From contig CBDATT010000002.1 in NCBI GenBank assembly GCA_965199885.1, positions 1 through 64,000 of the forward strand: DNA of 64,000 nt, in the 5' to 3' direction. Each line of letters begins with the position of its first letter. Position 1 is the first letter of the stretch. The notes beneath the pieces were generated by a model. It saw only the letters and a list, made by a program, of their open reading frames with translations. It was not told where the DNA came from and ran no database searches. The position numbers and the translations under genes were made by a program. Shown piece after piece: positions 1 to 64,000 of the stretch. The DNA is from Isosphaeraceae bacterium (GTDB taxonomy: Bacteria > Planctomycetota > Planctomycetia > Isosphaerales > Isosphaeraceae).

Positions 1-1330
1 GTAACAAATTTAAGGAGTTTTGGGGAATCGCGGCATTTGGGGGGAATGGCTTCAAGCCGTACGGTTGCGTCAAAGTTCCATCAGCTGCTCTAGGCAGAAA
101 GTTTACTGGATCAGTCCAACCACTATTCACTGGTGTTGTGATACCTGCCATGGTTTCTCTCCATGTTGGAAATCCCCACCAAGTTTGCTTAGCACTAGGG
201 GACACCAAATTATCACCTAAATCGAGTGCATTGTGGTTGTTTGAAATCCCGTAGTAAGTGTCATTGCCTGGATACAAGAAGTGATCCCATCCCAGACCGA
301 GACGATTAGGGTCAGGTGTAGAATACATGCCCGGATAAATGAACGGAAAGGCATAAATATCGTAAGAGCCGGGGTTTAACCTATTAGAGTTAGACGCTTC
401 ATTCATGAAAATATTGGGAGAATTAAAAGGATGGTTGCCAGCCCCATCTGTGTAAATCGTAGGATAATAGTCTGGAACACCATCGCCAATAATGTTTCCA
501 TTATTGTCAACATTATTGTCGTCAGGGGTATTATCAAAGTTATTGCGCGTTCCCTGGTTATCAGTAAAATCATTTGCAAAACGAGGACGAAATGCTCTAT
601 TCTCCCTGTTCGTCAAATCTTCGAGGTCATTTACTAATGGAATGGCGGACTTGGAGCCACCGGGCCTGCAAGATATATCGTTCATTCCTTGCCAGCTAAC
701 AATAGTGGAATTGCCAAAAGCCTGACTTTTAAAATAGTATTGGTACGTGTTTGGGCCAAACATCAAGGTTGAAAAGTCGCCTGCAACAGTGTTACCAATC
801 ACTATGGATTTCTGTCGTTCAGGTGAGACCAAGAATACTCTACGGTAAAGATTACCGTTCCGAAGAAAGTAGATGACTTCAGCCACTTGGCTAGTAATTG
901 AGGTTGGTTGGATGCTCTGATTCACAGAAGAGCCTTTGCTGCCTAACCATTGGCGTCCCGTGAAGAACTGACCATCCGGGGCGCGGGTGGTGAAGGCGAG
1001 GTAGTCGTCGGAGTCTTCCCCCTGGATGTCGGCGGGGGCGTTCTCGCCGTATTCGAAGTAGCCGCGCTTGTCGCGCGGGTCGTTCGGGGGCGTCATCTTG
1101 GCGGTCACGCCAGCCAGGTCGGACCGGATGATCGAGTCGATCTGGCGGAGGTTGACGTCGAGTTCCTGGATCGTCCGCGAAGCGCTCATGGCGCCGGTGG
1201 CGACCTGAAAGATCTGGACCAGGATCACCATCATCAGGATGACGAGGGCGACCACGACGAGCATTTCGACCAGAGTCACGCCCCGGCGGCGATCTTGAGG
1301 ACCGCTTGGGCGTCGGATCAGCGTCAGCAT
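1..1330 (-). CDS. prepilin-type N-terminal cleavage/methylation domain protein (large pseudopilin-like); C-terminal end lies beyond window start
   Basis: Minus-strand ATG at 1330-1328. My own translation gives MLTLIRRPSGPQDRRRG|VTLVEMLVVVALVILMMVILVQ, a class III prepilin signal with hydrophobic helix. The frame stays open to position 1 (443+ codons). It is absent from the ORF track only because no stop falls inside the window. It is the 5th of five tandem prepilin-type genes. Confidence 0.6.
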   Translation of the reverse strand, partial: MLTLIRRPSGPQDRRRGVTLVEMLVVVALVILMMVILVQIFQVATGAMSASRTIQELDVNLRQIDSIIRSDLAGVTAKMTPPNDPRDKRGYFEYGENAPADIQGEDSDDYLAFTTRAPDGQFFTGRQWLGSKGSSVNQSIQPTSITSQVAEVIYFLRNGNLYRRVFLVSPERQKSIVIGNTVAGDFSTLMFGPNTYQYYFKSQAFGNSTIVSWQGMNDISCRPGGSKSAIPLVNDLEDLTNRENRAFRPRFANDFTDNQGTRNNFDNTPDDNNVDNNGNIIGDGVPDYYPTIYTDGAGNHPFNSPNIFMNEASNSNRLNPGSYDIYAFPFIYPGMYSTPDPNRLGLGWDHFLYPGNDTYYGISNNHNALDLGDNLVSPSAKQTWWGFPTWRETMAGITTPVNSGWTDPVNFLPRAADGTLTQPYGLKPFPPNAAIPQNSLNLL

Positions 1331-1409
1331 ATCGACTCCTCCCCGGCGAGCCGGGTCATGACTGGGGACAGATGGGTCAGGCGAATGGGTGGTCGAGTTC
1401 ATCACGAGG

Positions 1410-2843
1410 TCAGTGAACCTCGAAGGTCCGGTTAAACACGTTGACCACGCTCGGCATAACCAGGGCGACGTTCAGGTGAAGCGGGTTGTTGCTGGCATCG
1501 ACCGCTGTTGCGGTCCGGACCCGCGAGTTCAGGATCACCACCATCGACCGATACCCCGAGGCACCCAGGACGAGGTCGGGGCCGGGGTCGGCGCGCTTGG
1601 CGACCTGGTACCAGTAATTCCGGACGAACGACGACTGCGTGGTGCCGACCCGGGTCCTGTAGCGCGAGACGACCCGCTCGTAGGTCGTATCGCAAATCCA
1701 GCCACCGACGCGGACCGGCGGGTCGGCCAGGGCGCTGTTCCAGCGCAGGAGGACGGCCCGGGCGTTCCCGCCGTAACCGTAAACCGCCTCGACGACCGTC
1801 TCGCCGGTCGGGGCGAACCCGAGCCCGTTGGGCAGGGGGTCGTAACCAAACGGGCGGCTATCGCAGACGACCACATCGCCGGTGAACTGGGCGCCGTTGC
1901 CGTTGGCGTCGATCTGCCGGCCGGTGAAGAACCAGCTAAAGCGATAATCCGCCTGTGGTCCCCCCGTGGAGAGGTCGGGCAGGAGCGGGCTTGACGAGGT
2001 CGCCTGCCGGAGAAGCAAGTTGGCAGGCAGGGCGGCCCCAACTGCCGAGGTCTTTGTCTCGGTGTCGCCGTAGACGATGTCGTCGATCGAGGTGAACACG
2101 TTCCCGGCCACATCGGCGGGCTGATACAGGAAGGTGGGCGGGTTGGCGCTCGGGTCGTCGTTGTGGTGCGTGAAGGCGAACTGCGGGGTCAGACCACCAC
2201 TATTCCAGGGGACGAAGTTGGTCAACCGCTGCAAGCCGTGGGCGCTGGCGATGTTGCCGTCGGGGTCCAGGTGGATGTACGGCGTCGTGGTCCCGAAGAT
2301 ACCCGACCCGAACCGGGCCTCGCCCAACATGTAAGTGGCGCTGCCACCCGTGACCAGGCCCGGCGGCACGATCAGCGTCGGGTCGTACGTCATCGTGCTG
2401 GTGGTCGAGTTGGGTGGGTTGGCGGGCAAGACGTGCGCCAGTTCACGCCAGAGCGGGTCGTAGCAGATCGGCAACCCGTTCGCCAGGCCGACATTGTTGG
2501 TCGGGATCAAGACGCTGCCCGACGCGATCGTGTTGACGTAGGTGCCATCGGGCAAGGCATCCTGCACGAACGGGTCGCGGGTGCCGTACCAGGTATTCAG
2601 GAACGACGGTTTGAAGAAGAGCGCCCGCGAGTCGATATCATCGGCGGCGTCCTCGTACGTCAGTCCAGCGCGACCCTGACGAGTCCCTTCGCGGAGGCGG
2701 AGCAACCCGAGCGGGAACAGGGTCGCCAGCGAGATCAACCCGACCCCCATGATCAGGATCGCGATCAGGATCTCGGTCAGGGTGATCCCGGACCGACGCG
2801 GGCGGCGTTGTCCCAGAGCGTAAGCAGTAGTGGCGGCGGTCAT
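1410..2843 (-). CDS. prepilin-type N-terminal cleavage/methylation domain protein (large pseudopilin-like, 477 aa)
   Basis: N-terminus MTAATTAYALGQRRPRRSG|ITLTEILIAILIMGVGL shows a basic leader, Gly at -1, Glu at +5 and a hydrophobic helix. It is Gly/Thr/Asn/Pro-rich. It overlaps the upstream gene by 4 nt (ATGA), consistent with operon coupling. Confidence 0.65.
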   Translation of the reverse strand: MTAATTAYALGQRRPRRSGITLTEILIAILIMGVGLISLATLFPLGLLRLREGTRQGRAGLTYEDAADDIDSRALFFKPSFLNTWYGTRDPFVQDALPDGTYVNTIASGSVLIPTNNVGLANGLPICYDPLWRELAHVLPANPPNSTTSTMTYDPTLIVPPGLVTGGSATYMLGEARFGSGIFGTTTPYIHLDPDGNIASAHGLQRLTNFVPWNSGGLTPQFAFTHHNDDPSANPPTFLYQPADVAGNVFTSIDDIVYGDTETKTSAVGAALPANLLLRQATSSSPLLPDLSTGGPQADYRFSWFFTGRQIDANGNGAQFTGDVVVCDSRPFGYDPLPNGLGFAPTGETVVEAVYGYGGNARAVLLRWNSALADPPVRVGGWICDTTYERVVSRYRTRVGTTQSSFVRNYWYQVAKRADPGPDLVLGASGYRSMVVILNSRVRTATAVDASNNPLHLNVALVMPSVVNVFNRTFEVH

Positions 2844-4378
2844 TGCGACTCCTTCGTGCCACTCTGGGCGTCGTAGTACGGGGCGCTGGTGTCGTAGGCG
2901 TCGAAGTTTTCGATCGAGTTGGAGACGATCTGCCCGGTCCGCGTGAACAGCGTCAAGAGCCGCCGTTCTCCCTTCAGGAACGTCGGGCCGGCATAGTTGG
3001 CGGCCCCCTGCGGCAGCGGCAGCAGGTACGTTTGCGGGTTCGATGTGTCGGTGTAATGCGGATTTACTTTTGGCTTGAGAAGGGTCGTCGTCCCGATCGC
3101 CTGCTCGCCCCAGAGGGGGGCCGAGAGGTCTTCGCGCTCGGTGATCCAGAAGTGGAGGAACGGCAAGTTGGCGACCGGCGAGTTGGTGTAATAGCCACCG
3201 CCACCCGACCCGGTCCCCTGTGTGACCACGCGCCCCGACTGGTCGATCAAAACATCGACATTTCCCGAGAACGGATCGACCGGTAACCGCGACCGTTCCG
3301 GCAGCATGATCGAGTAACCCGGCTGGCTCGATACTGCCGCGTTCCAGGTCGTCAGGTCGATAACGGCCCCCGCCGGCAGCGTGGTCTCAGCGGAGTTCGG
3401 CGAGACGACCGGGCGACGGATGATCGTGTAGTTCGCGTTCGCTGGCGGCGATGACGAGTAGATCCCTTCAAACACTTCTTTTTCGTACTCGTCACCGATG
3501 AGCATCTCGTGGGGACCATCAATGACCCCATCTTGGTCATCGTCGATCCCGTTGTGCCCAGGGTCGATATAGCCGTCGCCGTCGTTGTCGATCCCGTCGC
3601 ACCCTTCGTCGATCCAGCCGTCGCCGTCGTCGTCGATCCCGTTCATGAGGTTGAGGTATTCAAGCACCGGCGTGTAAATCGGCGTTGCGGGATTTGGCGA
3701 GACAGGTACGTCGCCGAAATAAGCCAGAGAGGTCTCGCTGGCCAGACTCCCATAGGAAATGTACCTTTCGGGGTTGGCTGGTATTGCCCCCGTCGTCGCC
3801 GTTGAGGTGTGCATCGGCCCAACGATGGTATAGAACGGCCCCGAATCATTGAAGCGGATCTTGTCGCCCTGACGGATGTTATATTGCCACCCGGTGGGAG
3901 CGTTTTGAATGTATGCAGTGCCGCTGCTGGTCACTGTCGAGGTAACCTCTGCAGCCCCGACCCGCAGGTATTGCACAGAAGCCCCGGTCGAGTCGATCAG
4001 GTTAGAGGCCACCGGCACAAACGTACCACCGTTGACAACCCCCTCATGGTAATCGGGTGCCGGCTCGATCGGGACGAACCGGTTCGAGGCCAATGGCGAG
4101 CCATCCTGGGCATTGTTGAGAAAGTTGAAGGTCGGATCAGGCAGGAGCCGGATACCGCGGGGGGCGTTGGCGCGGATGGCGGCGTCGCGGGCACCGGAGA
4201 GGGCGGCTTGCAGGACGCGGGCGGCCTCGCTGACCCGCCGCTCGTTGAGCGCGGGCAGGATGACCGGTAGCGCCACGGCGCTGATCAGGCCGATGATGGC
4301 GACCACCACCAGCAGTTCGATCAAGGTGAAGCCCCGGGGCCGGAGCCGGGGGGCGATGGGATGCGTCGTCGCGGGCAT
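2840..4378 (-). CDS. prepilin-type N-terminal cleavage/methylation domain protein with acidic DxDxDG calcium-binding-like repeats (512 aa)
   Basis: N-terminus MPATTHPIAPRLRPRG|[15 protein letters not shown]. An internal block GIDDDGDGWIDEGCDGIDNDGDGYIDPGHNGIDDDQDGVIDG is present. Its start overlaps the stop of the upstream gene by 1 nt (TGATG). Confidence 0.65.
   Translation of the reverse strand: MPATTHPIAPRLRPRGFTLIELLVVVAIIGLISAVALPVILPALNERRVSEAARVLQAALSGARDAAIRANAPRGIRLLPDPTFNFLNNAQDGSPLASNRFVPIEPAPDYHEGVVNGGTFVPVASNLIDSTGASVQYLRVGAAEVTSTVTSSGTAYIQNAPTGWQYNIRQGDKIRFNDSGPFYTIVGPMHTSTATTGAIPANPERYISYGSLASETSLAYFGDVPVSPNPATPIYTPVLEYLNLMNGIDDDGDGWIDEGCDGIDNDGDGYIDPGHNGIDDDQDGVIDGPHEMLIGDEYEKEVFEGIYSSSPPANANYTIIRRPVVSPNSAETTLPAGAVIDLTTWNAAVSSQPGYSIMLPERSRLPVDPFSGNVDVLIDQSGRVVTQGTGSGGGGYYTNSPVANLPFLHFWITEREDLSAPLWGEQAIGTTTLLKPKVNPHYTDTSNPQTYLLPLPQGAANYAGPTFLKGERRLLTLFTRTGQIVSNSIENFDAYDTSAPYYDAQSGTKESQ
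3515..3640 (-). repeat. degenerate repeats of gtcgatccc / gtcgccgtcg encoding D-rich DxDxDG units in prepilin protein 3
   Basis: Repeated gtcgatcccgtt...gccgtcgccgtcgtt units on the plus strand encode GIDDDGDGWIDEGCDGIDNDGDGYIDPGHNGIDDDQDGVIDG. Confidence 0.5.
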
Positions 4379-6132
4379 CAGCGAACTCCCGTGCTGGGGG
4401 CCGAGGTGTTGTGGTTGGTGATATCGTCCAGCCCGGCATCGGTCTGGAGGTAGACGGTAGTGCCACTACTGGCGTCGGGGATTTCGAAGAAATGGCCCGA
4501 GGTCGCGGCATTCAGGCGGGCAATCGGGTTGGATTGCGACGCCTGGTTCTCGATGAGGATCAGGGCCTGCGTGTTGGCCTGAATAGTGGTCGCCGGGGCG
4601 ATCGGGAATGTGAAATTGGACCCCGACGAATCCGCCGTCAGCGCTGAATAATCCTTCGAAAACTGGGCGACCCCAGGTTCTTTATCGGGACCTGATGACA
4701 GGATCAGGAACTTCGAGAAGTAGGCCCGGCGATCGTACACGCCCGTCCGGTCCCATCCGGTTCCCGCTGGCGGTGTCGGGCTGGCGACGGGGCTGGTGAC
4801 CGGATCGACCAGGATGCCGAAGTAGTGCATGAATCCGAGTGCGCCTTTGCTCTGGCCGGGTAAGCTGCCATCCGGAGCGGTGAATGTTGGGCCGTAAGGA
4901 TGCGCAGTCGGTGCAGTTGTGAACCCGGGGTTGGCCAGCGCGGTCCACCAGCCGGGCGAAACCAGATACTGGTTCGGGTCGAGCGGGTCGAGTTGGCGGG
5001 TCTCGCTGTAGCCGTTGTACGGGGCGCTCCCCTTCTGCGTGTCGGACGAGCCGGGGACCGCACCGTAGTAGATCGGCAAGCGGAAGAACTGGAGCGGTTC
5101 GCCCCAGGCATCGACAAACTCGGGGAGGCCATCGCCGTCGGTATCGGCCACTTCGCGGGCGGTGAACTCGTCGCGGTTGAAGACGCTGCCGAGCGGGCCG
5201 ACCCCTTCGACCAGGACGGCATAAAGCATCTCGGCCCGTGCTGTCTTGTGTGTGTGCAGGGCCAACCGAGCATTGACGGCGCTCAGAAAGCTGGCTCCTG
5301 CCGGGCTCCCGTTGACCAGAACCTCGCTTAGTTCGTCGATAAAGCCGTTGGCGTTGTTGTCGCCGCCATCGAACGCCTGCGTGACGTTGACGGTTGTGCC
5401 CGAGTTTGCCGTGATCAGGTCGCTTGCCGCCGCCGCGTACAGGTTTTTGTAGACACCACCCGCCGCCGCGAACGAGGCGCCAAACATCCCTGTCACCGAG
5501 AGTTGGTTGTTATCGTTCGGATAAGGGTTGGTGATATTCGTTGAGGAGTCGCCATATCCTTCAAACAAGCCGCCCGCAGTCGTGTAGGGCGCTGTCGGCG
5601 AAGCGATGTTCGGATCACGGACAAAACCAATCCCCAACGGTACGACATAATTAGACAGACTCGTCCCACCAACAGGAAAGGCTGATGCAGCGAAGTTGAG
5701 CGGGTAAAACGCGCTGAAGGCGGCCCCATCAGTCGTGGCCGAGTTGAGATAAAAGACGTCGGGCAGTTCCGACCGGAGGTAGTCATACTGGGCGATCACC
5801 TGCGCCCGCCGCTCATCCGAGCCACCCGACGACACTGAACCGACCGGAATATAGTTACCACTGGCCAGGAAGTTGATCGCCGCCAGGTAGCGATGCGTCT
5901 GGTTGACCGGTGCCGTCGCGTTGAGCAGCGCATCGAGCCGGTCGGCGACGCCGGTTTCGAGTTTGGTGATGATTGTCTGCGTGGCGCGTTCCTCAGCACG
6001 ACGGACACCGTCGGCGGCGGCAACCAGGATCAACGAGATGATCAGCCCGATGATCGCGATCACCACCAGGAGTTCGATCAACGTGAAACCCGATGGGCTT
6101 CGCTTGTGCTCGTCGCGGGGGTATCGTCGCAT
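4378..6132 (-). CDS. prepilin-type N-terminal cleavage/methylation domain protein (about 584 aa)
   Basis: The ORF track begins at 6348. The prepilin motif MRRYPRDEHKRSPSG|[15 protein letters not shown] begins at the internal Met (codon 6132-6130), which has an AAGGAA Shine-Dalgarno-like sequence upstream. The upstream 216 nt of the ORF coincide with a conserved terminator-like hairpin, so the start was moved. Confidence 0.6.
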   Translation of the reverse strand: MRRYPRDEHKRSPSGFTLIELLVVIAIIGLIISLILVAAADGVRRAEERATQTIITKLETGVADRLDALLNATAPVNQTHRYLAAINFLASGNYIPVGSVSSGGSDERRAQVIAQYDYLRSELPDVFYLNSATTDGAAFSAFYPLNFAASAFPVGGTSLSNYVVPLGIGFVRDPNIASPTAPYTTAGGLFEGYGDSSTNITNPYPNDNNQLSVTGMFGASFAAAGGVYKNLYAAAASDLITANSGTTVNVTQAFDGGDNNANGFIDELSEVLVNGSPAGASFLSAVNARLALHTHKTARAEMLYAVLVEGVGPLGSVFNRDEFTAREVADTDGDGLPEFVDAWGEPLQFFRLPIYYGAVPGSSDTQKGSAPYNGYSETRQLDPLDPNQYLVSPGWWTALANPGFTTAPTAHPYGPTFTAPDGSLPGQSKGALGFMHYFGILVDPVTSPVASPTPPAGTGWDRTGVYDRRAYFSKFLILSSGPDKEPGVAQFSKDYSALTADSSGSNFTFPIAPATTIQANTQALILIENQASQSNPIARLNAATSGHFFEIPDASSGTTVYLQTDAGLDDITNHNTSAPSTGVR

Positions 6133-6283
6133 GGCGTCCGCCGTTCCTTTGTTCGCTGCCCGTCGCTGCGCTACTGACTCACTCACCAATGAACCATTCC
6201 GCCCGATCCGGGGCGGATCGACTCCAAGCCGACCCGCCCCACCCTGCGATCCGAACCGTTTCCTACGGAACGAGTCAGTGCCG

Positions 6284-6336
6284 AAAAAGAGGGACAGGCA
6301 CCGCTCCTGCGTCGCTTGAGCCAGTCCCCTTTTTCT
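6284..6336. terminator. conserved bidirectional terminator-like hairpin (copy 1): A-tract, 9-bp GC stem, conserved 21-nt loop, T-tract
   Basis: AAAAAGAGGGACAGGC-ACCGCTCCTGCGTCGCTTGAG-CCAGTCCCCTTTTTC lies immediately 3' of the minus-strand prepilin gene (stop at 6364) and 5' of the next gene (start at 6132). Confidence 0.5.
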
Positions 6337-6363
6337 CGACCCCTCCACGCGCCAGGAAATCGC

Positions 6364-7545
6364 TTAGTCGAGCCGACCACCCGAGAAGTTGGTGATGTTG
6401 TCGCTCTCACGCTGGCGAATACCCGTCTGGTCATCACCGTTGATATTGCCGGGGTCGGTTGCCACCGGCAGCATCGGCAACTTGCCGTTGCCTCCCAGGC
6501 TATTTTGCACATAAGTCCCACCCAGGCCGTAGTACCGATCCTGCCCGGCGGAAAAGAGCTGGAACGAGTTCGGATTCAGCCACGAGACCGTCCCCGATGC
6601 CGCCGGCCCCGAGGTGTAGGGGTTCGGCGAGGGGGAAATATCCAGGGTGGACGCCGTGTTGGTCCCCGACAGATACACCGGGAAGTTGACCAGGAAGCCG
6701 CGAGCCACCGGCGTGCTGCCGTCTTCCTCGAACTCGTAGTCGATCGCCGTCGCCGAGTTGTGGCCGAGCCCATTGATGTCGTTCGGGTCGTACGAGTTCG
6801 TGCCGTACGAGGCGAAGTAGGCATAAGCGCGGCGGTTGCCCGGCGTGATGTCGAGCGGGTCGAGGTACGACGGGATGTGGTCGCCGTCAAGGTCCACCAA
6901 TCGGCCGGCGACGAACTCGTAGTTGGCCGCTGTCCGGTTGGTGGCGAGGGTGCTGTTGATGAACGGATTCGTCGGGAGCTTGCTGAACCCACTCACGCCG
7001 GTGACGACGCCGTTGTTCAGGATCGGAATCCCGCCGAGGAAGAAGGTCAGGCATTCCGACCCATTCAAAAGGGTGGCATGCCCCAGGGCACCGTCATTGA
7101 TCCCGTTGCCGTTGAAGTCGAAGAAACCAGGGCTCGTCGGCGGGACCAGAAAGTTGACCCGCGGCCAGAACGACCGGAGGATGGCCAGCGACCGGTTAGC
7201 GAGGTCCTTGTCGGTGATGTCGGAATCGTTCGACCCGGCGCCGGCGATTGCGGTGCCTGCTGCTGAGGCGAAGAAGGCGGTAAACCCCGCCTCGGGCAAC
7301 AAGACCCGGCTCGGCGGGAAGGCGCCATAGGTCGTCTTGAAGCTCGCCAGCGCGGTCGCCATGTTGTTCAACTCGGCGGCGACCTGCGCTTCGCGGGCTC
7401 GCCGGAACGCACCCGCAATCGCGGGGAGCAAGAGCGCCAGCAGGATGGCGATGATCAGGATCACAACCAGAATTTCCACCAGCGTGAAGCCAAGCCGGCG
7501 GCTGCCAGAGCCAGGGCGAAGGTCGGGGCGGTCGGGGCGGTCCAT
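6364..7545 (-). CDS. prepilin-type N-terminal cleavage/methylation domain protein (about 394 aa)
   Basis: The prepilin motif MDRPDRPDLRPGSGSRRLG|FTLVEILVVILIIAIL starts at the internal Met (7545-7543). The upstream part of the ORF is a Pro-rich low-complexity artefact. The start coordinate is uncertain and could extend as far as 7749. Confidence 0.55.
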   Translation of the reverse strand: MDRPDRPDLRPGSGSRRLGFTLVEILVVILIIAILLALLLPAIAGAFRRAREAQVAAELNNMATALASFKTTYGAFPPSRVLLPEAGFTAFFASAAGTAIAGAGSNDSDITDKDLANRSLAILRSFWPRVNFLVPPTSPGFFDFNGNGINDGALGHATLLNGSECLTFFLGGIPILNNGVVTGVSGFSKLPTNPFINSTLATNRTAANYEFVAGRLVDLDGDHIPSYLDPLDITPGNRRAYAYFASYGTNSYDPNDINGLGHNSATAIDYEFEEDGSTPVARGFLVNFPVYLSGTNTASTLDISPSPNPYTSGPAASGTVSWLNPNSFQLFSAGQDRYYGLGGTYVQNSLGGNGKLPMLPVATDPGNINGDDQTGIRQRESDNITNFSGGRLD

Positions 7546-7770
7546 CGGTCGAAGCTCCGCGGAAGGTGGTTCAGGAGGAGAAACAGGTTTACCCAGGACA
7601 ACGAAACCAGTGTGTTTTGGGGACGACCCGGGCCAGACCCGCCGGGCGGCACCGGGGGCCGCTCCGCTCCGCGCCGGCAGCCGGATCGCGGCGGAAGGTG
7701 AATCAACCGGGTCGATTTCAGGGTGACCAGGCAACGAAGGGAGGATCAACCGCGCGGAGCGAGGACGTCC

Positions 7771-7798
7771 GGCCCGTGATCTCGCGAGATTACGGGCC
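7771..7798. promoter_or_regulatory. 28-nt near-perfect palindrome between gspF/pilC stop and prepilin gene start
   Basis: GGCCCGTGATCTCG|CGAGATTACGGGCC (13 of 14 pairs complementary). It could be an RNA hairpin or a dimeric operator. Confidence 0.3.
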
Positions 7799-7860
7799 GA
7801 TCAGCCCGGCGTGACGACCAATTCGGCCGCCACGCCTCGGGTTTTGCCAGGGTCGTCGGC

Positions 7861-9111
7861 TCAGCCCGACAGCTTGCTGATCAGCGAGATCAGCGGCAGG
7901 AACAACGCGATGACGATGAACCCGATGATCCCACCCAGGACCACGATCATGATCGGTTCAAGCAAGCTCACCAGCGACTCGACCAGCGTTTCGACTTCTT
8001 CGTCATAGTTGTCGGCAATCTTGTTGAGCATCGTGTCGAGGTCGCCCGTTTCCTCACCGACGTCGATCATGTTGACCACGATGTCGTCGACGATCCGCGC
8101 TTCGCGGAGCGGCTGCGCGATCGTTTCCCCTTCGCGGATACTCTCGTAGATCCGGGTAAACGCCCGCTCGAACACCATGTTCCCCGCCGTGTCGCGGACG
8201 ATGTTCAGCGACTCCAAAATCGGCACGCCCGACTGCACCAGCGTCCCCAGCGTCCGCGTCGTCCGGGCCACCGTCGACTTCTCGACGATCTGCCCCATGA
8301 CCGGAATCAAGAGCAAGATCCGGTCAAGGATGTACGCTCCCGTCTTGTTCCGATAGATCAATTTAATCATGATCACAAACAAGACCGGTGCCAGGATGAC
8401 AAGATAAAACTTGTCGACCACGACGTGGCTGGCCACGATCAGGAATTTGGTCATCCCCGGCAGGTCGACGCCGAAGTCTTTGAAGATCGCCTCGAACTTC
8501 GGAATGATGAAGTACAGGATGAACCCGACGATCAAGCACGCGACCGAGATGACGACGATCGGGTAAACCATCGCCGACTTGATCCGCCGCTTCAGCGTTT
8601 GCGACTTTTCCTTGAAGTCCGCCAGGCGCTGCAAGATCGCTTCCAGGGCACCGCCCGCCTCACCCGCCTTGATCATGTTGCAATAGAGCTTGTCGAACGC
8701 CTTGGGGTGCTTGGCGAAGGCGTCGGAGAGCGTGGCTCCCGACTCGATATCTTCAACCACGTCTTCCAAAGCGTTCTTCAAGACCCCCGGCTTCGACTGG
8801 CCGTGGAGGATCTTCAGGCTCCGCAGGATCGGCAGACCGGCGTCTTGCAGCGTCGAAAGCTGACGGGTGAACGTGCAAAGCTGCTTCGTCGAGATCTTGC
8901 CGATCGTGAACGACTTCTTCTTCCCCTTGCGCCCGCCCTTCTTGGCGCCGGCGGGTCCCTTTTTCTTCGCCTTGGCCCGCTCGGAGATCTTCGTGACGAA
9001 GAACCCCTTCTGGCGGATCAGTTGCTGCGCTTCTTCCTGGGTGCTGGCGTCGATGGTGTCCTTCACCTCGCGCCCGGTATTATCCATCGCCTCATATTGA
9101 AACGTCGGCAT
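7861..9111 (-). CDS. type II secretion system protein F / type IV pilus platform protein PilC family
   Basis: 416 aa with two GspF-type repeats and three TM segments. It has an unusual Lys-rich insertion, AKAKKKGPAGAKKGGRKGKKK, in the N-terminal cytoplasmic domain. Confidence 0.85.
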   Translation of the reverse strand: MPTFQYEAMDNTGREVKDTIDASTQEEAQQLIRQKGFFVTKISERAKAKKKGPAGAKKGGRKGKKKSFTIGKISTKQLCTFTRQLSTLQDAGLPILRSLKILHGQSKPGVLKNALEDVVEDIESGATLSDAFAKHPKAFDKLYCNMIKAGEAGGALEAILQRLADFKEKSQTLKRRIKSAMVYPIVVISVACLIVGFILYFIIPKFEAIFKDFGVDLPGMTKFLIVASHVVVDKFYLVILAPVLFVIMIKLIYRNKTGAYILDRILLLIPVMGQIVEKSTVARTTRTLGTLVQSGVPILESLNIVRDTAGNMVFERAFTRIYESIREGETIAQPLREARIVDDIVVNMIDVGEETGDLDTMLNKIADNYDEEVETLVESLVSLLEPIMIVVLGGIIGFIVIALFLPLISLISKLSG

Positions 9112-9211
9112 CCTCGGGACTCCTTCGCTCGGTCTGGGTCGCGGTGGTCGGTGACAGTGTCAGCAGGAAGTGATTCAATGATTGAAACGAATCAGGCCAG
9201 GCCGGGGCGGC

Positions 9212-10930
9212 TCACTCGTCGTCGAGCATGGTTTCGCGGATGATCTCTTCGATCGACGTTTGCCCGGTGTGGATCGCTTCGAGCCCCGACTCGCGGAGGG
9301 TTCGCATCCCGTACTTCCGGCACTCGTCGCGGAAAGCGTCGAGCGACGCTTCGGAGACGACCATCTCGCGGAGGTGTTCGTTCATGACCAGGAGTTCATA
9401 GATCCCCATCCGCCCCTTGTACCCGGTGTTGTTGCACTTCTCGCAACCCTTGCCGTAGTAGAACTTTTTCGACGCGGCGACCTCGGGGGTCATCCCCAGC
9501 TCCATCGCCACTTCGGGACTCGGGGTGAACTCGGTCCGGCAGTTGGTGCAGATCCGCCGGACGAGCCGTTGCGCGAGCACCGCCTCGATCGTCGCGGTGA
9601 TCAAGAACGTCGGGATACCCATGTCACGGAGCCGGGTGATCGCCGACGGCGCGTCGTTGGTGTGCAGCGTCGTGAAGACGATGTGCCCGGTCAACGACGC
9701 CTGAATCGCGATCTCGGCGGTTTCAAGGTCGCGGGTCTCACCGACGAGGATCTTGTCGGGGTCTTGCCGCAGGATCGCCCGCAAGCAGGCGGCGAACGTC
9801 ACCCCGATCTCGCCGTTGATCGGCACCTGGATCAGGCCGTCGATGTCGTACTCGACCGGCTCCTCGGTGGTGATGATCTTTTCTTCCGGCGTGTTCAACT
9901 CGTTGAGCGTGGCGTAGAGCGTCGTCGTCTTGCCCGACGACGTCGGCCCGGTCACCAGGATGATCCCGTTCGGCTTGTGGATGATCTCGCGCCAGACCAC
10001 CAGCGTATCCTCGGGCATGCCGATCTTGCGGATGTCGAGGTTGACCACGGTCCGGTCGAGGATTCGCAGCACGACGCTCTCACCGAACAGGGTCGGCAGG
10101 GTCGAAACGCGGATATCGACCTGGTTACCGCCGATCGCCAGCTCGATCCGGCCGTCCTGCGGCAGCCGACGTTCGGCGATGTCGAGGTTCGACATGACCT
10201 TGATGCGCGACGAGATCGCGGGGGCCAGGTGGCGGGGCGGCGGCACGAGTTCATAGAGGATGCCGTCCACCCGGTACCGCATCTTGTACTCGTCTTCAAA
10301 CGGCTCGAAGTGGATGTCCGACGCCTTGTCCTTGATGGCGAGCAGGAGCACCATGTTCAGGAGCTTGCGAACGGGCGCGGCCTCGGCCATTTCCTCGATC
10401 GCTTCGAGGTCGATCGTGTTTTCGTTCCGGTTCTGGAACTGCGACAGCCCCTTGTCGTTTTCGATCTGCTTGACGACGTCCTGAATCGACTCCTGCTTGC
10501 CGGCATAGAGGCGCGTGATCGCCGCCATCACGTCGGATTCCGCCGCGATCACCCCTTTGACGTCGACGCCGAGGAACGACTTGATGCTGTCGAGCGTCTG
10601 CGGGTCGCGGGGGTCGGCCATCGCGACGGTGACGCTCTTGTCCTTCTTGTGCTGCGAGACCGGGACGATCTTGAACGTCGTCGCCATCGTCTCGTTGACC
10701 AGCTCGGTCAACTCGGCGGGCACCGCCATCTCACCGAGCCGAACCACCTTCATGCCGAACTGTTCGCCGAGCGCCTTGAGCACCTGATCCTCGGTGACCA
10801 CGCCGAGGCGCACCGCGACCTTGCCCAGCAGCTCGTTATCCGACCGCTTCTGCTCTTCGAGCACCTTCCAGAGGGTATCGTCGCTGATGTACCCCATGTC
10901 GACCAGGATCGTGCCGATTCGCCGAGCCAT
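9212..10930 (-). CDS. GspE/PilB-family secretion ATPase with N-terminal T2SSE_N domain
   Basis: 572 aa. Walker A box GPTSSGKTTTLYA, Asp box, His box, and a tetracysteine motif CTNC...CEKC are present. The N-terminal region resembles the GspE N-domain. Confidence 0.85.
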   Translation of the reverse strand: MARRIGTILVDMGYISDDTLWKVLEEQKRSDNELLGKVAVRLGVVTEDQVLKALGEQFGMKVVRLGEMAVPAELTELVNETMATTFKIVPVSQHKKDKSVTVAMADPRDPQTLDSIKSFLGVDVKGVIAAESDVMAAITRLYAGKQESIQDVVKQIENDKGLSQFQNRNENTIDLEAIEEMAEAAPVRKLLNMVLLLAIKDKASDIHFEPFEDEYKMRYRVDGILYELVPPPRHLAPAISSRIKVMSNLDIAERRLPQDGRIELAIGGNQVDIRVSTLPTLFGESVVLRILDRTVVNLDIRKIGMPEDTLVVWREIIHKPNGIILVTGPTSSGKTTTLYATLNELNTPEEKIITTEEPVEYDIDGLIQVPINGEIGVTFAACLRAILRQDPDKILVGETRDLETAEIAIQASLTGHIVFTTLHTNDAPSAITRLRDMGIPTFLITATIEAVLAQRLVRRICTNCRTEFTPSPEVAMELGMTPEVAASKKFYYGKGCEKCNNTGYKGRMGIYELLVMNEHLREMVVSEASLDAFRDECRKYGMRTLRESGLEAIHTGQTSIEEIIRETMLDDE

Positions 10931-11183
10931 GCATCCACCCTTCTTCCGCGCGGGCCAATCGTGTCCGGACTTTTGCTTGCCGCGATCAGGTCAGATTGAG
11001 TTGAATTCGAGCAGCCCGGACCAGAACGGCCCAGGCGAGGACTAGAATGAAGTGGCGAGTCCGGGGAAGACTCGCCGCGAGGCAAACCTGGATTGCTGTT
11101 GGACTTTGGACGCCTGGCGACCCCAAAAAGTTTCCGGCGTGTTGCTGAATTGCATCAACCGGCCGTCACCGAGCCGCCGAGTT

Positions 11184-12293
11184 TCAATCGTCCTCTTCCT
11201 CCGCCTCGTCGTCGTCCATGATCCCCTTTTTGGCGTTGTCGATGCGTCCCCGCAACTCTTCCGGTTTCCGCGACTTGTACATCGCTTCCTCTTCCGTGAT
11301 CAGCCCCTGCTTCCACAGGTTATACAGGCTGTCATCGAGGAGGATCATCCCGTGTTTGCGCCCGGTCTGAATCGACGAGTCGATCCGGTACGTCTTGTTT
11401 TCGCGGATCAGGTTCGAGATGGCGGGGGTGACGACGAGCATCTCGTACGCGGCGACCAGCCCCTTGGGGATGCGGGGCACAAGCGCCTGCGCGAGCACCC
11501 CGAGGATGGCGACGGAAAGCTGCGTGCGGATCTGGTCCTGCTGTTCCTTCGGGAACACGTCGATGATCCGGTTGACCGTTCCTTCAGCCGAGTTCGTGTG
11601 CAGCGTCCCGAAGACGATGTGCCCGGTCTCGGCGGCGGTGACGGCGGCCTGAATCGTCGCGAGGTCACGCATTTCGCCGACGAGGATGATGTCGGGGTCC
11701 ATCCGGAGGGCACGCCGAATCGCCTCGGGGAAGTCGGGAACGTCGATCCCGATCTCGCGCTGGTTGATCAGCGACTTCTTGTGCTTGTGGTAGTACTCGA
11801 TCGGGTCTTCGATCGTGATGATGTGCCGGTCCATGTTGTCGTTGATCCAGTTGATCATCGACGCCAGGGATGTCGTCTTGCCCGACCCCGTCGGCCCCGT
11901 CACGAGGATCAAACCGCGCGGCCGTTGAATCAACTGCTCCATGACGGCCGGCAACCCGAGTTGCTGGAACGTCAGGAATTCGTTCGGCACCCGTCGGAGG
12001 ACCAGGCCGATATTGCCGCGCTGCTTGAAGATGGCAACGCGGAACCGGGCGGCATCACCGAAGGCGAACCCAAAGTCGCACCCGCCGACTTCCTGCAACT
12101 CCTGCTGGCAGCGTTCGGGGGTGATCGACTTCATCAGGGCCGAGGTGTCCGACGACTCAAGCACCTTTGTATTGAGCGGGACCATGTGCCCGCCCAGCCG
12201 GAGCATCGGCTTTGAGCCGACGGTCAGGTGGAGGTCGCTGGCCTTTTGGGTCACGACCGTTTGCAACAACTTGTCGATCAGCAGCGTTCCCAT
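11184..12293 (-). CDS. pilT: twitching motility / pilus retraction ATPase PilT family
   Basis: 369 aa with no N-terminal GspE domain. Walker A box GPTGSGKTTSLASMIN and the PilT-type AIRRALRMDPDIILVGEMRD and His box are present. It has an acidic C-terminal tail DDDEAEEEDD. Confidence 0.85.
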   Translation of the reverse strand: MGTLLIDKLLQTVVTQKASDLHLTVGSKPMLRLGGHMVPLNTKVLESSDTSALMKSITPERCQQELQEVGGCDFGFAFGDAARFRVAIFKQRGNIGLVLRRVPNEFLTFQQLGLPAVMEQLIQRPRGLILVTGPTGSGKTTSLASMINWINDNMDRHIITIEDPIEYYHKHKKSLINQREIGIDVPDFPEAIRRALRMDPDIILVGEMRDLATIQAAVTAAETGHIVFGTLHTNSAEGTVNRIIDVFPKEQQDQIRTQLSVAILGVLAQALVPRIPKGLVAAYEMLVVTPAISNLIRENKTYRIDSSIQTGRKHGMILLDDSLYNLWKQGLITEEEAMYKSRKPEELRGRIDNAKKGIMDDDEAEEEDD

Positions 12294-12632
12294 GAGCGAG
12301 TCGAACCTTTCGCGGAGACTCCGCCAACATCAACCCCACCAGCGCGAGTCGGGGGGTTGACTTTGTCCTGTCGACTAGATGTCCACCGAAAAGGCACCAC
12401 TTTCCGATCGGAAGTGGCGGACCGAGAGAACGATCGGTCCACACCTGATTATTTCGGTGGACAAGGGGAGGATCAAGCACGCCCCCCGAGCGAATTTCGT
12501 CGTAAGCGGCGACGACGGCTCGAATCTCAGGGCAGATCCGAGCCGTCGCGGGGGTCTTGTGGGACGACCCAAACCGGGATCATCCCGAGCAATCCAATGA
12601 GTAGAGACAGTTGGTATTGCGTGCGGTCCGAA

Positions 12633-14366
12633 TCATGTGCCGGTTTCGGACATCGACTCGTGGTGGGTGATCCGGAGGATCTCGTCGATCGTCGTCAGCC
12701 CCTTGAGAGCCTTGATGATCCCGTCCTCGAACAACGTGTGCATCCCCTGTTTCCGAGCGGCTTTACGGATGACGTTGGTCGGTTCCCCCTTGAACGTCAT
12801 GTCGCGGATGGTGCTGGTCATCACCATCAACTCATGGATACCCATCCGGCCCCGGTAGCCCGTCTTGTTGCAGTTCGAGCACCCCTTGCCCTTCATGAAG
12901 TTCGCCTTCTTGGCGATCTCGGGACGGATGCCGATCGACTTCAAAACGTGCGCGGCGGGCTCGTACCGAACCTTGCACTTCGGGCAGATTTTCCGGACCA
13001 ACCGCTGCGCCATGATCCCCATAACCGAGCTGGCGACGAGGAACGGTTGCACGCCGATATCGACCAGTCTTGTTACAGCACTGGGCGCATCGTTCGTGTG
13101 CAGTGTACTGAAAACCAAGTGTCCTGTCAGGCTGGCCTGGATCGCCGTGTTGGCCGTCTCCTCGTCGCGGATTTCCCCGACCAGGAGGATGTTCGGATTT
13201 TGCCGGAGCATGGCCCGGATGATCCGCGCGAACGTCATGCCGATCTTGGCCTTGACCTCGCACTGGTTGACGCCGGGGAGGTAGTACTCGACCGGGTCCT
13301 CGGCGGTGATGATCTTGACGTCGGGGCGGTTCAACTCGTTGAGCGCGGCGTACAGGGTGGTCGTCTTGCCCGACCCCGTCGGCCCGGTCACGAGCAAGAT
13401 CCCGTTCGGCCGTTTGATCAGAGCCTGGAACCGCTTCCAGTTGTCGTCGGAGAATCCCATGTCGCGTAGACTGACCTTGATGTTATCGCGGTCCAGGATT
13501 CGCATGACGACCGACTGGCCATGGTTGGTCGGCAGGATCGAGACGCGGAGGTCGATGTCCTTGCCGGCGACGTGGATCTTGATCCGGCCGTCCTGCGGGC
13601 GCCGTTTTTCGGCAATGTCGATCGACCCCATGATCTTGATACGACTGACCATCGCCCCGAGGAGCCGGCGCGGGGCCGAGTCGCGCTCGACGCAAACGCC
13701 GTCGATCCGGTAGCGAATTCGGACCCGGTCGCCGAACGGTTCGATGTGGATGTCGGAGGCACGGGTGACGACCGCTTCCTGAATGATCAGGTGGACCAAC
13801 CGGATGACCGGCGCGTCGCCTTCTTCGAGCGTGTTTGCCGACGACCCGCTCTTGCCGGCCCCTGGACCTTCGTCGGAGAAGTCGATCGCGGTGTCGGTAA
13901 ATTCCGAGATCATCGAGTCGATCGACTCGGATTCCTGCGACTTGCCGCCATAATACTTGTTGATCGCTTCGAGGATCGCTTCCTTTGACGCCAGCGCCAC
14001 GTCGATCTCGCGGTTCAGGACGAACCGGAGTTTGTCGACCGTCTCGAAGTCGTTCGGGTTGGCCATGATGACCCGGATCATCCCGTTGACCGACGAGAGC
14101 GGCATCACGATGTTTTCGCGCGCGAGCGACTCAGGGACGAGTTCGAGCACCGACGCCGGGATGTCGATATCACGGAGCGCGATGAAATCCATGCTGAACT
14201 GCTCAGCCTTGGCCTTCATCACATCGTCGGTATCAACGTAACCGAGTTTCGCCAGCGCATCTTCCAGCGGCATGTTGCCCATCCGCTGGGCTTCCTTGAG
14301 CTGGTCGGGTCCGATCACCCCGCGCTTGACGAGGATATCGCTCCACTCACGAGCTTGCTTGGCCAT
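12633..14366 (-). CDS. second GspE/PilB-family secretion ATPase (paralogue of the 9212-10930 gene)
   Basis: Walker A box GPTGSGKTTTLYAA and a tetracysteine motif CPKC...CSNC. The start was moved to the Met at 14366, which has GGAGGA 6 nt upstream. Together with the other ATPases it flanks pilT. Confidence 0.8.
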   Translation of the reverse strand: MAKQAREWSDILVKRGVIGPDQLKEAQRMGNMPLEDALAKLGYVDTDDVMKAKAEQFSMDFIALRDIDIPASVLELVPESLARENIVMPLSSVNGMIRVIMANPNDFETVDKLRFVLNREIDVALASKEAILEAINKYYGGKSQESESIDSMISEFTDTAIDFSDEGPGAGKSGSSANTLEEGDAPVIRLVHLIIQEAVVTRASDIHIEPFGDRVRIRYRIDGVCVERDSAPRRLLGAMVSRIKIMGSIDIAEKRRPQDGRIKIHVAGKDIDLRVSILPTNHGQSVVMRILDRDNIKVSLRDMGFSDDNWKRFQALIKRPNGILLVTGPTGSGKTTTLYAALNELNRPDVKIITAEDPVEYYLPGVNQCEVKAKIGMTFARIIRAMLRQNPNILLVGEIRDEETANTAIQASLTGHLVFSTLHTNDAPSAVTRLVDIGVQPFLVASSVMGIMAQRLVRKICPKCKVRYEPAAHVLKSIGIRPEIAKKANFMKGKGCSNCNKTGYRGRMGIHELMVMTSTIRDMTFKGEPTNVIRKAARKQGMHTLFEDGIIKALKGLTTIDEILRITHHESMSETGT

Positions 14367-15245
14367 TGAGGTCCTCCGGAAGAAGGCGCGGAAGGTGATG
14401 GGACAGGATGCGAAAGCCAATCAGATTGGATCAAAACGTCGGCGCGGCGCGGCGACGGGACACATCGCGAACGGAAGCGCCCCCTGCATCATTCTAGCTT
14501 GTCGAGACGATGCGTGAATCCAGGGGTCGGCAAATGGCGGGGATTCACCCTGTCGGCGGTGATCGACTCGCAGGTCGCCTCAACGGCGCAACAGGATGCC
14601 AACCGGCCGGATCAACGCGGAATTGCGCGGCCGATCTTTCCCCAGGCTACCACGCCCACCCCTGACCCACAAGCGGCGCAGGCAAAAACCAGTCTCTATC
14701 AGAGATCTTAGATTTGTTGTGTGGGTGCAACCCACCGTGAATTTGACCTGCTCCCACCAGGCACCTCGAATCAGATTCTGTGGTCTTTCAATGACCACGC
14801 CCACGATCAATGGGATCCCACTTTGTAAAGTCTGGATCTGGCAAAGAATTGACGCTCTGCCATCCGAAACTTCCCCCCTTCGGAGGCGGAGATGAGTACC
14901 AGCGCAAGAAAGGCGACCTCGCCTCGTCCGATGTGGCCTTACGAACCCGATTAGATTGTCTTAAATAGGGCGATGTGGACAGATTATTGAAAATTCGGAA
15001 ATTATTTTGCCAAAGTAAACTGAAATGTCTCGCGATCTCCGATACTATTTCTGTTCAAACGTGCCGACGGTTGCGTCCCGGTCGGGTGGGTGTCAGTTTT
15101 CCGGGGCCAGATTCTGCCTTTTTTGGTCGGTTCCGGTCCACCGCACACGGGGGGCGGCACCCCCTCGACCAGGACGCAACTGGGGCGCATGGGAGCCTCG
15201 CATCGTCGAATTTCACACCCAGGATCGCCGAGGGAGTCTGCATCC

Positions 15246-16214
15246 ATGAGCACTTCCGCCGCTCGGATCGAAGCCAACCGTAAAAACGCTCAGCTCAGCA
15301 CCGGTCCGACCAGCGTTGCCGGCAAGGCGGCGTCGCGGGGCAACGCCCTGAAGCATGGCCTGACCGCGACCGTCGTGGATCTCCCGCCCGACCATGCTCT
15401 GGCCCAGGGGGTCAACCTGCCTGGAGCAGCCTGGGGTAATGGCCAGATCAGGCGGGTGATGAGCCAGATCGACCGCGCCCAGCGGATCGAAGCCGACCTC
15501 CGCGCCGCGGCGGTCTGGCGTGCCCGGACGATGTGGCACGACGACCGCCAGGTCGAGGTCGCGCACCTGGGCGCCACCCTTGCCCGCGACCCGGCCCGCG
15601 TTGCGCTCTTGCTCCAGCAGACCCCGCACGGCTGCGACTGGCTGCTCGAGCGCTGGCGTGGGTTGGCGCGGGTGGTCGAGGCGGGCACGCTCTGGAACGA
15701 CGAGCAAAGCGAGTTGGTTTTCGACATGCTTGGCGTCCCTCGGCCGATCCGGACCGGCTTCCCGACCGGCACAACGCCGGATGATCAGGCCCGCCTGGCG
15801 CGCAATGTCCTGACGGACCTCACGGCGCGCCACGCCCGCGTCGTCGAGGCCGATGAGGTGGCCCGAAAGTTGGCCAGCAACGACGCCCGCGATACCCCGA
15901 CCGTCGAACTCCGCCAGGTCCGCCGCTACGAGCTTGGCCTGTTCCGTCAGCTCCGCTGGCTCCTCTCGACCACGTTCGGACCCACACCCGTTGCCGCGCC
16001 ATCCGATCCCGCTGAGCCAACCGTCGCCGAATCCGCCGCACCAAACGAAGCCATTCCTCCTGCCGAAACGAAGCCAACTCAGCCCGAGCCCGACGTGGTG
16101 CTTGACGACGAATCGGCTCCTCGACCGGCTCGGAGGCATCCCGACCCGGCCAAACTGGCCCAGCGCGACCGCAAAAATCGGCGCAAGCGGCAAGGTCAAA
16201 GTCGCTCTCGCTGA
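15246..16214 (+). CDS. hypothetical protein, member of a two-copy paralogous family in this window (N-terminal motif SAARxEANRxNAQLSxGP...KHGLT)
   Basis: Start chosen at MSTSAARIEANRKNAQLSTGPTSVAGKAASRGNALKHGLTA, which aligns with the N-terminus of the 54311 gene. The Pro-rich C-terminal tail is shared. Paralogy supports the plus strand over the antisense ORF 15213-16235. Confidence 0.45.
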   Translation: MSTSAARIEANRKNAQLSTGPTSVAGKAASRGNALKHGLTATVVDLPPDHALAQGVNLPGAAWGNGQIRRVMSQIDRAQRIEADLRAAAVWRARTMWHDDRQVEVAHLGATLARDPARVALLLQQTPHGCDWLLERWRGLARVVEAGTLWNDEQSELVFDMLGVPRPIRTGFPTGTTPDDQARLARNVLTDLTARHARVVEADEVARKLASNDARDTPTVELRQVRRYELGLFRQLRWLLSTTFGPTPVAAPSDPAEPTVAESAAPNEAIPPAETKPTQPEPDVVLDDESAPRPARRHPDPAKLAQRDRKNRRKRQGQSRSR

Positions 16215-16370
16215 ATCCGCCGCGTTCTTTCTCAATCCAGACCGTTTTCAAGGCGTCCCGACTTTGGGTCACCGACCCCGCGCGCCCCGAGGTTTGCCGA
16301 TCGTTGTGGCACGTCGTCCGCCGGGATAGCATGGGGCGACTCTGGCCGCATCCCTCGTCGAGACCTCACC

Positions 16371-17696
16371 ATGCCCCGAATTATTGCCTGGCATTTTGCC
16401 GCCGCCGTTGTGCTTCTGATAGGTCTTCCCCTCCCGGCGCAGGAGCCGACCCCGCCGTCGCGGCCAACCATCATCCGCGCTGGGCGGCTGATTGATGTGC
16501 GCGCTGGTCGGGTTTTGACCGATCAGGCCATCGTGGTCGTGGGCGAGCGGATCAAGACCGTGGGTCCCGCCGCCGAGATCCTCAAGTCGGCCCCAACGGA
16601 TGCCACGATTGTGGATCTCTCCAGCGCGACCGTCTTGCCGGGCCTGATGGATTGCCACACCCACGTCTTGCTGCAAGGCGACATCACCGCCGCCGAGTAC
16701 GACGAGCAACTCCTCAAGGAGTCGATCCCCTACCGCGCCATCCGCGCCACGGCCGCCGCGCGGATCGCCTTGATGAACGGGTTCACCGCGATCCGCGACC
16801 TCGAAACCGAGGGGGCCATGTATGCCGATGTGGACGTCAAAAAAGCCATCCAGCGTGGGGTGATCCCCGGTCCCCGGATGTTCGTCTCGACCCGGGCCTT
16901 CTCGGCGACCGGGATGTATCCCTTGCTCGGCTACTCGTGGGAGTTGAAGGTTCCCGAGGGCGTCCAGATCGTCGACGGCGCTGACGCCATCCGCAAGGCC
17001 GTCCGCGAGCAGGTCGGGCATGGTGCTGACTGGATCAAGTTCTACTCGGACCGCAAATATTACCTGGAGAACGGCAAGCTTCGGAGCAAGGTCAACTTCA
17101 CCGAGGAGGAGATGAACGCCCTCGTGACCGAGGCCCACCGCCTCGACCGCAAGGTCGCCGCGCACGCGATCGGCAAGGACGGGATCATGGCCGCGCTCAA
17201 GGCGGGGGCTGATACGATCGAGCACGGCGACGGCTTTGATGCCGAGTCGATCGACCTCATGGTTCAAAAAGGCGTCTACTGGTGCCCGACCATCTACGTC
17301 ACCGCCTACGTCGCCGACGGTCGCGCCGCGGCGGGCAACCCGATCTGGCAACAGATGATCAAGCTGCAAGAAAAAGCCTTCGGCGAAGCGGTCAAGAAGG
17401 GGGCCAAGATCGCCTACGGGACCGACGCCGGCGGCTACGCCTGGACCGAGAACCAGGCCAAGGAAATGTCCTACATGGTCCGCTGGGGGATGACCCCGAT
17501 GCAGGCCATCCAGTCCGCCACCACCGTCGCCGCCCAGCTCTTGCAAAGCGAAAATGACCTGGGAGCGCTCGAACCCGGCAAGTTCGCCGACATCGTCGCC
17601 ACCACCAACGACCCCCTCGCCGACATCAGCGAACTCGAACACGTCAAGTTCGTCATGAAGAACGGCCAGATCTACAAAAACGAAATCCGCAAGTGA
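16371..17696 (+). CDS. amidohydrolase family metal-dependent hydrolase, secreted
   Basis: Signal peptide MPRIIAWHFAAAVVLLIGLPLPAQEP. The HxH metal motif LMDCHTHVLL, plus AAHAIGKDG and YGTDAGG, are typical of the amidohydrolase superfamily (imidazolonepropionase / Xaa-Pro dipeptidase-like). Confidence 0.8.
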   Translation: MPRIIAWHFAAAVVLLIGLPLPAQEPTPPSRPTIIRAGRLIDVRAGRVLTDQAIVVVGERIKTVGPAAEILKSAPTDATIVDLSSATVLPGLMDCHTHVLLQGDITAAEYDEQLLKESIPYRAIRATAAARIALMNGFTAIRDLETEGAMYADVDVKKAIQRGVIPGPRMFVSTRAFSATGMYPLLGYSWELKVPEGVQIVDGADAIRKAVREQVGHGADWIKFYSDRKYYLENGKLRSKVNFTEEEMNALVTEAHRLDRKVAAHAIGKDGIMAALKAGADTIEHGDGFDAESIDLMVQKGVYWCPTIYVTAYVADGRAAAGNPIWQQMIKLQEKAFGEAVKKGAKIAYGTDAGGYAWTENQAKEMSYMVRWGMTPMQAIQSATTVAAQLLQSENDLGALEPGKFADIVATTNDPLADISELEHVKFVMKNGQIYKNEIRK

Positions 17697-17809
17697 GCAT
17701 GTTCTGGCGGATGCGTGCAACCCACCGCGCGCCGTGACAGGGAGGTTACCCCAGACCCGACACGATCGCACGGTCGGTTTCCCCCCGGCATGACGCCGCG
17801 GGGCTGCGA

Positions 17810-19978
17810 TCAGATTGCGTGGTGGCCGTTGCTGATCGGGGCTTCGGTCCCGGTTTTGAGTTCCTCGATCTCGTCGGCCTTGGGCATCGAGCCGAGCGTT
17901 TCGCGCGTCATCCGGTCGGCGAACTCCTGGAGCGATGCGGTGGCGTTGGAGTCGGCCTCGGAGAGGGCGAAGCCCGACTTTTCGGCCACGAGGAGGTTGA
18001 GCAGGAGGCCGAAGACCCCCTGGCTGGCACCCAGACCACCGAGGCCCGAGCCAGAGCTATCCTGTCCTGTACCACCGGCGCTAAAAACGCGCTCGGGGAC
18101 GAGGGGTTGGGTGCTGGCGGCCAGCTTCTCGGCCACTTCGGCGAGCGCGAAGAGGCGGGGGTCGGAGTAGGACTGGATCTTGCGGAGGAGGACGGATGCC
18201 TCGGAGAGCCCGACCTGGAGGAGGCGCGAGCCTTCGCCCCGCCCGGCCAGGACGCGCTGCTGACTTTCGGCCTGCGCGGTGATGACCATCTGCTCAGCCT
18301 GCTTGCGGGCGCGGGCGAGCGCGGCCTCGCCTTCGTTCTCGGCGATCCGGACCTGGACCAGCGATTGGGTGAGTTGGGCCTGCATCCCGGCCTCGGCGCG
18401 GGCTTCGTTGAGGGTTTGCTGCTTGACCTCGGCGGCTCGCTGCCGTTCAAAGGTCTCGATCTGTTCGATCGAGAGTTGGCGGAGGCGAAGCTGTTCCAGC
18501 AAGGTCTCGATCTTGCCGCCGGCTTCGGCGGTGTCGGGCTTGCCGATCAGGACGTCGACGCACTCGATGTCGAACTCGGAGAACCGGCGGAACAGCTCGG
18601 CGCGGGCTTCGAGCTGGATCGAGTCGCGCTCATGCAAGAGCGCCAGCATGGTCCGCTTGTGGGCGACGTCGCGGAAGTAGGCGCTCAGCATCGGGTCGAG
18701 CGTCTGCGTGATCAGCTTCTTGACGTCGCCGAACCGCTGGATCACGCCCGGAGCCTTCTGGTAGTCGATGTGGACGACCACCGACAGCGGCAAGGTCGGC
18801 TCATAAGCGTCCTTGGTGACGAGGTCGATCGACCGCAAGCTCTCGTCGTACCGGTGCGTCTCGCTCCGGCCGGTGACCCAGTGGAGGACGAAGTTGGTCG
18901 TTGGGACCAGGACGATGGTGCCGGCATAGGTGTTGAAGGCATACTTGCCCGGCCCGAACGGGCGTTCGAGGACGCCGCGCTCCCCTTCGGCCACGCGCTC
19001 GCCGTGGCGGAACTTGGCCCCCGACGTGTCCTGCCCAGCGCGGCCGTAGTAGCTGACGACGACCCCGACGAAGCCGATCGGCACGACCGTCTTGGGCATC
19101 ATCTCGACGCTGGCAAACCAGCGGTTGATGAAGTAGGTGCCGTCGGTCAGGGGGTAATACTGCCGGCCCCGATAGCCCCCGGCGCGGAGGAAGGCCTCGG
19201 TGTCCTGGTAGTTGTTGTGGAAGTGTTTATCCGTCCGATCCGCCCCGACGGCGGGCGCGATGATCTCGCCCGGCCCGAGCGACGGCCCATCCTGAACCGT
19301 GACGATCCCGATCCCGTCGACGGTCGCCGTCACGCCGGGGTTGAGCGGGTCCTGGTAGCTGATCGGGCCGCCGACGACGACCGGGCTGAATCCGTTGATC
19401 CGTTCCAGTTCCGACTGCCAGCCGACCAGTGTTTCCAGTTCCTGCCGCCCGGCTGCTTCCAGGCGGTAAACCTCGTCCTGAGCGATGACGGTGAACAGGC
19501 CAAGATTGATCGCGTAGACCCCTTCGCGGAGGATCTGCCGCTGCCGTCCCCGCTGGCCGATGGTGGGCTCGGCGTCGTCGGTCGTCCGCTCGCCCGCCAG
19601 AAAGATCCGGGCGTCCTGGAAGTCGTTGCAGGCCGCGACTACCCGGGCCAGGGTCTGGCTGGGGGCCAGCGACTCGCCATCGCGGGCGTAAACGTAGGCA
19701 ATCTTCCCCTGTGGGATCGCGACCAGCCGGACCGGGTGGACCCGATACTGGAAGAACCAGTAGCCGAAGTGGAGCCCACCCCGCAAGACGTCGACCTGGA
19801 GGCCCGCTTCGCCTCGGAGCGCGATGATCCGCCCCTCGCTGACCGAGCCGAGGCTCGACCAGAGCTTCTCAACCACGCCGACCTTGTTGTTGGGGATGTA
19901 GCGAACCCCCAGGGCCAGCCAACCGAGCACAAACAGAACCAACCCAGCACCCGCGACCCACACCAAAGGCGTGTTCAT
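17810..19978 (-). CDS. SPFH/band-7 domain protein, flotillin (YqiK/FloT)-like
   Basis: 722 aa with an N-terminal TM helix, an SPFH-like region, and a long C-terminal coiled-coil with Ala/Glu/Gln-rich heptads (EARAEAGMQAQL...AENEGEAALARARKQAEQ). Confidence 0.55.
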   Translation of the reverse strand: MNTPLVWVAGAGLVLFVLGWLALGVRYIPNNKVGVVEKLWSSLGSVSEGRIIALRGEAGLQVDVLRGGLHFGYWFFQYRVHPVRLVAIPQGKIAYVYARDGESLAPSQTLARVVAACNDFQDARIFLAGERTTDDAEPTIGQRGRQRQILREGVYAINLGLFTVIAQDEVYRLEAAGRQELETLVGWQSELERINGFSPVVVGGPISYQDPLNPGVTATVDGIGIVTVQDGPSLGPGEIIAPAVGADRTDKHFHNNYQDTEAFLRAGGYRGRQYYPLTDGTYFINRWFASVEMMPKTVVPIGFVGVVVSYYGRAGQDTSGAKFRHGERVAEGERGVLERPFGPGKYAFNTYAGTIVLVPTTNFVLHWVTGRSETHRYDESLRSIDLVTKDAYEPTLPLSVVVHIDYQKAPGVIQRFGDVKKLITQTLDPMLSAYFRDVAHKRTMLALLHERDSIQLEARAELFRRFSEFDIECVDVLIGKPDTAEAGGKIETLLEQLRLRQLSIEQIETFERQRAAEVKQQTLNEARAEAGMQAQLTQSLVQVRIAENEGEAALARARKQAEQMVITAQAESQQRVLAGRGEGSRLLQVGLSEASVLLRKIQSYSDPRLFALAEVAEKLAASTQPLVPERVFSAGGTGQDSSGSGLGGLGASQGVFGLLLNLLVAEKSGFALSEADSNATASLQEFADRMTRETLGSMPKADEIEELKTGTEAPISNGHHAI

Positions 19979-20161
19979 GGGAGCGAAACCCTCCTGGCAA
20001 CCCTGGGTCCACCGGCCACCGAACCGATCAAGCGGCCGGCCGGAACCACGACGTATCGCCCGATATCAGCGAATACTTGCGTCAGTTGCGCCTGGATATT
20101 CGGTGGGCTGAGACCGAGATTGGATCAAATCGCCCCCCGCAATTGCGGATTTTAGGCGAGA

Positions 20162-20560
20162 TCAACGCTCGTACAGTTCGATCGGCAGGCCGTCAGGATC
20201 GGCGAAGAAGGTGAACCGCTTGCCCGTGAACTCGTCGACCCGGATTGGCTCGACGTGGACCCCATGTTCGGCCAGGCTGGCGACGGCCGCATCGAGGTCA
20301 GCGACTTCGAATGCGAGGTGCCGGAGGCCGCGGGCTTCGGGGTAACTCGGTCGAGGCGGAGGAGACGGGAACGAGAACAGCTCGATCTGGCTGCCGTCGG
20401 GCAACTGGAGGTCGAGTTTGTACGAGCTCCGCTCGGCCCGGTGGACCTCGCGGATGACCGGTAGGCCGAGGATCTCGGTGTAGAACGCCTTCGACCGGGC
20501 GTAGTCCGAGCTGATGATGGCGACGTGGTGGACTCGAAGGATGGCGAGCGGTGCGGGCAT
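20162..20560 (-). CDS. VOC family protein (glyoxalase I / bleomycin-resistance fold)
   Basis: About 133 aa from the internal Met MPAPLAILRVHHVAIISSDYARSKAFY. The HHVA...E...H...E spacing is typical of vicinal oxygen chelate enzymes. The upstream ORF extension overlaps the terminator hairpin. Confidence 0.6.
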   Translation of the reverse strand: MPAPLAILRVHHVAIISSDYARSKAFYTEILGLPVIREVHRAERSSYKLDLQLPDGSQIELFSFPSPPPRPSYPEARGLRHLAFEVADLDAAVASLAEHGVHVEPIRVDEFTGKRFTFFADPDGLPIELYER

Positions 20561-20675
20561 GATGGCCTCGGTCGTGGGGCTTCGAAACGAGGATGGGCTC
20601 CCGGCCTTCGTCGAGAGCCCACCCACTTATTCCAGGACCGACGCGGTTAACCAAGCCAAAGGCGAAGGCCAGCCG

Positions 20676-20728
20676 CAAGAAAGGGGACAGACACCGCTCC
20701 TCCGTCGCTTGAGTCAGTCCCCTTTTGC
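20676..20728. terminator. conserved bidirectional terminator-like hairpin (copy 2), near-identical to 6284-6336
   Basis: GAAAGGGGACAGAC-ACCGCTCCTCCGTCGCTTGAG-TCAGTCCCCTTTTG lies immediately 3' of ppdK (stop at 20798) and 5' of the VOC gene. The loop differs by 1 nt from copy 1. Confidence 0.5.
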
Positions 20729-20797
20729 CAACCGCCAAGCTGTTCCTGATTTATCTGCATCAATCCTCTGTGGATCGAGACTCTGTCACCTGATCGA

Positions 20798-23470
20798 TCA
20801 ACGGTCGCGGCTGATCGACTTGCCGTCGGCGAGGGCCGCCTGCGCAGCGGCGAGGCGGGCGATCGGGACGCGGAAGGGGGAGCAGGAGACGTAGTCCATG
20901 CCGACCTTGTGGCAGAACATGACAGACTCGGGGTCGCCGCCGTGCTCGCCGCAGATCCCGACCTTGAGGTGCTCGCCTTTGGCCTTGCGGACGGCGCGGC
21001 CCTTGGTGGTCCCCATCTCGACAAGCTGGCCCACGCCCGAGGCGTCGAGCGTCTGGAACGGGTCCACCGGCAGGATCTTGTGCTCGACGTAGGCTGGCAC
21101 GAACGAGCCGATGTCGTCGCGGCTGAACCCGAAGGTCATCTGCGTCAGGTCGTTGGTCCCGAACGAGAAGAACTCGGCCTCCTCGGCGATCTTGTCGGCC
21201 GTCAGGGCAGCGCGGGGTACCTCGATCATGGTGCCGATCAGGTACTCGACCTTGGCGCCCGCCTTGGCCATGCACTCGTCGGCGATCCGGATCGCCCGCT
21301 TCTTGAGGAACGACAGCTCCTCGACGGTCCCGACGAGCGGGATCATGATCTCGGGCAGGACGTTCTTGCCCGCCTGCTTGACCTGAATGGCGGCCTCGAT
21401 GATGGCCCGGACCTGCATGTCGCCGATCTCGGGGAACTTGATCGCCAGGCGGCAACCACGGAGCCCGAGCATCGGGTTGGCCTCGTGGAGCGAGGCCACG
21501 CGGTCCTTGACCTTCTGGACCGGCACGCCCAGCTGCTTGGCGACTTCAGCCTGACCGGCCTCGTCGTGCGGCAGGAACTCGTGCAGGGGCGGGTCGAGCA
21601 GGCGGATCGTGACGGGCAGGCCGTCCATCGCCTCGAAGAGACCGACGAAGTCGGCCTTCTGGTAGGGTTCGAGCGCGGCGAGGGCCGACTTCCGGCCAGC
21701 CTCGTCGTCGGCGAGGATCATCTTCCGCATGTCGACGATCCGCTGCCCCTCGAAGAACATGTGCTCGGTCCGGCAGAGGCCGATCCCCTCGGCGCCGAAC
21801 TCGCGGGCCTTGAGCGCGTCCTTGGGCGAGTCGGCGTTGGTCCGCACTTTCATGGTCCGAACCTTGTCGGCGTAGGCCATGTAGGTGGCGAAGCTGCCGC
21901 TCATCTGAGCGTCGATCGTCGGGACCTGGCCGATCATGACGTCGCCGGTGGTCCCGTCGATGGTCAGCCATTCGCCGACCTTGACGACCTTGCCGCCGAT
22001 CGTGATCTGGCCGCCCTTCTCGTCGATCTGGAGGGCGTCGCAGCCGACCACGCAGGGCTTGCCCCAACCGCGGGCGACGACCGCCGCGTGGCTGGCCTTG
22101 CCGCCGGTCGCGGTCAAAATCCCCTTGGCCAGGTGCATCCCGGCGACGTCTTCGGGGCTGGTTTCCTTCCGGACGAGCATGATCGACTCGCCGGGGTGCT
22201 TCTCGGCGTACTCAACGGCAGCTTCGGCCGAGAGGATCACCTTGCCGGCAGCGGCTCCCGGGCTGGCGGCGATTCCCTGCGCAACGGCCTTGACGTCGGC
22301 CTTGGGGTCAAGGCTGGGCAAGAGCAGGTGGTTCAAGTCGTTCGGGTTGACCCGGTTGATGGCGGTATGCTCGGTGATCAGACCGGCTTCAACCATCTCG
22401 ACGGCGATCCGCACAGCCGAGCTGCCGGTTCGCTTGCCGGTCCGGGTTTGCAGCATATAGAGGGTGCCGTCCTGGACGGTGAACTCGATATCCTGCATCT
22501 CCTTGTAGTGCTGTTCGAGCTTCTGACGGATACCCATGAGCTGGTCATAGACCTTGGGCATGTCGTCCTGGAGGCGGCTGATCGGCTCGGGGGTCCGGAT
22601 GCCGGCGACGACGTCCTCACCCTGGGCGTTGATCAGGTAGTCGCCATAGAAGACGTCTTCGCCGGTGTTCGGGTCGCGGGTGAAGGCGACGCCGGTGCCC
22701 GAGTTCTCGCCCATGTTGCCGAAGACCATCGCCTGGACGTTGACGGCGGTGCCCTTCAGGCCGGTGATCCGCTCGATCCGGCGGTACTCGATCGCCTTCT
22801 TGCCTTCCCAGCTATTGAAAACGGCCATGATGGCCTTCCAGAGCTGGTCCTTCGGGTCCTGCGGGAAGTCCTCGCCGGTCCCTTTTTTGTAGACCGCCTT
22901 GTACTTCGTGACCAGTTCCTTGAGGTCGTCACCCGACAGTTCGGTGTCGAGCTGGACGCCGCGAGCATGCTTCAAGGTGTGGAGTTCATGCTCGAACAGC
23001 TCGTGCTCGACCCCCATGACGACCGAGCCGAACATGTCGATCAACCGGCGGTAGCCGTCGTAGGCGAACCGGACGTTGCCGGTCTTCTTGGCCAGCCCTT
23101 CGGTCGCCACGTCGGACAGACCAAGGTTGAGAATCGTGTTCATCATCCCGGGCATCGAGAGCGCAGCACCCGAGCGGACCGAGACGAGGAGAGGGTCGGC
23201 CGGGTCGCCGAGCTTGGCCCCCATCTCCTTTTCCACCTGGGCGATGGCGGCTTCGACCTGCGGCTTGGTCAGTTCGGGGAGCTTCTTCCCCAGCTCGTAA
23301 TACTCAGCGCAGACCTCGGTCGTGATCGTGAAGCCGGGGGGCACGGGGATACCGATCACGCTCATCTCGGCCAGGTTGGCCCCTTTGCCGCCGAGCAAGG
23401 ACTTCATGTCGGCCTTGCCCTCAGCCTTACCACCGCCGAAGGAATACACATACTTGTGCGAGTCGGACAT
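20798..23470 (-). CDS. ppdK: pyruvate, phosphate dikinase
   Basis: 890 aa with an N-terminal ATP-grasp region (GGKGANLAEM), the central phospho-His domain (GGKASHAAVVARGWG), and a C-terminal PEP-utilizer TIM barrel (ICGE...GMDYVSCSPFRVP). PPDK is unmistakable. Confidence 0.95.
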   Translation of the reverse strand: MSDSHKYVYSFGGGKAEGKADMKSLLGGKGANLAEMSVIGIPVPPGFTITTEVCAEYYELGKKLPELTKPQVEAAIAQVEKEMGAKLGDPADPLLVSVRSGAALSMPGMMNTILNLGLSDVATEGLAKKTGNVRFAYDGYRRLIDMFGSVVMGVEHELFEHELHTLKHARGVQLDTELSGDDLKELVTKYKAVYKKGTGEDFPQDPKDQLWKAIMAVFNSWEGKKAIEYRRIERITGLKGTAVNVQAMVFGNMGENSGTGVAFTRDPNTGEDVFYGDYLINAQGEDVVAGIRTPEPISRLQDDMPKVYDQLMGIRQKLEQHYKEMQDIEFTVQDGTLYMLQTRTGKRTGSSAVRIAVEMVEAGLITEHTAINRVNPNDLNHLLLPSLDPKADVKAVAQGIAASPGAAAGKVILSAEAAVEYAEKHPGESIMLVRKETSPEDVAGMHLAKGILTATGGKASHAAVVARGWGKPCVVGCDALQIDEKGGQITIGGKVVKVGEWLTIDGTTGDVMIGQVPTIDAQMSGSFATYMAYADKVRTMKVRTNADSPKDALKAREFGAEGIGLCRTEHMFFEGQRIVDMRKMILADDEAGRKSALAALEPYQKADFVGLFEAMDGLPVTIRLLDPPLHEFLPHDEAGQAEVAKQLGVPVQKVKDRVASLHEANPMLGLRGCRLAIKFPEIGDMQVRAIIEAAIQVKQAGKNVLPEIMIPLVGTVEELSFLKKRAIRIADECMAKAGAKVEYLIGTMIEVPRAALTADKIAEEAEFFSFGTNDLTQMTFGFSRDDIGSFVPAYVEHKILPVDPFQTLDASGVGQLVEMGTTKGRAVRKAKGEHLKVGICGEHGGDPESVMFCHKVGMDYVSCSPFRVPIARLAAAQAALADGKSISRDR

Positions 23471-23652
23471 CGGTCGTGCAAACTCCCTGAAACCACGTCA
23501 ATCAAAAGGTGAGCGCTACCTGGGCATCCCTGCCGCGGGGCCATCGTCCAGGCCCAATCATCCTAATCACCGGATGATCCACACGTTAATCGACCTCCCG
23601 AGCGGGCGTCAAGGCGCCAGGGGCTGGCCTGGGTCGGTGTGGGGGCGTCGGT

Positions 23653-24258
23653 TCAGGCCAGCGGCGCGGCCGGGAACACGCCCAGATAAATCTCGCGCAG
23701 CGGCACGGCGACGGCCGGATCGGGCAAGGTGAGGATGCCGTCGGGCCAGGCCAGGTCGGTCCGGGGCCACGAGTCGTCGGCCTGCCGGTCGTACTGCTCA
23801 ACAGCGGGTGACTCTTGCCCGACGAGGATGTAATGCCTCAGCGATGCAATCCGGCGGTAGTGGGCGAACTTGGCACCCCGGTCCGACTTCTGGGTGCTGG
23901 GTGACAGGATCTCGATGATGACCCGGGGGTTGGTCAAGGTATCGAACTGGTTGTCGATGAACTGGGGTTCGTCGCAGACGATGATGAAGTCAGGGTAGGT
24001 GTAGGAACCATCGGTGATGGCCACCCGGAGGTCGTTTGAACCGACGGTACAGGGACCGCCCAGGAGGTGACCGTAAATCCTCGCCTGGAGATTGCTGGAG
24101 ATCCGGATGTGCCGGTAACTGGTCCCAGCCATGGCGTGGGGCGACCCTTCGCGGGGGTACATCACGCCGTTGAAGAACTCGCTCTTGAACTCGGCCTCGC
24201 GCTCGATGGCCAGGTATTCGGCTCCGGTCATGCGGCTCGGGCGGGGAGAGGACGCCAT
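23653..24258 (-). CDS. Uma2 family endonuclease (DUF820, PD-(D/E)xK fold)
   Basis: 201 aa. The motifs EYLAIEREAEFKSEFFNGVMY, PDFIIVCDE, IIEILSPST and KFAHYRRIASLRHYILV match Uma2/DUF820 family signatures. Confidence 0.6.
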   Translation of the reverse strand: MASSPRPSRMTGAEYLAIEREAEFKSEFFNGVMYPREGSPHAMAGTSYRHIRISSNLQARIYGHLLGGPCTVGSNDLRVAITDGSYTYPDFIIVCDEPQFIDNQFDTLTNPRVIIEILSPSTQKSDRGAKFAHYRRIASLRHYILVGQESPAVEQYDRQADDSWPRTDLAWPDGILTLPDPAVAVPLREIYLGVFPAAPLA

Positions 24259-24417
24259 GGGTATCTCCTGCGCGGACGAGGGGGCAAGGAACCTGGATAA
24301 ATGATGGCCAGATTAACACCAAAGGCCCCACGCGGCGACTGGCAAACCGGTGGGTGGGCGGTTACTCTGAGAGCAGGAACTGAGCCCGATCACCGTTGCC
24401 GACGCTGAGGGTCGCTC

Positions 24418-25146
24418 ATGCAACGCCATCTTGTCCCGCAGATCACTCCTCTCGACGACCCGGACTACCCCTCGCGTGACGGTAACCCGATGTCCGATAA
24501 CATGCTCCAGTTTCGCTGGATCACGACGGTCCAGGGGGGGCTCGACACCTTGTTCGGCGATGATCCTCAGGTCGTCGTGGCGGGCGACTGCCTGTGGTAT
24601 CCAGTGGAAGGGAACAACAAGATCCGGATCGCCCCCGACACGATGGTGATCTTCGGTCGGCCCCGAGGGGACCGAGGATCGTACATTCAGCACCGCGAGG
24701 CGGGCATTCCAGTTCATGTCGCCTTTGAAGTCCTCTCGCCGGGCAACCGCGCGGGGGAGATGCGCCGCAAACTGGCGTTCTACGAGACGTACGGCGTCGA
24801 GGAGTATTACATCCTCGACCCCGATTTCGCCCGCCACAAAGGTTACCTGCGCGAGGGGGATAAGCTTGTGCCCGTCCCCGACCTGTTTGGCTTCACCAGC
24901 CCCCGACTGGGCATTCGGTTCGAGATGACGCGAACCATGAAGAAGGAACTCCGGATCGTGACGCCCAGTGGCACCCTGTTCCAACCCTATTTCGATATTG
25001 CCCGGAAACTCGACGTGTCGGAGCGGCGGATCGAAGCGGAACGCGAGCGGGCCAACGAGGCGGAACTACAGGCGACCGCCGACCGTGAGCGAGTCGAGCG
25101 GTTGCTGGCGCAGTTGCGGGCCTCCGGCATGGAGCCGGACGCCTGA
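24418..25146 (+). CDS. Uma2 family endonuclease (DUF820) with C-terminal coiled-coil extension
   Basis: 242 aa. The motifs PDTMVIFGRP, AFEVLSPGNRAGEMRRKLAFYETYGVEEYYILDP match the DUF820 core. The C-terminus is an Arg/Glu-rich coiled-coil. It is divergent from the other Uma2 gene. Confidence 0.6.
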   Translation: MQRHLVPQITPLDDPDYPSRDGNPMSDNMLQFRWITTVQGGLDTLFGDDPQVVVAGDCLWYPVEGNNKIRIAPDTMVIFGRPRGDRGSYIQHREAGIPVHVAFEVLSPGNRAGEMRRKLAFYETYGVEEYYILDPDFARHKGYLREGDKLVPVPDLFGFTSPRLGIRFEMTRTMKKELRIVTPSGTLFQPYFDIARKLDVSERRIEAERERANEAELQATADRERVERLLAQLRASGMEPDA

Positions 25147-25266
25147 CCGGTCTGACGGTTTGAGCCAATTCACCTTGTCGATCCGGTGAAATTGGCGATA
25201 ATTTCGCGGTGGTGATCGGTCAAAGGATCGAGAACCGGGTTGAGACGGATCTCAGGGCGAGACTTG

Positions 25267-26172
25267 ATGCCGATCCAGTTCAGCATGCTGGCCAGTGGTT
25301 CGAGGGGCAACACGGCCCTCGTGCGCGCGGGGCATAGCGGGGTCCTGATCGACTTTGGCCTGATCCCGAGCGCCCTTGAAGGGCGGCTCGGCGAGGTCGG
25401 CGCGGGGTGGCGGCACATCTCGGCCGCCCTGTTAACCCATACCCACGGCGACCATGCCAACCCAGCCACCTTGCGGTGGTTTGCGAACCAGAAGATCGTG
25501 CTGTACTGCCATGAGGGGCACCGCAAGAATCTCGGGAATCGGCCGGGGTTCATGGAGCTGGACGAGCTGGGGTTGGTCCGGCACTTTGATGACCGGCCGT
25601 TCCTGACGCCAGCGGGGATGCGGGTGGAACCGGTCGAGTTGAGCCACGACGGCGGGCCGACGTTTGGTTTTCGGATCGAGGCGCGGGCCGAGCGGAAGGC
25701 GCGGCCGGTCTCGGTCGGGTACATGGCCGATACGGGAACCTGGACCGACGCGATGGTCGAGGCGATGAGCGACGTCGCCCTGCTCGGGGTCGAGTTCAAC
25801 CACGACGTCGAGTTGCAGCGGCGGTCGGGGCGCGCTGGGTTCCTGATCGCGCGGAACCTTGGGCCGCGTGGGCATCTCTCGAACGATCAGGGGGCGAAGC
25901 TGGTCTCGGCGGTCCTGAAGCGGTCGTCGCCGGGGTCGCTCCGGCATGTGGTCCTGCTCCACCTGAGCGAGCAATGCAACCGCCCGGCGCTCGCCATCGA
26001 GGAGGCCACCAACGCCGTCCGCGCCTCGGGCCGGAAGGTGGCTGTTCATGCCGCCCGCCAGCGTGATGCCTTCCCCAATATCCACGTCCTGCCCGGGCGT
26101 AAATCCCGAGCCGTGGCCCCGACGGCGCCGGGTCCCGCCTCCGGCTTCCTGTTTCCCTGGGAAGTGGATTGA
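25267..26172 (+). CDS. MBL-fold metallo-hydrolase
   Basis: The HTHGDH zinc motif (LLTHTHGDHANP), a downstream His and an HLSNDQG motif are present. Start chosen at MPIQFSMLASGSRGN. Confidence 0.7.
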   Translation: MPIQFSMLASGSRGNTALVRAGHSGVLIDFGLIPSALEGRLGEVGAGWRHISAALLTHTHGDHANPATLRWFANQKIVLYCHEGHRKNLGNRPGFMELDELGLVRHFDDRPFLTPAGMRVEPVELSHDGGPTFGFRIEARAERKARPVSVGYMADTGTWTDAMVEAMSDVALLGVEFNHDVELQRRSGRAGFLIARNLGPRGHLSNDQGAKLVSAVLKRSSPGSLRHVVLLHLSEQCNRPALAIEEATNAVRASGRKVAVHAARQRDAFPNIHVLPGRKSRAVAPTAPGPASGFLFPWEVD

Positions 26173-26873
26173 TCGTGGGCCGAGACTTCTTCCTGAGCGA
26201 TGTTCACCTGCGGCTCGACTTCCCCGAGCGCGGGGCTCGGCTGGCAGCGCTGGTGGATCAGCTCGATCCGAGCGACTCGCTGACGATCGTCGGTGACCTC
26301 TGCGACTTCTGGTTCGCCGCCCGCCAGCAGCGGCTCGACCCGATAATCGGGCCGGGCATCCGGGCCCTGGCCCAGTTCCGCCAGCGTGGGGGCCGGATCA
26401 CGATCCTGGCGGGCAACCACGACGCCTGGCTCGGGCCGTTCTATGAGCAGACCTTCAGCGCAACCTTCGTGCCTGACAAGCTGGAGCGGACCGTCGGCGG
26501 CCTCCGGACCCTGATTACCCACGGCCACCGGCTCGGAGCGCGAACTCCCTGGAAAGTCGGGCTCGAAAGCCGGGCCTTCCTCGCCGCGTTCCGGGCCGTG
26601 CCCGCAACCCTGGCCGACTTCCTCGGCAACCAGTTGCACCAAACCAACGAAGCCCACCAGGACGAGTTCACCCAGCGCGGGCTGGATGCCTACCAGCGTT
26701 ACGCCAATGGCGTCGGCGACCGCTATGACCTGGTGATCCTCGGGCACGTCCACCGCCCGCTCGATACCGGGTCCACGCATCCCAGGTTGGTGGTGCTGGG
26801 AGGCTGGCATGAGGGGTCGGCCTACCTCGTTGCGGACGGGGCCGACGTCCGGCATGTCGTGCAGCCAGGTTGA
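26169..26873 (+). CDS. metallophosphoesterase, LpxH (UDP-2,3-diacylglucosamine hydrolase)-like
   Basis: Calcineurin-like motifs SDVHL (DxH), VGDLCDFW (GDxxD), AGNHDAW (GNHD/E) and GHVH are present. It overlaps the MBL gene by 4 nt. Confidence 0.55.
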   Translation: MIVGRDFFLSDVHLRLDFPERGARLAALVDQLDPSDSLTIVGDLCDFWFAARQQRLDPIIGPGIRALAQFRQRGGRITILAGNHDAWLGPFYEQTFSATFVPDKLERTVGGLRTLITHGHRLGARTPWKVGLESRAFLAAFRAVPATLADFLGNQLHQTNEAHQDEFTQRGLDAYQRYANGVGDRYDLVILGHVHRPLDTGSTHPRLVVLGGWHEGSAYLVADGADVRHVVQPG

Positions 26874-27231
26874 CGGTTGTCCGTGGAATTCGGTGGATGC
26901 GCGCGGAGAAGGGTTGCAAATCCCCGCTGCTTTTCCAATAATTGCCCGCGCCGAGTCAATTCGGTGAGCATACGGTTGATCCATCGAGTGGCCGCATCCG
27001 CATGATCCGACTCCCGCCGTTTGGTTCGGGGTCGGTCTGGCTGTTCGGTCGACGTCCGGAGTTTCGGATTGTCACCTGGCTGCTCTTGCTCCGGGAGCCG
27101 ATCCGGCCCTCGCGCTGGCTCCCGTCGGTCCGCCCCAGTCGTCGCCCTGCCGCGATTCTGAGATCGGGGTGGCCGCAACGGATCATCTGGTGGCCCTCAC
27201 GACGGGGTTGACCGGAACAAGGACCGACCGA

Positions 27232-28455
27232 ATGACCGTCTTCCAAGAGTTTTTCGATAACTTCAAGCACAACCTATTTAAGCCTTTGCTCCTCTTCTTC
27301 TACATGGGCTTTCTGGTCCCGATCCTCGGGGTCGAGTTCGAATTCCCCCACGTCATCTATCAGGGGCTGACAATCTACCTGCTGGTTGCGATCGGCTGGA
27401 AAGGGGGGGAGGAACTGGCCCGGCTCAAGGCGGACGAGTTGACGCAAGCCCTGGAGTTCATGGGCGTCGGGTTCTTGACCAACTTCGTGATCGGCATCAT
27501 GGCGTTTCTGGTCCTGCGTGCTTGCACCAGGCTCCGCCGGGTTGACGCTGCCACCGTGGCTGGCTACTACGGTTCGGACTCGGCGGGGACGTTCGCGACG
27601 TGTCAGGGGGTGCTCGGCGGCTTGATCGCCATGGGGCAGTCGGAGTACCAGTATGCTCCCTACATGCCGGTCATGCTGGCGGTGATGGAGATTCCCGGCT
27701 GCCTGGTCGCCTTGTTCCTCGTAACTCGCCTGCGGTCCACCGGGATGGATGCCCTGGGCTACATGCCCGACGAGGTGGGGTACGACCCCCAGGCCCAGCG
27801 TGCTCCGCTTGCCGAGGAACAAGGGCACGGCCACGCCGCCCCGACCTCGCACGGGACGCAGGTCGGCGAACTGAGTCATGAGTCGCGCGGGGCCAAGAAG
27901 CCGCCCGGCATGTTCAGCGGCGAACTCCTCCACGAAGTCTTCCTCAATCCGGGGCTGTATCTGCTCTTTGGGGGCATCCTGATCGGGTTCGTCAGTGGCA
28001 CCCAGAACAAGCCGAACAAGGATGATATCACCGGTCCCGATGACAAACTGTTTCTGGAGATGTTTCAGGGTCTGCTCTGCCTGTTCCTGCTTGAAATGGG
28101 GATGACGGCGTCGCGCAAACTCAAGGATTTGCAGCGAAGCGGGGCATACTTCATCGTGTTTGGACTGCTGGCCCCGGTCGTGTTCGCGACGCTCGGGATC
28201 GCGGTTGCTCACATGTTCAGCATGGCTATCCATCAACCCTTACAACTCGGCACCTATGTCTTGTTCTCGGTGCTATGCGGGGCCGCGTCCTATATCGCCG
28301 TGCCGGCGGTCCAGCGGCTCGCGATTCCCGAGGCAAGTCCCACGCTGCCGCTGGCGGCATCGCTGGGCTTGACATTCTCTTTTAATGTCACAATCGGCAT
28401 TCCGCTCTACATTCAGATCGCAAAAGCGGTGATGAAGACTTTCCCGGCGGGATGA
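27232..28455 (+). CDS. SbtA-family (DUF897) putative sodium-dependent bicarbonate transporter
   Basis: Two inverted membrane repeats are separated by a cytoplasmic loop. I aligned conserved blocks by eye to cyanobacterial SbtA: LLVAIGWKGGEEL, RVDAATVAGYYGSDSAGTF, LFLLEMGMTASRKLKDL and AASYIAVPAVQRLAIPEASPTLPLAASLGLTF. Confidence 0.65.
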   Translation: MTVFQEFFDNFKHNLFKPLLLFFYMGFLVPILGVEFEFPHVIYQGLTIYLLVAIGWKGGEELARLKADELTQALEFMGVGFLTNFVIGIMAFLVLRACTRLRRVDAATVAGYYGSDSAGTFATCQGVLGGLIAMGQSEYQYAPYMPVMLAVMEIPGCLVALFLVTRLRSTGMDALGYMPDEVGYDPQAQRAPLAEEQGHGHAAPTSHGTQVGELSHESRGAKKPPGMFSGELLHEVFLNPGLYLLFGGILIGFVSGTQNKPNKDDITGPDDKLFLEMFQGLLCLFLLEMGMTASRKLKDLQRSGAYFIVFGLLAPVVFATLGIAVAHMFSMAIHQPLQLGTYVLFSVLCGAASYIAVPAVQRLAIPEASPTLPLAASLGLTFSFNVTIGIPLYIQIAKAVMKTFPAG

Positions 28456-28613
28456 ACCGCGTATAATGAAGATCTCACGTCGGCCCGGCGGTCCCGGTCC
28501 GTGGCTTGGCATCACGTCCCCGGGGGGGAAGACGTGGTGCCAGTTGCGGGCCGGGACCACCGGGCCGGCTTCATTGGTGGCTGGTCGATATTAACGGTGC
28601 TGGTTGATTGGCA

Positions 28614-29417
28614 TCAACGGTCGGCTTCCAGGCTGGCGATCAGGTCTCGAAGACCGGTATCGAACGGCTGGAGTTCAAGTGACCGCCGCCAGACGGCGAC
28701 CGCTTCCTCCCGCTTGCCCAGTTGCATCAGGCACTGAGCCAGACCGCCGAGCGCCCCGAAGTGGTACGGGTTCCGATCGAGCACCTGGCGGCAATCCGCG
28801 GCACTGGCAGCATGCCGACCCAGGAAAAAGTGAGCAATCGCCCGCTGATTGTAAGCCTCGGCGAAGTCGGGCGCCTCGGCAATGAGTCGGTTGGCGGCCT
28901 CGATCGCCTCGGGCAGTCGGTCCTGACCGATCAACTTGCGGATCTGGGTGAGTTCGTCGTTCTGCGCGGCCGACCCGGCGCGGTACCAGATCGCCCAGAG
29001 GGCATCATGCGCCAGACCCCGGACCATCGGGTCCTTGTCCTTGAGCGCTTTGGCCACGGTGGCGTTGCTGGCGGCGAACCCACCATAAAGACCCAGGCTT
29101 ACGACCGATGCCCGTCGTGCCCGGAGGTCGGTCGATTCCAGCAACCGGCCGAGCGTCGCCTCGGTGTAGCGGGCCGACACGTTCCGGTGGAACCCATCGA
29201 GATCCCCATCACGGAGCAGGTTGTCGTAGAGGTCAACCAGAACCGAAGTGCTGCTGTTGGGTGCGGAAGCCATGAGATCAGGTCCATTCCGGCGCGAATC
29301 CGAGGAGGAACCAACCCCGCCGGCAGTGACCGTCGGCAAGCCACCCAGCGCTCCCGCCAGGAACCAGGCCAAAGCTCCAGAACGGGATTTCGAGCGGGCG
29401 AGCAGTCTCGGCGGCAC
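28614..29417 (-). CDS. secreted HEAT/TPR-like repeat protein
   Basis: The signal-like N-terminus is followed by alpha-helical repeats (DKDPMVRGLAHDALWAIWYR; AEAYNQRAIAHFFLGRHAASAADCRQVLDRNPYHFGALGGLAQCLMQLGKREEA). Confidence 0.45.
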   Translation of the reverse strand: MPPRLLARSKSRSGALAWFLAGALGGLPTVTAGGVGSSSDSRRNGPDLMASAPNSSTSVLVDLYDNLLRDGDLDGFHRNVSARYTEATLGRLLESTDLRARRASVVSLGLYGGFAASNATVAKALKDKDPMVRGLAHDALWAIWYRAGSAAQNDELTQIRKLIGQDRLPEAIEAANRLIAEAPDFAEAYNQRAIAHFFLGRHAASAADCRQVLDRNPYHFGALGGLAQCLMQLGKREEAVAVWRRSLELQPFDTGLRDLIASLEADR

Positions 29418-29703
29418 GAGGTACGCTCCGATCGGGTCGGAAAAGATTGGGGGCGGAAGTGACGGACAGAGTTCACTTCAGTCTAACAATTTCCGCCGTG
29501 GTCGCTCGCCAGGAATTTTCGGGTTCTGATCAGGATCTGCTCGATTTTGGAGGCCATCGAGACGATGACAACCGCTTTTTCTGAAGGTGACGAGAAAAAT
29601 CGATCGCTGATTCTCGACTTTTTGTCTAGGGTTCAGCTGGCTGGACTGGCTATCCTGGGGCCGGGTCGGGTGGTTGAGGTGAGCGCAAGCGGAGGGATGG
29701 CTC

Positions 29704-31347
29704 ATGGCTCAGGTCGTGCGGGGTGCGGTGGGATTGATCGTGGTCCTGGGTGGGCTGGCCGCTCTGCCTGCGGTGGCGCAGCCGGTCGCCAACTGGGATG
29801 AGCGGATCGCGCCGATCGTCAACGCGAAGGAATACGCGGGGGCGCACTGGGGGATGCTGGTCGTCGACCTGGCGACGGGTCGCCCAGTTTTCGAGCGGAA
29901 CCCTGATCAACTCTTTTGCCCGGCTTCGGTCACCAAGCTATTCACAACCGCCGCCGCGCTGGCCGACCTTGGCGCGGATTATCGGTTCAAGACGCCCGTT
30001 GTGCGGCGGGGTGAGGTCAAGGACGGGACGCTCCAGGGGGACCTGATCCTGATCGCTCAGGGCGACCTGAGCCTCGGGGGTCGGACCGGTCCGGATGGGT
30101 CGCTCCTGTTCACCGATGGCGACCACTCGTACGGCAACGGCGACCTCGTCCCGTGCGACCCGCTCGCCGGCCTGGTCCACCTCGCCCGCGAGGTCCACAG
30201 CAGCGGCATCCGCGCGGTGACCGGCGACGTGATTGTGGATGACCGGCTGTTCGAGGCCGCCGTCAGCACCGGGAGCGGCCCAACGCACGTCTCGCCGAGC
30301 GTGATCAACGACAACATCATCGACGTGGTCGTCACTCCCGGCACCAAAGTCGGCGAGCCCGCGAAGGTTCGCTTGATCCCCGAAACGACCTTTGCCGCCG
30401 CCGACGTCCGGGTCGAGACCACCGCCGAAAACTCGGGTGCGGCGTCAGTCCAGGTCCGGTCGGTCGGACCCCGCCGGTTCACCGTCCGCGGCAAGATTCC
30501 GCTCAATCATAAGCCAGTCAACGACACCTATGAGGTCGACGAGCCGGCCGCCTTCGCCCGCGCCCTGTTCATCGAGACCCTGCAAAGCCGAGGTGTCAGC
30601 GTGCTGGGGGCATCGCCGCTGGGCGACAACCATGCCGTCGACTTGCCCGCGAAACCCGACACCCGCAAGCTCCCGACGGTGGCCGAATACACCTCGCCCG
30701 AACTCCGCGAGTATATCCGGGTGATCCTCAAGGTCAGCCAGAACCTCCACGCCAGCACCTTGCCGCTGATCCTCGGCGCTCACCACGGCGAGATCACCCT
30801 CAACCGCGGCCTCCGCCGCGAGGCCGAGATTCTGGAAAAACTCGGCGTCGATACCAAAACGATCTCGTTCGGCGGCGGCGCTGGCGGGTCCAGGTCCGAC
30901 ATGGCAACCCCCCGCGCCACCGTTGCCTTGCTGCGTGCGATGGCGGCTCGCCCCGACTTCGCTGCCTTCGACCAGGCGCTGCCCGTCCTTGGTCGCGACG
31001 GGACGCTGGCCAAGGCGGTTCCTCCCGAGAGTCCCGCGCGTGGCCATGCTCGCGCCAAGACGGGCAGTTACTGGGTCGATAACCCGCTCAACGGCCACCC
31101 GGTCCTGACCAGCAAGGCCCTTGCGGGCTACATGGAGACGGCATCGGGCCGGAAACTGGCCTTCACCTTCTACGTCAACGACGTCCCCTCGCAGGCCATC
31201 GCTCCGACCGTCAGTGAGGCGTCGTCCTTGACCGGCAAGAAGCTCGGTAAGCTCTGCGAGGTCTTCTACACCGACACCGATCCCGCTCCCGCCGAGACCC
31301 CCGCCCCCGCGCCTCCCGCTGCCGAATCGTCCAAGACGGGGAAGTGA
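29704..31347 (+). CDS. dacB: D-alanyl-D-alanine carboxypeptidase/endopeptidase, PBP4 (peptidase S13)
   Basis: Signal peptide. The SxxK motif PASVTKLFTTAAAL, plus YRFKTPV...GDLILIAQGDLSLG and a C-terminal KTG motif (AKTGS), make the PBP4 family architecture clear. Confidence 0.8.
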   Translation: MAQVVRGAVGLIVVLGGLAALPAVAQPVANWDERIAPIVNAKEYAGAHWGMLVVDLATGRPVFERNPDQLFCPASVTKLFTTAAALADLGADYRFKTPVVRRGEVKDGTLQGDLILIAQGDLSLGGRTGPDGSLLFTDGDHSYGNGDLVPCDPLAGLVHLAREVHSSGIRAVTGDVIVDDRLFEAAVSTGSGPTHVSPSVINDNIIDVVVTPGTKVGEPAKVRLIPETTFAAADVRVETTAENSGAASVQVRSVGPRRFTVRGKIPLNHKPVNDTYEVDEPAAFARALFIETLQSRGVSVLGASPLGDNHAVDLPAKPDTRKLPTVAEYTSPELREYIRVILKVSQNLHASTLPLILGAHHGEITLNRGLRREAEILEKLGVDTKTISFGGGAGGSRSDMATPRATVALLRAMAARPDFAAFDQALPVLGRDGTLAKAVPPESPARGHARAKTGSYWVDNPLNGHPVLTSKALAGYMETASGRKLAFTFYVNDVPSQAIAPTVSEASSLTGKKLGKLCEVFYTDTDPAPAETPAPAPPAAESSKTGK

Positions 31348-31414
31348 CCCTTCCAGACGAGATCCGATCTGGTCGGATGCCTTGATCCGATCAGCCTTGC
31401 CCAATTTTTGGTTG

Positions 31415-31427
31415 CCATGTAGCATGG
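31415..31427. promoter_or_regulatory. perfect 13-bp palindrome CCATGTAGCATGG upstream of the Cys-rich secreted gene trio
   Basis: It lies 48 nt upstream of the 31475 start codon, embedded in TTGCCATGTAGCATGGAAGTTG. Confidence 0.3.
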
Positions 31428-31474
31428 AAGTTGTCGATATCCGTTTGGGGTTTTCCTCGCTCGTTGGAACCTGA

Positions 31475-31945
31475 GTGATCATTATGCCGTTCCTACGCTC
31501 CTACCTCCGGCTCGTCTGCCTCACCCTGGGGGTGATCGTCGCGAGTTCGTGGCTGGGACAAGCGGCATCGGCCTGTTCGATGCGGATGGCGGATGGCTCG
31601 ACGTGCGGGGCGGCGGCGAAGTGTGGTTGCTGCTCAGAACCAACCCAGGTTGAGGCCAAGGCAACGAGGCAAGTTGCCACGATTGCGCCTGCCCGTGAAG
31701 TTGGGTCCAGTTCGCTCTGCACCAATTCGGCAACCTGCGTTTGCGGGTCGGATCGACCCACCGCCCCTGAGCCCAGGTCGGGCCGGCTGGCAAGCATGAA
31801 TCGCGTCTCCCTGACGCGGTCGGTCCTGGAAGTGACCTGGATCAATCCACCTGATCTGGTGGGATCGAGCCCGGTCCTTCATCAAGCAGAGGTCTGGGTG
31901 CATGAGGCACCGATCTATCTCCGCTGCTCTCGCTTTCTGATATGA
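31475..31945 (+). CDS. hypothetical secreted cysteine-rich protein
   Basis: N-terminal signal/TM region, then CSMRMADGSTCGAAAKCGCCSEP...CTNSATCVCG. It is the first of three consecutive small Cys-rich secreted genes. Confidence 0.3.
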   Translation: MIIMPFLRSYLRLVCLTLGVIVASSWLGQAASACSMRMADGSTCGAAAKCGCCSEPTQVEAKATRQVATIAPAREVGSSSLCTNSATCVCGSDRPTAPEPRSGRLASMNRVSLTRSVLEVTWINPPDLVGSSPVLHQAEVWVHEAPIYLRCSRFLI

Positions 31946-32182
31946 CGATGCCTCGGCGCTGAGGTTCTCGCGGCTCGCGTTGTCCGTGCTGACATCGAGT
32001 CGCTGGGCATCCCCGCGCCGGGGACGAGGATGACGATCTGGCTGGCTCCTGACTGTTTGAGGAACTGCCTGGCCGGGTCGTCCTCCCTTTCCCTGGTCAA
32101 TCCGGGGTCAGGTAACCGTGCGGTCCGCGTTGGGCGGAGCGACGGGTTCCGATTCGTCATGGCAAGAACGGGAGTTGATCCG

Positions 32183-32455
32183 ATGATCCGACGGAAATTG
32201 ATGGGATTGAGTGGCCTGCTGATCCTGGCCGCCTTGGTGGGCACTCAGGCGGCGGACAGGTCGAAGGCTTCGGCCGCCCGGACCGCGTGTGCCTGCTGTG
32301 GCGCTGCCTGCACTTGCCCGGCTTGCACCTGCGATGCTCAGTCCAAGATGGGCGCTGGCTGTGATTGCTGCGGCGACACCTGCTGCACGACGGAGCAAGC
32401 GGCAGTCGAATCTGCCACCAAGTCGTGCTGCTCGACCAAGACCGTGGCTCACTGA
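32183..32455 (+). CDS. small secreted metallothionein-like cysteine-rich protein
   Basis: Signal peptide MIRRKLMGLSGLLILAALVGTQA. The mature part, about 65 aa, has 14 Cys in CxC/CC clusters (ACACCGAACTCPACTCDAQSKMGAGCDCCGDTCCTTEQ...CCSTK). Confidence 0.4.
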   Translation: MIRRKLMGLSGLLILAALVGTQAADRSKASAARTACACCGAACTCPACTCDAQSKMGAGCDCCGDTCCTTEQAAVESATKSCCSTKTVAH

Positions 32456-32604
32456 GTCTCTATCCATAAAAAGAGGCCGATTCTCGATGGCAGTCGAGAA
32501 CCGGCCCGGTGGGATTCGCACGGTCTGAAGTCCGCTGAATCTGGGAGCCGCTCACGTTGGGTGGGCGGCCCCGCATCTTGATTGTACGCTCCAGGACGAA
32601 AAAA

Positions 32605-33066
32605 ATGGACCGTCGCGCATTGTTTGGTCTGATGGCGGCCGGAACCGCCGGCTTGCTGACCCTGAATTCGGGCAAATCCGCCACGGCAGCCTTTGTTCCC
32701 GCCGACAAGATGAAGGCGATGGAAGACTGCCTCAAGGCGTGCAAGAGCTGTGCGGCTCTTTGCGAGGAAACCTTCCACCACTGCTTCGGCCTGGTGACCG
32801 AGGGGAAGAAAGAGCACGCGAAGGCAGCCGAACTGGCGCTGGATTGTGCTGACTTCTGTGCCCTGTCGGTGAAGATGATGCTTCGTCAGAGCGATCTGAT
32901 GCCGTTTTCGTGCGGAGCATGCGCTGAGGCTTGCAAGAAGTGCGGCGACGCTTGTGCTCCGTTCGACAGCGAGATGATGAAACAGTGCACCGCCGCCTGC
33001 CGCGAGTGCGAAAAGACCTGCAAGGCGATGGCCGCAGCCATGCCAGCGGGTCATCATCACGAATGA
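32605..33066 (+). CDS. four-helix-bundle copper-binding protein (DUF326), Csp-like copper storage protein with Tat signal
   Basis: Twin-arginine signal MDRRALFGLMAAGTAGLLTL. The mature part has repeated Cys ladders along helices (CLKACKSCAALCEE..HHC; ALDCADFCALS; CGACAEACKKCGDAC; CTAACRECEKTCKAM) and an HHHE C-terminus. Confidence 0.6.
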   Translation: MDRRALFGLMAAGTAGLLTLNSGKSATAAFVPADKMKAMEDCLKACKSCAALCEETFHHCFGLVTEGKKEHAKAAELALDCADFCALSVKMMLRQSDLMPFSCGACAEACKKCGDACAPFDSEMMKQCTAACRECEKTCKAMAAAMPAGHHHE

Positions 33067-33152
33067 TCCGGTAACCCACTGTGGTGCTGGAATCCGCCGG
33101 ACCGCAACCGAGCAATCGGTTACGGCCCGGCTGGCTTCATTTCAGGCCAATC

Positions 33153-35009
33153 TTACTCATCGACGCCGCGATGGCAGCTTTCCGCCGGAGTGGGCAGGGG
33201 GGCCATGCTCGGATGCAGGTGGGGGGCGTGTGGGGGACGATCGGCGTGGTCGGCCCGGCGGTTGGCGTGCGTGTGCGTGCGGGGGACGACCTCGGTGTCG
33301 TCGGGGTTCATCGCGTGGACGCGCAGCTCGTGGGTTGGCAACGGGATGATGATCCCGGCGGCGGCAAACCGGCGCTGGATTTCGCCGTTGAGACGGTGGC
33401 GCACGCGACCGAGGACGCTTGGGTCGGGGACGTAGGTGTAGAGAATGAAGTCGAGCGCGGCCGAGCCGATTGAGTCGAGCCAGGCCGATGAGACGGGGTT
33501 GTTCAGGACGTCGACGTCGGCATGCGCCAGGCTCAGCAAGAGGTCCGTCACCTTGTCGGCGTCGGTCCCGAGCATGACGTTGACGTGGATCGTCAGGCGA
33601 ACAACCTTGTCCTTGTGGGTCCAGTTGACGAGGTTGCCGGTAATGAACGCGCGGTTGGGCACGATCATGCTCTGGTTGTCGCCGTTGACGATGGTGGTCG
33701 CGCGGATATTGATCCGGTCGACGCTGCCGGTCATCCCGCCGACGGTGACGAGGTCGCCAACGCGGATCGGGCGCTCGACGAGGAGGATGATCCCGCTGAC
33801 GAAGTTCGAGACGATCTCCTGCAACCCGAATCCGAGCCCAACGCCGAGCGCCGCCAGGACCACGCCGATCCGCTCCATCCCCAGGTGGACCGCCGACAGC
33901 CCGGCCAGCGCGCCGACCGCCAGCACGACATAGCGGCACAAGGTCACCATGGCGAACCGAACGCCGGGGTCGTCACTCATCCGGGGGAAGACGACCACGG
34001 TGAAGAAAGTCTGCGTGTTCCGCCAGACCCCCGCCGTGGCGACCAAAATCACCAGCATGACGACCAGGTTCCCCACGGTGACGACCTGATTTGGGCCGAC
34101 CGACCAGAGCTGGTGATCGCCGATGTAGCGGAACAGCGCCAGGTCGACGTCGAACAGGTAAGCCGCCACGACGGCTCCCAGGATCACGACACTGATCCGG
34201 GCCAGCTTGCGGAGCCGGGCCACGGCATCCTCGACCGGCGCTCCCGAGGCATCCGTCGGCGTCGAGGTCGTGGCGTCAAGCGTCGGCGAGGTCGTGGTTG
34301 TGGTCGTATTGTGCCAGCGCCAGGCGTGGTGGTTGATCAGTTGCAACAGGCCGAGATAAATCCCCCAGCAGACCGCCACCAGCACCAGCATCGACCCGCC
34401 GGCGTAGGTCAACCGGCGCGCGGTGAAGTGGTAACCGATGACGTCGAGGACGAAGATCGACGCCAGCGCTGTCAGGATCAACGGGGCAACCACGCGGCGG
34501 TGCCGCCCAACCCAACCGAGCCGCGCCGGGTCGGCCGTCAGCCAGATCAGGACCGGCGACGTGCCCCGGAGCAGCCGATAGGCCAGAATCCAGCAGGTCA
34601 GCTCGAAACCAATCACGAGCAACCGCCCGAGCGACCCCGCCGCGATCGGCCGACCCCCCGGCGCGATCCACCCCTGACTCAGCAGGAACTCGGGGATCAG
34701 CAGGCACGCCCCGGTAATCGCCAGGGTGTGGCAGACCCGCTTGAACTGCCGACGGACGTCATGCGGCGCCCCGAGGTCGGCGTCGGCCCAGCCGCCCGAG
34801 CGAAACGTGACCCGCCCGGCCAGCGAAACAAACAGCGCCACCGCCAGGCCCAGCAAGACGATGCACGCCGGCCAGGCCAGGTCGCGCGGCCAGGGAGCCG
34901 ACTTCACCGCGAACGCCACCAGGGCCAGATACACCGGCCACGTCGCCGCCGAGACCAGGCCATAGGCCAATCGCCGTAATTTCCGCATCGTTTCCGCTCC
35001 GGTCATCAT
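33153..35009 (-). CDS. mechanosensitive ion channel, MscS family (MscK/KefA-like membrane and channel portion)
   Basis: About 10 TM helices, then the MscS core GLGFGLQEIVSNFVSGIILLVERPIRVGDLVTVGGMTGSVDRINIRATTIVNGDNQSMIVPN and a C-terminal cytoplasmic domain. Confidence 0.8.
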   Translation of the reverse strand: MMTGAETMRKLRRLAYGLVSAATWPVYLALVAFAVKSAPWPRDLAWPACIVLLGLAVALFVSLAGRVTFRSGGWADADLGAPHDVRRQFKRVCHTLAITGACLLIPEFLLSQGWIAPGGRPIAAGSLGRLLVIGFELTCWILAYRLLRGTSPVLIWLTADPARLGWVGRHRRVVAPLILTALASIFVLDVIGYHFTARRLTYAGGSMLVLVAVCWGIYLGLLQLINHHAWRWHNTTTTTTSPTLDATTSTPTDASGAPVEDAVARLRKLARISVVILGAVVAAYLFDVDLALFRYIGDHQLWSVGPNQVVTVGNLVVMLVILVATAGVWRNTQTFFTVVVFPRMSDDPGVRFAMVTLCRYVVLAVGALAGLSAVHLGMERIGVVLAALGVGLGFGLQEIVSNFVSGIILLVERPIRVGDLVTVGGMTGSVDRINIRATTIVNGDNQSMIVPNRAFITGNLVNWTHKDKVVRLTIHVNVMLGTDADKVTDLLLSLAHADVDVLNNPVSSAWLDSIGSAALDFILYTYVPDPSVLGRVRHRLNGEIQRRFAAAGIIIPLPTHELRVHAMNPDDTEVVPRTHTHANRRADHADRPPHAPHLHPSMAPLPTPAESCHRGVDE

Positions 35010-35041
35010 CGGGAATGTCGCTCTATGAGGAGAGGATTTGT

Positions 35042-36994
35042 TCAGCCGACCACGGCGCTCGGGGCGTTCTCAGCGGTCATCGACGGGTCGGGAGCGGCCA
35101 GCCGGAGCCGGTCCAGCGCCTTCTGTCCCAACCGGAGCGGCCAGGGCAGGACCACCAGCCCCACGATCGCCAGGATGAAGTCGGGCGCGACCCGACCCCA
35201 GAGCGACCGGTCGCCCACCTCGGCACCCAGCTTGACCACCGCCCGCGCTGTCCGGACCGCGTCGCTCCGGGCATGCAGCAACGTGGCCGTGCCGATCGGC
35301 TCGGCGTCGCGGACCCAGAAGATATGCGTCCGAATGAACGTATACTCTTCATCGAGCGTGCGAATCCGGCGTTCGATTTCAGATTGTGTATTCTCGGCAC
35401 GTTGGGCGAGCTTCTGAAGGACGGCCTGAAGCCGATTCATCAGCGTAAGGTGCCTTGCCTCCATCACGTCGAGGAGACTTTCGGCCTCATGGTGGCGCGC
35501 CTCGGGGAGCTTGTCGAGCAGGGCTTCGCGGTCGTACCGGTCGTCGCGAGCGTCGTTGACGAGGTCGAGTTCGACGTCGGCCAGGGCGTTCTCAAAAGTG
35601 GTCAACTCGCTCCGGATGGTATCCAGATCTCCCTTGACGATCGACGTTCGGATCGGGCCGATCCGCCGGAACGAGTTCTTGAGCCGGATCACGTCGAGCG
35701 GGCTCACGTTGCCGTCGTTCAGGGGCTGTTTCAGGTTCTTCTCGAAGTAGTCGACGGTCTCGTCGGCCAGCTTCTTTTGCTTGTCGACCGACAGATTACC
35801 CTGGGTGGTGGCGAGAGCCTTTTCATAAGCGACGGCTTTGCCTTCAAGGCGGAGCAACTCGGCCGAGCGCTGGGCTCGGTAACGTTCGAGGACGTCGTCG
35901 GTATGCTCGGCCTTGCTTTCTTCCTTGGCGACAGCGCTCTGGAGGTCTTTTTGCTGGCGCTCGCTCTGGCTGGCGTAGCGTTTTTCCATCCATTCGACGA
36001 TCCGCCGGCTGACCTCGATTCGGTTCGCCTTGGCCTGAATCTGCAAGGCGCCGAGGTCGGCTTGCCGCCCGTTGAGCGTGATCCGGGCTTCCAGGGTGGC
36101 CAGGTGCTCGGTCTCGACCCGATATTCCCACTCGTAGTTGACCAACCGGTCGCGGGCCAGATCGCGGGCTTCAGGCGTTCCGGCGTTGGTGATGGCCAGT
36201 TCGCGCTCGTTTCGGCCCGCCGCGAGCGCCGCGAGTGTCTGGTGGACCTGGTCGCGCTCGGCCTTGAGCGTCGCCGGGTCGACCCTGGCGGCCTGCACCT
36301 CGCGGAGTTTGGTCAGATCGCCCGACCGCTCGTTGAGTTCCTGCCGTGCGGCGTCGATCGCTTCCTTCATTTCGGCCAGGTGGGCCTCAGGAGACTTGGC
36401 CGGTGCCGTGGCCACGGGCGCGGCGAACGCCTGCGGCAACAGGTCATCGGGCGACTTCGTTGCCTGCTCGGCCATCGTCCGGGTCCGGTCGAGGTCTGCC
36501 TTGAGTTCCGCTTCCATCTGGTCGGGGCTCGGGTTTGGATGCTCGGCCAGGGCTCGCTTGTCGGCGGCGGCCTTCCAGGCGTCGAGCAGCTTCATCCGCC
36601 GTTGGAGAACCTCGACGGTCGCCCTGGTCGCCGGGTTGTCCTTCTTGTCGGGCGCGTCCAGCTCCTTGAGTCGCGCTTCGGTCCCCGCCCGCGTCCGGCT
36701 CGCCTCCGTCATGCTCCCCGGCGCGATCACCACCGGAGTCGGCGTGGCGGTCGGAGTGGTGCTGGCGGGATTGTCGTTCGTCGCTGCGGGCAAGGCCGGG
36801 AGTGCTACCGTTGCCGTTGCTTTCGTCGGGGCTGGCTTGTCGGCGGTGGCCGGCTTCTGTGTTTTGCTTGGCGCGGGTGGGCCACCCTGCTGCGGTCCAT
36901 CTCCCCAGGTTGGCTGAAGCGGGGCAAGCGTCAGAATGGACAGGATCAGGGCGCATCGAAGCGCTGGGCGGGCGTGCATCCGTGCTCGCTCCAA
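35042..36994 (-). CDS. MscK/KefA N-terminal-like periplasmic coiled-coil protein (separate ORF upstream of the MscS channel gene)
   Basis: Signal peptide. A long Ala/Glu/Arg/Leu-rich coiled-coil of about 550 aa ends in one TM helix (FILAIVGLVVLPWPL). Its position and architecture mimic the N-terminal half of E. coli MscK, but it is in a different frame from the downstream channel, with a 32-nt gap. Confidence 0.5.
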   Translation of the reverse strand: MERARMHARPALRCALILSILTLAPLQPTWGDGPQQGGPPAPSKTQKPATADKPAPTKATATVALPALPAATNDNPASTTPTATPTPVVIAPGSMTEASRTRAGTEARLKELDAPDKKDNPATRATVEVLQRRMKLLDAWKAAADKRALAEHPNPSPDQMEAELKADLDRTRTMAEQATKSPDDLLPQAFAAPVATAPAKSPEAHLAEMKEAIDAARQELNERSGDLTKLREVQAARVDPATLKAERDQVHQTLAALAAGRNERELAITNAGTPEARDLARDRLVNYEWEYRVETEHLATLEARITLNGRQADLGALQIQAKANRIEVSRRIVEWMEKRYASQSERQQKDLQSAVAKEESKAEHTDDVLERYRAQRSAELLRLEGKAVAYEKALATTQGNLSVDKQKKLADETVDYFEKNLKQPLNDGNVSPLDVIRLKNSFRRIGPIRTSIVKGDLDTIRSELTTFENALADVELDLVNDARDDRYDREALLDKLPEARHHEAESLLDVMEARHLTLMNRLQAVLQKLAQRAENTQSEIERRIRTLDEEYTFIRTHIFWVRDAEPIGTATLLHARSDAVRTARAVVKLGAEVGDRSLWGRVAPDFILAIVGLVVLPWPLRLGQKALDRLRLAAPDPSMTAENAPSAVVG

Positions 36995-37123
36995 GAAGGT
37001 TCATCCGGGTGAATCGAACGGCGACCACTCCCGAGCATCCGTGCGGGCGGTCGCATCGCCAGGTCCGGCAGCCTATCGCAACCTTCCGGACCTGGCAAGC
37101 CGAGAACAGTCAGAGAGCGTGGT

Positions 37124-39703
37124 TCAGACCGACCGCGGCCGGCGGGTCGGGGTTTTGACCGGGGGTGGAGTTGGGCTGGGGAGGCTGGGCTTGCGGGCGA
37201 CTTCCTTGGCGGGGCGGGGGCCGGGCTGGGGTTTGGTCGCGGCGGGCTTGGCCTTCTCGGGGGGGAAGAGGAGCTTGACCACGTCTTCCAGGGTGTCAAC
37301 GGCGTGGAAGGTGACGTCGGCCTTGACCTCGGCGGGCAGTTCGATCAGGTCCTTCTCGTTGTGCCGGGGGATCAGGACGGTCGTGATCCCCGCCCGACGC
37401 GCGGCGAGAACCTTCTCGCGGACGCCACCGACCGGCAACACGCGACCGGTGAGCGTGACCTCGCCGGTCATCGCCAGTTCCTGATGGATCGCGCGGTTGC
37501 TGAACAGGCTGATCAGAGCCGCCGAGATCGCCACTCCAGCCGACGGACCATCTTTGGGCACAGCACCGGCGGGGACGTGGATGTGAACATCGGTCTTGGT
37601 GATCTTGCCGGCGTCGAGACCGAGCGCCTGGGCGTGGCTCCGAAGGAACGAGAGTGCCGCCTGCGCTGATTCCCGCATCGACTCGCCGAGGAGGCCGGTC
37701 AGGGTGAGCGTTCCCTTGCCGGGCATCCCCGAGGCTTCGATAAAGAGGATCTCGCCACCGGTCGGCGTCCAGGCCAGCCCGGTCGAAACGCCGGGCGTGC
37801 CGGTCCGGTCGGCGACCTCGCGGAAGAATTTAGGCGGGCCGAGCATGTCGGCCAGCATCTCGGGAACGACCGTCGTGAGCGACTTGTTCCCCTCGGCGTG
37901 CTTGCGGGCGACCTTCCGGCAGACCGTGGCCAGCTCGCGTTCAAAGTTGCGCAGGCCGGCTTCACGGGTGTAGTCAGCCACGACCCGGCGCACGGCCTCG
38001 TCGTCGAACTGGATCAGCTTGTTGGTCAGACCGTGGGCATCCACCTGCTTGGGGATGATGTACTTCTTGGCGATCGTGACCTTTTCTTCCTCGCTGTACC
38101 CGGCCAGCTCGATAATCTCCATCCGGTCGAGCAGGGGGGCGGGGATGGTGTCGAGCTGGTTCGCTGTGGCGATGAACATGACCTTGGAGAGGTCGAAATC
38201 GACGTCGAGGTAGTGGTCGCGGAACGTCGCGTTTTGTTCGGGATCGAGCACTTCCAGCAGCGCCGCCGAGGGATCGCCGCGGAAGTCAGCGCCGAGTTTG
38301 TCGACCTCGTCAAGCATGAAGACCGGGTTGTTCGACCCTGCCTTGCGCAATCCCTGGATGACCCGGCCCGGCATCGCGGCGACGTAAGTCCGGCGGTGAC
38401 CACGGATCTCGGCCTCGTCGTGGACGCCGCCGAGGCTGATCCGGACGAACTCGCGCCCGAGCGCCTTGGCGATGCTCTTGCCGAGCGACGTCTTGCCCGT
38501 GCCGGGAGGACCGGCAAAGCAGAGGATCGGCCCCTTCATGTCCTTCTTGAGCTTCCGGACGGCAAGGTATTCAAGGATGCGTTCCTTGATCTTTTCCAGG
38601 TCGTAGTGGTCGGCGTCGAGGATCTTGCGGGCCCGCCGGAGGTCCAACCGGTCGCGGCTCGACTTCTCCCAGGGGAGGACGGCGAGCCAGTCGAGGTACG
38701 TGCGGACGATCGAATATTCGGCGGAACTGGGGTGCATCCCGGCCAGCCGGTCCATCTCGCGCTCGGCTTCAACGAGGACGTCGGCGGGGGGCTTGGCCTT
38801 TTCGAGCTTTTCCCAGAGTTCGTCGAGTTCGGGGTTGTCCGACTCGGTCTCACCAAGTTCGTCCTGGATGGCCTTGATTTGCTGGCGGAGGAAGTGGTCG
38901 CGCTGCGCCTTGGTGATCTCCGACCCGACCTGCGCCTGGATCTTGCTGGAGAGTTCGAGAACCGTCAACTGCCGGGTCAGGAACGCGCCCAGCTTTTCCA
39001 GCCGGGTCCGAACGTTGGTCTCGGCGAGGAGTTGCTGCTTTTCCTCGATCGTGAACGGGAGACTTGACCCCAGGAGGTCCGCCAGGCGGCCGGGCTCGCG
39101 GGTGTTCATCGCCGCGACCTGTAACTCCTCGGGAACCTGCTGGCTCTGCTCGATCATCCGCTGGAAGAGGCCGTTGACGTGGTGGACGAGCGCGTCGAGT
39201 TCCACCCCTTCCTCGATCACGTCTTCGAGCGGTTCGATCCGGCCGATCAGGTACGGTTCGGTCTGCACGATCTCGATCAGCCGAGCGCGGAACATCCCCT
39301 GCGAAACGACCCGGGTCGAGCCGTCGGGGAACTTGAGCATCTTGAGGACGTTGCCGACGCTCAGGGTCGGGTACAGGTCGCTGATTGTCGGCTCGTCGGT
39401 CTCGGGATGCCGCTGCGCGATCAGGCCGAGGGTTTTCTCCTCGCCCATGATATCGTCGATCAGCTTGATTCCCGCGGCGCGGTTAACCACCAGCGGCACC
39501 ACGGTTTGCGGAAAGACGACGTCGGACCGGAGCGGGAGCAGGGCCACGCGCTCGGGCATCTCGCCCGGCATGGCGTGCTCGACCTGAACCAAGATCCGCC
39601 CGGTCGCCGTTTCTTCGCCGACAACGTCGCGCGGCACGGCTCCCTCGGCTGGAGTTTCCACCGGGGCGGGGCGAGGTCGGCGCGATCTGGGTTTGGTGCT
39701 CAT
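37124..39703 (-). CDS. lon: ATP-dependent Lon protease
   Basis: LON N-domain, AAA+ Walker A box GPPGTGKTS, sensor motifs, and a C-terminal protease domain with the Ser-Lys dyad (PKDGPSAGVA). There is a Pro/Lys-rich C-terminal tail of about 60 aa. Confidence 0.95.
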   Translation of the reverse strand: MSTKPRSRRPRPAPVETPAEGAVPRDVVGEETATGRILVQVEHAMPGEMPERVALLPLRSDVVFPQTVVPLVVNRAAGIKLIDDIMGEEKTLGLIAQRHPETDEPTISDLYPTLSVGNVLKMLKFPDGSTRVVSQGMFRARLIEIVQTEPYLIGRIEPLEDVIEEGVELDALVHHVNGLFQRMIEQSQQVPEELQVAAMNTREPGRLADLLGSSLPFTIEEKQQLLAETNVRTRLEKLGAFLTRQLTVLELSSKIQAQVGSEITKAQRDHFLRQQIKAIQDELGETESDNPELDELWEKLEKAKPPADVLVEAEREMDRLAGMHPSSAEYSIVRTYLDWLAVLPWEKSSRDRLDLRRARKILDADHYDLEKIKERILEYLAVRKLKKDMKGPILCFAGPPGTGKTSLGKSIAKALGREFVRISLGGVHDEAEIRGHRRTYVAAMPGRVIQGLRKAGSNNPVFMLDEVDKLGADFRGDPSAALLEVLDPEQNATFRDHYLDVDFDLSKVMFIATANQLDTIPAPLLDRMEIIELAGYSEEEKVTIAKKYIIPKQVDAHGLTNKLIQFDDEAVRRVVADYTREAGLRNFERELATVCRKVARKHAEGNKSLTTVVPEMLADMLGPPKFFREVADRTGTPGVSTGLAWTPTGGEILFIEASGMPGKGTLTLTGLLGESMRESAQAALSFLRSHAQALGLDAGKITKTDVHIHVPAGAVPKDGPSAGVAISAALISLFSNRAIHQELAMTGEVTLTGRVLPVGGVREKVLAARRAGITTVLIPRHNEKDLIELPAEVKADVTFHAVDTLEDVVKLLFPPEKAKPAATKPQPGPRPAKEVARKPSLPSPTPPPVKTPTRRPRSV

Positions 39704-39901
39704 GCTTCTCGATCAGCCGGCGCAACACGGCGCACATAAGGTCGGGAACGAACGCCCAGCGACACAAGTCAGGACATCGCTCTCAGGACACCCAGGGTGA
39801 ATTGTCGGGGTGATCCCCCCCGAAGGAAAGGGGAGACCCACTTCAAGCCGCAGTTTCCCACAGACTCGCTAAAATAAACGGTTAAGACGTTCTATCTTGC
39901 C

Positions 39902-40771
39902 TCATTTGCGCCACCAATCGTCATCGTCGCCCCCCTCTTGATACCGGCTCTGGAACTGCGCTGCCTGAAGTAACTGGAAGTTGATCAAACCCAGGTAGCC
40001 GACGAGGAGGGCATTGAAGACCTGATCGCGGGTATAGAGCCAGGTGGCAATCAACGCGGCGACGCCGATGGAAACGATATAGCACCACCTTGCCCCCTGC
40101 CGGCGGTCACGCATCAAGAGGAGCGTCTGCGTGACCTGCCCGCCGTCGAGTGGGAAGATTGGCAGCAGGTTGAGCACTCCCCAGAACAGGTTAATATACA
40201 AAAGATCATGGTAGGCTGACAAGATCAGGGGGGTCGAGAAGACCCAACTCGGCGGTTGGTGGATCAGGGCCTGGCGAATCGGCACCAGATCCAACATCCC
40301 GGTCGGGAGGATGCCCAGGACGAAAGTGCCGATGAGTGCCACCAGGATGAACAGGAGGAACCCGGCCCCTGGCCCCATCAAGATGGTGGCCAGCCGGCGC
40401 CAGGGGCTCCCGTGCTCGCGGTCATAGAAGCAGAGGCCACCCATCCCGTAGAGGACCACCGACGGCCGCTGACGGTCGAGCCACCGCGCCGTCATCCCGT
40501 GGCCAAACTCGTGAACCAGGATCGAGACGAACACGCAGGCGACCCAGACCAGAATTTGTGCCGGTTCGCGGCTCCACCCAAGCAGTGCGGTGACGCCCCA
40601 GAAGAACGGGTTGATCCGAACCGGGATACCCAGCAGGCGAAAGTTCACATCATAAGCGGTGGTCGCGGGCACTCCCAGCATGAGCGATACCTTGCGTCCC
40701 TTCCGGGTCGAACGGATCATCAAAGAAAAGAGAGGGATCAGCCCCAACGGAATCTTACACCAAATCGCCAC
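39902..40771 (-). CDS. site-2 protease family (M50) intramembrane metalloprotease
   Basis: The HEFGH zinc motif lies in a TM helix. NxxPxxxLDGG (LLPIFPLDGGQ) is present, with multiple TM segments. Confidence 0.75.
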   Translation of the reverse strand: MAIWCKIPLGLIPLFSLMIRSTRKGRKVSLMLGVPATTAYDVNFRLLGIPVRINPFFWGVTALLGWSREPAQILVWVACVFVSILVHEFGHGMTARWLDRQRPSVVLYGMGGLCFYDREHGSPWRRLATILMGPGAGFLLFILVALIGTFVLGILPTGMLDLVPIRQALIHQPPSWVFSTPLILSAYHDLLYINLFWGVLNLLPIFPLDGGQVTQTLLLMRDRRQGARWCYIVSIGVAALIATWLYTRDQVFNALLVGYLGLINFQLLQAAQFQSRYQEGGDDDDWWRK

Positions 40772-40996
40772 CGCCCCGCATCATTCTGACCAGATAGCGT
40801 AGACCGATCGGTCCGCTCCGGCAACCCCACCCAACGGATGCCCGGCAGCGAGGTTGGCTTGATGGGTTTCCTCTCAAATAACTTCTCGGCGGCATTATCC
40901 CTCGGCGCCTGGCCTGGTCGGCGCAAAGCTTGGTCGGCAAGATACCGTGGATGGCTACCGCGTGCGCTGGTGTCCCAACTCAAGGAGCAAGTCACC

Positions 40997-41722
40997 ATGA
41001 TAGATGTTGCCACCGCCGTCCGCGACCAGGGTTTCGCCGTGGTCCCCGATCTGATCGATGACAGCACGGCAATTCCTCTGGCCGAAGCGGTCGATCGGGC
41101 ATCGGCAGCAGCGGGCTCGCTCCGCCGCGACCATGCGGTTTATGGGATGCGTGACCTGCTCCGGAGCGTGCCCGAGGTCCGAACGCTGGCGGGATCGGCG
41201 CCCATCCTGGATCAGGTCGAGTCGATCCTGGGCGCCGGGGCGTTCGCCGTCCGGGGACTCTGGTTCGACAAGACACCCGAGGCCAACTGGGGCGTTCCCT
41301 GGCATCAGGATCTGACGATCGCCGTGCGCGAGCGAGTCGATGCGCCCGGCTTCGGCCCCTGGACGGTGAAGGCCGGTATCCCCCACGTCCGGCCGCCGGT
41401 CGAGGTGCTCGACGACATGGTCACGGTCCGGGTCCACCTGGACGACTGCGGACCCGATCGCGGCCCGCTCCAGGTGGTTCCGGGGTCGCATCGAGCGGGC
41501 CGACTTGACGCCGCCGCGACCCGCGCCGCGCTCGACCGGACGCTGAGCGTCGATTGTCTGGTCCGGCGAGGGGGCGCGGTCCTGATGCGACCCTTGATCC
41601 TGCACGGATCGAAGGCGGCGACCGATCCCGACCGGCGCCGGGTCATCCACCTCGAATACGCCGCTGACTCGCTTCCGGGCGGCCTGGCCTGGTTTGAAGT
41701 GGTGGGTCGGACTGCGTTTTGA
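40997..41722 (+). CDS. phytanoyl-CoA dioxygenase (PhyH) family Fe(II)/2-oxoglutarate oxygenase
   Basis: PhyH-type motifs WHQD (HxD) and a downstream His (ILHGS), with Arg. Start chosen at MIDVATAV, which has GGAG 8 nt upstream. Confidence 0.6.
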   Translation: MIDVATAVRDQGFAVVPDLIDDSTAIPLAEAVDRASAAAGSLRRDHAVYGMRDLLRSVPEVRTLAGSAPILDQVESILGAGAFAVRGLWFDKTPEANWGVPWHQDLTIAVRERVDAPGFGPWTVKAGIPHVRPPVEVLDDMVTVRVHLDDCGPDRGPLQVVPGSHRAGRLDAAATRAALDRTLSVDCLVRRGGAVLMRPLILHGSKAATDPDRRRVIHLEYAADSLPGGLAWFEVVGRTAF

Positions 41723-41739
41723 TCATTCCTTGATGATGG

Positions 41740-42138
41740 TCAAGCCACTTGCCACTCGACGAGTTGCTTGATCAGGAGTTCGGCGCCGTCGGCGTCAAGC
41801 GCCAGGACCTCGGGCATCGACAGGCCCTCGGGCGACTTTTGCCACTGGACCGCGTTGGGTTCGCCGGTCAGAACGCTGAACCGACCCGACCCAAGCGTTT
41901 GCAACCGCGTGATCCGGTTCCCTGGCGTCAAAACGTCCCGGGTTCGGGTCCAGAAAAACTCGATCCGGTCCGCCTGGATGGGATCAGGGCGAATCGACCC
42001 TTGTCCCAGCGAGTGGATGGCGTGATCCGGGAGAATGATGATGAGCTTGCGCGCATCACTGATCTGATCCTGAGCAACCCCCGAGTTGGGATCGCTGGCG
42101 AAATGGTCGATCTGGTTCATTGCTTCGGTCTTGGTCAT
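41740..42138 (-). CDS. hypothetical protein
   Basis: 132-aa ORF with ordinary amino-acid composition, in a locally lower-GC (about 55%) patch. No recognisable motif. Confidence 0.3.
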   Translation of the reverse strand: MTKTEAMNQIDHFASDPNSGVAQDQISDARKLIIILPDHAIHSLGQGSIRPDPIQADRIEFFWTRTRDVLTPGNRITRLQTLGSGRFSVLTGEPNAVQWQKSPEGLSMPEVLALDADGAELLIKQLVEWQVA

Positions 42139-42177
42139 GACAAGATTCGCACCAAGAGAAAGAGAGACATCGACAAC

Positions 42178-42594
42178 TCAAAACGCGTTGAGCAACGATT
42201 TCCAGACGGTCGCCGAGTCGTTCAGAGCGTACGCGACGGCTGTTGTCAGTTTCAACATCCCCGTCAACTCATCGAAGGATAAGAGCGGTTTCCAGCAGCA
42301 TTCTGGCAGATCATAATTTGTTTGCAAGAGCCTGACGCCGACCTGGGCCATCCGGGAGTGGAACCGCAAAACGTCATCCAGACTCGCATCGCTCGCTGCG
42401 CCGCCGCAATCAAAGCTCGCAATGGCCAGCACGTTGTTCAGGTCAATCCGCAGCTCGGGACTTGTCACGACCAGCGCAAGATCGATCCCTGGTAAGTTCC
42501 AGACCATGCCGTCGGCCAGCTTCACCTTCGCTCCAGAGGTCCAGCCGGGACGACGACTGTGGCGCTCCAATCGGAATTTTGTAAGGGTTGTCAT
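42178..42594 (-). CDS. hypothetical protein
   Basis: 138-aa ORF immediately upstream of and co-oriented with the 41740-42138 gene, in the same lower-GC patch. No recognisable motif. Confidence 0.3.
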   Translation of the reverse strand: MTTLTKFRLERHSRRPGWTSGAKVKLADGMVWNLPGIDLALVVTSPELRIDLNNVLAIASFDCGGAASDASLDDVLRFHSRMAQVGVRLLQTNYDLPECCWKPLLSFDELTGMLKLTTAVAYALNDSATVWKSLLNAF

Positions 42595-42813
42595 TGTGTT
42601 GTGCTCGCACGACCTGAAAATAAAGCCATGTTCTTATTGAACCTGGCCGCAAATCGTCGCTGCAATCAGGGTTTTCCCCAAAATGCGGGTCGGGTGACTC
42701 GAAGCGAGTTCGAGGAAAAACCTGCGGAATTCCCGGCCTGACTTGCCAGCCAGGTCGGACCCCGCGACAATCGAAACCGCACTGGACCGATCCGCCCGAA
42801 AGGATGATGAGCT

Positions 42814-43656
42814 TTGCGTTTCACGAAGATGCATGGAATTGGCAATGACTATGTTTATGTCGAGACCTTCAACCAGGCCGCTCCCAGCGACCCGGTCGGG
42901 CTGGCGGTTGCCGTCAGTGATCGCCACTTCGGGATCGGGTCGGATGGCCTGATCCTGATCGAACCGTCCGAGCGGGCGGATGCGCGGATGCGAATGTTTA
43001 ACAACGACGGGTCGGAGTCGGAGATGTGCGGCAACGGCGTCCGGTGCGTCGCCAAGTTCATTCACGACCACGCGATCGCCCGCAAGCCGCGCGTGACGGT
43101 GGAGACGGGGCGGGGTGTCTTGACGCTCGACCTCGAAGTGACCGACGGCCAGGCTCACCGGGTCCGCGTCGACATGGGGGCGCCGATCCTCCGGGGCAGC
43201 GAGATCCCGACGACTCTGGCGGGCGACCCCCCGCTCGATGCGCCCATTGAGGTCGGTGGGCAGACCGTGCTGGTGACCGCGATCTCGGTTGGCAACCCGC
43301 ACGCGGTGATCTACGTCGAGGATGTGGCGAACTATCCGGTCGCGACCCTCGGCCCCTTGATCGAACGACACCCGAGTTTCCCCCGGAAGATCAACGTCCA
43401 CTTCGTCGAGGTGATCCATCGCGGCGAGGTTAAGATGCGGACCTGGGAACGCGGGACGGGGATCACCCTGGCCTGCGGAACCGGAGCCTGCGCCGTGGCC
43501 GTGGCGGGCGTCCTGACGGGTCGGACCGACGCGACGCTGCTTGCGCACCTTCCCGGCGGTGACCTGACGCTTGAATGGTCGGGATCGCCCGACTCATCGG
43601 TTTTCATGACCGGCGGCGCCGCCGAGGTCTTTTCCGGCGACTGGCCCGACGCCTGA
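42814..43656 (+). CDS. dapF: diaminopimelate epimerase
   Basis: N-terminus MRFTKMHGIGNDYVYV and the two catalytic Cys contexts (MCGNGVRC and ACGTGACA) are classic DapF. Confidence 0.9.
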   Translation: MRFTKMHGIGNDYVYVETFNQAAPSDPVGLAVAVSDRHFGIGSDGLILIEPSERADARMRMFNNDGSESEMCGNGVRCVAKFIHDHAIARKPRVTVETGRGVLTLDLEVTDGQAHRVRVDMGAPILRGSEIPTTLAGDPPLDAPIEVGGQTVLVTAISVGNPHAVIYVEDVANYPVATLGPLIERHPSFPRKINVHFVEVIHRGEVKMRTWERGTGITLACGTGACAVAVAGVLTGRTDATLLAHLPGGDLTLEWSGSPDSSVFMTGGAAEVFSGDWPDA

Positions 43657-44012
43657 TTGGTCAGCCGAGATGATCCCTGATCGATCAGCACCCCCCTGCG
43701 CATTGACCAGCGCGCCGATTGGCAGTGCGAATGTCATCTCGTCTGTCACAATGGCAGAATCAGGAACGGACACGCTGGTCAGGGGTCATTGCATGGATAC
43801 AATCACGAATTGTTAAGGTTGACCTTTGTTCCGCAGATTGCTCAACAGTTAAGAATTTCCCAACCAGAATTCCAAAAAAATATTTGCAATTCCCCGTATC
43901 TTATCTATCCTATCTACGGCTGGCACTGAGTTTGCCCTAGCTCGGTTCCCTTGTGTGCAATTCTCTTTGCGAGATTGCCTCGATTGACCTCTTTGAATCC
44001 TGGAGTGGATCC

Positions 44013-44324
44013 ATGCGGAATCTCAAGACCTTGGCCCTGGCTGGTGTGATCGGTGTTTTCGCCCTGGCCGGTGACGCCAGCGCCTGTCACAAGAAAAAGT
44101 GCGCCTGCCCGACCACGACCACCGTCGTTTGCGCGGCCCCGGCTCCGGTCGTCGAGTGCGCCCCGGCCAAGAAGTGCCACATGCCCAAGATGCCGAAGAT
44201 GGGCTGCCACAAGAAGGCCGTCGCCACCTGCGCCCCGGTTGCTTACGCCGCTCCGGCCAGCTACGCCGCCCCGACCTACGCCTCGCCGCAGGCTTCGGCT
44301 CAGGCTTCGGGCCAGGGGATGTAA
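44013..44324 (+). CDS. small secreted Cys/Met/His-rich protein (possible metal-binding)
   Basis: Signal peptide MRNLKTLALAGVIGVFALAGDASA, then CHKKKCACPTTTTVVCAAP...ECAPAKKCHMPKMPKMGCHKK with MxxM-like MPKMPKM. It is Ala/Pro-rich. Confidence 0.35.
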   Translation: MRNLKTLALAGVIGVFALAGDASACHKKKCACPTTTTVVCAAPAPVVECAPAKKCHMPKMPKMGCHKKAVATCAPVAYAAPASYAAPTYASPQASAQASGQGM

Positions 44325-44592
44325 ATCCGCCCGCCGAGGCCAGTTGGTTGCGGTCCTGGGAGGGAATTCCAGCGCCGCGAGACTGGTTCGGTGCGCTGAG
44401 TTTTGGCCAACCCGGACCGCACACGATGTCATTTCGCGTGGGTGTCCGGGTTGTTCGTTTCGAAGGTTGGCTGACTCGATCAGTTCTGGCTGGTACGTTC
44501 TGACCAATTCTCTTATAAGATCCGCCACGGACTCAAACCGGCGGCCGACCCGAATGTGACTTGCCGACGACTTGCCCAGGAGGGGCACTCTC

Positions 44593-45258
44593 ATGAAGAT
44601 CCAGCATCCCCTGGCGATCAAGGCGGTCGAGGTTGGTGGCGCCTGGCTGATCCGGCGACTGGCAGGTTCGTGTCGGTTCCACTTCCAATATGCCGACCCG
44701 TCGGTCAACCCCGCCGTGGCCCGCGAGACCGGCCAGCGGTTCATCTACGCATTTTATCATGAAGTGATGCTTTTCCCCGCCTATTACTGGGCGTGGCCCG
44801 AGATGCAGATCCTGATCAGCGACCACCGCGACGGCGAGCTGATTACGCGCGTTGTCCGCCGGCTTGGCTTCGGCGTGATCCGGGGCTCGACCACCCGCGG
44901 CGGCGCCCGCGCGCTCCGCGAGATGACCCACCGGATCGACCAGGGCCACCTCTGCGTCACCCCCGACGGTCCGCGGGGCCCGCGCCGCCACGTCCATCAG
45001 GGGCTCGCGTATCTTTCGAGCAAGACCGGCCTGCCGATCGTCGGCGCGGGGATGGCCTTCAAGAATCCCTGGCGTGCTCGGAGCTGGGATCGCTTCGCCG
45101 TCCCTCGCCCCTTCAGCGCCGCCGCGTGCGTCGTGCCCGAACCGCTCCTGGTCCCCCCCGACGCCGACCGCGAGACCGTTGAATCCTGCCGCGCTGAGGT
45201 CGAACGCCGGATGCTCGCCGCGACCGAGGAAGCCGAGGCCTGGGTCGCGCGGCTGTGA
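44593..45258 (+). CDS. lysophospholipid acyltransferase family protein (DUF374)
   Basis: About 221 aa. The motifs FIYAFYHEVML, ISDHRDGELITRVVRRLGFGVIRGSTTRGGARAL and VTPDGPRGPR are characteristic of DUF374/LPLAT-like proteins. Confidence 0.5.
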   Translation: MKIQHPLAIKAVEVGGAWLIRRLAGSCRFHFQYADPSVNPAVARETGQRFIYAFYHEVMLFPAYYWAWPEMQILISDHRDGELITRVVRRLGFGVIRGSTTRGGARALREMTHRIDQGHLCVTPDGPRGPRRHVHQGLAYLSSKTGLPIVGAGMAFKNPWRARSWDRFAVPRPFSAAACVVPEPLLVPPDADRETVESCRAEVERRMLAATEEAEAWVARL

Positions 45259-45328
45259 GTTCGCGCGGATTCGATCACCCGCCAGTCGCAATCAGGTCAG
45301 ACATCGGGGTCAATTCTTAGTTTCTCTA

Positions 45329-45379
45329 GTTCCCAGCAAAGCAATTCGCATCGCAGAGACCAGATTGCAAATCGCCAAG
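45329..45379. repeat. about 50-nt intergenic repeat, copy A
   Basis: GTTCCCAGCAAAGCAATTCGCATCGCAGAGACCAGATTGCAAATCGCCAAG is about 85% identical to copy B (57053-57103). Confidence 0.4.
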
Positions 45380-45970
45380 TCGGAGAGTCAGAAGTCGTTG
45401 TTAATTATATTTTTAGCTCACATTTTTGGGTTTATGTCCGCAGAAAAAATGCCTCAGTTCGCTTGCTTGTTGGAGAGTGGTGTCAAGAACAACCAAAACT
45501 GACACCAATTTCATTTGCACCGATCGGTTCAGGTCAGGGGAAAGATCTGAGGAATTTTTGGCGCGATCGAAGCGTGGAAAGCGGATTTGATGTTGAGGTG
45601 TTCGATCGGTCGGCCGGAACTGGGTCAGCTCAACATCCGGGGTTGAGCCAGGATCGGCCGGGTTGCTTCGGATTGCCTCGATTTCCTACTCAGGGAGCAA
45701 AGAAGGACGCCCTCCCTTCTGGGTTGGGCATGTTAGCTCACCGCCGTTTGTTGGGCTAGCGCTGGGCCTTCCCCGGGTATTTGGTCCGTGCATAAATTTC
45801 CCCCCTCGGTCGAGTGCCGCCCCGCCGCTGTTTGTCGGGACGGCACTCGACTTTTTTGATGGCGAGAAGTTGGGACCACGCGAATGTTGATGAGTCGGGC
45901 ATGGACGCGCCCGCCGCGACCTGCGATCATGCAGGCGACGCGAATCGACCCGAGGTGACGGAGCCCAACC

Positions 45971-46543
45971 ATGCGCAACGCCAGAATCTGGTTTGTGGGA
46001 ATCGTGAGCGGGGTCGCGGGCGTGGTTGGGTCGGTTCCCGGGCGGGCCAGTGCGCAAGCGGTTGCCTTCGCGCCCACGATTGGTACCGTCCCCGAAGGGA
46101 TCGGCATGACCGCCGTCCCGGTCGTCTCGCACGACCGCCGGTACGTCCGGATCGGGGTCAACGCCGACTTCTCGGCGATCAACCAGATCCAGAACTTCAA
46201 CATCCCGCTCGGAGCCGTCGCCGGTGGTCCGGGACCCGGTGCTGGTGGAGTCGGTGGTGCGGGTGCGGGTGCGGGTGGTTTCCGGAGCGTGGGAACCGCG
46301 AACGGCATGGATGGGCCGGTCGGGATGAACCCGGGGATGGGCTCGGGACTGAATTCCGGGATGATGGGGCCAATGGGCGGCTACTCGAGGTGGGATCAAG
46401 CCTACGCGATGGGCGACGACTCATGGTCGCCCACCCCACGTCGCGCCAGATCGACGCGGAGCAAGACGGCGAACCGAGCCAAACAGGCCACGGCCACGGC
46501 TCGCGCTGCCACGACCCCGGCCAAGGCCGCGCCGCCGAAGTGA
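45971..46543 (+). CDS. hypothetical secreted Gly/Met-rich protein
   Basis: Signal peptide, then a low-complexity GPGPGAGGVGGAGAGAGG and GMNPGMGSGLNSGMMGPMGG region with a basic C-terminus. The strand call is weak because low-complexity sequence is ambiguous in high-GC DNA. Confidence 0.3.
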   Translation: MRNARIWFVGIVSGVAGVVGSVPGRASAQAVAFAPTIGTVPEGIGMTAVPVVSHDRRYVRIGVNADFSAINQIQNFNIPLGAVAGGPGPGAGGVGGAGAGAGGFRSVGTANGMDGPVGMNPGMGSGLNSGMMGPMGGYSRWDQAYAMGDDSWSPTPRRARSTRSKTANRAKQATATARAATTPAKAAPPK

Positions 46544-46561
46544 TCCGACCCGGCGGTCGGT

Positions 46562-47776
46562 TCAGACCTTCAGGTAAAGCCGACGTCGGTCCATCCAGAA
46601 CAGGATCAGCCAGTAGACAGTCAGGAGCGCTGCGCCTTCGAGCAACGTCCGGTACGGAGTTCCAGCGACCTCGAAGATTCCCGCGCCGAGATGCTTCTGG
46701 AAGTTGGCGAGCGTGAAGTCGGCGATCAGGTGCGCCAGGCAATACGCGGCGATGGCGTTCCGGCCGATCACGACGAGCGGATACGTCCAGCCGCGCGAGC
46801 CGAGAACGTCGACCACGCCGTACAGGACCGCCAAGACGACGAAGCAGATCCCGCCGCTGAACAGGACCCATGCCGGGGTCCAGATCCGCTTGACGATCGG
46901 GCAGACGCCGAACCAGTCGAGCACCAGCCCGAGCGCGATTCCGACGGCCCCCGCCAGCAGCATCCGGCCGATCTTGCCGGTCGTCCCGACCTCGTCGAGC
47001 CGGAGCCAGCCGCCCGCGATCAGGCCGAGGAGCATTGTGCCGAGGGTCGGTATAAAGCTCAGGGTCGCGTACCCACCCTTGTGGAAGGGGAGAGCGCTGC
47101 TGGATGGGAACAGGTGGAGGAACCAGCGGTCGAAGGCCGCCGCCAGGTTGCTGTTCTTGTTCCAGTGCGCCGCGAAACCGGTGGCATGGTGCGGCCAGTC
47201 GCTCGGGACGCCGACGCTCGCGTAGTCGAAGTCGGACCCAGGGGCAGGGTACGCCGCGAACGCTCCCCACGAACCGACCAGAATCAGCGCCAGCACGATC
47301 CAGCGCCACCGAGCCGCGCCCAACCCGATCAGAAAAAGCGGGAAGTAGCCCAGGCCGATCTGCGACAGCGTGTCTTCGAACGTGAAGTTTGTTTGCCTGG
47401 ACGTCAGCGACCGGAGCCAGACTCCGAGCAGCACCAGGACAAACGCTCGCCAGCCGGCATGAAGCAGCGACGCCCGCGTCGACTCGCCCCGCCGCACCCG
47501 ACTGGCCAGCGAGAACGGCAAGGCCACGCCGACCAGAAACGAGAACGACGGCTGGATCATGTCGTGGATCGAACATCCGCGCCAGGCGACGTGCGACTGG
47601 TGGTAGCCGAGCCATTGCCAGGTTGGGCTGGCGGGAAACTGCTTCGCCATCTGCCCGAGTTCCAGCACCTCGGCCAGCATCAACAACATGACCGCCCCGC
47701 GGTAGACATCCACCGAGGCGATCCGGACCGGCGATTCTGCGGCGTTGGTGCTCATGGTCGGCGTATTGTGACCCAC
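46562..47776 (-). CDS. DUF5009/DUF1624-like acyltransferase-3-related membrane protein (HGSNAT-like)
   Basis: N-terminal motif RIASVDVYRGAVMLLM followed by about 10 TM helices, typical of the heparan-alpha-glucosaminide N-acetyltransferase-like bacterial family. Confidence 0.5.
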   Translation of the reverse strand: MGHNTPTMSTNAAESPVRIASVDVYRGAVMLLMLAEVLELGQMAKQFPASPTWQWLGYHQSHVAWRGCSIHDMIQPSFSFLVGVALPFSLASRVRRGESTRASLLHAGWRAFVLVLLGVWLRSLTSRQTNFTFEDTLSQIGLGYFPLFLIGLGAARWRWIVLALILVGSWGAFAAYPAPGSDFDYASVGVPSDWPHHATGFAAHWNKNSNLAAAFDRWFLHLFPSSSALPFHKGGYATLSFIPTLGTMLLGLIAGGWLRLDEVGTTGKIGRMLLAGAVGIALGLVLDWFGVCPIVKRIWTPAWVLFSGGICFVVLAVLYGVVDVLGSRGWTYPLVVIGRNAIAAYCLAHLIADFTLANFQKHLGAGIFEVAGTPYRTLLEGAALLTVYWLILFWMDRRRLYLKV

Positions 47777-47838
47777 ACGCCGTCCCCCCGCAAGTCTCGC
47801 CGGTGTCGGTTCAGAACTGGACCGACACTGACGCTGCG

Positions 47839-48291
47839 TCAGCCACCGTCCCCGCGCCCGTCGCGCTCGTGATCATAATGGCCATCGTGCGAGAACGCCT
47901 TCTGGCCATCGTGCGCGGGCTTGTGTTGGCCATCGTGCGAGAACGTGTTCGCCGCCGAACTTAGCAGCAGGCCCATCCCGAATTTCTCGAACGCCTCGAC
48001 GAATTCGGCGTTCAGGCAACGACCGGCTTCGCTGCCGTAATGGGTGAGCAAGTAGCGCTCCACGGGCACGAGAATCCCACCGAGCGTCCGGTTCGGCGGC
48101 AAGTCGAGTTCCAGCAGCCAGCCCACAACCGTCTGGACTTCCGCGACCATCAGGTCCCTGGCCGCGGCGGTCCGATCGCTCGTGCGGTACCGTCGCAAAA
48201 TCGAAATGCAGCAGTCGGACGCTTTGAGCATTTGATTTTTCGTCAAAGAATGCTCGTCCACGCAGGTCGCTCCGCTGAATGTCATCGTCAT
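47839..48291 (-). CDS. hypothetical protein with C-terminal His-rich tandem repeats (FSHDGQ x3)
   Basis: Start moved to MTMTFSG because the upstream ORF extension contains a Fur-box-like palindrome. The C-terminus FSHDGQHKPAHDGQKAFSHDGHYDHERDG is encoded by direct 21-24-nt DNA repeats. Confidence 0.35.
   Translation of the reverse strand: MTMTFSGATCVDEHSLTKNQMLKASDCCISILRRYRTSDRTAAARDLMVAEVQTVVGWLLELDLPPNRTLGGILVPVERYLLTHYGSEAGRCLNAEFVEAFEKFGMGLLLSSAANTFSHDGQHKPAHDGQKAFSHDGHYDHERDGRGDGG
47873..47950 (-). repeat. three direct 21-24-nt repeats (GGCCATCGTGCGAGAACG...) encoding FSHDGQ/H units
   Basis: The repeats are visible directly in the DNA: catggccatcgtgcgagaacgcc / ttctggccatcgtgcgcgggc / ttgtgttggccatcgtgcgagaacg. 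Confidence 0.5.
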
Positions 48292-48335
48292 TGGGTATGT
48301 CTCGGGAAAATGCTGCCAATCATGATGTAAAAGAT

Positions 48336-48355
48336 TGATAATATTTGCATTATCA
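48336..48355. promoter_or_regulatory. Fur-box-like inverted repeat TGATAAT-N6-ATTATCA in divergent intergenic region
   Basis: TGATAATATTTGCATTATCA lies in an AT-rich island between the His-repeat protein gene (minus) and the Crp/Fnr regulator gene (plus). Confidence 0.4.
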
Positions 48356-48717
48356 GTCAAAGCGATTTCTTGCTTTGTTGAATGACACAAGTCTGGCACG
48401 TGACGACCGCAGCGCCATCGTTTCCCAAGTTTGCCGAATGCCACTGGCCGCGTCGGCTGGCAACCGTACCGAACTCAGCGGATTTTTCGCGTGGGCACGC
48501 CCGGAGCAGGGTATCCATCGGGGGAGTATCATATTGATGATAATTTGCGTTAGAATGAGTGGACCAGGCGGTCGGTGTACTGCCGGCATCGTCCTTGATG
48601 TGACCAGGTTGGTTGTGATTAAGAGATTTACTCGCCCTGCGACATCGGGTGATCCGTCGGGGTCAGGCCCTTGCCAGCGGTGGTCTGCTCTCGAGCGATG
48701 GATGGTCCAGGTTGACT

Positions 48718-49434
48718 ATGCCCATTAACCCAGAACCCACCACGTCCGAAAATCGGCTCTTGAAAAAGCTGCCCGCCGCCGAACTCGACCGCTTGCAGCC
48801 GCACCTGAAACTGGAAGATCTGGAGATCAACCAGATCCTCTACGACCTGCGCGGGCCGATTGATACCGCTTACTTCCCCGGCGGTGCTGTGCTCTCGGCC
48901 TTGATGATCATGCAGGATGGGAATGCCATCGAGGTCGCGACCGTCGGCCGGGAAGGGCTGATCGGGCATACCGCCCTGCAGGGGAGTGCGATCTCGCCGA
49001 ACCGGATGATCGTGCAGATCCCGGGCAAGGTCTGGAGGATCTCGGTCGATGCCCTGGCCCGGGAGGCGAACGGGTGCCTTGTTCTACGTGGCCTCCTCAT
49101 CAGATACCAGGTTGCATTCCTGGCGCAGGTGTCTCAATCGGTGGCGTGCAACGGGTTGCACCGGCTTGAACAGCGCTGCTGCTGCTGGCTCCTGATGAGT
49201 CGCGACCGGCTCGGCTCGGATGACCTCCGCTTGACCCAGGAATTTCTTGCCATCATGCTCGGCGCCCGGCGGGCGAGCGTGACCGAAACCCTCAAGCCTC
49301 TCCAGGAAGCCAATCTCGTTCGATCCTACCGCGGGCAGATCTCGATCCTTGACGGGGCAGGGCTCGAAGAGCGGGCGTGCGAGTGCTACCAGATGGTCAA
49401 GGATGAGTACGACCGCTTGCTCGGAGTCTCGTGA
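48718..49434 (+). CDS. Crp/Fnr family transcriptional regulator
   Basis: cNMP-binding beta-roll (YFPGGAVLSALMIMQDGNAIEVATVGREGLIGH) plus a C-terminal HTH (ITQEFLAIMLGARRASVTETLKPLQEANLV). Confidence 0.7.
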   Translation: MPINPEPTTSENRLLKKLPAAELDRLQPHLKLEDLEINQILYDLRGPIDTAYFPGGAVLSALMIMQDGNAIEVATVGREGLIGHTALQGSAISPNRMIVQIPGKVWRISVDALAREANGCLVLRGLLIRYQVAFLAQVSQSVACNGLHRLEQRCCCWLLMSRDRLGSDDLRLTQEFLAIMLGARRASVTETLKPLQEANLVRSYRGQISILDGAGLEERACECYQMVKDEYDRLLGVS

Positions 49435-49582
49435 CTGACAGGGACGTCGCTTGCGAGGGAAAACCCCGAGACCCGAGAGTCAAGTCCTTGTCGGCCTCGG
49501 GCGCCGGTATTATCCTTTGATGATTCATATTACGACCGGAGCGTTTAGCGGCTCCGGAATCATCATCCGGAGTTTCCTTTTG

Positions 49583-50377
49583 ATGCATCATCTCCGTCGC
49601 GCGTTCACCCTGATCGAACTGCTTGTGGTCATCGCCATCATCGCCGTCCTGGTCGGCCTGCTCTTGCCTGCCGTCCAGGGGGCGCGTGAGGCGGCCCGGC
49701 GGATGGACTGCCAGAGCCACCTGCACCAGATCGGGATTGCCACCCTGCAATACTTCGACGACTGGAACGGCCAGTTTTTCCTCCATCACCCGTTCAACGC
49801 CGACAGCGTCCGGGACGTCGACAACGCCGAGTCGTTCGCCGAGATCTACTGGGAAGACAAGATCATGCCCTACATCAACCCGACCTTCGCCAACGAGGCG
49901 ATCGCCAGGGGGGGCACGCAGATCGCCGACGAGAAGATCTTTCGGTGCATGTCGGATACCTCGACCGTGGCGCCCTACATGGACCCCGACACCGGCCTCG
50001 TCGACGGGATCTCGAACCGGACGAGTTACCTGATGAACTCGCTTTTAAGTCACAAGACGGTCCGGTTTGGCCGCTACACGTTCGTTCGGTTCCAGCAGGA
50101 GATGGGGACGTCGAACTTCGTCGCCTTCAACGAGCGCGACGGTGCCGTGATCAACGCCAACATCAACGACCCCGTCGCCGCCACCGACCCCCGGCAGGAC
50201 GACTACGACCTCTGGCTCGGCACCAGGGTTCTCGATACCTGGATTCCCTGGAAACGCCACGGCGCCGCAAACGTCCTCTACCTCGACGGCCACGCCAGAT
50301 CCGTAACCTCGGCCGACGGCTACCTCGGCATGTTCCCCGGCGGCCAGTTGCTCATCAACCCCACGTTCGCTCCCTGA
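49583..50377 (+). CDS. DUF1559 domain protein (prepilin-type N-terminus plus H-X9-DG C-terminal motif; Planctomycete-expanded family)
   Basis: N-terminus [40 protein letters not shown]. The C-terminus [17 protein letters not shown] is an H-Xn-DG motif. Confidence 0.7.
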
Positions 50378-50458
50378 TCAGCCGCCCCGGCGCGAGATCC
50401 GAAGGGGTGGTCCCGGATCGGATCCGCATCAAGGAGTGGCTTTTTGGCTTAACGTCAT

Positions 50459-50722
50459 TCATACCTGTTCCGGCTCAGACACGCTGTTGCGTGCCTTGTG
50501 GATCGAAAAGTAGATGGCGGTGCCAATGCTCGCGAAACCTAAAATGTAACAGCCGAACTTGTACAATTCGCTCATCTTTCCAGGAAGGTCATAGTTTACA
50601 AAACCTCTTGTTTCAACGATTCGCGTCATGTATGCCATGCTGATAAGATCCGATACAACTGGCAAGGCCACGAGGAAGCCACCCGTCACGACGAGGCCAA
50701 TCGCAACTGCGGGATTCATCAT
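50459..50722 (-). CDS. hypothetical small membrane protein
   Basis: 87 aa from MMNPAVAIGLVVTGGFLVALPVV with two predicted TM helices. It lies in a lower-GC patch. The upstream ORF extension is Gly/Arg-rich artefact. Confidence 0.3.
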   Translation of the reverse strand: MMNPAVAIGLVVTGGFLVALPVVSDLISMAYMTRIVETRGFVNYDLPGKMSELYKFGCYILGFASIGTAIYFSIHKARNSVSEPEQV

Positions 50723-50779
50723 TTGACGTTTCCTGATCAAGGACCAACCTGGTCGTAAGCAGGTTACACTTGATCTCCA

Positions 50780-50989
50780 GTGGTTTGCCACTCGATTTTT
50801 CGCCGCCGAAGTTCCTATTCGACTTGCAATCCCTCTTTGACCCCCAGCAGCACCACGTCCGATCGCTTCGCCAGCCTCGCGGCTGGTCGGACCGCCGCCC
50901 GGAGCGCCCACCCCGGCGGGGTCAATCTCCTGTTCGCCGCTGGCCACGTCCAGTTCCGCAAAAATTCGGTCTCGGCGAGCGACTTTTGA
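50780..50989 (+). pseudogene. C-terminal remnant of a DUF1559 (H-X9-DG) family gene
   Basis: It encodes ...SAHPGGVNLLFAAGHVQFRKNSVSASDF, the canonical DUF1559 C-terminal H-X9-DG motif with D->A, but lacks any upstream prepilin N-terminus. The upstream 400 nt are lower-GC and unrelated. Confidence 0.35.
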
Positions 50990-51147
50990 TCCAGACACGC
51001 AATTGCTGTCACACCGATCCGATCCTAGACTGAGCGGAACGAGCACCAACGGCGGGGAGACCACGCCGGTCCGGTCCGATCGGCGTGGCTCGTGCGCATC
51101 CCCGCCGGCAAGTCGCGGTGCTCGAGCTCTACGGGAGATCGCACCTG

Positions 51148-52659
51148 ATGTTTACGAGACGAGCCATCATTGATCGAGGCCGGGGTCGGTCGCTGCTCCG
51201 GCGGCGCGCCGTGCTCGCGGTCGAGGCCATGGAAGGGCGGCAACTGCTGACGGCGGCGGCCTTCTCGGTCACGCAGGACTGGGGGTCGGGCTTCGGCGGG
51301 CAGGTGGTCATCACCAACACGGCGGCAACGCCGGTCACCAACTGGACGCTTGCCTTCGACTTCGACAGGTCGATCACGTCGGTCTGGGACGGCACGATCA
51401 CCAGCCATGTCGGCAACCACTACGTCGTCACCAACGCCGGCTGGAACTCAACCATCGCCGCCACCGGCGGGACCGCCGAGTTCGGCTTCAACGGCGCCAC
51501 CGGCAACGTCGGGACCGACCACCCGACCAACTACACTCTCAACGGCGTCGCCCTCGGTACCGCATCCCCGACGCCAACGCCAACTCCCACACCGTCGCCA
51601 ACTCCAACTCCATCACCAACCCCCACACCAACCCCGACCCCTACACCGACCCCGACCCCGACCCCTACACCATCACCAAGCCCGACGGCACCGGTCGCCG
51701 GGGCCTGGCCATCTCATGTCTACGCTCCTTACGTCGATATGACGTTGTACCCAACTTATAACCTGGTCCAGACCGCTCAACAGCAGGGGATCAAATACTT
51801 CTCGATGGCCTTTATCGTGGCCGACCCGTCCAACAAGGCCCCGAGCTGGGGCGGGTACAGTTCTTATGACGTCAACGGCGGAAGTTTCGACCTGGCGATC
51901 CGGGCGCAGCTTGCCGCGCTTCGCAAGATCGGCGGCGACGCGATGGTCTCCTTCGGCGGTGCGGCGGGGACCGAACTGGCGCAGGCGATCACCAGCGTGC
52001 CAGCCTTGACGGCCGCCTACGAGCAGGTGATCAACGCCTATGGCCTGACCCACATCGACTTCGACATCGAAGGGGCCGCCGAGGCCGACGCCGCGTCGAT
52101 CGCCCGCCGCTCGCAGGCAATCGCGGCGGTCGAGCAGGACATGCTCGCCGCCGGCCGGTCGCTCAGCGTCAGCTATACCTTGCCCGCCTTGCCCACCGGC
52201 CTGACCAGTGATGGCCTGGCCGTGGTCAAATCCGCGCTCCAGTACGGCGTCAAGCTGGCGGGAGTGAACATCATGACGATGGACTTCGGTGACTACGCAG
52301 CTCCGAAGCCCGCCGGGCAGATGGGAAGCTACGTCATCGCCGCGGGCAACGCTCTGGAGGCACAACTGCAAACGCTCTACGGGTCGAGCCAGTCAAGTAC
52401 GCAACTCTGGGCGATGGTCGGGATCACGCCGATGATCGGCGTCAACGACGTCAGCACTGAGGTCTTCGGCATCGCCGACGCCAATCAGGTGCTCGCCTGG
52501 GCCCAATCGAAGGGAATTGGGCGGATTTCGATCTGGTCGCTCAACCGCGATCAGGCCAACCCGAAGGGACCGCTCACCTACGCCGAGGCCACTTCCAGCA
52601 GCATCGCGCAGACGCCGTACCAGTTCTCGATCCTCTTCAACAAGTTCACTTCGTCGTAA
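51148..52659 (+). CDS. secreted chitinase: CBM2 carbohydrate-binding module, Pro/Thr linker, GH18 catalytic domain
   Basis: Signal peptide, a CBM2-like module (SVTQDWGSGFGGQVVITNTAATPVTNWTLAFDF...W...GFNGA...TLNGVALG), a (TP)n linker, and GH18 motifs SFGGAAG (SxGG) and HIDFDIEG (DxDxE). Confidence 0.7.
   Translation: MFTRRAIIDRGRGRSLLRRRAVLAVEAMEGRQLLTAAAFSVTQDWGSGFGGQVVITNTAATPVTNWTLAFDFDRSITSVWDGTITSHVGNHYVVTNAGWNSTIAATGGTAEFGFNGATGNVGTDHPTNYTLNGVALGTASPTPTPTPTPSPTPTPSPTPTPTPTPTPTPTPTPTPSPSPTAPVAGAWPSHVYAPYVDMTLYPTYNLVQTAQQQGIKYFSMAFIVADPSNKAPSWGGYSSYDVNGGSFDLAIRAQLAALRKIGGDAMVSFGGAAGTELAQAITSVPALTAAYEQVINAYGLTHIDFDIEGAAEADAASIARRSQAIAAVEQDMLAAGRSLSVSYTLPALPTGLTSDGLAVVKSALQYGVKLAGVNIMTMDFGDYAAPKPAGQMGSYVIAAGNALEAQLQTLYGSSQSSTQLWAMVGITPMIGVNDVSTEVFGIADANQVLAWAQSKGIGRISIWSLNRDQANPKGPLTYAEATSSSIAQTPYQFSILFNKFTSS
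51565..51690 (+). repeat. tandem ACN-CCN (Thr/Ser-Pro) repeat encoding the PT linker of the chitinase
   Basis: Protein reads SPTPTPTPTPSPTPTPSPTPTPTPTPTPTPTPTPTPSPSPT. The DNA is an imperfect 6-nt tandem repeat. Confidence 0.6.
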
Positions 52660-52751
52660 CGCGGAGCGCAAGGAACGCCCGAACTTCCCGACTGGCCGTC
52701 GCGGCAACGGCGGCCAGGTCTTACCTCGACGGATGGCGGGTGTCCCGGATT

Positions 52752-53642
52752 TTAGCTCGCCTTGCCTTCAAGTCGGCGCTCTCGGCCCAACCGACGCAAC
52801 CGGCGGGCGGCCTCGGATCGCTCTCGACCGAGGAGAATCTGCTTGATCGGCGGCGTGAGTTTCCACGCCATCAAAATAGCCCCCTTCCAGGTCAACCGTT
52901 GCACCCCGGCCGGCTCGTCGACATGGTAGTAACCGCACGCGACGACGTGATGCAGGGTCCGGTCGTAGTCCCTGGTCCGAATCAAGCCGGCGGGATCGTG
53001 CAGGAGCGGATTCACCCGAATCCGCCCGGCGTCATAGCGGTTGACCATGGCACGGTGGACGGATAGAAGCTGGCCCGTCTGCTGGATCTGAGGAAAGACC
53101 GTGGCATGATAGGGGGGCGGGAGGTGTGGGAAGACTCTGGCACTCGACCGATTCCCGGTCACGATCTCGGTGCCATCGGTGAACTCGGTGGTGAAGAGGG
53201 CCGACGACGAGACCTGTCGGCGGTCTCCCTTCAAGGCAATCACGGTCAGGATCTTGGCCCGCTCCGCAGTTTGCTGGTTCTGAAAACTCAACACAAATCC
53301 GGTCCCTTCCTTGGTCCCGTTTTGGAGTTGGTACGCCTCATCGGCGACGAAGCCGAGGCGGGCGAGTTCGGCTGATGCTCGGTGAAAATACGCCCGGACC
53401 TCGGGAGCCGCTGCGGGTCCCGCAGGATCAAACGGCTCGTATTCGGGCCGCAGTGCCATGAACTGGGTCCGATGGAGTTGGATCGGGCCGACAACAAACG
53501 GGATGAGCCCAACCAGCACCAAAAGGCGGAACAGGCCAGCCGCTCCGCCCAGTTGGTCCACGATCCCAGGAAGATTCCAGTAGACCGCAAAGATCGCGAT
53601 GAAAATCATCAAACTGGCGATCTTCGGGCTGGATCGAAGCAT
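52752..53642 (-). CDS. hypothetical membrane protein
   Basis: Two N-terminal TM helices (IASLMIFIAIFAVYW; LFRLLVLVGLIPFVVG) followed by a soluble domain. No recognisable family. Confidence 0.35.
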   Translation of the reverse strand: MLRSSPKIASLMIFIAIFAVYWNLPGIVDQLGGAAGLFRLLVLVGLIPFVVGPIQLHRTQFMALRPEYEPFDPAGPAAAPEVRAYFHRASAELARLGFVADEAYQLQNGTKEGTGFVLSFQNQQTAERAKILTVIALKGDRRQVSSSALFTTEFTDGTEIVTGNRSSARVFPHLPPPYHATVFPQIQQTGQLLSVHRAMVNRYDAGRIRVNPLLHDPAGLIRTRDYDRTLHHVVACGYYHVDEPAGVQRLTWKGAILMAWKLTPPIKQILLGRERSEAARRLRRLGRERRLEGKAS

Positions 53643-53712
53643 AGGGCGATTCCATTTCTCCCAAAAATCGGACCAATCCTCGGGCCGATCGTGCCATGAG
53701 GGCCGCGACCAG

Positions 53713-54132
53713 TCAACCGGTGGGTCCGGGGGTGGCCAGTCGCCACGTTTCGCCCTCGAAGACGATGGACGAGGGGTCGTGGGCGGCGTCGTCGTAGCGG
53801 ATCGTGACCTCTTCGCCCGCCTCGATCGCGCGGAGTGCCACGAACTCGATCAGGCGGTCGGCCAGAACCATGCGGAACTCGGCGTTGGGTGTGGCCGAGT
53901 GGTTGTACAGTGACCCCATCCCGAGCGCGATGGCCACGCTGCCGGCCGCTTCGTCCCACCAGAAGCTGTACGAGTCGAGGATCGTCTGCGAGATCAACGC
54001 GGCCTCGGCGGCCGGGATCACGATCACGGGCGCCTGTTCGATTGTCGCCCCGGTGGCGATCGGCTCCGTGGCGAACACGCCACGACCCGCGCTCGGAGTA
54101 ATCTGGAATCGGATCATCCGCTTAAACTCCAT
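53713..54132 (-). CDS. SET domain-containing protein (putative lysine methyltransferase)
   Basis: GRGVFATEPIATGATI at the N-terminus, NHSATPNAEF (NHSCxPN-like) and a post-SET EEVTIRYDD block are present. Its size of about 135 aa is typical of bacterial SET proteins. Confidence 0.55.
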   Translation of the reverse strand: MEFKRMIRFQITPSAGRGVFATEPIATGATIEQAPVIVIPAAEAALISQTILDSYSFWWDEAAGSVAIALGMGSLYNHSATPNAEFRMVLADRLIEFVALRAIEAGEEVTIRYDDAAHDPSSIVFEGETWRLATPGPTG

Positions 54133-54310
54133 TCACCAAGAGTTACCCCCGCCAGGATGCCAGATCGAACCGGATTTGGAAATAATTTGCGGTATTAAGC
54201 AAATAGTCTGCTTAAACCGGGCGTGAGAACACGATTCTATCTGATGAGCGTTCTTCCCGAGCGCACCATTTCACCGAACCGCTTGATTCTGCACCCGAGG
54301 CCCGACTTCC

Positions 54311-55405
54311 ATGCCTGCTCCCATCTCCGCCGCTCGCCTGCAAGCCAACCGCCGGAACGCCCAGCTTTCGAGCGGACCGAAGACGCCCGAGGGCAAGGCA
54401 CGCTCACGAGCTAACGCCGTCAAGCACGGTCTGACCGGCGCCGGGATCGCCTTGCCGAGCGAGGATGCCGCCGCGATCGAGGCCCGCTTCCTCACGATGC
54501 AGGAAGATTTTGCTCCCTCCACGCTTGGCGGCGCCTTGTTGATCCACCTGGCCGCCCTGATGTCGGTGCGGATCGAGCGCTGTGGTCGCCTGGAAGCCGC
54601 CGCCGTGGCCCACCTCCGTCGCCACGCGGGCGACGAGTTTGAGCTGGCTCGCCTGGACGACATCGACGACCTCTTCCATACCATCACCGCCGACCCGCGC
54701 GGCAATCACCGCCGGTTACAAACGAGTATCGAGGGGGTGGACCTTTTGCTCGCCGCCTTGCAAGGCGTGCGCGATCAGGTCGAATCGGGCGCTTACCAGA
54801 CGTGGACCGACGAGGACCGCGCCCAGGTGGACGCCTTCCTCGGTGGGGCATCCTCGAAGTTCCTGCGGTCGCGGGCCGCTGCGCTGATGCAGGCGTTGCA
54901 GGGCAACCTCGACGGCATCACCTCCCGCGAACGGACCCAACTGCCGCCCGGCGACACGCGCCAGTCGCATCTGCGCGTTGAGCTGATCTTGCTGGTCGAC
55001 GTCGAGCGTGCCCGCCTGGAGCAGGTCCGAGCCACCATCGACCCCTCGATCGTCGCCGATGATCGCCAGGAAGCCGCCGGGCGGGCCACCTTGCCGATGA
55101 CCCCCGAGTCGATCCTCCACAAGAAGTACGAGGCGGCGGCGATCAGCACCTTCCTGCGGGCCATCCGCGACTTCCAGAAGGTCGAAAAGGCCGAAGCCGA
55201 AGCGGTGGCCGAAGTGACTCAACCTGATGTCCAGCCCACAGTTGTGGCTCCCGCCGCAGCGCCTGTTCCCGCCGTGTCGCCTCCGGTCGCCGCCGTTCCC
55301 AATATGCAACCCGTCGTCAAAAACGAACCCATCGCGCCGCGGGCCGTTGACCCCAATCCGAACCCAAACAACGTCCCGGTCCATCATTTTTCCGGGTCGC
55401 GCTGA
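54311..55405 (+). CDS. hypothetical protein, paralogue of the 15246-16214 gene
   Basis: N-terminus MPAPISAARLQANRRNAQLSSGPKTPEGKARSRANAVKHGLTGAG aligns with MSTSAARIEANRKNAQLSTGPTSVAGKAASRGNALKHGLTA. The length is similar and the Pro-rich C-terminus is shared. Confidence 0.45.
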   Translation: MPAPISAARLQANRRNAQLSSGPKTPEGKARSRANAVKHGLTGAGIALPSEDAAAIEARFLTMQEDFAPSTLGGALLIHLAALMSVRIERCGRLEAAAVAHLRRHAGDEFELARLDDIDDLFHTITADPRGNHRRLQTSIEGVDLLLAALQGVRDQVESGAYQTWTDEDRAQVDAFLGGASSKFLRSRAAALMQALQGNLDGITSRERTQLPPGDTRQSHLRVELILLVDVERARLEQVRATIDPSIVADDRQEAAGRATLPMTPESILHKKYEAAAISTFLRAIRDFQKVEKAEAEAVAEVTQPDVQPTVVAPAAAPVPAVSPPVAAVPNMQPVVKNEPIAPRAVDPNPNPNNVPVHHFSGSR

Positions 55406-55613
55406 TCCCCAACCGCCGATTGGCGGCGGATCTTGCCCGGAGCAGCGGCCGAATGCCGACCTGAACGCCCCCAGAATGGGAGCGGATTCGGGCTGTCCGG
55501 CCGGCTCGCGCCCCTAAGGAAGGTTAGTCACGGTTTTTGCTGGCAGTCCGGCGGCGTCCAGTGGTTAGAATCAGACGATCGGACCACTTCGGCACCAGTC
55601 CCGGGAGACCGCC

Positions 55614-57026
55614 ATGTCGAGCCGCGCCGCTGACTCGTTGCTTGCGTTCCAGTGGACCGTCCAGCCCGCTGCCAGCGCGTGGGTAGATGCGGTCTGGATG
55701 ATGGTTCAGCGTGAGCTTCCCTGGGCACGCGACTTTGCCAACCGCCTGCTCAAAGAAGCCGGAACCCGGTTCGTCGACCTGATCGACACGGTTTTCTTGC
55801 CGTTGGGGGATGATCGGCTCGCGAGTGCGCTGGCCGCCGGCTGGGAAGCCAGCGGCACGAGTGGGAACTTCGAAGTTTTCGACCAGCCGCAGGGGATTTT
55901 TCCCTCGATCGCCGTCGGCGCGACGGCGCGGCTCGGTGTGGAGTTGAAGGTCGAGAGCGTGGTCGACTTTCTCGCCGCGCACACCCTGACACGGTCGATC
56001 GAGGGTCGCCCGGGCGCGCCTTATCGCCGGGTCGTCATCGACTCGGGGGCCGGCGTGGACCTGAGCATCGCCGAGCGGCACGGGACGCGAGGCTACTCGA
56101 CCGCTGATGGCCCGGATCTGGCCGCCATCCAGGCCGTGGTCGAGGACTTCCGGACCCGCCCGCGCGATTTCCTCGACCCCGCCGAGGGCTTCGCCGATGC
56201 CGAGCAGCGGATCGACGCCGCGATCGACCGGATCGGCCGCGACCATGCCTGCGACCTCTTCTTCCACGCCGAGCGTGCCTACTGGACGGGTCGGAACCAG
56301 GCGGCGCGGGTTCAAAAAGGGCGGCAGGATCGGCTCGGGATCGGCTGGGCGAACCACGACCACCACACGTATCGGAGCAGCCGATCGAGCTTCGCGCTAC
56401 TCGTCCGGGTCTTCGAAAAGCTCGGCCTCGTCTGCCGCGAGCGGTTCTACGCCGGGCTGGCGGCCGGTTGGGGGGCGCAGGTGATGGAGCACCCCGTGAC
56501 GCGGATCGTCACGTTCAACGACGTCGATCTCTCGCCCGCCGAGCTGCAAGGCGACTTCAGCCACGACGGCCTCGCCCCCCGCGCCAATCTGGCGACCATC
56601 GGCCTCTGGTGCGGGCTCCACGGCGAAGCGTTCCTCCAGGCGGGTATGCACCACCTGGAATGCGTCTTCAGCTTCGACGCCCTCCGCGACCAGCTCGCCG
56701 CCGAGGCCAACATCCGCGTCATGAAGCCCTTCACCGACTTCGGCTACCTCCGCCAGGCGTTCACCGAGGGGGAAAAGTGGGCCGTCGCCCCCACTCGGAT
56801 CGAAGCCTTGCGCAACCAGGGGCTGATCACCCCCGACCAGGCTGATCGGTTCCGGACCGAGGGCGCCATCGGCTCGCACCTCGAAAACCTGGAGCGCAAC
56901 GACGGCTTCAAGGGCTTCAACCAGCACGGAGTCAGCGAGATCATCGCCGCCACCGACCCCCGCCGCCAGGCCGACCGCGACGCCTTCGAGACCGTGGACT
57001 ACCAGACGGTTGGCACGCACGCATGA
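55614..57026 (+). CDS. hypothetical protein (470 aa)
   Basis: Long ORF with balanced, non-low-complexity composition, in contrast to the overlapping antisense ORFs. No family recognised. Confidence 0.4.
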   Translation: MSSRAADSLLAFQWTVQPAASAWVDAVWMMVQRELPWARDFANRLLKEAGTRFVDLIDTVFLPLGDDRLASALAAGWEASGTSGNFEVFDQPQGIFPSIAVGATARLGVELKVESVVDFLAAHTLTRSIEGRPGAPYRRVVIDSGAGVDLSIAERHGTRGYSTADGPDLAAIQAVVEDFRTRPRDFLDPAEGFADAEQRIDAAIDRIGRDHACDLFFHAERAYWTGRNQAARVQKGRQDRLGIGWANHDHHTYRSSRSSFALLVRVFEKLGLVCRERFYAGLAAGWGAQVMEHPVTRIVTFNDVDLSPAELQGDFSHDGLAPRANLATIGLWCGLHGEAFLQAGMHHLECVFSFDALRDQLAAEANIRVMKPFTDFGYLRQAFTEGEKWAVAPTRIEALRNQGLITPDQADRFRTEGAIGSHLENLERNDGFKGFNQHGVSEIIAATDPRRQADRDAFETVDYQTVGTHA

Positions 57027-57052
57027 GTCGGTCGGTTACTGTGTCTTGTCCG

Positions 57053-57128
57053 GTTCCCAGGAAATGAATGCGCATCACAGAGATCAGATCGCAAATCGCA
57101 AAGGGTTCTCATGCCTTGATTTGCGATC
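57053..57128. repeat. about 50-nt intergenic repeat, copy B, including 11-bp perfect-stem hairpin
   Basis: GTTCCCAGGAAATGAATGCGCATCACAGAGATCAGATCGCAAATCGCAAAG, followed by the inverted repeat GATCGCAAATC (57087-97) / GATTTGCGATC (57118-28). Confidence 0.4.
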
Positions 57129-57198
57129 CTGCTATTTGCAATGCATCCTCGGTCTCTAATAATCAAATAAATATTTGTACTTACATATAAAATTCAGT

Positions 57199-57642
57199 TC
57201 ACGAACCCAGCACGACGGCCGCTCCCGTCAGCAGCAGGACCACGCCGCCCACGCGGAGCCACGACACCGCGTGCGGGTCGAACCCGAGTAAGCCGAAGTG
57301 GTCGAGGACGACCGACGTCACGATCTGGCCGGTGACGACGATGCCGAGCCAGGAGGCGGCTCCGAGCTTGCGTGAAAAGGTCACCGTCAGCAACAGGTAG
57401 ACCGCTCCGAGCGAGCCGCCGAGCCAGGCCCACCAGGGGCCGGCCTTCCACTGCGTCGCCGAGGGCCAGGGAGTCCGGGCGATGAGGCCGTAGACAAGCA
57501 GGACCAGAGTGCCCGAGGCGAACGAGGTGATGGCTGCGATGATCGGTTGGTCGAGCTTGACCCGGAGGCCGTTGTTGACTCCCACCTGGATCGCGATCGC
57601 GGCGCCGGCAACCAGGGCGATCGCCGCGTAAGTCCATGACAT
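57199..57642 (-). CDS. DMT family transporter (DUF606/YdcZ-like)
   Basis: 147 aa with 4-5 TM helices and the conserved pattern AIQVGVN...LGGSLGAVYLLLTVTFSRKLGAASWLGIVVTGQI. Confidence 0.6.
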   Translation of the reverse strand: MSWTYAAIALVAGAAIAIQVGVNNGLRVKLDQPIIAAITSFASGTLVLLVYGLIARTPWPSATQWKAGPWWAWLGGSLGAVYLLLTVTFSRKLGAASWLGIVVTGQIVTSVVLDHFGLLGFDPHAVSWLRVGGVVLLLTGAAVVLGS

Positions 57643-57902
57643 AAGCTGGGTCTGACCTTTCGGGTCGAAGAGATCCGGGCGGAGGGCAGCGAAGCTGGGG
57701 GCACATCAGGCTAGCCAGGTTGCGACGAGGATGCAACCGCCCCTTGCCGGACCTCACCTTTCCGTTGATGATAGACTCGGGGGAAAGTCGGCCCAATCCG
57801 GTCGGCTTTGACGCTTTATCCCGTATGAGATCCGAGGCCCCAGCGTCGCGATCGGGCTTGAGCCGTCGAGTCGGAGGCGCTGCGGTGATGGGCGGAGGAC
57901 CG

Positions 57903-58514
57903 ATGGATCTGATCGCGAAGGCGCGGGCCGGTGAGCCCGAAGCCCTTGGCGAGTTGTGTCACCTTTACCGCAACTACATGCGGATGGTGGTCCGGACCGG
58001 CCTTGGCCCGAAGCTCCGCGAGCGGGTGGAACTGTCCGACGTGGTCCAGGAAACCCTGGTCGAGGTGGTCCGCCAATTTCCGCACTTTACCGGCCAGAAC
58101 GAGGCAGCGCTGGTCGGTTGGCTCCGGCGGCTGGTCGGGCAAAAGCTGGCCGACCTCGGGCGCTACCACAGCCGAGCCAAGCGGTCCGGCGAGACCCCCG
58201 ACGTGGCGCTCGACGCCGCGTGGGATCTGCCGGGCGGCGGTGGGGCTGGTGAGGGGGGGCGACTCCTCGACATGCTCTCACTCAGCCAGACCAGTCCAAG
58301 CGAGGCCGTCAGTCGCCGCGAGCAGACCGTCTTGCTGGCCGATGCCCTCGCGGCACTGCCGGAAACCGAGGCCGAAGTCCTCTGGCTCCGCCACGCCGAC
58401 AACCTCTCGTTTGAGGCGATCGGCGACCGGATGGGAGTCAGCCGCAAGAGCATCCGCGGGATCTGGGCCCGCGGCCTGAAAAGCCTGAGGCGGACCCTCG
58501 ACGGCCCGCGCTAG
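57903..58514 (+). CDS. RNA polymerase sigma-70 factor, ECF subfamily
   Basis: Sigma region 2 (LCHLYRNYMRMVV...DVVQETLVEV) and region 4 HTH (EVLWLRHADNLSFEAIGDRMGVSRKSIRGIWARGLKSLR). The start could alternatively be 57888. Confidence 0.7.
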   Translation: MDLIAKARAGEPEALGELCHLYRNYMRMVVRTGLGPKLRERVELSDVVQETLVEVVRQFPHFTGQNEAALVGWLRRLVGQKLADLGRYHSRAKRSGETPDVALDAAWDLPGGGGAGEGGRLLDMLSLSQTSPSEAVSRREQTVLLADALAALPETEAEVLWLRHADNLSFEAIGDRMGVSRKSIRGIWARGLKSLRRTLDGPR

Positions 58515-58599
58515 CTGAATTCTTTCCCAGGCGCGTCGGTCGTGCGTTCGACCTCGTCGCGAGTCCTCCTGACCGACTCCCCGGAAGGGTGCCCTCATC

Positions 58600-61500
58600 A
58601 TGGTCCGGCGCGTGGATAATAGTTCCGACTCCGATCAGCCGACCGGCTTCGACCCCGATGGCTCGACCCTCTCGCCGGGGCGGAACCCTGCGCCGCTGGG
58701 CAACCCCCCGGTGGACCGCGACGAGCGACTCGGCGAGGCGATCGAGGCGTACCTGGAACAGGCCGAGGCGGGTCTGCCGCCCGACCCCGAGACGTTCGCC
58801 GCCGACTACCCCGACCTCGGCGACGACCTCCTCGCCGCGCTCGAAGGTCTGGCGCTGGTCAAGGGGCTGGTCGGTGGTCCCGGCGGTCCCGGCCATCGCC
58901 TCGAAGAAGGCCGGCGCGTCGCGGGCTACCGGATCGTCCGCGAACTCGGGCGGGGCGGGATGGGAGTGGTCTACGAGGCCGTCCATGTCGGGCTCGACCG
59001 GCCGGTCGCGCTCAAGGTCCTGGGATCGCAGGCCACGCCCGACTCGTCGGGGCGGCGGCGGTTCCTCAACGAGGCACGGACAGCGGCGGGCTTGCACCAC
59101 ACGCACATCGTCCCGGTCTTCGACGTCGGCCAGGTCGGCGGCCTCTGCTACTACGCGATGCAGCGGATTGAAGGGTCGGGGCTCGACCGCGTCCTGAAAG
59201 CGCTCCGGCGTGATCGGACCGTCGCGTCGGGTTCGACGCACGGGTCCACCCTCCGGCCGGGCAAGCCCGCCGGCCCGACCGGAGCCAGTCCCAACGGCAA
59301 GCCGGCGGAACCGATCCTCGGCGATGAGACGCTCTCGTGGATGGGCGCCAGCGGCCCGATGAGCGGCGGCGGGTCACGCCGTGGCCGCTGGCCGGTCGAC
59401 GCCGAGACCGAGGACGGGCCGGTCTTCAACCCCCCGCGCGGGTCGAACTATTATCGGTGGGTCGCCGACGTCGGTCGGCAGGCCGCCGAGGCGCTGGCGC
59501 ATGCCCACCAGCGCGGGATCATCCACCGCGACATCAAGCCGTCGAACCTCCTTGTCGATGCCCGAGGTGTGATCTGGGTGGCCGACTTTGGCCTTGCCCG
59601 TCGCCTGGCCGACCCGAGCCAGACGCAGGTCGATAGCCTGCTCGGGACCCCCCGCTACATGAGCCCCGAGCAAGCCAGGACGGGCGCCATCGACGGCCGC
59701 GCCGACGTCTACAGCCTCGGCGCCACCCTCTACGAGTTGATCACCCTCCGCCCGCCGTTCGATGGTCAGACCGCCGCCGAGCTGATCGACCAGATCGCCA
59801 CTCGCGAGCCGAGCCGACCCCGGAAGTTCGACATGCGGGTGCCGCTCGACCTGGAAACGATCCTCCTCAAGGCCCTCGCCAAGCGCCCGAGCGACCGCTA
59901 CGCCGGCGCGAGCGAACTGGCCGAGGATCTGGCCCGGTTCCTGGCCCATGAGCCGGTCCGAGCCCGGCGGATCGGCCCGATTGGCCGGACCTGGCGGTTC
60001 GCCCGCCGCCACCCTGGGGTCTCAGTCGTCTCGGTCCTGGCAACGACGCTTGTCCTGACGACGGCGTCGGTCGCCTATGTCCGGATCGATCGTGCTCGTC
60101 GCGTGGCCGACCGCGCGGCCGACGGGACCTTGCAGGCGTTGCTTGAGACCGAAGCCGTCAACAGCCAGCTGGAAATTGTCAATGACCAGTTGAAGGTCGC
60201 TGTGCTCGAAGGATATGAAAAACAGGCGGCGAACACGCTCTTATCGAGAGCGGCGAACCGGCGGTCGAGCGGGCTTGATCTGGTGAAGCGGGCGGCCAAA
60301 CTGGGCAAGGAGATGCCAGCCGACCCCGACCGGCGGGTCCGCCTCCGCGACCAGGCGCTCGCGTTCCTGACGCTCCGCGACGTCGAGGCCCAACCGCCGA
60401 TCCACCTGACCGACGGTCCGCGCCGGGGGCTCGTCTTTGGCCCGAATAGCCAGCGGATCGCGGCTCTGAGCGAAGATGGGGAACTGGCCGTCTGGAATGT
60501 GGCCGACCGCGAGGCGATCGACGCTTCCCGGATGGCGATCGCCCCGGCGCGTCGGGGTCGGATCGGGCGCGGCGGTGGCTACCGGTCGTTGTTTCCGGGC
60601 GATCGGATCGCGGTGGCCGGCGACCAGTTCGTCGTCATCCAGCCCGACGAGGCGGGCGTCCGCTGGTTCGACGTGACGGCCCCCGATGATCCGGTCGCTG
60701 AGTTCGCCATCAAGGGGCAGCATGTCGTCTCGGTCCTCGCCGCGACCGATAGCCGGCGCTTCGTGACCATCGGTCTACCGATCGCGCCGGCGCGGGTTGG
60801 TCCGCCTGGGCCGGGCCTCGATCCGTCCGGGCCTCGACCTGAGGAGGAAGAATTGCGGATCTGCCTCTGGGATCGCGACCATCCCGACGCTCCCCTGGCG
60901 ATCCTGACGCTCGACCCACCCCCCGCGGATGGCCCGCCCGGTCGGCTCCTGCTGGCCATCGCGCCGGATGGGTCGAAGATTGCCGCGGCGCGGTCGATCG
61001 GGGCCTCGGTGGCGCTCTGGAACGGCGACGGTCTGCCCCTCAAACCGATCCCGATCCAGGGGAACGCCACCGCGCTGGCGATCGGGCCGACCGGGCAACT
61101 GGCGATCGCTGGCAACGGCGGGACCGTGGCGTTCTGGGATCTCGCGCTGCCCAGCCCCAAACCGCTCCCCGGGATCGACTTGCATCTGAACTTCGTCTAC
61201 TTCCTCCGGTTCAGCCCGCGCGACGGGTCGATGCTCGCCGCCGCCGGTTACATGAGCCACGATATCGAACTCTGGGACCTCGCCACGCAGACGCCGATCG
61301 CCGCGCTGGCCGCGCCCGACGGAGTCACCGATCTGGCCTTCGCGCCCGACGGCCGGACCCTGACGGCCGCATCCACCCCCGACCCGAAGACCCAGACCAC
61401 CAGCACCACCGCGCAGATCGCGTTCTGGTCGCTGGTCGAGCCGACGGCTCAGACGGCGCTGGCTGAATCGGGCGATTACACCTCAGCGCTCGCCTTCGGG

Positions 61501-62445
61501 CCGGGCAATCTCCTGGCCATCGCGTCGGTGGAAGCCAACCTCGCCACGGCCGGGCCGCTCCGCCTCTGGGGCGGGCCGGGCCAGTGCCCGCCGTCGATCA
61601 CGTCCTGGCCGAAGGTCCGGCCGATCTCGGTCAGCTTCGACCCCTCAGGGCAACTCATCACCACCGACGCGGACACGCTTCGCTGGTTCCAGCCGCCACA
61701 GATCGAGCCGATCCGCGAGGTCCCGATCCTGAACGAGAACCGACCCCCGAGCCGACCCGGTGAGCGGCGGTTCGACCCGCCTCCTCGGGTCGTCGCCCGG
61801 AGTGCTGATGGCTCGACGCTCCTGATCAGCCGCCGCGATACCCTCTTCTCGTGGCGGGCGAGCGCTCCCACCACGCTCGCCCGCATGACGACCGACGCCG
61901 ACCGGCGGCCGGAAGGGTTCGCCCGCGGAGTCCAGGCCGTGCTCGCCCCTGACGCGACCCGCTTCTACCACCTGGCCCAGCGTGGGGCGGAACTCCTGGC
62001 CCGCCCGATCGACGCCCACGAGATCCACACCCCCGTCTGGACCGTGGCGGTGACGCAGGCGAACCACCTGATCCTGAGCCCCGACGGCCGGACCCTGGCG
62101 ATCGGCAACCACCTGGGCGAGGTCGAACTCCGCGACGCCCTCGATGGTTCGTTTCAGGCCCGACTGCCGATCACCGCCACCGACAAACCGGGACCCGTCG
62201 AGGCGCTTGCCTTCGCCCCGGACGGCCGGACCCTCGCCGTCGGCGGCGGCGAACAGGTCCGCCTCTGGGCCATCGACGCCCCGGCCCGGCCCCTGGTGCG
62301 CCTGTCCGGCTACCGGGGCGCTGTTCGAACCCTGGCGTTCGATCTGCTCGGCGGTCAGATCGCCGGCGCTGATGACAAGATCATCAAGGTCTGGGACCTC
62401 ACTCGGCTCCGCCAGGAACTCGATCGGGTCGGTCTCAACTGGTAA
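58600..62445 (+). CDS. serine/threonine protein kinase with TM segment and C-terminal WD40/beta-propeller repeats
   Basis: Kinase subdomains GRGGMGVVYEA, VALKVL, HRDIKPSNLLVD, DFGLAR and SPEQ. One TM helix is near aa 480. WD-like repeats (VAVWNV, VALWNG, VAFWDL, IELWDL, IKVWDL) follow. Confidence 0.85.
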   Translation: MVRRVDNSSDSDQPTGFDPDGSTLSPGRNPAPLGNPPVDRDERLGEAIEAYLEQAEAGLPPDPETFAADYPDLGDDLLAALEGLALVKGLVGGPGGPGHRLEEGRRVAGYRIVRELGRGGMGVVYEAVHVGLDRPVALKVLGSQATPDSSGRRRFLNEARTAAGLHHTHIVPVFDVGQVGGLCYYAMQRIEGSGLDRVLKALRRDRTVASGSTHGSTLRPGKPAGPTGASPNGKPAEPILGDETLSWMGASGPMSGGGSRRGRWPVDAETEDGPVFNPPRGSNYYRWVADVGRQAAEALAHAHQRGIIHRDIKPSNLLVDARGVIWVADFGLARRLADPSQTQVDSLLGTPRYMSPEQARTGAIDGRADVYSLGATLYELITLRPPFDGQTAAELIDQIATREPSRPRKFDMRVPLDLETILLKALAKRPSDRYAGASELAEDLARFLAHEPVRARRIGPIGRTWRFARRHPGVSVVSVLATTLVLTTASVAYVRIDRARRVADRAADGTLQALLETEAVNSQLEIVNDQLKVAVLEGYEKQAANTLLSRAANRRSSGLDLVKRAAKLGKEMPADPDRRVRLRDQALAFLTLRDVEAQPPIHLTDGPRRGLVFGPNSQRIAALSEDGELAVWNVADREAIDASRMAIAPARRGRIGRGGGYRSLFPGDRIAVAGDQFVVIQPDEAGVRWFDVTAPDDPVAEFAIKGQHVVSVLAATDSRRFVTIGLPIAPARVGPPGPGLDPSGPRPEEEELRICLWDRDHPDAPLAILTLDPPPADGPPGRLLLAIAPDGSKIAAARSIGASVALWNGDGLPLKPIPIQGNATALAIGPTGQLAIAGNGGTVAFWDLALPSPKPLPGIDLHLNFVYFLRFSPRDGSMLAAAGYMSHDIELWDLATQTPIAALAAPDGVTDLAFAPDGRTLTAASTPDPKTQTTSTTAQIAFWSLVEPTAQTALAESGDYTSALAFGPGNLLAIASVEANLATAGPLRLWGGPGQCPPSITSWPKVRPISVSFDPSGQLITTDADTLRWFQPPQIEPIREVPILNENRPPSRPGERRFDPPPRVVARSADGSTLLISRRDTLFSWRASAPTTLARMTTDADRRPEGFARGVQAVLAPDATRFYHLAQRGAELLARPIDAHEIHTPVWTVAVTQANHLILSPDGRTLAIGNHLGEVELRDALDGSFQARLPITATDKPGPVEALAFAPDGRTLAVGGGEQVRLWAIDAPARPLVRLSGYRGAVRTLAFDLLGGQIAGADDKIIKVWDLTRLRQELDRVGLNW

Positions 62446-62817
62446 ACTTTGCCTCGTTTCACCAGATTCTGACCTGATGTTCAGGGAAGATGGGGAAACC
62501 GCGTAATTTCATAAAATTGCTCGAAATGCTTCACTTTCGTAAACAGAATCCGGGTAAAACACCAGCAGTCACGACCGTTTGGGAGGGGTTTCCGCCAGTT
62601 TTGCGGGTGAGAATCATGCTTTTGCCCTGTGAGATCGAAAGATTGCCGATTGCTTTCTTTGGCATCATTTTCAGTCCGAAAGAGTTCGCTCTGAACAATT
62701 TCCATCACGGCAAAGTTTGCGAAATTTTGCAAAAAAAGATTGCATTCCAGGAAGGCATATCCCATCTTGGCAGGGGAACGCGGGGGTCAGCGAGGCTTCC
62801 CACTTCTCCGACTGATC

Positions 62818-63495
62818 ATGGCCGATCGACTGTGGGCAGTGGTGCCATTGCTGGCACTGGAGACTGCGTCCGCTCGGAGCGATACGCACCCGCGAGCTTC
62901 TGCCGGAGTTGGTCTGTTGTATTCACATCCCTTTACCTTTTCTTTTCGTTTTTCCCTTCACCTCTTCTTCGTCCCGTTCCTGAGTCTGCTGCTCGTCGAC
63001 TCATCGCCCGCTCTGGCCAAAGCGGCTGAGTTAGCCCCCCCCGCACCGCCCGTCGTTGATATTCCGCCGCCGCCGCCCGCGCCGGAAACTTTGGAGCCTG
63101 AGAACTTCAAGCCCGCGACGGCCGAAATCTTGCTGTCGCATCCCGTGGCGGTTGCCATGCAGGCCGCAGTCGTCGAGTACGTTCCCGCCGGCGACCCGTA
63201 CGGCTTTACCGCGTGGCTCAACGGCGTCCGATCCCAGTATGGCCTCGGCGCCGTGGGCGTGGACTCCAACCTCTCGAACTGGGCCGCGATGAACAACGGC
63301 CAGCAGAACGCGATGGGCATGGGACACCACGTCATGGGTCCCGCCCGCCGCCAGAACTCGGGGATGGGTGCCGCTGGCACCGTCTGGCAGATGTGGATGG
63401 CGTCACCCGCCCACCAGGCCGCCCTGCTCGATCCCTCGATCAGCATGATCGGGATCGCCGCTGGTGGCGCCTACTGGACTTTCAACGCCTACTGA
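62818..63495 (+). CDS. CAP (SCP/PR-1/YkwD-like) domain secreted protein
   Basis: Signal peptide MADRLWAVVPLLALETASA, a Pro-rich linker, and a C-terminal block VWQMWMASPAHQAALLDPSISMIGIA that resembles the CAP motif WMNSPGHRANIL...GVG. Confidence 0.4.
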   Translation: MADRLWAVVPLLALETASARSDTHPRASAGVGLLYSHPFTFSFRFSLHLFFVPFLSLLLVDSSPALAKAAELAPPAPPVVDIPPPPPAPETLEPENFKPATAEILLSHPVAVAMQAAVVEYVPAGDPYGFTAWLNGVRSQYGLGAVGVDSNLSNWAAMNNGQQNAMGMGHHVMGPARRQNSGMGAAGTVWQMWMASPAHQAALLDPSISMIGIAAGGAYWTFNAY

Positions 63496-63647
63496 GCCTG
63501 GCAGGACGGCAACCTCGGATTCACTTCCGCAACCAGGTTCCCGGTCCAGCATGCAAGCATTCAAAAGGAATCACCGGCAGCGCTCCGGTCGCGGGGCGTT
63601 GCCGGCGGAATTGTCGCCCGGAATTTCGTTGCCGACGGACACCTGGG

Positions 63648-64000
63648 TCAGAGGAACAACTCAGCGCGGATCTTGGCGATGATCGCCTGTTCGAGCTTGG
63701 TATCGCGTCCTCGGGAAATCCAGCCGCCGGGGATCTGCACGGGGCCGACGACTTCGCGGCTCCGGTTGACGGTCTGAATGTTATTGAACACAGCGCGACC
63801 CATCGACTGGCGGTCGGGCTGGAGCAGGTCTTCCAGCTCCTTGTAAACCTCGACGCGGACCGCCCACCCTTGCCCGTTCGTGGCGGGGTCAACGGTCACA
63901 AAGGCAATCCGGCGGATCGACTGCAACGAGCTTTCCAACCGCTCGTGGAAGCCGACCGAATCCCCCTCCCACGGTTCGAGCAGCGTGGCCCCGGTCTTCG
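63648..64000 (-). CDS. hypothetical protein, N-terminal end beyond window
   Basis: The minus-strand frame is open from the window edge (my translation ...KTGATLLEPWEGDSVGFHERLESSLQSIRRIAFVTVDPATNGQGW...) to the stop at 63648. No family recognised. Confidence 0.25.
   Translation of the reverse strand, partial: KTGATLLEPWEGDSVGFHERLESSLQSIRRIAFVTVDPATNGQGWAVRVEVYKELEDLLQPDRQSMGRAVFNNIQTVNRSREVVGPVQIPGGWISRGRDTKLEQAIIAKIRAELFL

Follow-up and report, generated by a model that had tools for sequence, protein, structure and literature searches.

A stand-alone SbtA-family permease gene in an Isosphaeraceae bacterium: a likely bicarbonate importer with no adjacent sbtB

The 64-kb stretch of Isosphaeraceae DNA analysed here (the window) encodes a permease of the SbtA family. 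The explanation that we consider likely as a whole is that this protein imports bicarbonate together with a cation and feeds it to carboxylases, as a stand-alone transporter with no co-encoded SbtB. A secondary-active, elevator-type transporter of the inner membrane, built on the 5+5 transmembrane (TM) fold common to ASBT/NTCP, would most likely carry HCO3- inward along with a cation. It would supply the cytoplasmic HCO3- used by bicarbonate-dependent carboxylases under CO2 limitation or at high pH, the consumers being the carboxylation of acetyl-CoA, pyruvate or PEP and the synthesis of carbamoyl-phosphate. The gene would be transcribed alone from a 358-nt upstream intergenic region, and at this locus the transporter would operate without a PII-like SbtB valve encoded beside it. 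We infer the substrate from the gene context of relatives rather than from the window locus, and we likewise infer the coupling ion, the direction of transport and the anaplerotic role. The host is probably a heterotrophic planctomycete, and our literature search found no experimental report on any member of the permease clade. The gene itself adds one more uncharacterised member to a known family, and there is nothing surprising about it.

The permease gene and its downstream neighbour are as follows.

27232..28455, plus strand: sbtA-family (PF05982) permease gene, apparently monocistronic, supported by Pfam, a PDB match, an AF2 model and homologue N-termini
28614..29417, minus strand: convergent TPR/HEAT-repeat gene, matching Pfam TPR families

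The permease reading frame is real and well delimited, running from the ATG at 27232 to the TGA ending at 28455 and encoding 407 amino acids. This start agrees with the N-termini of homologues in the alignment; initiation at the in-frame GTG at 27169 would lengthen the protein by 21 amino acids that are present in no homologue. A Shine-Dalgarno-like AAGGA lies at 27219-27223, 9-13 nt before the ATG. The first-pass annotation had called the protein an SbtA homologue, and the profile search bore this out, placing it in PF05982 and not in another permease family. The Sbt_1 profile matched residues 18-398 over positions 1-308 of 308 with 320.3 bits (cut-off 27) and an E-value of 1.7e-95, which rules out chance. 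Synechocystis SbtA (7cye) was the sole match by phmmer against the PDB (E 4.9e-19), and the search of NCBIfam returned no model, and no equivalog, for the permease. NCBI labels the homologues "sodium-dependent bicarbonate transport family permease", and the automated-pipeline annotation of the gene appears correct.

Structure prediction pointed to the same family. The AF2 model (pLDDT 70, pTM 0.72) was helical throughout, and the best five PDB matches found by Foldseek were all SbtA (8zor, 7egk, 7egl, 7cyf, 7cye), with E-values of 4e-10 to 5e-8, target-normalised TM-scores of 0.69-0.74 and 20-21% identity. With these values and the phmmer E-value, the block-by-block alignment with cyanobacterial SbtA described earlier reflects a resemblance that is real but remote. 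As modelled, the protein has ten TM helices, in two inverted repeats of five with TM4 and TM9 as the crossover helices. The two repeats, which had been read from the sequence, are not detectable there: HHalign of the N-terminal half against the C-terminal half was not significant (E 0.14), so the repeat claim rests on the SbtA-like fold of the model, with the full-length profile match beside it. The next-best structural matches were the Na+/bile-acid symporters ASBT/NTCP (BASS), which have the same 5+5 crossover fold (E about 1e-3, TM-score 0.45-0.57) but are only about 10% identical, belong to a different Pfam family and were not recovered by phmmer against the PDB.

We compared individual residues with those of Synechocystis SbtA, taking residue roles from the published structural work (PMC8352866) and pocket residues from Liu et al. 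(2021) only. Column counts were made over 85 clade proteins, with the M(D/E)IP motif and P329/P358 as anchors of the pocket alignment. Three segments of the permease are relevant.

27565..27591, plus strand: YYGSDSAGT, residues 112-120, aligning with the SbtA TM4 crossover FGAVSGST (backbone Na+ site and Ser114)
27727..27927, plus strand: central loop between the two halves, from the translation, predicted to be cytoplasmic by homology
28282..28305, plus strand: AASYIAVP, residues 351-358, aligning with the SbtA TM9 crossover ASSSDISGP

In Synechocystis SbtA, Ser114, Tyr140, Ser324 and Ser327 have been proposed to bind HCO3-, on the basis of docking and mutagenesis and not of a resolved substrate; alanine in place of Ser114 or Ser324 cuts transport to 10-40% (PMC8352866). 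Two of these four are kept in all 85 clade proteins, as S117 (for Ser114) and S353 (for Ser324), and two are replaced, Tyr140 by L149 (83 of 85) and Ser327 by A356. Around the first serine, Y113, G114, S115 and T120 were also invariant, and D116, a clade-specific acidic residue in place of Val113, was found in 83 of 85 proteins. Around the second, Y354 (in place of Asp325), I355, A356 and P358 were present in all 85. In SbtA, backbone carbonyls where TM4a and TM9a cross make up the Na+ site; judged by alignment, the permease has the corresponding crossover motifs, YGSDSAGT and AASYIAVP, with D116 as a new addition. The C-terminal block noted in the first pass is present as AASYIAVP...IPEASP...SLGLTF at residues 351-382 and is invariant within the clade, but Synechocystis SbtA has only the skeleton AS.I..P......IP.A.P. 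The central loop begins with a clade-conserved motif, GMDxxGxMPDExGYDP, followed by a variable His/Gly-rich stretch, and pLDDT falls below 50 for residues 192-221. The motif is retained equally in stand-alone, PII-linked and Dab/CA-linked members.

The permease thus resembles SbtA1 of the beta-cyanobacteria (Synechocystis Slr1512; PDB 7CYE, 7CYF, 7EGK, 7EGL, 8ZOR; TC 2.A.83) in its full-length Pfam family and fold, the equivalents of Ser114 and Ser324, the G-x-x-S and P anchors of the TM4 and TM9 crossovers, the M(D/E)IP motif and a long disordered central loop. It differs in having only 20-25% identity, in the replacements Tyr140 to Leu, Ser327 to Ala, Asp325 to Tyr and Val113 to Asp, and in having neither an adjacent sbtB nor an upstream sbtC-like ORF. 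The hosts differ as well, ours being a non-photosynthetic planctomycete with no RuBisCO or carboxysome gene in the 64-kb window. SbtA2 of the alpha-cyanobacteria is a second deeply diverged branch of PF05982 that is about 25% identical to SbtA1 and is still a bicarbonate transporter (PMC13187645), so divergence at the level of the permease is compatible with the same substrate. SbtA2 is typically found beside sbtB2 and is reported to be chloride-dependent (PMC13249358); we liken it to the permease by description, not by sequence.

No PII- or SbtB-like ORF was found anywhere in the 64-kb window by tblastn, phmmer or a profile of planctomycete SbtB-like proteins, and the window likewise contained no carbonic anhydrase (CA), including beta-CA (PF00484), and no dabA (PF10070) or dabB. 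The locus therefore has neither the adjacent co-directional PII-like sbtB of a cyanobacterial-type sbtA-sbtB operon nor the adjacent dabA, dabB or beta-CA of a cluster for uptake of dissolved inorganic carbon (DIC). The earlier statement that no PII-like gene follows the permease holds; only 158 nt separate its stop codon from the next gene, which leaves no room for one. The small ORF at 28501-28737, which had been described as not PII-like, matches no family, extends into the 3' end of the oppositely oriented TPR gene and is probably not a gene. Nor is the layout an assembly artefact: it recurs in independent assemblies, being found at 10 loci of the window's Isosphaeraceae subclade that include two complete genomes, Isosphaeraceae EP7 (L002) and Tundrisphaera lichenicola (L003).

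To place the locus among its relatives, we surveyed gene context at 82 related loci (55-82% identity), seeking partners within 4 kb. The clade is large and tightly conserved, occurring in 565 species-level genomes that are mostly of heterotrophic Planctomycetota with some Nitrospirales, and the closest named relatives are Isosphaeraceae. An SbtB-like PII gene (PF00543) was present in 17 of the 82 loci, and two of these (L046 and L069) were confirmed as PF00543. Eleven loci had dabA, usually with a dabB-like PF00361 gene, dabB was found in 12, and beta-CA in five. Altogether, 27 loci had PII, dabA or one of the three profile-detected CAs and two more had dabB only, for a total of 29; the arrangements included sbt-dabA-dabB and sbt-CA-PII. 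Lack of an adjacent PII gene is thus the majority state (about 80% of related loci), contrary to the implication of the first-pass annotation that an orphan sbtA is unusual. The window's subclade was never found with PII, dabA/dabB or CA partners nearby: none of its 10 loci has PII within 4 kb, and all 17 PII-linked loci fall outside it.

This context is what argues for bicarbonate as the substrate. The relatives with sbtB-like, beta-CA or dabAB genes alongside are 55-70% identical to the permease and have the same pocket residues, which makes the "different substrate" suggested in the earlier reading less likely, while its other proposal, inorganic-carbon uptake in a probable heterotroph, is supported. 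The columns aligning with the SbtA pocket do not differ between partner-linked and stand-alone members. Surveys from the Scott laboratory of SbtA in chemolithoautotrophic Proteobacteria and of a heterotroph "DIC toolkit" describe non-cyanobacterial PF05982 proteins with DAB complexes and carbonic anhydrases and show that the toolkit genes are widespread among heterotrophs (PMC10880623). The planctomycete clade has the same DAB and CA associations as these proteobacterial systems, but the window gene has none and its host is presumed to be a heterotroph. The Planctomycetota clade is not mentioned in that paper (0 occurrences of "Planctomycet"), and earlier work already raised anaplerotic fixation as the purpose of sbtA in heterotrophs (PMC5932025; PMC10880623). 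The practical value of the present finding is modest, and the absence of SbtB is unremarkable because most close relatives are also without it. Partners tied to inorganic carbon at about a third of the examined loci nevertheless support investment by heterotrophs in its uptake, and the clade, as a source of naturally SbtB-free SbtA variants, could interest those engineering bicarbonate pumps in chloroplasts or industrial hosts.

The alternative that survives best, though we think it distinctly less probable than stand-alone operation, is that a gene outside this locus encodes an SbtB-type PII protein, or some other regulator, that binds the permease and gates it in trans. By sequence, the stand-alone proteins can hardly be told apart from the PII-linked ones, so any PII-binding surface would be retained in the former. 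The sole position separating PII-linked members from the window's subclade is K/R296. We also considered that stand-alone proteins might have lost a PII-binding surface; K/R296 was the only difference that the residue comparison yielded, and it gives no evidence of such a loss. Some related genomes carry two or three permease paralogues in differing contexts, and cyanobacterial SbtB also acts on transporters encoded elsewhere, according to a 2026 review (PMC13249358). Weighing against regulation in trans are the lack of a PII-like ORF in the window and the complete separation of the subclade from PII-linked loci.

The signatures that set the clade apart, namely YGSDSAGT with its Asp by the cation site, AASYIAVP and the loop motif GMDxxGxMPDExGYDP, could mark the Planctomycetota and Nitrospirales proteins as a mechanistically distinct third SbtA subfamily, in which bicarbonate uptake has a different coupling ion or stoichiometry and is perhaps self-regulated by the loop. 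We regard this as unlikely. Within such a subfamily, Tyr354 of AASYIAVP may stand in for the lost Tyr140, and loop self-regulation, if true, would explain how most clade members manage without SbtB.

A little less probable again is a change of specificity on an SbtA-like fold, in which the substrate of the clade is not bicarbonate but, for example, an organic acid or a different small anion, or in which the coupling ion is H+ and not Na+. The four pocket and crossover replacements are found in 83-85 of the 85 clade proteins, and the acidic D116 beside the Na+ site leaves room for a different coupling ion or even another substrate. The low identity to SbtA1, the absence of an NCBIfam equivalog match, the description of PF05982 by Pfam as a "superfamily" and the differing ion dependence of SbtA2, on chloride (PMC13249358), are all in keeping with such a change. 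However, a substrate other than DIC would not readily account for the repeated occurrence of members with the same pocket beside dabAB, beta-CA and sbtB-like genes, and SbtA1 and SbtA2 both carry bicarbonate despite their own divergence (PMC13187645).

We find it improbable that the permease, in carrying bicarbonate and a cation, serves chiefly to balance pH or ions or to provide an outlet, and not to supply carboxylases. In Synechocystis, SbtB restricts the leak of bicarbonate (bioRxiv 10.1101/2023.08.10.552651; PMC13360264), and a transporter without this "valve" could run backwards; an MscS-family mechanosensitive channel gene, assigned by synteny with L001, also lies nearby at 33153-35009. 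The dabAB and CA context of relatives, in contrast, indicates accumulation of DIC and not its export.

The next gene downstream is a convergent TPR gene, as first described, and its true start is probably at 29273, giving 219 amino acids. Being convergent, it is not co-transcribed with the permease gene. That this protein is a lineage-specific replacement for SbtB is very improbable and effectively refuted: in 12 related loci an orthologue (50-67% identity) does follow sbt in convergent orientation, but in all three of the other Isosphaeraceae genomes examined (Singulisphaera PoT, Tundrisphaera TA3 and the MAG MFD09671.bin.2.6) no Sbt_1 gene lies within 5 kb of the orthologue, and TPR is more often accompanied by a BirA-like gene. 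In Tundrisphaera TA3, an inversion parts TPR from sbt while the other neighbours are kept. Because the orthologue stands apart from Sbt in these three genomes, the TPR neighbour is inherited gene order and not a functional partner of the permease. Two neighbours were also weighed as hints of a link to carboxylation, PPDK, whose gene lies 4 kb upstream, and the BirA-like gene that adjoins TPR in relatives; both were set aside as synteny only, since these genes are on the opposite strand, have other genes between and vary from locus to locus.

Two features lie upstream of the permease gene.

26874..27231, plus strand: upstream intergenic region of 358 nt, in which no conserved or structured element was detected
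26914..26942, plus strand: sigma-70-like consensus match TTGCAA-17-AATAAT (1 site against 0.4 expected)

The long leader described earlier as 350 nt (26880-27231) does exist, although it spans 358 nt. Its reported 7-bp stem TCCGGAG...CTCCGGA is inexact: TCCGGAG (27055-27061) faces CTCCGGG (27089-27095), giving 6 bp and a G·U pair, and eight inverted repeats of about this size occur in the region, this one included. Long upstream intergenic regions in relatives (about 520 nt in L001 and about 816 nt in L002) and the small upstream ORF sbtC of Synechocystis (PMC13360264) lend some precedent to control of the permease gene by a riboswitch, an attenuator or a small ORF like SbtC. Such control is nonetheless highly improbable given no Rfam match at the gathering score or at E<=1, a folding z-score of -1.29 (a stability that is not unusual), no nucleotide conservation against the upstream regions of nine subclade loci, one of them encoding a protein about 80% identical, and no small ORF that is conserved or hydrophobic and TM-like (top 18-residue hydropathy 0.69). 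The region is probably the promoter and 5' UTR of the permease gene, and the sigma-70-like match, which is a consensus match and not evidence of function, is a possible promoter within it.

The permease gene (sbt) and annotated neighbors in the window are as follows.

20798-23470, minus strand: pyruvate phosphate dikinase (PPDK) gene, 4 kb upstream of sbt
25240-26172, plus strand, as sbt: upstream metallo-beta-lactamase (MBL)-fold gene
26169-26873, plus strand, as sbt: upstream LpxH-like phosphoesterase gene, then a 358-nt gap
27232-28455, plus strand: sbt, ATG 27232 to TGA 28455, 407 aa
28614-29417, minus strand: TPR/HEAT-repeat gene converging on sbt, 158 nt past its stop; probably starting at 29273 (219 aa), like its homologues

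The ATG start agrees with homologue N-termini (M-x-x-(F/L)-x-x-F-x-(D/E)-N-(F/V)-x-H-N-L-F-K-P-L) and has AAGGA 9-13 nt 5' of it; the longer alternative from GTG 27169 adds 21 residues absent from every homologue. The protein matched Pfam PF05982 (Sbt_1) along the whole profile (1-308/308, 320 bits, E 1.7e-95) and none of the NCBIfam models, and its sole sequence relative in the PDB was Synechocystis SbtA (E 4.9e-19). An AlphaFold2 model built from 14 sequences of its Planctomycetota/Nitrospirales clade (mean pLDDT 70, pTM 0.72; low confidence for the central loop, some shorter segments, and residues 1-40, where pLDDT was <50) retrieved SbtA as all top five Foldseek matches in the PDB (8zor, 7egk, 7egl, 7cyf, 7cye; E 4e-10 to 5e-8, target-normalised TM-score 0.69-0.74, identity 20-21%), followed by ASBT and NTCP. 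The SbtA-family assignment is therefore secure, as the first-pass annotation had it, although the protein resembles cyanobacterial SbtA only remotely. The pair of inverted repeats that the annotation also described was not demonstrable in the sequence (HHalign of half against half, E 0.14) but would follow from the predicted fold. The observation and central reading of the first-pass annotation hold. Automated annotation already names the family correctly, and the finding is an ordinary one, an uncharacterised representative of a transporter family that is already known.

Searching with the window protein returned 3285 matches; the best 120 were 59-100% identical, the few named sources among them were Isosphaeraceae, Pirellulales, and Planctomycetaceae, and NCBI names these homologues 'sodium-dependent bicarbonate transport family permease'. 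Among genomes scanned at one per species, 565 encode a relative. The best 80 loci (55-71% identity) fell into three groups: Isosphaeraceae (Tundrisphaera, Singulisphaera, Paludisphaera, Tautonia), other planctomycetes (Gimesia, Planctomicrobium, Schlesneria, Kolteria, Pirellulales), and four Nitrospira/Nitrospirales MAGs. The membrane core is very highly conserved in the clade, with large blocks invariant between orders. A sizeable fraction of members (proteins P0118, P0093, P0081, P0069, and many matches of 470-650 aa) carry an N-terminal extension ahead of the core, a hydrophobic anchor plus a ~100-250 aa domain that is probably periplasmic (PF04225 is also listed in two matches); the window protein is without it. 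The Nitrospirales MAGs (loci L069, L072, L080, L082), from autotrophic nitrite-oxidiser lineages, encode a member 62-66% identical to the planctomycete protein, suggesting that the gene moved laterally between Planctomycetota and Nitrospirota or that the bins are contaminated, and three of the four (L069, L072, L082) have genes for PII and a Tll0287-like protein (PF11845) downstream of sbt.

To describe gene context, ORFs were called in 82 related loci (L numbers), neighbors were clustered, and representatives were checked against Pfam.

Genes within 4 kb of sbt in the 82 loci
SbtB-like PII gene: 17/82 (PF00543 confirmed in L046, L069)
dabA: 11/82 (PF10070, 786 bits in L065)
dabB-like gene: 12/82 (PF00361)
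beta-carbonic anhydrase (CA): 5/82 (PF00484 confirmed in L048; L034, L074 by tblastn)
histidine kinase/response regulator pair: 13-16/82, typically divergent upstream where gene order is resolved

At least one inorganic-carbon gene adjoins sbt in 27 of these loci (29 with two dabB-only loci), which, by guilt by association, argues strongly for a role of the clade in handling inorganic carbon. Gene orders included sbt-CA-PII (L038, L066), sbt-dabA-dabB (L013, L018, L041, L056, L065, L081), and sbt-PII-sbt (L040, L079). Only a minority of the 82 loci (~21%) have a PII gene beside sbt, and a missing SbtB is the norm in the clade. The kinase/regulator pair (for example L029 4859-5659, L039 3365-4894, L049, L050, L063, L078) is absent from the window and suggests dedicated transcriptional control of sbt in the loci that have it. 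At L040 (12-3350) and L079 (3523-7275), one sbtB-like PII gene is flanked in tandem by two divergent SbtA-type genes, first a distant paralogue (~32% identical) and then the clade member. Plasmid pPOT-2 (L018; NZ_CP186276.1, 201 kb) of the heterotrophic planctomycete Singulisphaera sp. PoT carries sbt (5242-7233), then dabA and dabB, adjoined by a regulator-like gene (4137-4895; HTH_17 and PTS_EIIA_2). The cluster looks like a mobile inorganic-carbon-uptake module; a second sbt paralogue (L054) lies on the chromosome.

The analysis shows the family and fold, the local lack of partner genes, and the retention of that state in the subclade. The best-supported reading is that a heterotrophic, Isosphaeraceae-like planctomycete uses this stand-alone permease to take up bicarbonate together with a cation; it would supply bicarbonate-dependent carboxylations. 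Gene context in relatives points to bicarbonate as the substrate. The family and established physiology, in which E. coli without carbonic anhydrase requires CO2 or a bicarbonate transporter (PMC13187645), suggest the coupling ion, transport direction, and anaplerotic role. A role for sbtA in anaplerotic fixation in heterotrophs is already in the literature (PMC5932025; PMC10880623).

One of the two main residual uncertainties is a PII protein encoded elsewhere in the genome that acts on the permease in trans. Within the whole 64 kb, tblastn, phmmer, and a custom profile found no PII/SbtB-like ORF, in keeping with the first-pass annotation's claim of a missing SbtB; GlnB of E. coli and SbtB of Synechocystis served as queries, and the profile came from 12 planctomycete SbtB-like proteins. 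The small ORF at 28501-28737, rightly described as not PII-like, matched no known family and runs into the end of the TPR gene on the opposite strand. No alpha-, beta-, or gamma-carbonic anhydrase was found in the window by tblastn, and RuBisCO, carboxysome, Dab, and carboxylase genes were absent from the annotated window (Pfam on ORFs of at least 120 aa, with four further genes by synteny with locus L001). Two long antisense ORFs overlapping the LpxH-like and sbt genes (26046-26984, minus strand, 312 aa; 27274-28236, minus strand, 320 aa) were rejected as shadow ORFs typical of high-GC DNA.

The other main uncertainty is a changed ion or substrate specificity of the whole clade. In Synechocystis SbtA, Liu et al. 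placed Na+ on the backbone carbonyls of Phe110, Gly111, Ala112, Ala320, and Ser322 and docked HCO3- on Ser114, Tyr140, Ser324, and Ser327, the latter backed by mutagenesis (PMC8352866). An alignment of 86 sequences, with the M(D/E)IP and Pro329/Pro358 motifs as anchors, was used to map the residues.

SbtA residue, window residue, and frequency over 85 clade proteins
Ser114, S117, 85/85
Tyr140, L149, 83/85
Ser324, S353, 85/85
Ser327, A356, 85/85
Asp325, Y354, 85/85
Val113, D116, 83/85

Half of the proposed HCO3- ligands are thus kept in the window protein, and the differences are common to the whole clade, including members beside sbtB, carbonic anhydrase, or dabAB. The loop motif GMDxxGxMPDExGYDP occurs throughout the clade, and K/R296 is the sole column discriminating PII-linked proteins from the window subclade; nothing in their sequences sets the stand-alone proteins apart in function. 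We consider it unlikely that the large Planctomycetota/Nitrospirales clade forms an SbtA subfamily with a mechanism of its own and mostly independent of SbtB.

A neighbor-joining tree grouped the window protein with those of nine Isosphaeraceae loci (L001, L004, L003, L002, L006, L005, L025, L068, L008; 66-80% identity), none of them with a PII, Dab, or carbonic anhydrase gene nearby. The absence of an adjacent sbtB, which the first-pass annotation had left open to a corrected assembly, recurs in two complete genomes among them, Isosphaeraceae EP7 (CP151667.1) and Tundrisphaera lichenicola P12, and an assembly artefact is therefore ruled out.

The convergent TPR gene, correctly named earlier as the next gene, is common to most subclade loci, with a BirA-like ligase gene beyond it in some, and members of its orthologue family are found widely among Isosphaeraceae. 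We rejected the TPR protein as a functional partner because no Sbt_1 gene lies within 5 kb of the orthologue in Singulisphaera sp. PoT, Tundrisphaera sp. TA3, or MAG MFD09671.bin.2.6; the adjacency is thus inherited gene order. Tundrisphaera TA3 keeps the same neighbors (peptidase S13, MscS, PPDK, MBL, LpxH-like), and an inversion sets TPR apart from the block carrying sbt in the window. This locus (L084; CP195100.1) shares PPDK, MBL, LpxH-like, TPR, peptidase S13, and MscS genes with window 20798-35009, with the PPDK-to-LpxH block inverted and PPDK beside TPR.

The leader and its stem carry no signal. The 358-nt intergenic region had no Rfam match at gathering score or E<=1, its folding was no better than that of shuffled sequence (z = -1.29), and against the upstream regions of the nine subclade loci only flanking coding sequences aligned, even with L001, whose protein is ~80% identical. 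The supposed 7-bp stem is TCCGGAG/CTCCGGG, that is, 6 bp plus a G·U pair, and is one of eight similar inverted repeats in the region. The leader holds no conserved or hydrophobic small ORF resembling SbtC, recently described in cyanobacteria (PMC13360264); a single sigma-70-like match (26914-26942) is a possible promoter.

The remaining window content is typical for a planctomycete (type II/IV secretion ATPases, N-methyl/DUF1559 proteins, an ECF sigma factor, a Ser/Thr kinase with WD40 repeats). A divergent Uma2-family pair (PF05685, putative restriction endonuclease fold; 23653-24258, minus strand, and 24418-25146, plus strand) sits between PPDK and the MBL/LpxH-like pair, where L001 has unrelated small genes and Tundrisphaera TA3 a PemK toxin gene. 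Three consecutive small cysteine-rich ORFs lie at 31475-31945, 32030-32455, and 32557-33066 (plus strand). The last has a twin-arginine-like signal (MDRRALFGLMAAG...), repeated CxxxC motifs, and a sub-threshold DUF326 match (E 0.007), and is a candidate copper-storage-like four-helix protein. The cluster at 2840-14420 (minus strand) encodes three T2SSE-type ATPase paralogues, a single T2SSF platform protein, and three large proteins with an N-terminal methylation motif. It is a type IV pilus or a system resembling type II secretion, and its pseudopilins (461-656 aa) are unusually large.

Follow-up and report, generated by a model that had tools for sequence, protein, structure and literature searches.

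A non-coding unit of 51 bases occurs twice, 11.7 kb apart, in the stretch of Isosphaeraceae DNA analysed here (64,000 nucleotides, referred to as the window). Our data point, tentatively, to a lineage-specific, low-copy extragenic DNA repeat that arose as a copied segment rather than as an RNA gene. The two copies, A and B, are most likely an ordinary short dispersed repeat. The features at the two loci are as follows.

45329–45379, plus strand: copy A of the 51-nt repeat (consensus search, nhmmer and blastn of the AT-richer islands)
57053–57103, plus strand: copy B of the 51-nt repeat (consensus search, nhmmer and blastn of the AT-richer islands)
57087–57128, no strand assigned: perfect 11-bp inverted repeat, GATCGCAAATC / GATTTGCGATC, with a 20-nt loop (inverted-repeat search)
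57118–57144, minus strand: B′, an inverted partial copy of the unit core (unit positions about 20–45; 21 of 27 bases, one gap)
57072–57144, no strand assigned: extended imperfect palindrome of B and B′, 73 nt, about −29 kcal/mol on either strand
45281–45298, no strand assigned: possible weak inverted partner of the 3′ part of A (14 of 18 bases complementary, 59 nt away)

Copies A and B are both on the plus strand and are identical at 43 of 51 positions (84.3%) without a gap. A sequence of about 50 nt with about 85% identity between its two copies had been described at these positions in the original prediction; the letters were as quoted there, and consensus search, nhmmer and blastn agreed on both copies. 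The degenerate A/B consensus had only these two sites in the window, and 0 of 100 dinucleotide shuffles matched it. The nhmmer search with the A/B profile gave an E value of about 1e-14 for each copy and nothing further in the window below E=2. All-against-all blastn of the 39 low-GC islands of the window (10.4 kb in total) returned A/B as the sole long match (47 nt, E=1e-5), and A/B is the only significant repeat among these islands. Beyond A, B and B′, no more copies were found in the window by the consensus, by nhmmer with the 51-nt and three-copy core models or by short-word blastn. A weaker third resemblance had been suggested at 43938–43985. This was not borne out, as its Smith-Waterman score was 22 versus 25–30 in several unrelated islands, and nhmmer did not report it. 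MAFFT and local alignment detected no further similarity between the flanks of A and those of B, and the similarity stops abruptly at both ends of the unit. Neither a tandem partial unit after B nor direct-flank similarity was significant. A simple local duplication, of which similar flanks had been named as the sign, is not indicated because the flanks are unrelated. The sharp ends, the unrelated flanks and the uniqueness in the window all count for a copied segment.

The eight differences between A and B are at unit positions 9, 13, 14, 18, 25, 32, 38 and 48. They are evenly spread and therefore look neutral, which fits a copied segment. Direct reading of the sequence revealed neither a conserved block nor a codon periodicity among them. 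The 26-nt core of the unit is GCATCRCAGAGAYCAGATYGCAAATC. Frame 1 contains a stop in B, and reading in phase with the upstream gene puts A and B in different frames. GC3 of the unit is about 0.5, compared with about 0.85 in real genes, and the A/B differences have no bias by codon position. These data together indicate that the unit is not coding. Coding or stop-codon read-through, sigma-54, ECF-sigma, a Crp/Fnr site and integron attC were all examined and dropped, and tRNA-fragment att sites were dropped because the window contains no tRNA.

The G+C content of the window is about 63%, and the spacers are AT-richer. Genes for DUF1559 pseudopilins, for an ECF sigma factor of the planctomycete type and for a Ser/Thr kinase carrying WD40 repeats give the window a typical planctomycete character, and the best protein matches are from Isosphaeraceae, with Tundrisphaera sp. 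TA3 at 73–79%. Copy A is located 70 nt past the stop (45258) of a DUF374 acyltransferase-like gene (44593–45258). DUF374 is lysophospholipid-acyltransferase-like, and the end of this gene is confirmed by a 100%-identical database protein of 221 aa. Copy A lies inside an ORF-poor stretch of about 600 nt. Copy B is located 26 nt past the stop (57026) of a conserved gene for a 470-aa hypothetical protein (55614–57026). On its other side, a convergent YdcZ-type DMT gene on the minus strand (57199–57642), for which a 100%-identical database protein is on record, has its stop 95 nt from B. The expected location of both copies in AT-richer islands 3′ of plus-strand genes was thus confirmed. The label "miniature repeat" is also fair, as the repeat is real, sharply bounded and extragenic, with the same orientation just 3′ of plus-strand genes in both cases.

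The genes between A and B are ordinary ones. They encode a NagX-like acetyltransferase, a Crp-like regulator, a DUF1559 protein, a CBM2-GH18 protein, a SET-domain protein and two hypothetical proteins. Scans of the ORFs of this interval against Pfam, NCBIfam and PHROGs found no mobile-element, recombinase, integrase, transposase or phage family. The absence of a mobile-element or recombinase gene between A and B counts for a copied segment. An IS200/RAYT gene was not found in the window.

The stretch after the DUF374 gene (45259–45860) is ORF-poor and AT-rich, and it folds better than shuffled sequences (z = −2.8, from 20 shuffles only). It is closed by a canonical intrinsic terminator (45809–45858), in which an 11-bp perfect G+C-rich stem, GTCGAGTGCCG/CGGCACTCGAC, is followed by TTTTTT. 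The frame after the DUF374 stop is open for 167 codons, to 45759. The stretch may represent an extended 3′ UTR or a non-coding RNA that has escaped annotation, and it has no Rfam match.

Comparison with related genomes places copy A next to a break in gene order. Ten DUF374 loci of close relatives (93% amino acid identity) have the upstream order MscS...Lon-M50-PhyH-DapF-119aa-DUF374, which matches the window at 33.4–45.26 kb. Nucleotide synteny with these relatives stops exactly at the DUF374 stop (45258/45259), 70 nt upstream of A, and A is therefore just beyond a synteny or rearrangement breakpoint. Downstream of DUF374 the close relatives have a 364-aa gene followed by DUF2752, and the relative L035 (92% amino acid identity) has DUF2752 directly after DUF374. 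None of the relatives' downstream genes, which include DUF2752, dCMP deaminase, ThuA, AhpC, L31 and RF-1, is present in the window. Four relatives have an orthologue of the 470-aa gene (73–77% amino acid identity); their gene order differs, and no B-like element was found at these loci. The relatives' DNA, about 95 kb from Isosphaeraceae, contained no recognisable copy of the unit. The absence from relatives and the synteny break upstream of A count for a lineage-specific copy.

The spacer after DUF374 in relatives with 92–93% amino acid identity matches the 3′ half of the unit at 17 of 23 positions, which is within the background (Smith-Waterman p = 0.04–0.07). The fourfold-degenerate sites of DUF374 are 57% identical to those of the closest relatives compared. 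Silent sites are therefore saturated, homology of a neutral spacer would be unrecognisable, and the 17/23 match is uninformative. Set against 57% at silent sites, the 84% identity of A and B leads to two readings. Either the copying, if the unit evolves neutrally, would be much younger than the split from the close relatives, or the unit is constrained, and its sharp ends and 84% identity could instead reflect selection.

Searches of larger collections yielded no usable match. The genome collection (185,579 species, the source genome not among them) gave 14 matches to the 3′ half of the unit with 18 specified bases; these are chance matches, because their number is near that expected and none of them extends past the pattern. 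The metagenome collection gave 0 matches with 26 specified bases. The 5′ half of the unit had 5 matches there, all of them unrelated gene starts on the opposite strand, in Fmt (MRIIFLGTP...) and MBL-fold-like (MRIRLLGTGTP...) genes. Scans of the viral collection gave 1 chance match and 0 matches, and blastn against the plasmid collection gave nothing.

Copy B was said to run into a perfect hairpin, and this was confirmed. The arms (57087–57097 and 57118–57128) are 11 nt long, 100% complementary and separated by 20 nt, and the left arm is within B and the right arm within B′. The RNA folding energy of 57087–57128 is −20.3 kcal/mol on the plus strand and −19.6 kcal/mol on the minus strand. This is the joint longest perfect short-loop inverted repeat in the window, and perfect 11-bp inverted repeats are not rare there (4 in 64 kb). 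A 73-nt palindrome surrounds the 11-bp core because 57118–57144 is an inverted partial copy of the unit core. Support for B′ comes from local alignment (p of about 0.002–0.004 versus shuffled flank), from the core HMM (E=2e-5) and from a weak minus-strand match in nhmmer with the 51-nt profile. The B/B′ palindrome lies 46 and 55 nt from the convergent stops of the 470-aa gene (plus strand) and the YdcZ gene (minus strand). Its fold has a z of about −1.9 to −2.4 against shuffles, a modest signal that only the minus strand of A also gave. An intrinsic terminator has a G+C-rich stem, a short loop and a U-tract after it; the B hairpin has a stable stem, a 20-nt loop and no U-tract on either strand, and a terminator scan does not call it. 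The possible inverted partner of A at 45281–45298 is of marginal significance (p=0.05).

Shorter repeats are also found in these spacers. ATCGCAA is present twice in tandem inside copy B (57088–57102), and the ATTGCAAAT motif occurs in A, in B′ and at 43882. In the relative L024, ATTTGCAAT is repeated three times at close spacing just after a P-II gene (15671–15701), two of the repeats being separated by 7 nt, and this arrangement recalls the ATCGCAA tandem of B and the ATTGCAAAT motif. The short repeats of L024, B and A may be slippage-prone AT-rich spacer sequence or a common short motif.

We propose that, after the split from the nearest sequenced relatives, one of two spacers 3′ of genes received a copy of a 51-bp non-coding segment from the other. 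The copying may have been a templated or short-patch event, or a longer duplication whose flanks were later lost, and it might be tied to the rearrangements that broke synteny right after DUF374. We know of no demonstration of a precise 51-bp copy-paste mechanism in planctomycetes. The 3′ half of B and B′ form a palindrome centred between convergent genes. Judged from its position and predicted fold, the palindrome is most likely a putative 3′-end stem-loop for both the 470-aa and the YdcZ transcripts, which may function in transcription termination or 3′-end protection. In having about −29 kcal/mol on either strand and a position midway between convergent stops, B/B′ is similar to bidirectional terminators and 3′ stabilisers. 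It is unlike them in that the U-tract is missing and the stem has about 45% G+C, and no comparable hairpin exists at copy A. The B/B′ hairpin also looks quite different from the canonical terminator at 45809–45858. The missing U-tract and the fact that 11-bp perfect repeats are not rare count against the stem-loop role. Copy A, which has no such partner, is probably an orphan copy from rearrangement without a function of its own. As found, the pair carries little weight: it is a short low-copy extragenic repeat with a putative function only.

Other observations count against a copied segment. The inverted dimer B/B′ is typical of REP/BIME elements, and two copies within 12 kb are also expected of a high-copy family. 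As the main alternative, it is possible, if rather doubtful, that A and B/B′ belong to an untagged REP/BIME-like family of extragenic palindromes that is specific to this species and dispersed throughout the genome. Such a family might be mobilised by a Y1 (RAYT-like) transposase and have the generic roles of 3′ mRNA stabilisation and termination. A REP unit is a stem-loop of 20–40 bp with a stem of 5–13 bp, present in tens to thousands of copies per genome, and the two REP super-families are defined by a tetranucleotide, GTAG or CGTC, left unpaired at one end of the palindrome (PMC3733652). It speaks for this possibility that REP families are frequently confined to a single species and have been reported from Planctomycetes (PMC3733652, Di Nocera et al. 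2013). REP elements are extragenic and often form inverted dimers; both loci here are intergenic, and B/B′ is an inverted pair that forms a hairpin, with a spacing of 14–20 nt as in head-to-head REP dimers. A and B are also short and sharp-ended, are located just 3′ of genes in the same orientation relative to the upstream gene and have a short imperfect internal palindrome in each unit. The minus strand of A folds with G-U pairs (z = −2.15, a modest value). The A/B identity of 84% is consistent with the copy identity of about 80–85% shared with REP/BIME elements, and two loci within 12 kb is the expectation for a family of hundreds of copies. In contrast to REP elements, neither GTAG/CTAC nor CGTC/GACG is present at or adjoining the ends of A, B or B′, and the unit is 51 nt (core about 26 nt) rather than 20–40 nt. 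The 64-kb window contains two full copies and one partial copy, and the unit is carried by 2 of the 39 AT-richer islands. The lack of copies in the relatives' DNA and in the collection scans, and the lack of an IS200/RAYT gene in the window, also argue against such a family. A and B resemble MITEs and other miniature repeats (Correia/NEMIS, ERIC, BOX, RUP) in being short, non-coding, intergenic and sharply bounded. Unlike these, they have no terminal inverted repeats, since the ends GTTCCCAG... and ...CGCMAAG are non-complementary, and no target-site duplication is found in the flanks (CTCTA and TCGGA for A, GTCCG and GGTTC for B). A related transposase is lacking, and the unit is much shorter than most of these elements. 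An untagged REP/BIME-like (or 3′-UTR RNA) family confined to one Isosphaeraceae lineage, with A, B and B′ as the first members to be seen, is in our view unlikely. If it existed, the family would be scattered over the genome and would affect both the 3′ ends of transcripts and the breakpoints of rearrangements. Many copies in the complete genome would make it an untagged palindromic family in Planctomycetes and a marker of breakpoints and transcript 3′ ends. To our knowledge, REP-like elements have hardly been described in Planctomycetes, and the non-coding elements of this phylum are poorly charted.

The suggestion that the unit is a small RNA family or a 3′-UTR element was unsupported. A plus-strand functional RNA module, either a 3′-UTR element or a 3′-UTR-derived sRNA common to the DUF374 and 470-aa transcripts, would explain why both copies are 26–70 nt past plus-strand stops in the sense orientation, and A is within the well-folding, ORF-poor stretch of 600 nt that ends at the canonical terminator. 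Rfam 15 gave zero matches in the whole window at gathering thresholds, and at E<=5 only spurious snoRNA and miRNA matches, far below the gathering score, appeared around A and B. Folding of the 51-mers was no better than that of their shuffles (z = −0.2 and +0.5), and on the plus strand the fold of A plus flanks was worse than that of shuffles (z = +0.9). Each unit has an imperfect internal stem of 6–7 bp. Because the registers of these stems differ between A and B, no common structure is preserved, and no compensatory change keeps a common stem. A promoter or terminator at equivalent positions is not conserved, the unit is absent downstream of the orthologous genes in relatives, and no related sequence was found in relatives or collections. 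The lack of an Rfam match and of a shared or significant RNA structure counts against an RNA gene, and we regard the RNA module as improbable. A role as a DNA site has a still smaller chance of being correct. The unit would then be an operator for the Crp-like regulator (48649–49434), or a pair of Xer/dif-like sites on either side of an 11.7-kb module. The window has 6 occurrences of ATYGCAAAT, versus 0.6 expected, and 5 of the 6 sites are in intergenic islands, but most of this excess is contributed by the three copies of the repeat itself, and the shuffle control takes no account of local AT-richness. The TTG-N8-CAA (Crp/Fnr-like) arrangement present in A is destroyed in B. The dif site is a single-copy site of 28 bp at the replication terminus, with two 11-bp arms around a centre of 6–8 bp. 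The left part of B (AATGCGCATCA) is identical at 8 of 11 positions to what we take to be the XerC arm of E. coli dif, which resembles dif/IMEX-type modules, as do the direct repeats around the 11.7-kb block, and in relatives this block does not follow DUF374. Against dif, the spacing of the palindromic arms is about 10 nt instead of 6–8 nt, the match to the XerD arm is poor, there are two copies where dif should be single-copy, and the A–B interval has no recombinase or phage gene. The GC-skew sign change near 50 kb tracks gene orientation and a Pro/Thr-rich linker, and a clear replication terminus is not evident here. Membership of the dif/Xer class was rejected on the arm spacing, the two copies and the skew that follows gene orientation. 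No dif site has been predicted in Planctomycetes (PMC3025954), a point in favour of the DNA-site reading. The minus strand of the unit reads as a 28-nt leader, an ATG and 7 codons. The encoded MRIALLGT of A and MRIHFLGT(G) of B resemble MBL-fold and Fmt-type N-termini. A relic gene start or small ORF on this strand is highly improbable. In its favour, each of the five metagenome sequences matched by the 5′ half is a true gene start, the window has no such start motif besides A and B, and on the minus strand a perfect TATAAT precedes A by 25 nt. Against this, the ORFs have 13 and 44 codons and diverge right after codon 8, and they face the 3′ ends of intact plus-strand genes, so that gene decay in place is geometrically impossible. 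Independent truncations are also hard to reconcile with the end of similarity at the same base in A and B. By chance, about 2 matches to this 20-base pattern are expected, MRIxxLGT is a very common N-terminus, no Shine-Dalgarno sequence is present and B has no matching promoter.

Other features of the window and of the relatives' loci were noted. Cumulative GC skew rises to about 47–49 kb and then falls, and gene orientation changes from mostly minus to mostly plus near 40–42 kb. In 64 kb the skew is inseparable from coding-strand composition, and an origin or terminus was therefore not called. A degenerate 12-nt periodic repeat at 51559–51696 (ACC/CCN-rich) corresponds to the Pro/Thr-rich linker of the CBM2 and GH18-like protein (51085–52659) and adds to the locally negative GC skew.

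The 364-aa gene of the relatives has the N-terminus SAARxxANRxNAQxSxGPxTxEGK and no match in Pfam, NCBIfam or PHROGs. The 51-nt unit was considered as a conserved leader of this "SAARxxANRxNAQ" gene family, and this was dropped because there is no alignment between the regions upstream; viral contigs contain no member of the family. The gene is located between DUF374 and DUF2752 in one group of relatives (L025, 10667–12115) and is absent in another (L035, 1537–1663), and it thus behaves like an insertion of about 1.45 kb. At the right end of the insertion there are three direct repeats of GAACGAAGCCAAC (L025, 12047–12110). Two distant paralogues of the gene (35–37% identity) are present in the window, at 15246–16214 and 54311–55405. 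The window also contains a type IV pilus/type II secretion-like cluster on the minus strand (1410–14420). It includes three paralogous T2SSE ATPases (9212–10930, 11184–12293 and 12633–14420), a T2SSF platform protein (7861–9111) and several large proteins with N-terminal methylation motifs, and its genes are the source of most direct-repeat families in the window.

Follow-up and report, generated by a model that had tools for sequence, protein, structure and literature searches.

How is an ECF sigma factor kept under control when the gene that follows it encodes a membrane kinase? Anti-sigma genes usually lie at position +1 of the sigma gene (PMC7826278), and at this locus of an Isosphaeraceae bacterium the position is taken by a large Ser/Thr kinase. 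From an analysis of the window (the whole 64-kb stretch of DNA) and of related loci, we argue that sigma and kinase constitute a signalling operon of two genes, with the membrane kinase in the role of the anti-sigma factor, a reading to which we assign a probability of roughly 0.6. The two genes and the gap between them are:

57888..58514, + strand: ECF sigma factor gene, encoding 208 aa from the ATG at 57888 or 203 aa from the ATG at 57903
58515..58599, no strand: intergenic gap of 85 nt, without ORF, sigma70-type promoter or terminator
58600..62445, + strand: gene for a membrane Ser/Thr kinase with a double WD40 beta-propeller, 1281 aa (ORF and domain matches)

The first gene encodes an ECF (group 4) sigma-70 factor of about 200 aa with sigma2 and sigma4 domains only. 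An earlier note on this DNA had proposed such an ORF at 57903-58514; it is present, and a database protein identical to it starts at 57888, 15 nt further upstream (sigma residues are numbered here from the ATG at 57903). ECF families of both Pfam and NCBIfam match the protein: TIGR02937 (sigma70-ECF) at 70.7 bits against a cutoff of 42.9, and PF07638 (Sigma70_ECF) at 34.6 bits over residues 2-189 against a gathering cutoff of 21.1. Sigma70_r4 (43.6 bits) and r4_2 (35.0 bits) likewise exceed their Pfam cutoffs, while Sigma70_r2, at 22.1 bits, falls slightly short of its cutoff, 24. Among NCBIfam subfamilies, TIGR02984 (Sig-70_plancto1) matches best by a wide margin, aligning over the full length at 161.3 bits without reaching its curated cutoff of 183.75.

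The pairing with the kinase is far beyond chance. In 75 of 80 related Isosphaeraceae loci, drawn from Tundrisphaera, Singulisphaera, Paludisphaera, Tautonia and many MAGs, the kinase gene lies directly 3' of the sigma gene, while the flanks are not conserved; one sigma orthologue (L004) has no adjoining kinase. In five loci the two genes overlap which, together with a gap here that holds neither promoter nor terminator, fits a single operon: sigma and kinase are a conserved pair and probably co-transcribed. Identity to relatives decreases along the pair, from 75-88% for sigma to 60-79% for the kinase domain and 26-48% for the sensor, as expected where the output stays fixed and the input evolves fast; compared with its orthologues across Isosphaeraceae, sigma shows 77-92% identity. 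The statement that a 1281-aa kinase directly follows sigma is thus correct, as is the claim that no anti-sigma gene accompanies them: the gap is free of ORFs, no flanking ORF of the locus matches an anti-sigma domain in Pfam or NCBIfam, and no third gene is conserved beside the pair, the most frequent flanking ORF family reaching at most 24 of 76 loci. Together, the ORF-free gap and the lack of a conserved third gene indicate that the locus holds no anti-sigma gene that had escaped notice. With a conserved adjoining Hanks kinase and no co-encoded anti-sigma factor, the pair has the gene layout of the general class of kinase-regulated ECF systems, for which the literature lists ECF43, ECF59-62, ECF217 and others (PMC7826278, PMC8999054); the kinase-linked planctomycete groups typically have no anti-sigma factors (PMC7826278). 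Architecture, absent anti-sigma gene and host all bear out the planctomycete-type arrangement that had been suspected.

Could the kinase act as the receptor of such a system? Its parts are arranged as follows:

58708..58875, + strand: three-helix N-terminal module, aa 37-92, with helices at 40-56, 63-67 and 74-91 (conservation, AlphaFold2)
58927..59940, + strand: Hanks-type kinase domain, aa 110-447 (Pfam Pkinase in two stretches)
59215-59442, + strand: variable disordered insert in the kinase domain, aa ~206-281 (pLDDT <50)
60016..60081, + strand: single predicted transmembrane helix, aa 473-494 (sole strong hydrophobic peak; helical in AlphaFold2)
60085..60369, + strand: juxtamembrane stalk, a 53-residue helix at aa 496-548 followed by helices at 554-570 and 576-590 (AlphaFold2)
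60379..62397, + strand: two tandem seven-bladed WD40 beta-propellers, aa 594-1266 (AlphaFold2, Foldseek, Pfam)

The kinase domain matches Pfam Pkinase at 7e-40 and its catalytic motifs are complete (G-loop GRGGMG at 117, VALK at 136, HRD at 309, DFG at 329, SPE at 355), so that, judged from sequence, it has every motif expected of a Hanks-type Ser/Thr kinase. The closest solved kinase domains in the PDB are PknB, StkP and PknA (E about 1e-50 for PknB and StkP). The transmembrane segment has a mean Kyte-Doolittle value of 1.94 over 19 residues, and the stalk is modelled at pLDDT 84-98. C-terminal to it, the model contains 56 strands, equal to 14 blades (pLDDT 91.8, pTM 0.88); the top Foldseek matches in the PDB are double propellers (2ymu, Pwp2, Aip1, Apaf-1), and Pfam WD40 matches this part of the protein at 80 bits (1e-22). 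The proposed order of Hanks kinase, one transmembrane helix and WD40 C terminus therefore holds in all its parts, the WD40 portion being a double seven-bladed propeller. Both flanks of the transmembrane helix are positively charged, which makes the positive-inside rule uninformative; the topology rests instead on the need of the kinase for cytoplasmic ATP. On this basis the double propeller is probably extracytoplasmic, in the periplasm, and WD40 domains of planctomycete Ser/Thr kinases are generally predicted to be periplasmic (PMC11032199).

The layout of cytoplasmic kinase, transmembrane helix and extracytoplasmic sensor is that of the PknB-type receptor kinases Mycobacterium tuberculosis PknB and Streptococcus pneumoniae StkP. 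These differ in sensing through PASTA repeats, where the present kinase has a double WD40 propeller, in lacking both the N-terminal module and the kinase insert of ~75 residues, and in their known substrates, which are not sigma factors. Identical in architecture are the planctomycete kinases with Pkinase, one transmembrane helix and WD40 arrays, part of a set carrying WD40 or TPR sensors, whose survey dealt with neither ECF linkage nor the N-terminal module (PMC11032199).

If the kinase acts on sigma, where would the phosphate be placed? Two sites are candidates:

58029..58040, + strand: sigma2.2 core-binding motif E43-L44-S45-D46, the counterpart of the canonical DAED
58035-58037, + strand: codon of S45, candidate phospho-acceptor 1, at the position of the ECF43 phospho-Thr
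58290..58301, + strand: sigma2-sigma4 linker motif T130-S131-P132-S133, candidate phospho-acceptor 2 (orthologue conservation and analogy to EcfK)

Two systems provide the precedent. In the ECF43 pairs EcfP-PknT of Vibrio parahaemolyticus and EcfK-PknS of Xanthomonas citri, the sigma factor is directly phosphorylated in the sigma2.2 and linker regions (PMC8999054, PMC13147305). Like the present pair, both consist of a sigma factor without anti-sigma factor and an adjoining single-pass Hanks kinase with an extracytoplasmic sensor, and both have a hydroxyl residue at the third position of the DAED-equivalent motif: the phospho-Thr of STTA/QTTA in ECF43 corresponds to S45 of ELSD (PMC8999054, PMC13147305). 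Ser has also been described at the sigma2.2 site of ECF59/60 (PMC8103513). The sequence VELSDVVQE does not vary across 13 sigma orthologues, and Ser occupies the position of the ECF43 phospho-Thr in four of six distant kinase-linked sigmas, among which the motif reads DASD (three), EPED (one) or DAAD (one). In the EPED protein, the Glu at the Ser45 position amounts to a natural phosphomimic. The Ala of the DAAD protein implies that Ser45 is not a universal switch. Ordinary ECF factors also vary at the third position of DAED.

In the linker, LSQTSPSE is unvarying among orthologues, and an [S/T]-P-S motif is found in all six distant kinase-linked sigmas, making it invariant at every distance sampled. 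EcfK likewise has Ser/Thr residues in this linker, with phosphosites within T104-S110, of which T106 is needed in vivo (PMC13147305). Gene linkage, together with Ser/Thr at the positions phosphorylated in EcfP and EcfK, leads us to infer that the kinase phosphorylates sigma.

The analogy to ECF43 has its limits. ECF43 factors have lost the acidic residues (STTA, QTTA, QATE) and use Thr, whereas ELSD keeps both acids of the DxxD pattern and has Ser; their hosts are proteobacterial, whereas the present host is a planctomycete with a double WD40 propeller as sensor. Both acids being present, sigma is not of the charge-less ECF43 type, the sequence does not imply loss of core binding without phosphate, and unphosphorylated sigma may retain some activity. 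Typical ECF43 membership was rejected: in place of an uncharged sigma2.2 and the QTTA Thr, ELSD with Ser is found in all orthologues compared (PMC8999054, PMC13147305).

The kinase-linked groups of planctomycetes are reportedly ECF59, ECF61, ECF62 and ECF217, said to stem from Jogler 2012 and Casas-Pastor 2021. They share with the present pair the phylum, the adjoining kinase and the absence of an anti-sigma factor. Such groups keep a DAED-like motif with Ser/Thr within or near it (PMC8999054). Features of the ECF59/60 type (sigma2.2 Ser, planctomycete host, kinase neighbour) are seen here, and judged by these features sigma may fit the Ser-type planctomycete kinase-linked groups of the literature. 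The ECF61 exemplar OJW24604.1 was considered and rejected as an orthologue, the orthologue in Planctomycetales bacterium 71-10 being OJW26993.1, which does not in itself exclude group membership. Our literature search found experimental support for none of ECF59, ECF61, ECF62 and ECF217, and phosphorylation data neither for this pair nor for any Ser-type planctomycete group.

What, then, would allow the kinase to recognize its sigma factor? Residues 1-36 of the kinase are variable and disordered, and are followed by the three-helix module, modelled at pLDDT 76-89 and about 90% conserved among 120 kinase orthologues. It matches no family in Pfam or NCBIfam, anti-sigma families included, with matches sought up to E=10. 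Its sole PDB sequence matches were PPR-like, weak and summed over repeats at ~8 bits per repeat; we discarded homology and keep them as a hint of shape only. A profile of the module finds 1136 or more representatives of clusters formed at 50% identity, nearly all with the module at the extreme N terminus. Nine of nine distant carriers are kinases, with diverse sensors, and in five of six informative contexts the carrier adjoins a PF07638 ECF sigma. As a control, we considered kinases without the module: an apparent set of these beside sigma genes proved to be kinase orthologues that frameshifts in draft assemblies had broken up, and once these were removed, none of the four true bystander kinases had an adjacent sigma. 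By its profile, the module marks a large kinase family whose members mostly adjoin ECF sigma genes. In contrast to the present kinase, the 364-aa 'Kinase domain protein' 9eed, perhaps PknS 1-364, gives no match to the profile.

The same module gives rise to an alternative. The kinase could be mainly a membrane tether that acts like an anti-sigma factor: the module would sequester sigma, and a signal would free it with or without phosphorylation, phosphotransfer being secondary or absent. Class II/III anti-sigma domains are short helical units, as is the module, which is as conserved as the catalytic core, belongs to no known family and always precedes the kinase domain in a family whose members are mostly ECF-linked. 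The retained acids point the same way, since a sigma factor with its core-binding residues may be active on its own and require inhibition. Against this, the module resembles no anti-sigma family in sequence, the strict conservation of the catalytic motifs argues that catalysis is essential, and both ECF-kinase pairs studied experimentally use direct phosphorylation (PMC8999054, PMC13147305). We consider this alternative unlikely.

The region upstream of the operon raises a further alternative, as it contains a candidate promoter:

57784..57819, + strand: candidate operon promoter (weight-matrix match, position and spacing)

The family motif is AACCGGGTCC-N15-TGACGCCTA, in bipartite form GGTCC-N15-GACGCCTA, of which the window holds a degenerate copy: a -35-like GGCCC at 57790-57794, a 15-nt spacer and a -10-like GACGCTTTA at 57810-57818. 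The degenerate variant is common to the three closest relatives. At 13.9 bits this is the sole weight-matrix match of at least 9 bits in the 64 kb, a score that falls inside the range of shuffled sequences and is not significant alone; the window contains no further site that would point to regulon members. The site is a candidate because of its position and fixed spacing across orthologues, not its score in the window. We chose 44 orthologous upstream regions solely by their -10-like box; 37 of them carry GG[GTC][TAC]C at a spacing of precisely 15 nt, and in 22 of these the sequence is exactly GGTCC, against about 0.13 expected. No match of 17 bits or more was found elsewhere in 1.13 Mb of loci.

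A conserved promoter-like motif fits transcriptional control, and the kinase could be a mere member of the sigma regulon, co-expressed with sigma and acting on other substrates, while sigma activity depends on how sigma itself is transcribed or on proteolysis. The acids kept at the DxxD positions agree with this, as do the orthologue without an adjoining kinase and the paralogues of sigma that have the same motifs and no kinase. However, adjacency in so many loci, with the stop codon of one gene overlapping the start of the next, and in families with differing sensors, exceeds what is usual for a regulon member, and the Ser/Thr positions of sigma match the phosphosites mapped in ECF43 (PMC13147305); co-expression as the whole explanation seems improbable to us. 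Least plausible is a conventional anti-sigma factor encoded elsewhere with the kinase as a second, modulating layer, for although the neighbourhood examined comprises 64 kb of the genome and multi-layered ECF control is documented, for example in ECF267 (PMC7826278), such genes normally sit at +1, none is found in this locus or in 76 related ones, and kinase-linked groups typically do without them (PMC7826278).

We therefore return to the kinase as the replacement of the anti-sigma factor, for which we propose the following sequence of events. The periplasmic double propeller would bind a ligand or partner protein, and the signal would pass through the transmembrane helix and stalk, probably by dimerisation leading to autophosphorylation of the activation loop as in PknB-type receptor kinases. 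The cytoplasmic kinase, recognizing sigma through its conserved three-helix module, would then phosphorylate Ser45 of ELSD and/or the T130-S131-P132-S133 linker. The added negative charge may tighten binding to the RNA polymerase core at the beta-prime clamp helices, an effect of phosphorylation reported for EcfP at Thr63 and for EcfK at Thr51 and Thr106 (PMC8999054, PMC13147305). The holoenzyme would transcribe a regulon that probably includes its own operon, from a promoter of the GGTCC-N15-GACGCCTA type, creating positive feedback, and resetting would fall to a Ser/Thr phosphatase whose gene lies elsewhere.

A wider proposal is made tentatively, and we would not call it likely: the module could be an undescribed sigma-recognition domain, for docking or for anti-sigma-like holding, that defines a large family of ECF-coupled kinases in which the output is shared and the sensors (WD40, TPR or others) can be exchanged. 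Combined with the Ser-type sigma2.2 and [S/T]-P-S sites, this would amount to a second mechanistic class of control by phosphorylation, distinct from ECF43.

Finally, we would like to place the pair in the context of what is known. The ECF/kinase arrangement without anti-sigma factor is real, strongly conserved and already recognised; the pair agrees with earlier proposals from comparative genomics and leaves current understanding unchanged. What is added here are the promoter-like motif GGTCC-N15-GACGCCTA and an N-terminal kinase module without a Pfam match. Control of an ECF sigma factor by a Ser/Thr kinase has been established experimentally for two proteobacterial ECF43 pairs only; the planctomycete groups are where the arrangement is commonest, yet they are still predictions. 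As a clean and very well conserved example, the present pair could become a model for the Ser-type class, offering features that can be tested: Ser45, the T130-S133 linker, a promoter that may be autoregulated and a kinase module that may recognize sigma.

The ECF sigma factor gene and the Ser/Thr kinase gene behind it were both recovered where the earlier note had placed them, in the following setting:

57199-57642, minus strand: YdcZ-type DMT inner-membrane protein (PF04657, 7e-38), upstream of the sigma gene and divergent from it
57784-57819: window copy of a promoter-like motif, GGCCC-N15-GACGCTTTA, degenerate (13.9 bits)
57903-58514 (203 aa from ATG 57903) or 57888-58514 (208 aa), plus strand: ECF sigma factor, from the ORF calls and the database protein P0001
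58600-62445, plus strand: kinase, 1281 aa, starting after an 85-nt gap from the sigma gene
62740-63495, downstream of the kinase: CAP/YkwD-like ORF with a weak Pfam match in its last ~100 residues

P0001, identical to the sigma factor and 208 aa long, starts at ATG 57888; we count residues from the alternative start, ATG 57903. The protein passes the cutoffs of the ECF superfamily model TIGR02937 (70.7 bits; cutoff 42.9) and of Pfam Sigma70_ECF (34.6 bits; cutoff 21.1), while its top subfamily, the planctomycete-specific TIGR02984, scores 161 bits, under the cutoff of 183.75. It is unusually well conserved (77-92% identity) across Tundrisphaera, Singulisphaera, Paludisphaera, Tautonia and many Isosphaeraceae MAGs, and the kinase lies directly 3' of it in 75 of 80 related genome loci. 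Identity falls from 75-88% in the sigma factor to 60-79% in the kinase domain and 26-48% in the sensor, the pattern expected if the output is fixed while the input evolves fast. The exceptions to the pairing are a contig end (L073), a locus with another neighbour in place of the kinase (L004) and three sigma paralogues without a kinase nearby (L075:8031-8633, L076:7749-8699 and L078:7773-8645; ~67% identity). In L004, the sigma orthologue (7986-8618, 84% identity) is followed after ~500 nt by a 599-aa ORF (9107-10906) that starts like another ECF sigma factor and then runs through a TM segment into a long extension. Two of the three paralogues come from MAGs that also carry a kinase-linked copy; all three retain ELSD and TSPS, but lack the upstream GGTCC-N15-GACGCCTA, and in L078 the next genes encode a dioxygenase-like protein and a multi-pass membrane protein. 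The same kinase might serve these paralogues in trans.

A bipartite motif, AACCGGGTCC-N15-TGACGCCTA, recurs in the orthologous regions 5' of the sigma gene. When instances were picked by the second box alone, GG[GTC][TAC]C lay exactly 15 nt away in 37 of 44, with exact GGTCC in 22 of those 37 against ~0.13 expected. A weight matrix reaches at least 15 bits 5' of the sigma gene at 49 of 80 loci, a partly circular count because most of these are training instances, and finds no match of at least 17 bits elsewhere in 1.13 Mb of loci. The window copy is not significant alone, its degenerate variant is common to the closest relatives, and the window holds no further copies. The motif looks like the promoter of the sigma-kinase operon; autoregulation is typical of ECF sigma factors.

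In the kinase, the Hanks core is intact (G-loop 117, VALK 136, HRD 309, DFG 329, SPE 355), with PknB, StkP and PknA as nearest solved relatives. The AlphaFold2 model of aa 1-494 (pLDDT 69.6 overall), weaker than that of the sensor, leaves residues 1-35 and an insert of ~75 residues within the kinase domain (aa ~206-281) disordered. The insert (59215-59442) sits between two Pfam-matched halves of the domain and varies in length; within it, T244 and W247 (LGDxTxSW) are nearly invariant. In the draft assemblies behind L010, L020, L033, L035, L064, L074, L080 and further MFD* MAG loci, the kinase orthologue is split over reading frames, most probably because of frameshift errors, and can look like a truncated kinase or one without the N-terminal module described below. 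The sensor model (aa 495-1281, from 60 orthologues; pLDDT 91.8, pTM 0.88) places a 53-residue helix, two shorter helices and 56 beta-strands after the TM helix, the strands forming 14 four-stranded blades; its top PDB matches each contain two seven-bladed propellers (2ymu, Pwp2, Aip1, Apaf-1). Both the single TM helix and the WD40 C-terminal domain claimed in the earlier note are borne out, the former by one hydrophobic segment at aa 473-494. Basic residues flank this helix on both sides, so the periplasmic placement that we infer for the propellers rests on the need of the kinase domain for cytoplasmic ATP and on a published prediction for planctomycete STKs in general (PMC11032199).

Kinase residues 37-105 match no Pfam family and are ~90% conserved among 120 orthologues, on par with the catalytic core; in the model of aa 1-494 they contain a three-helix unit (aa 40-91). 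Searched against 1.84 billion proteins, a profile of this N-terminal module retrieved 1136 cluster representatives, in nearly all of which it lies at the very N-terminus. Nine distant carriers are without exception Ser/Thr kinases, whose sensors are TPR, WD40 or not recognisable, and of six genomic contexts that were informative, five have a PF07638-type ECF sigma factor directly next to such a kinase; the bystander kinases in the fetched loci (n=4) have neither the module nor a sigma gene within 3 kb. These small samples suggest that the module belongs to the side of the system that faces the sigma factor, as a docking or possibly sigma-holding element. Its first helix-turn (58708-58800, aa ~42-67) resembles one pentatricopeptide (PPR) repeat in sequence, with ERLGEAIEAYLxLAExGxxPDPExFA reaching only ~8 bits per repeat match. 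Among solved structures the profile has no match; this holds also for 9eed, a 'Kinase domain protein' of 364 aa that may be residues 1-364 of PknS, the partner of the ECF43 sigma factor EcfK in Xanthomonas citri.

The canonical sigma2.2 motif, DAED (consensus DxxDxxQE), is acidic and contacts the beta-prime clamp; in ECF43, the sole kinase-linked group with experimental data in the cited literature, it is swapped for uncharged residues (STTA, QTTA or QATE) whose third-position Thr is phosphorylated, and EcfK additionally requires the linker site T106 (PMC8999054, PMC13147305). In contrast, the window sigma factor carries ELSDVVQE, invariant among orthologues, which retains both acidic positions and has Ser in place of the phospho-Thr; membership of ECF43 fails on this defining feature. 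An apparent link to the ECF61 exemplar proved false. The motif fits what has been stated of other kinase-linked groups, namely that their DAED-like motif persists and has Ser/Thr within or close to it (PMC8999054), and the Ser at this site in ECF59 and the original ECF60 (PMC8103513). Five distant sigma-kinase pairs, recovered via the N-terminal module, have DASD (n=3), EPED (n=1) or DAAD (n=1): Ser is common at the third position, Glu, a natural phosphomimic, can stand in for it, and the Ala rules this site out as a universal switch. A linker [S/T]-P-S is invariant in the sigma factors of all these pairs and corresponds to T130-S131-P132-S133 here, in the region of the second set of EcfK phosphosites. 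The sigma2.2 Ser and the linker motif are candidate phosphosites.

The best-supported reading, to which we give a probability of about 0.6 as a whole, is that the double-propeller sensor in the periplasm would signal via the TM helix and stalk to activate the kinase in the cytoplasm, that the kinase would phosphorylate the sigma factor at Ser45 and/or the linker motif, and that the extra charge would improve binding to the RNA polymerase core, the holoenzyme then transcribing the sigma regulon and probably its own operon too. The retained acidic sigma2.2 residues and the existence of paralogues without a kinase would also fit an N-terminal module that mainly sequesters the sigma factor like an anti-sigma factor, which we consider improbable, or mere co-expression with a kinase acting on other substrates, to which we likewise assign a low probability. 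Control by a conventional anti-sigma factor unlinked to the pair is very unlikely.

At the locus itself, an overlooked anti-sigma gene, which the earlier note had named as refuting its reading, did not turn up: the 85-nt gap contains no ORF, promoter or terminator, and no third gene accompanies the pair in 76 loci, where clustering of all flanking ORFs found no family in more than 24. Sigma and kinase genes overlap in several other loci. The commonest neighbour, an upstream same-strand ORF family (24 of 76), is absent from the window; in L051 its position is used by a ~800-aa protein with a P-loop (5304-7724; GHRNVGKTT). The window's own flanking genes are common only to its closest relatives. 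The YdcZ-type gene keeps its position only in L001, L012 and L035, and the CAP/YkwD-like part, whose real start probably lies well within the ORF, is 75-83% identical in L002, L012 and L035; a lower-G+C stretch (about 0.59) precedes this ORF after the kinase gene (region 62446-63495). Two upstream plus-strand ORFs with coding-like codon composition (54311-55405, 364 aa; 55614-57026, 470 aa) have no Pfam or NCBIfam match and are not kept beside the pair in other loci. Adjoining genes for Lon protease (859 aa) and a Peptidase_M50 protein of the site-2 protease family (289 aa) lie on the minus strand at 37124-40771, ~18 kb upstream of the pair and positionally unrelated to it; elsewhere, membrane-bound anti-sigma factors are substrates of M50 proteases.

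The finding is thus real, and the interpretation in the earlier note, kinase control in place of an anti-sigma factor, is supported. The pair represents an arrangement that comparative genomic work on ECF sigma factors and on planctomycete kinases had already recognised. More tentatively, what may be new is the N-terminal module of the kinase, which could be the hallmark of a large family of kinases coupled to ECF sigma factors and possibly their sigma-recognition element.
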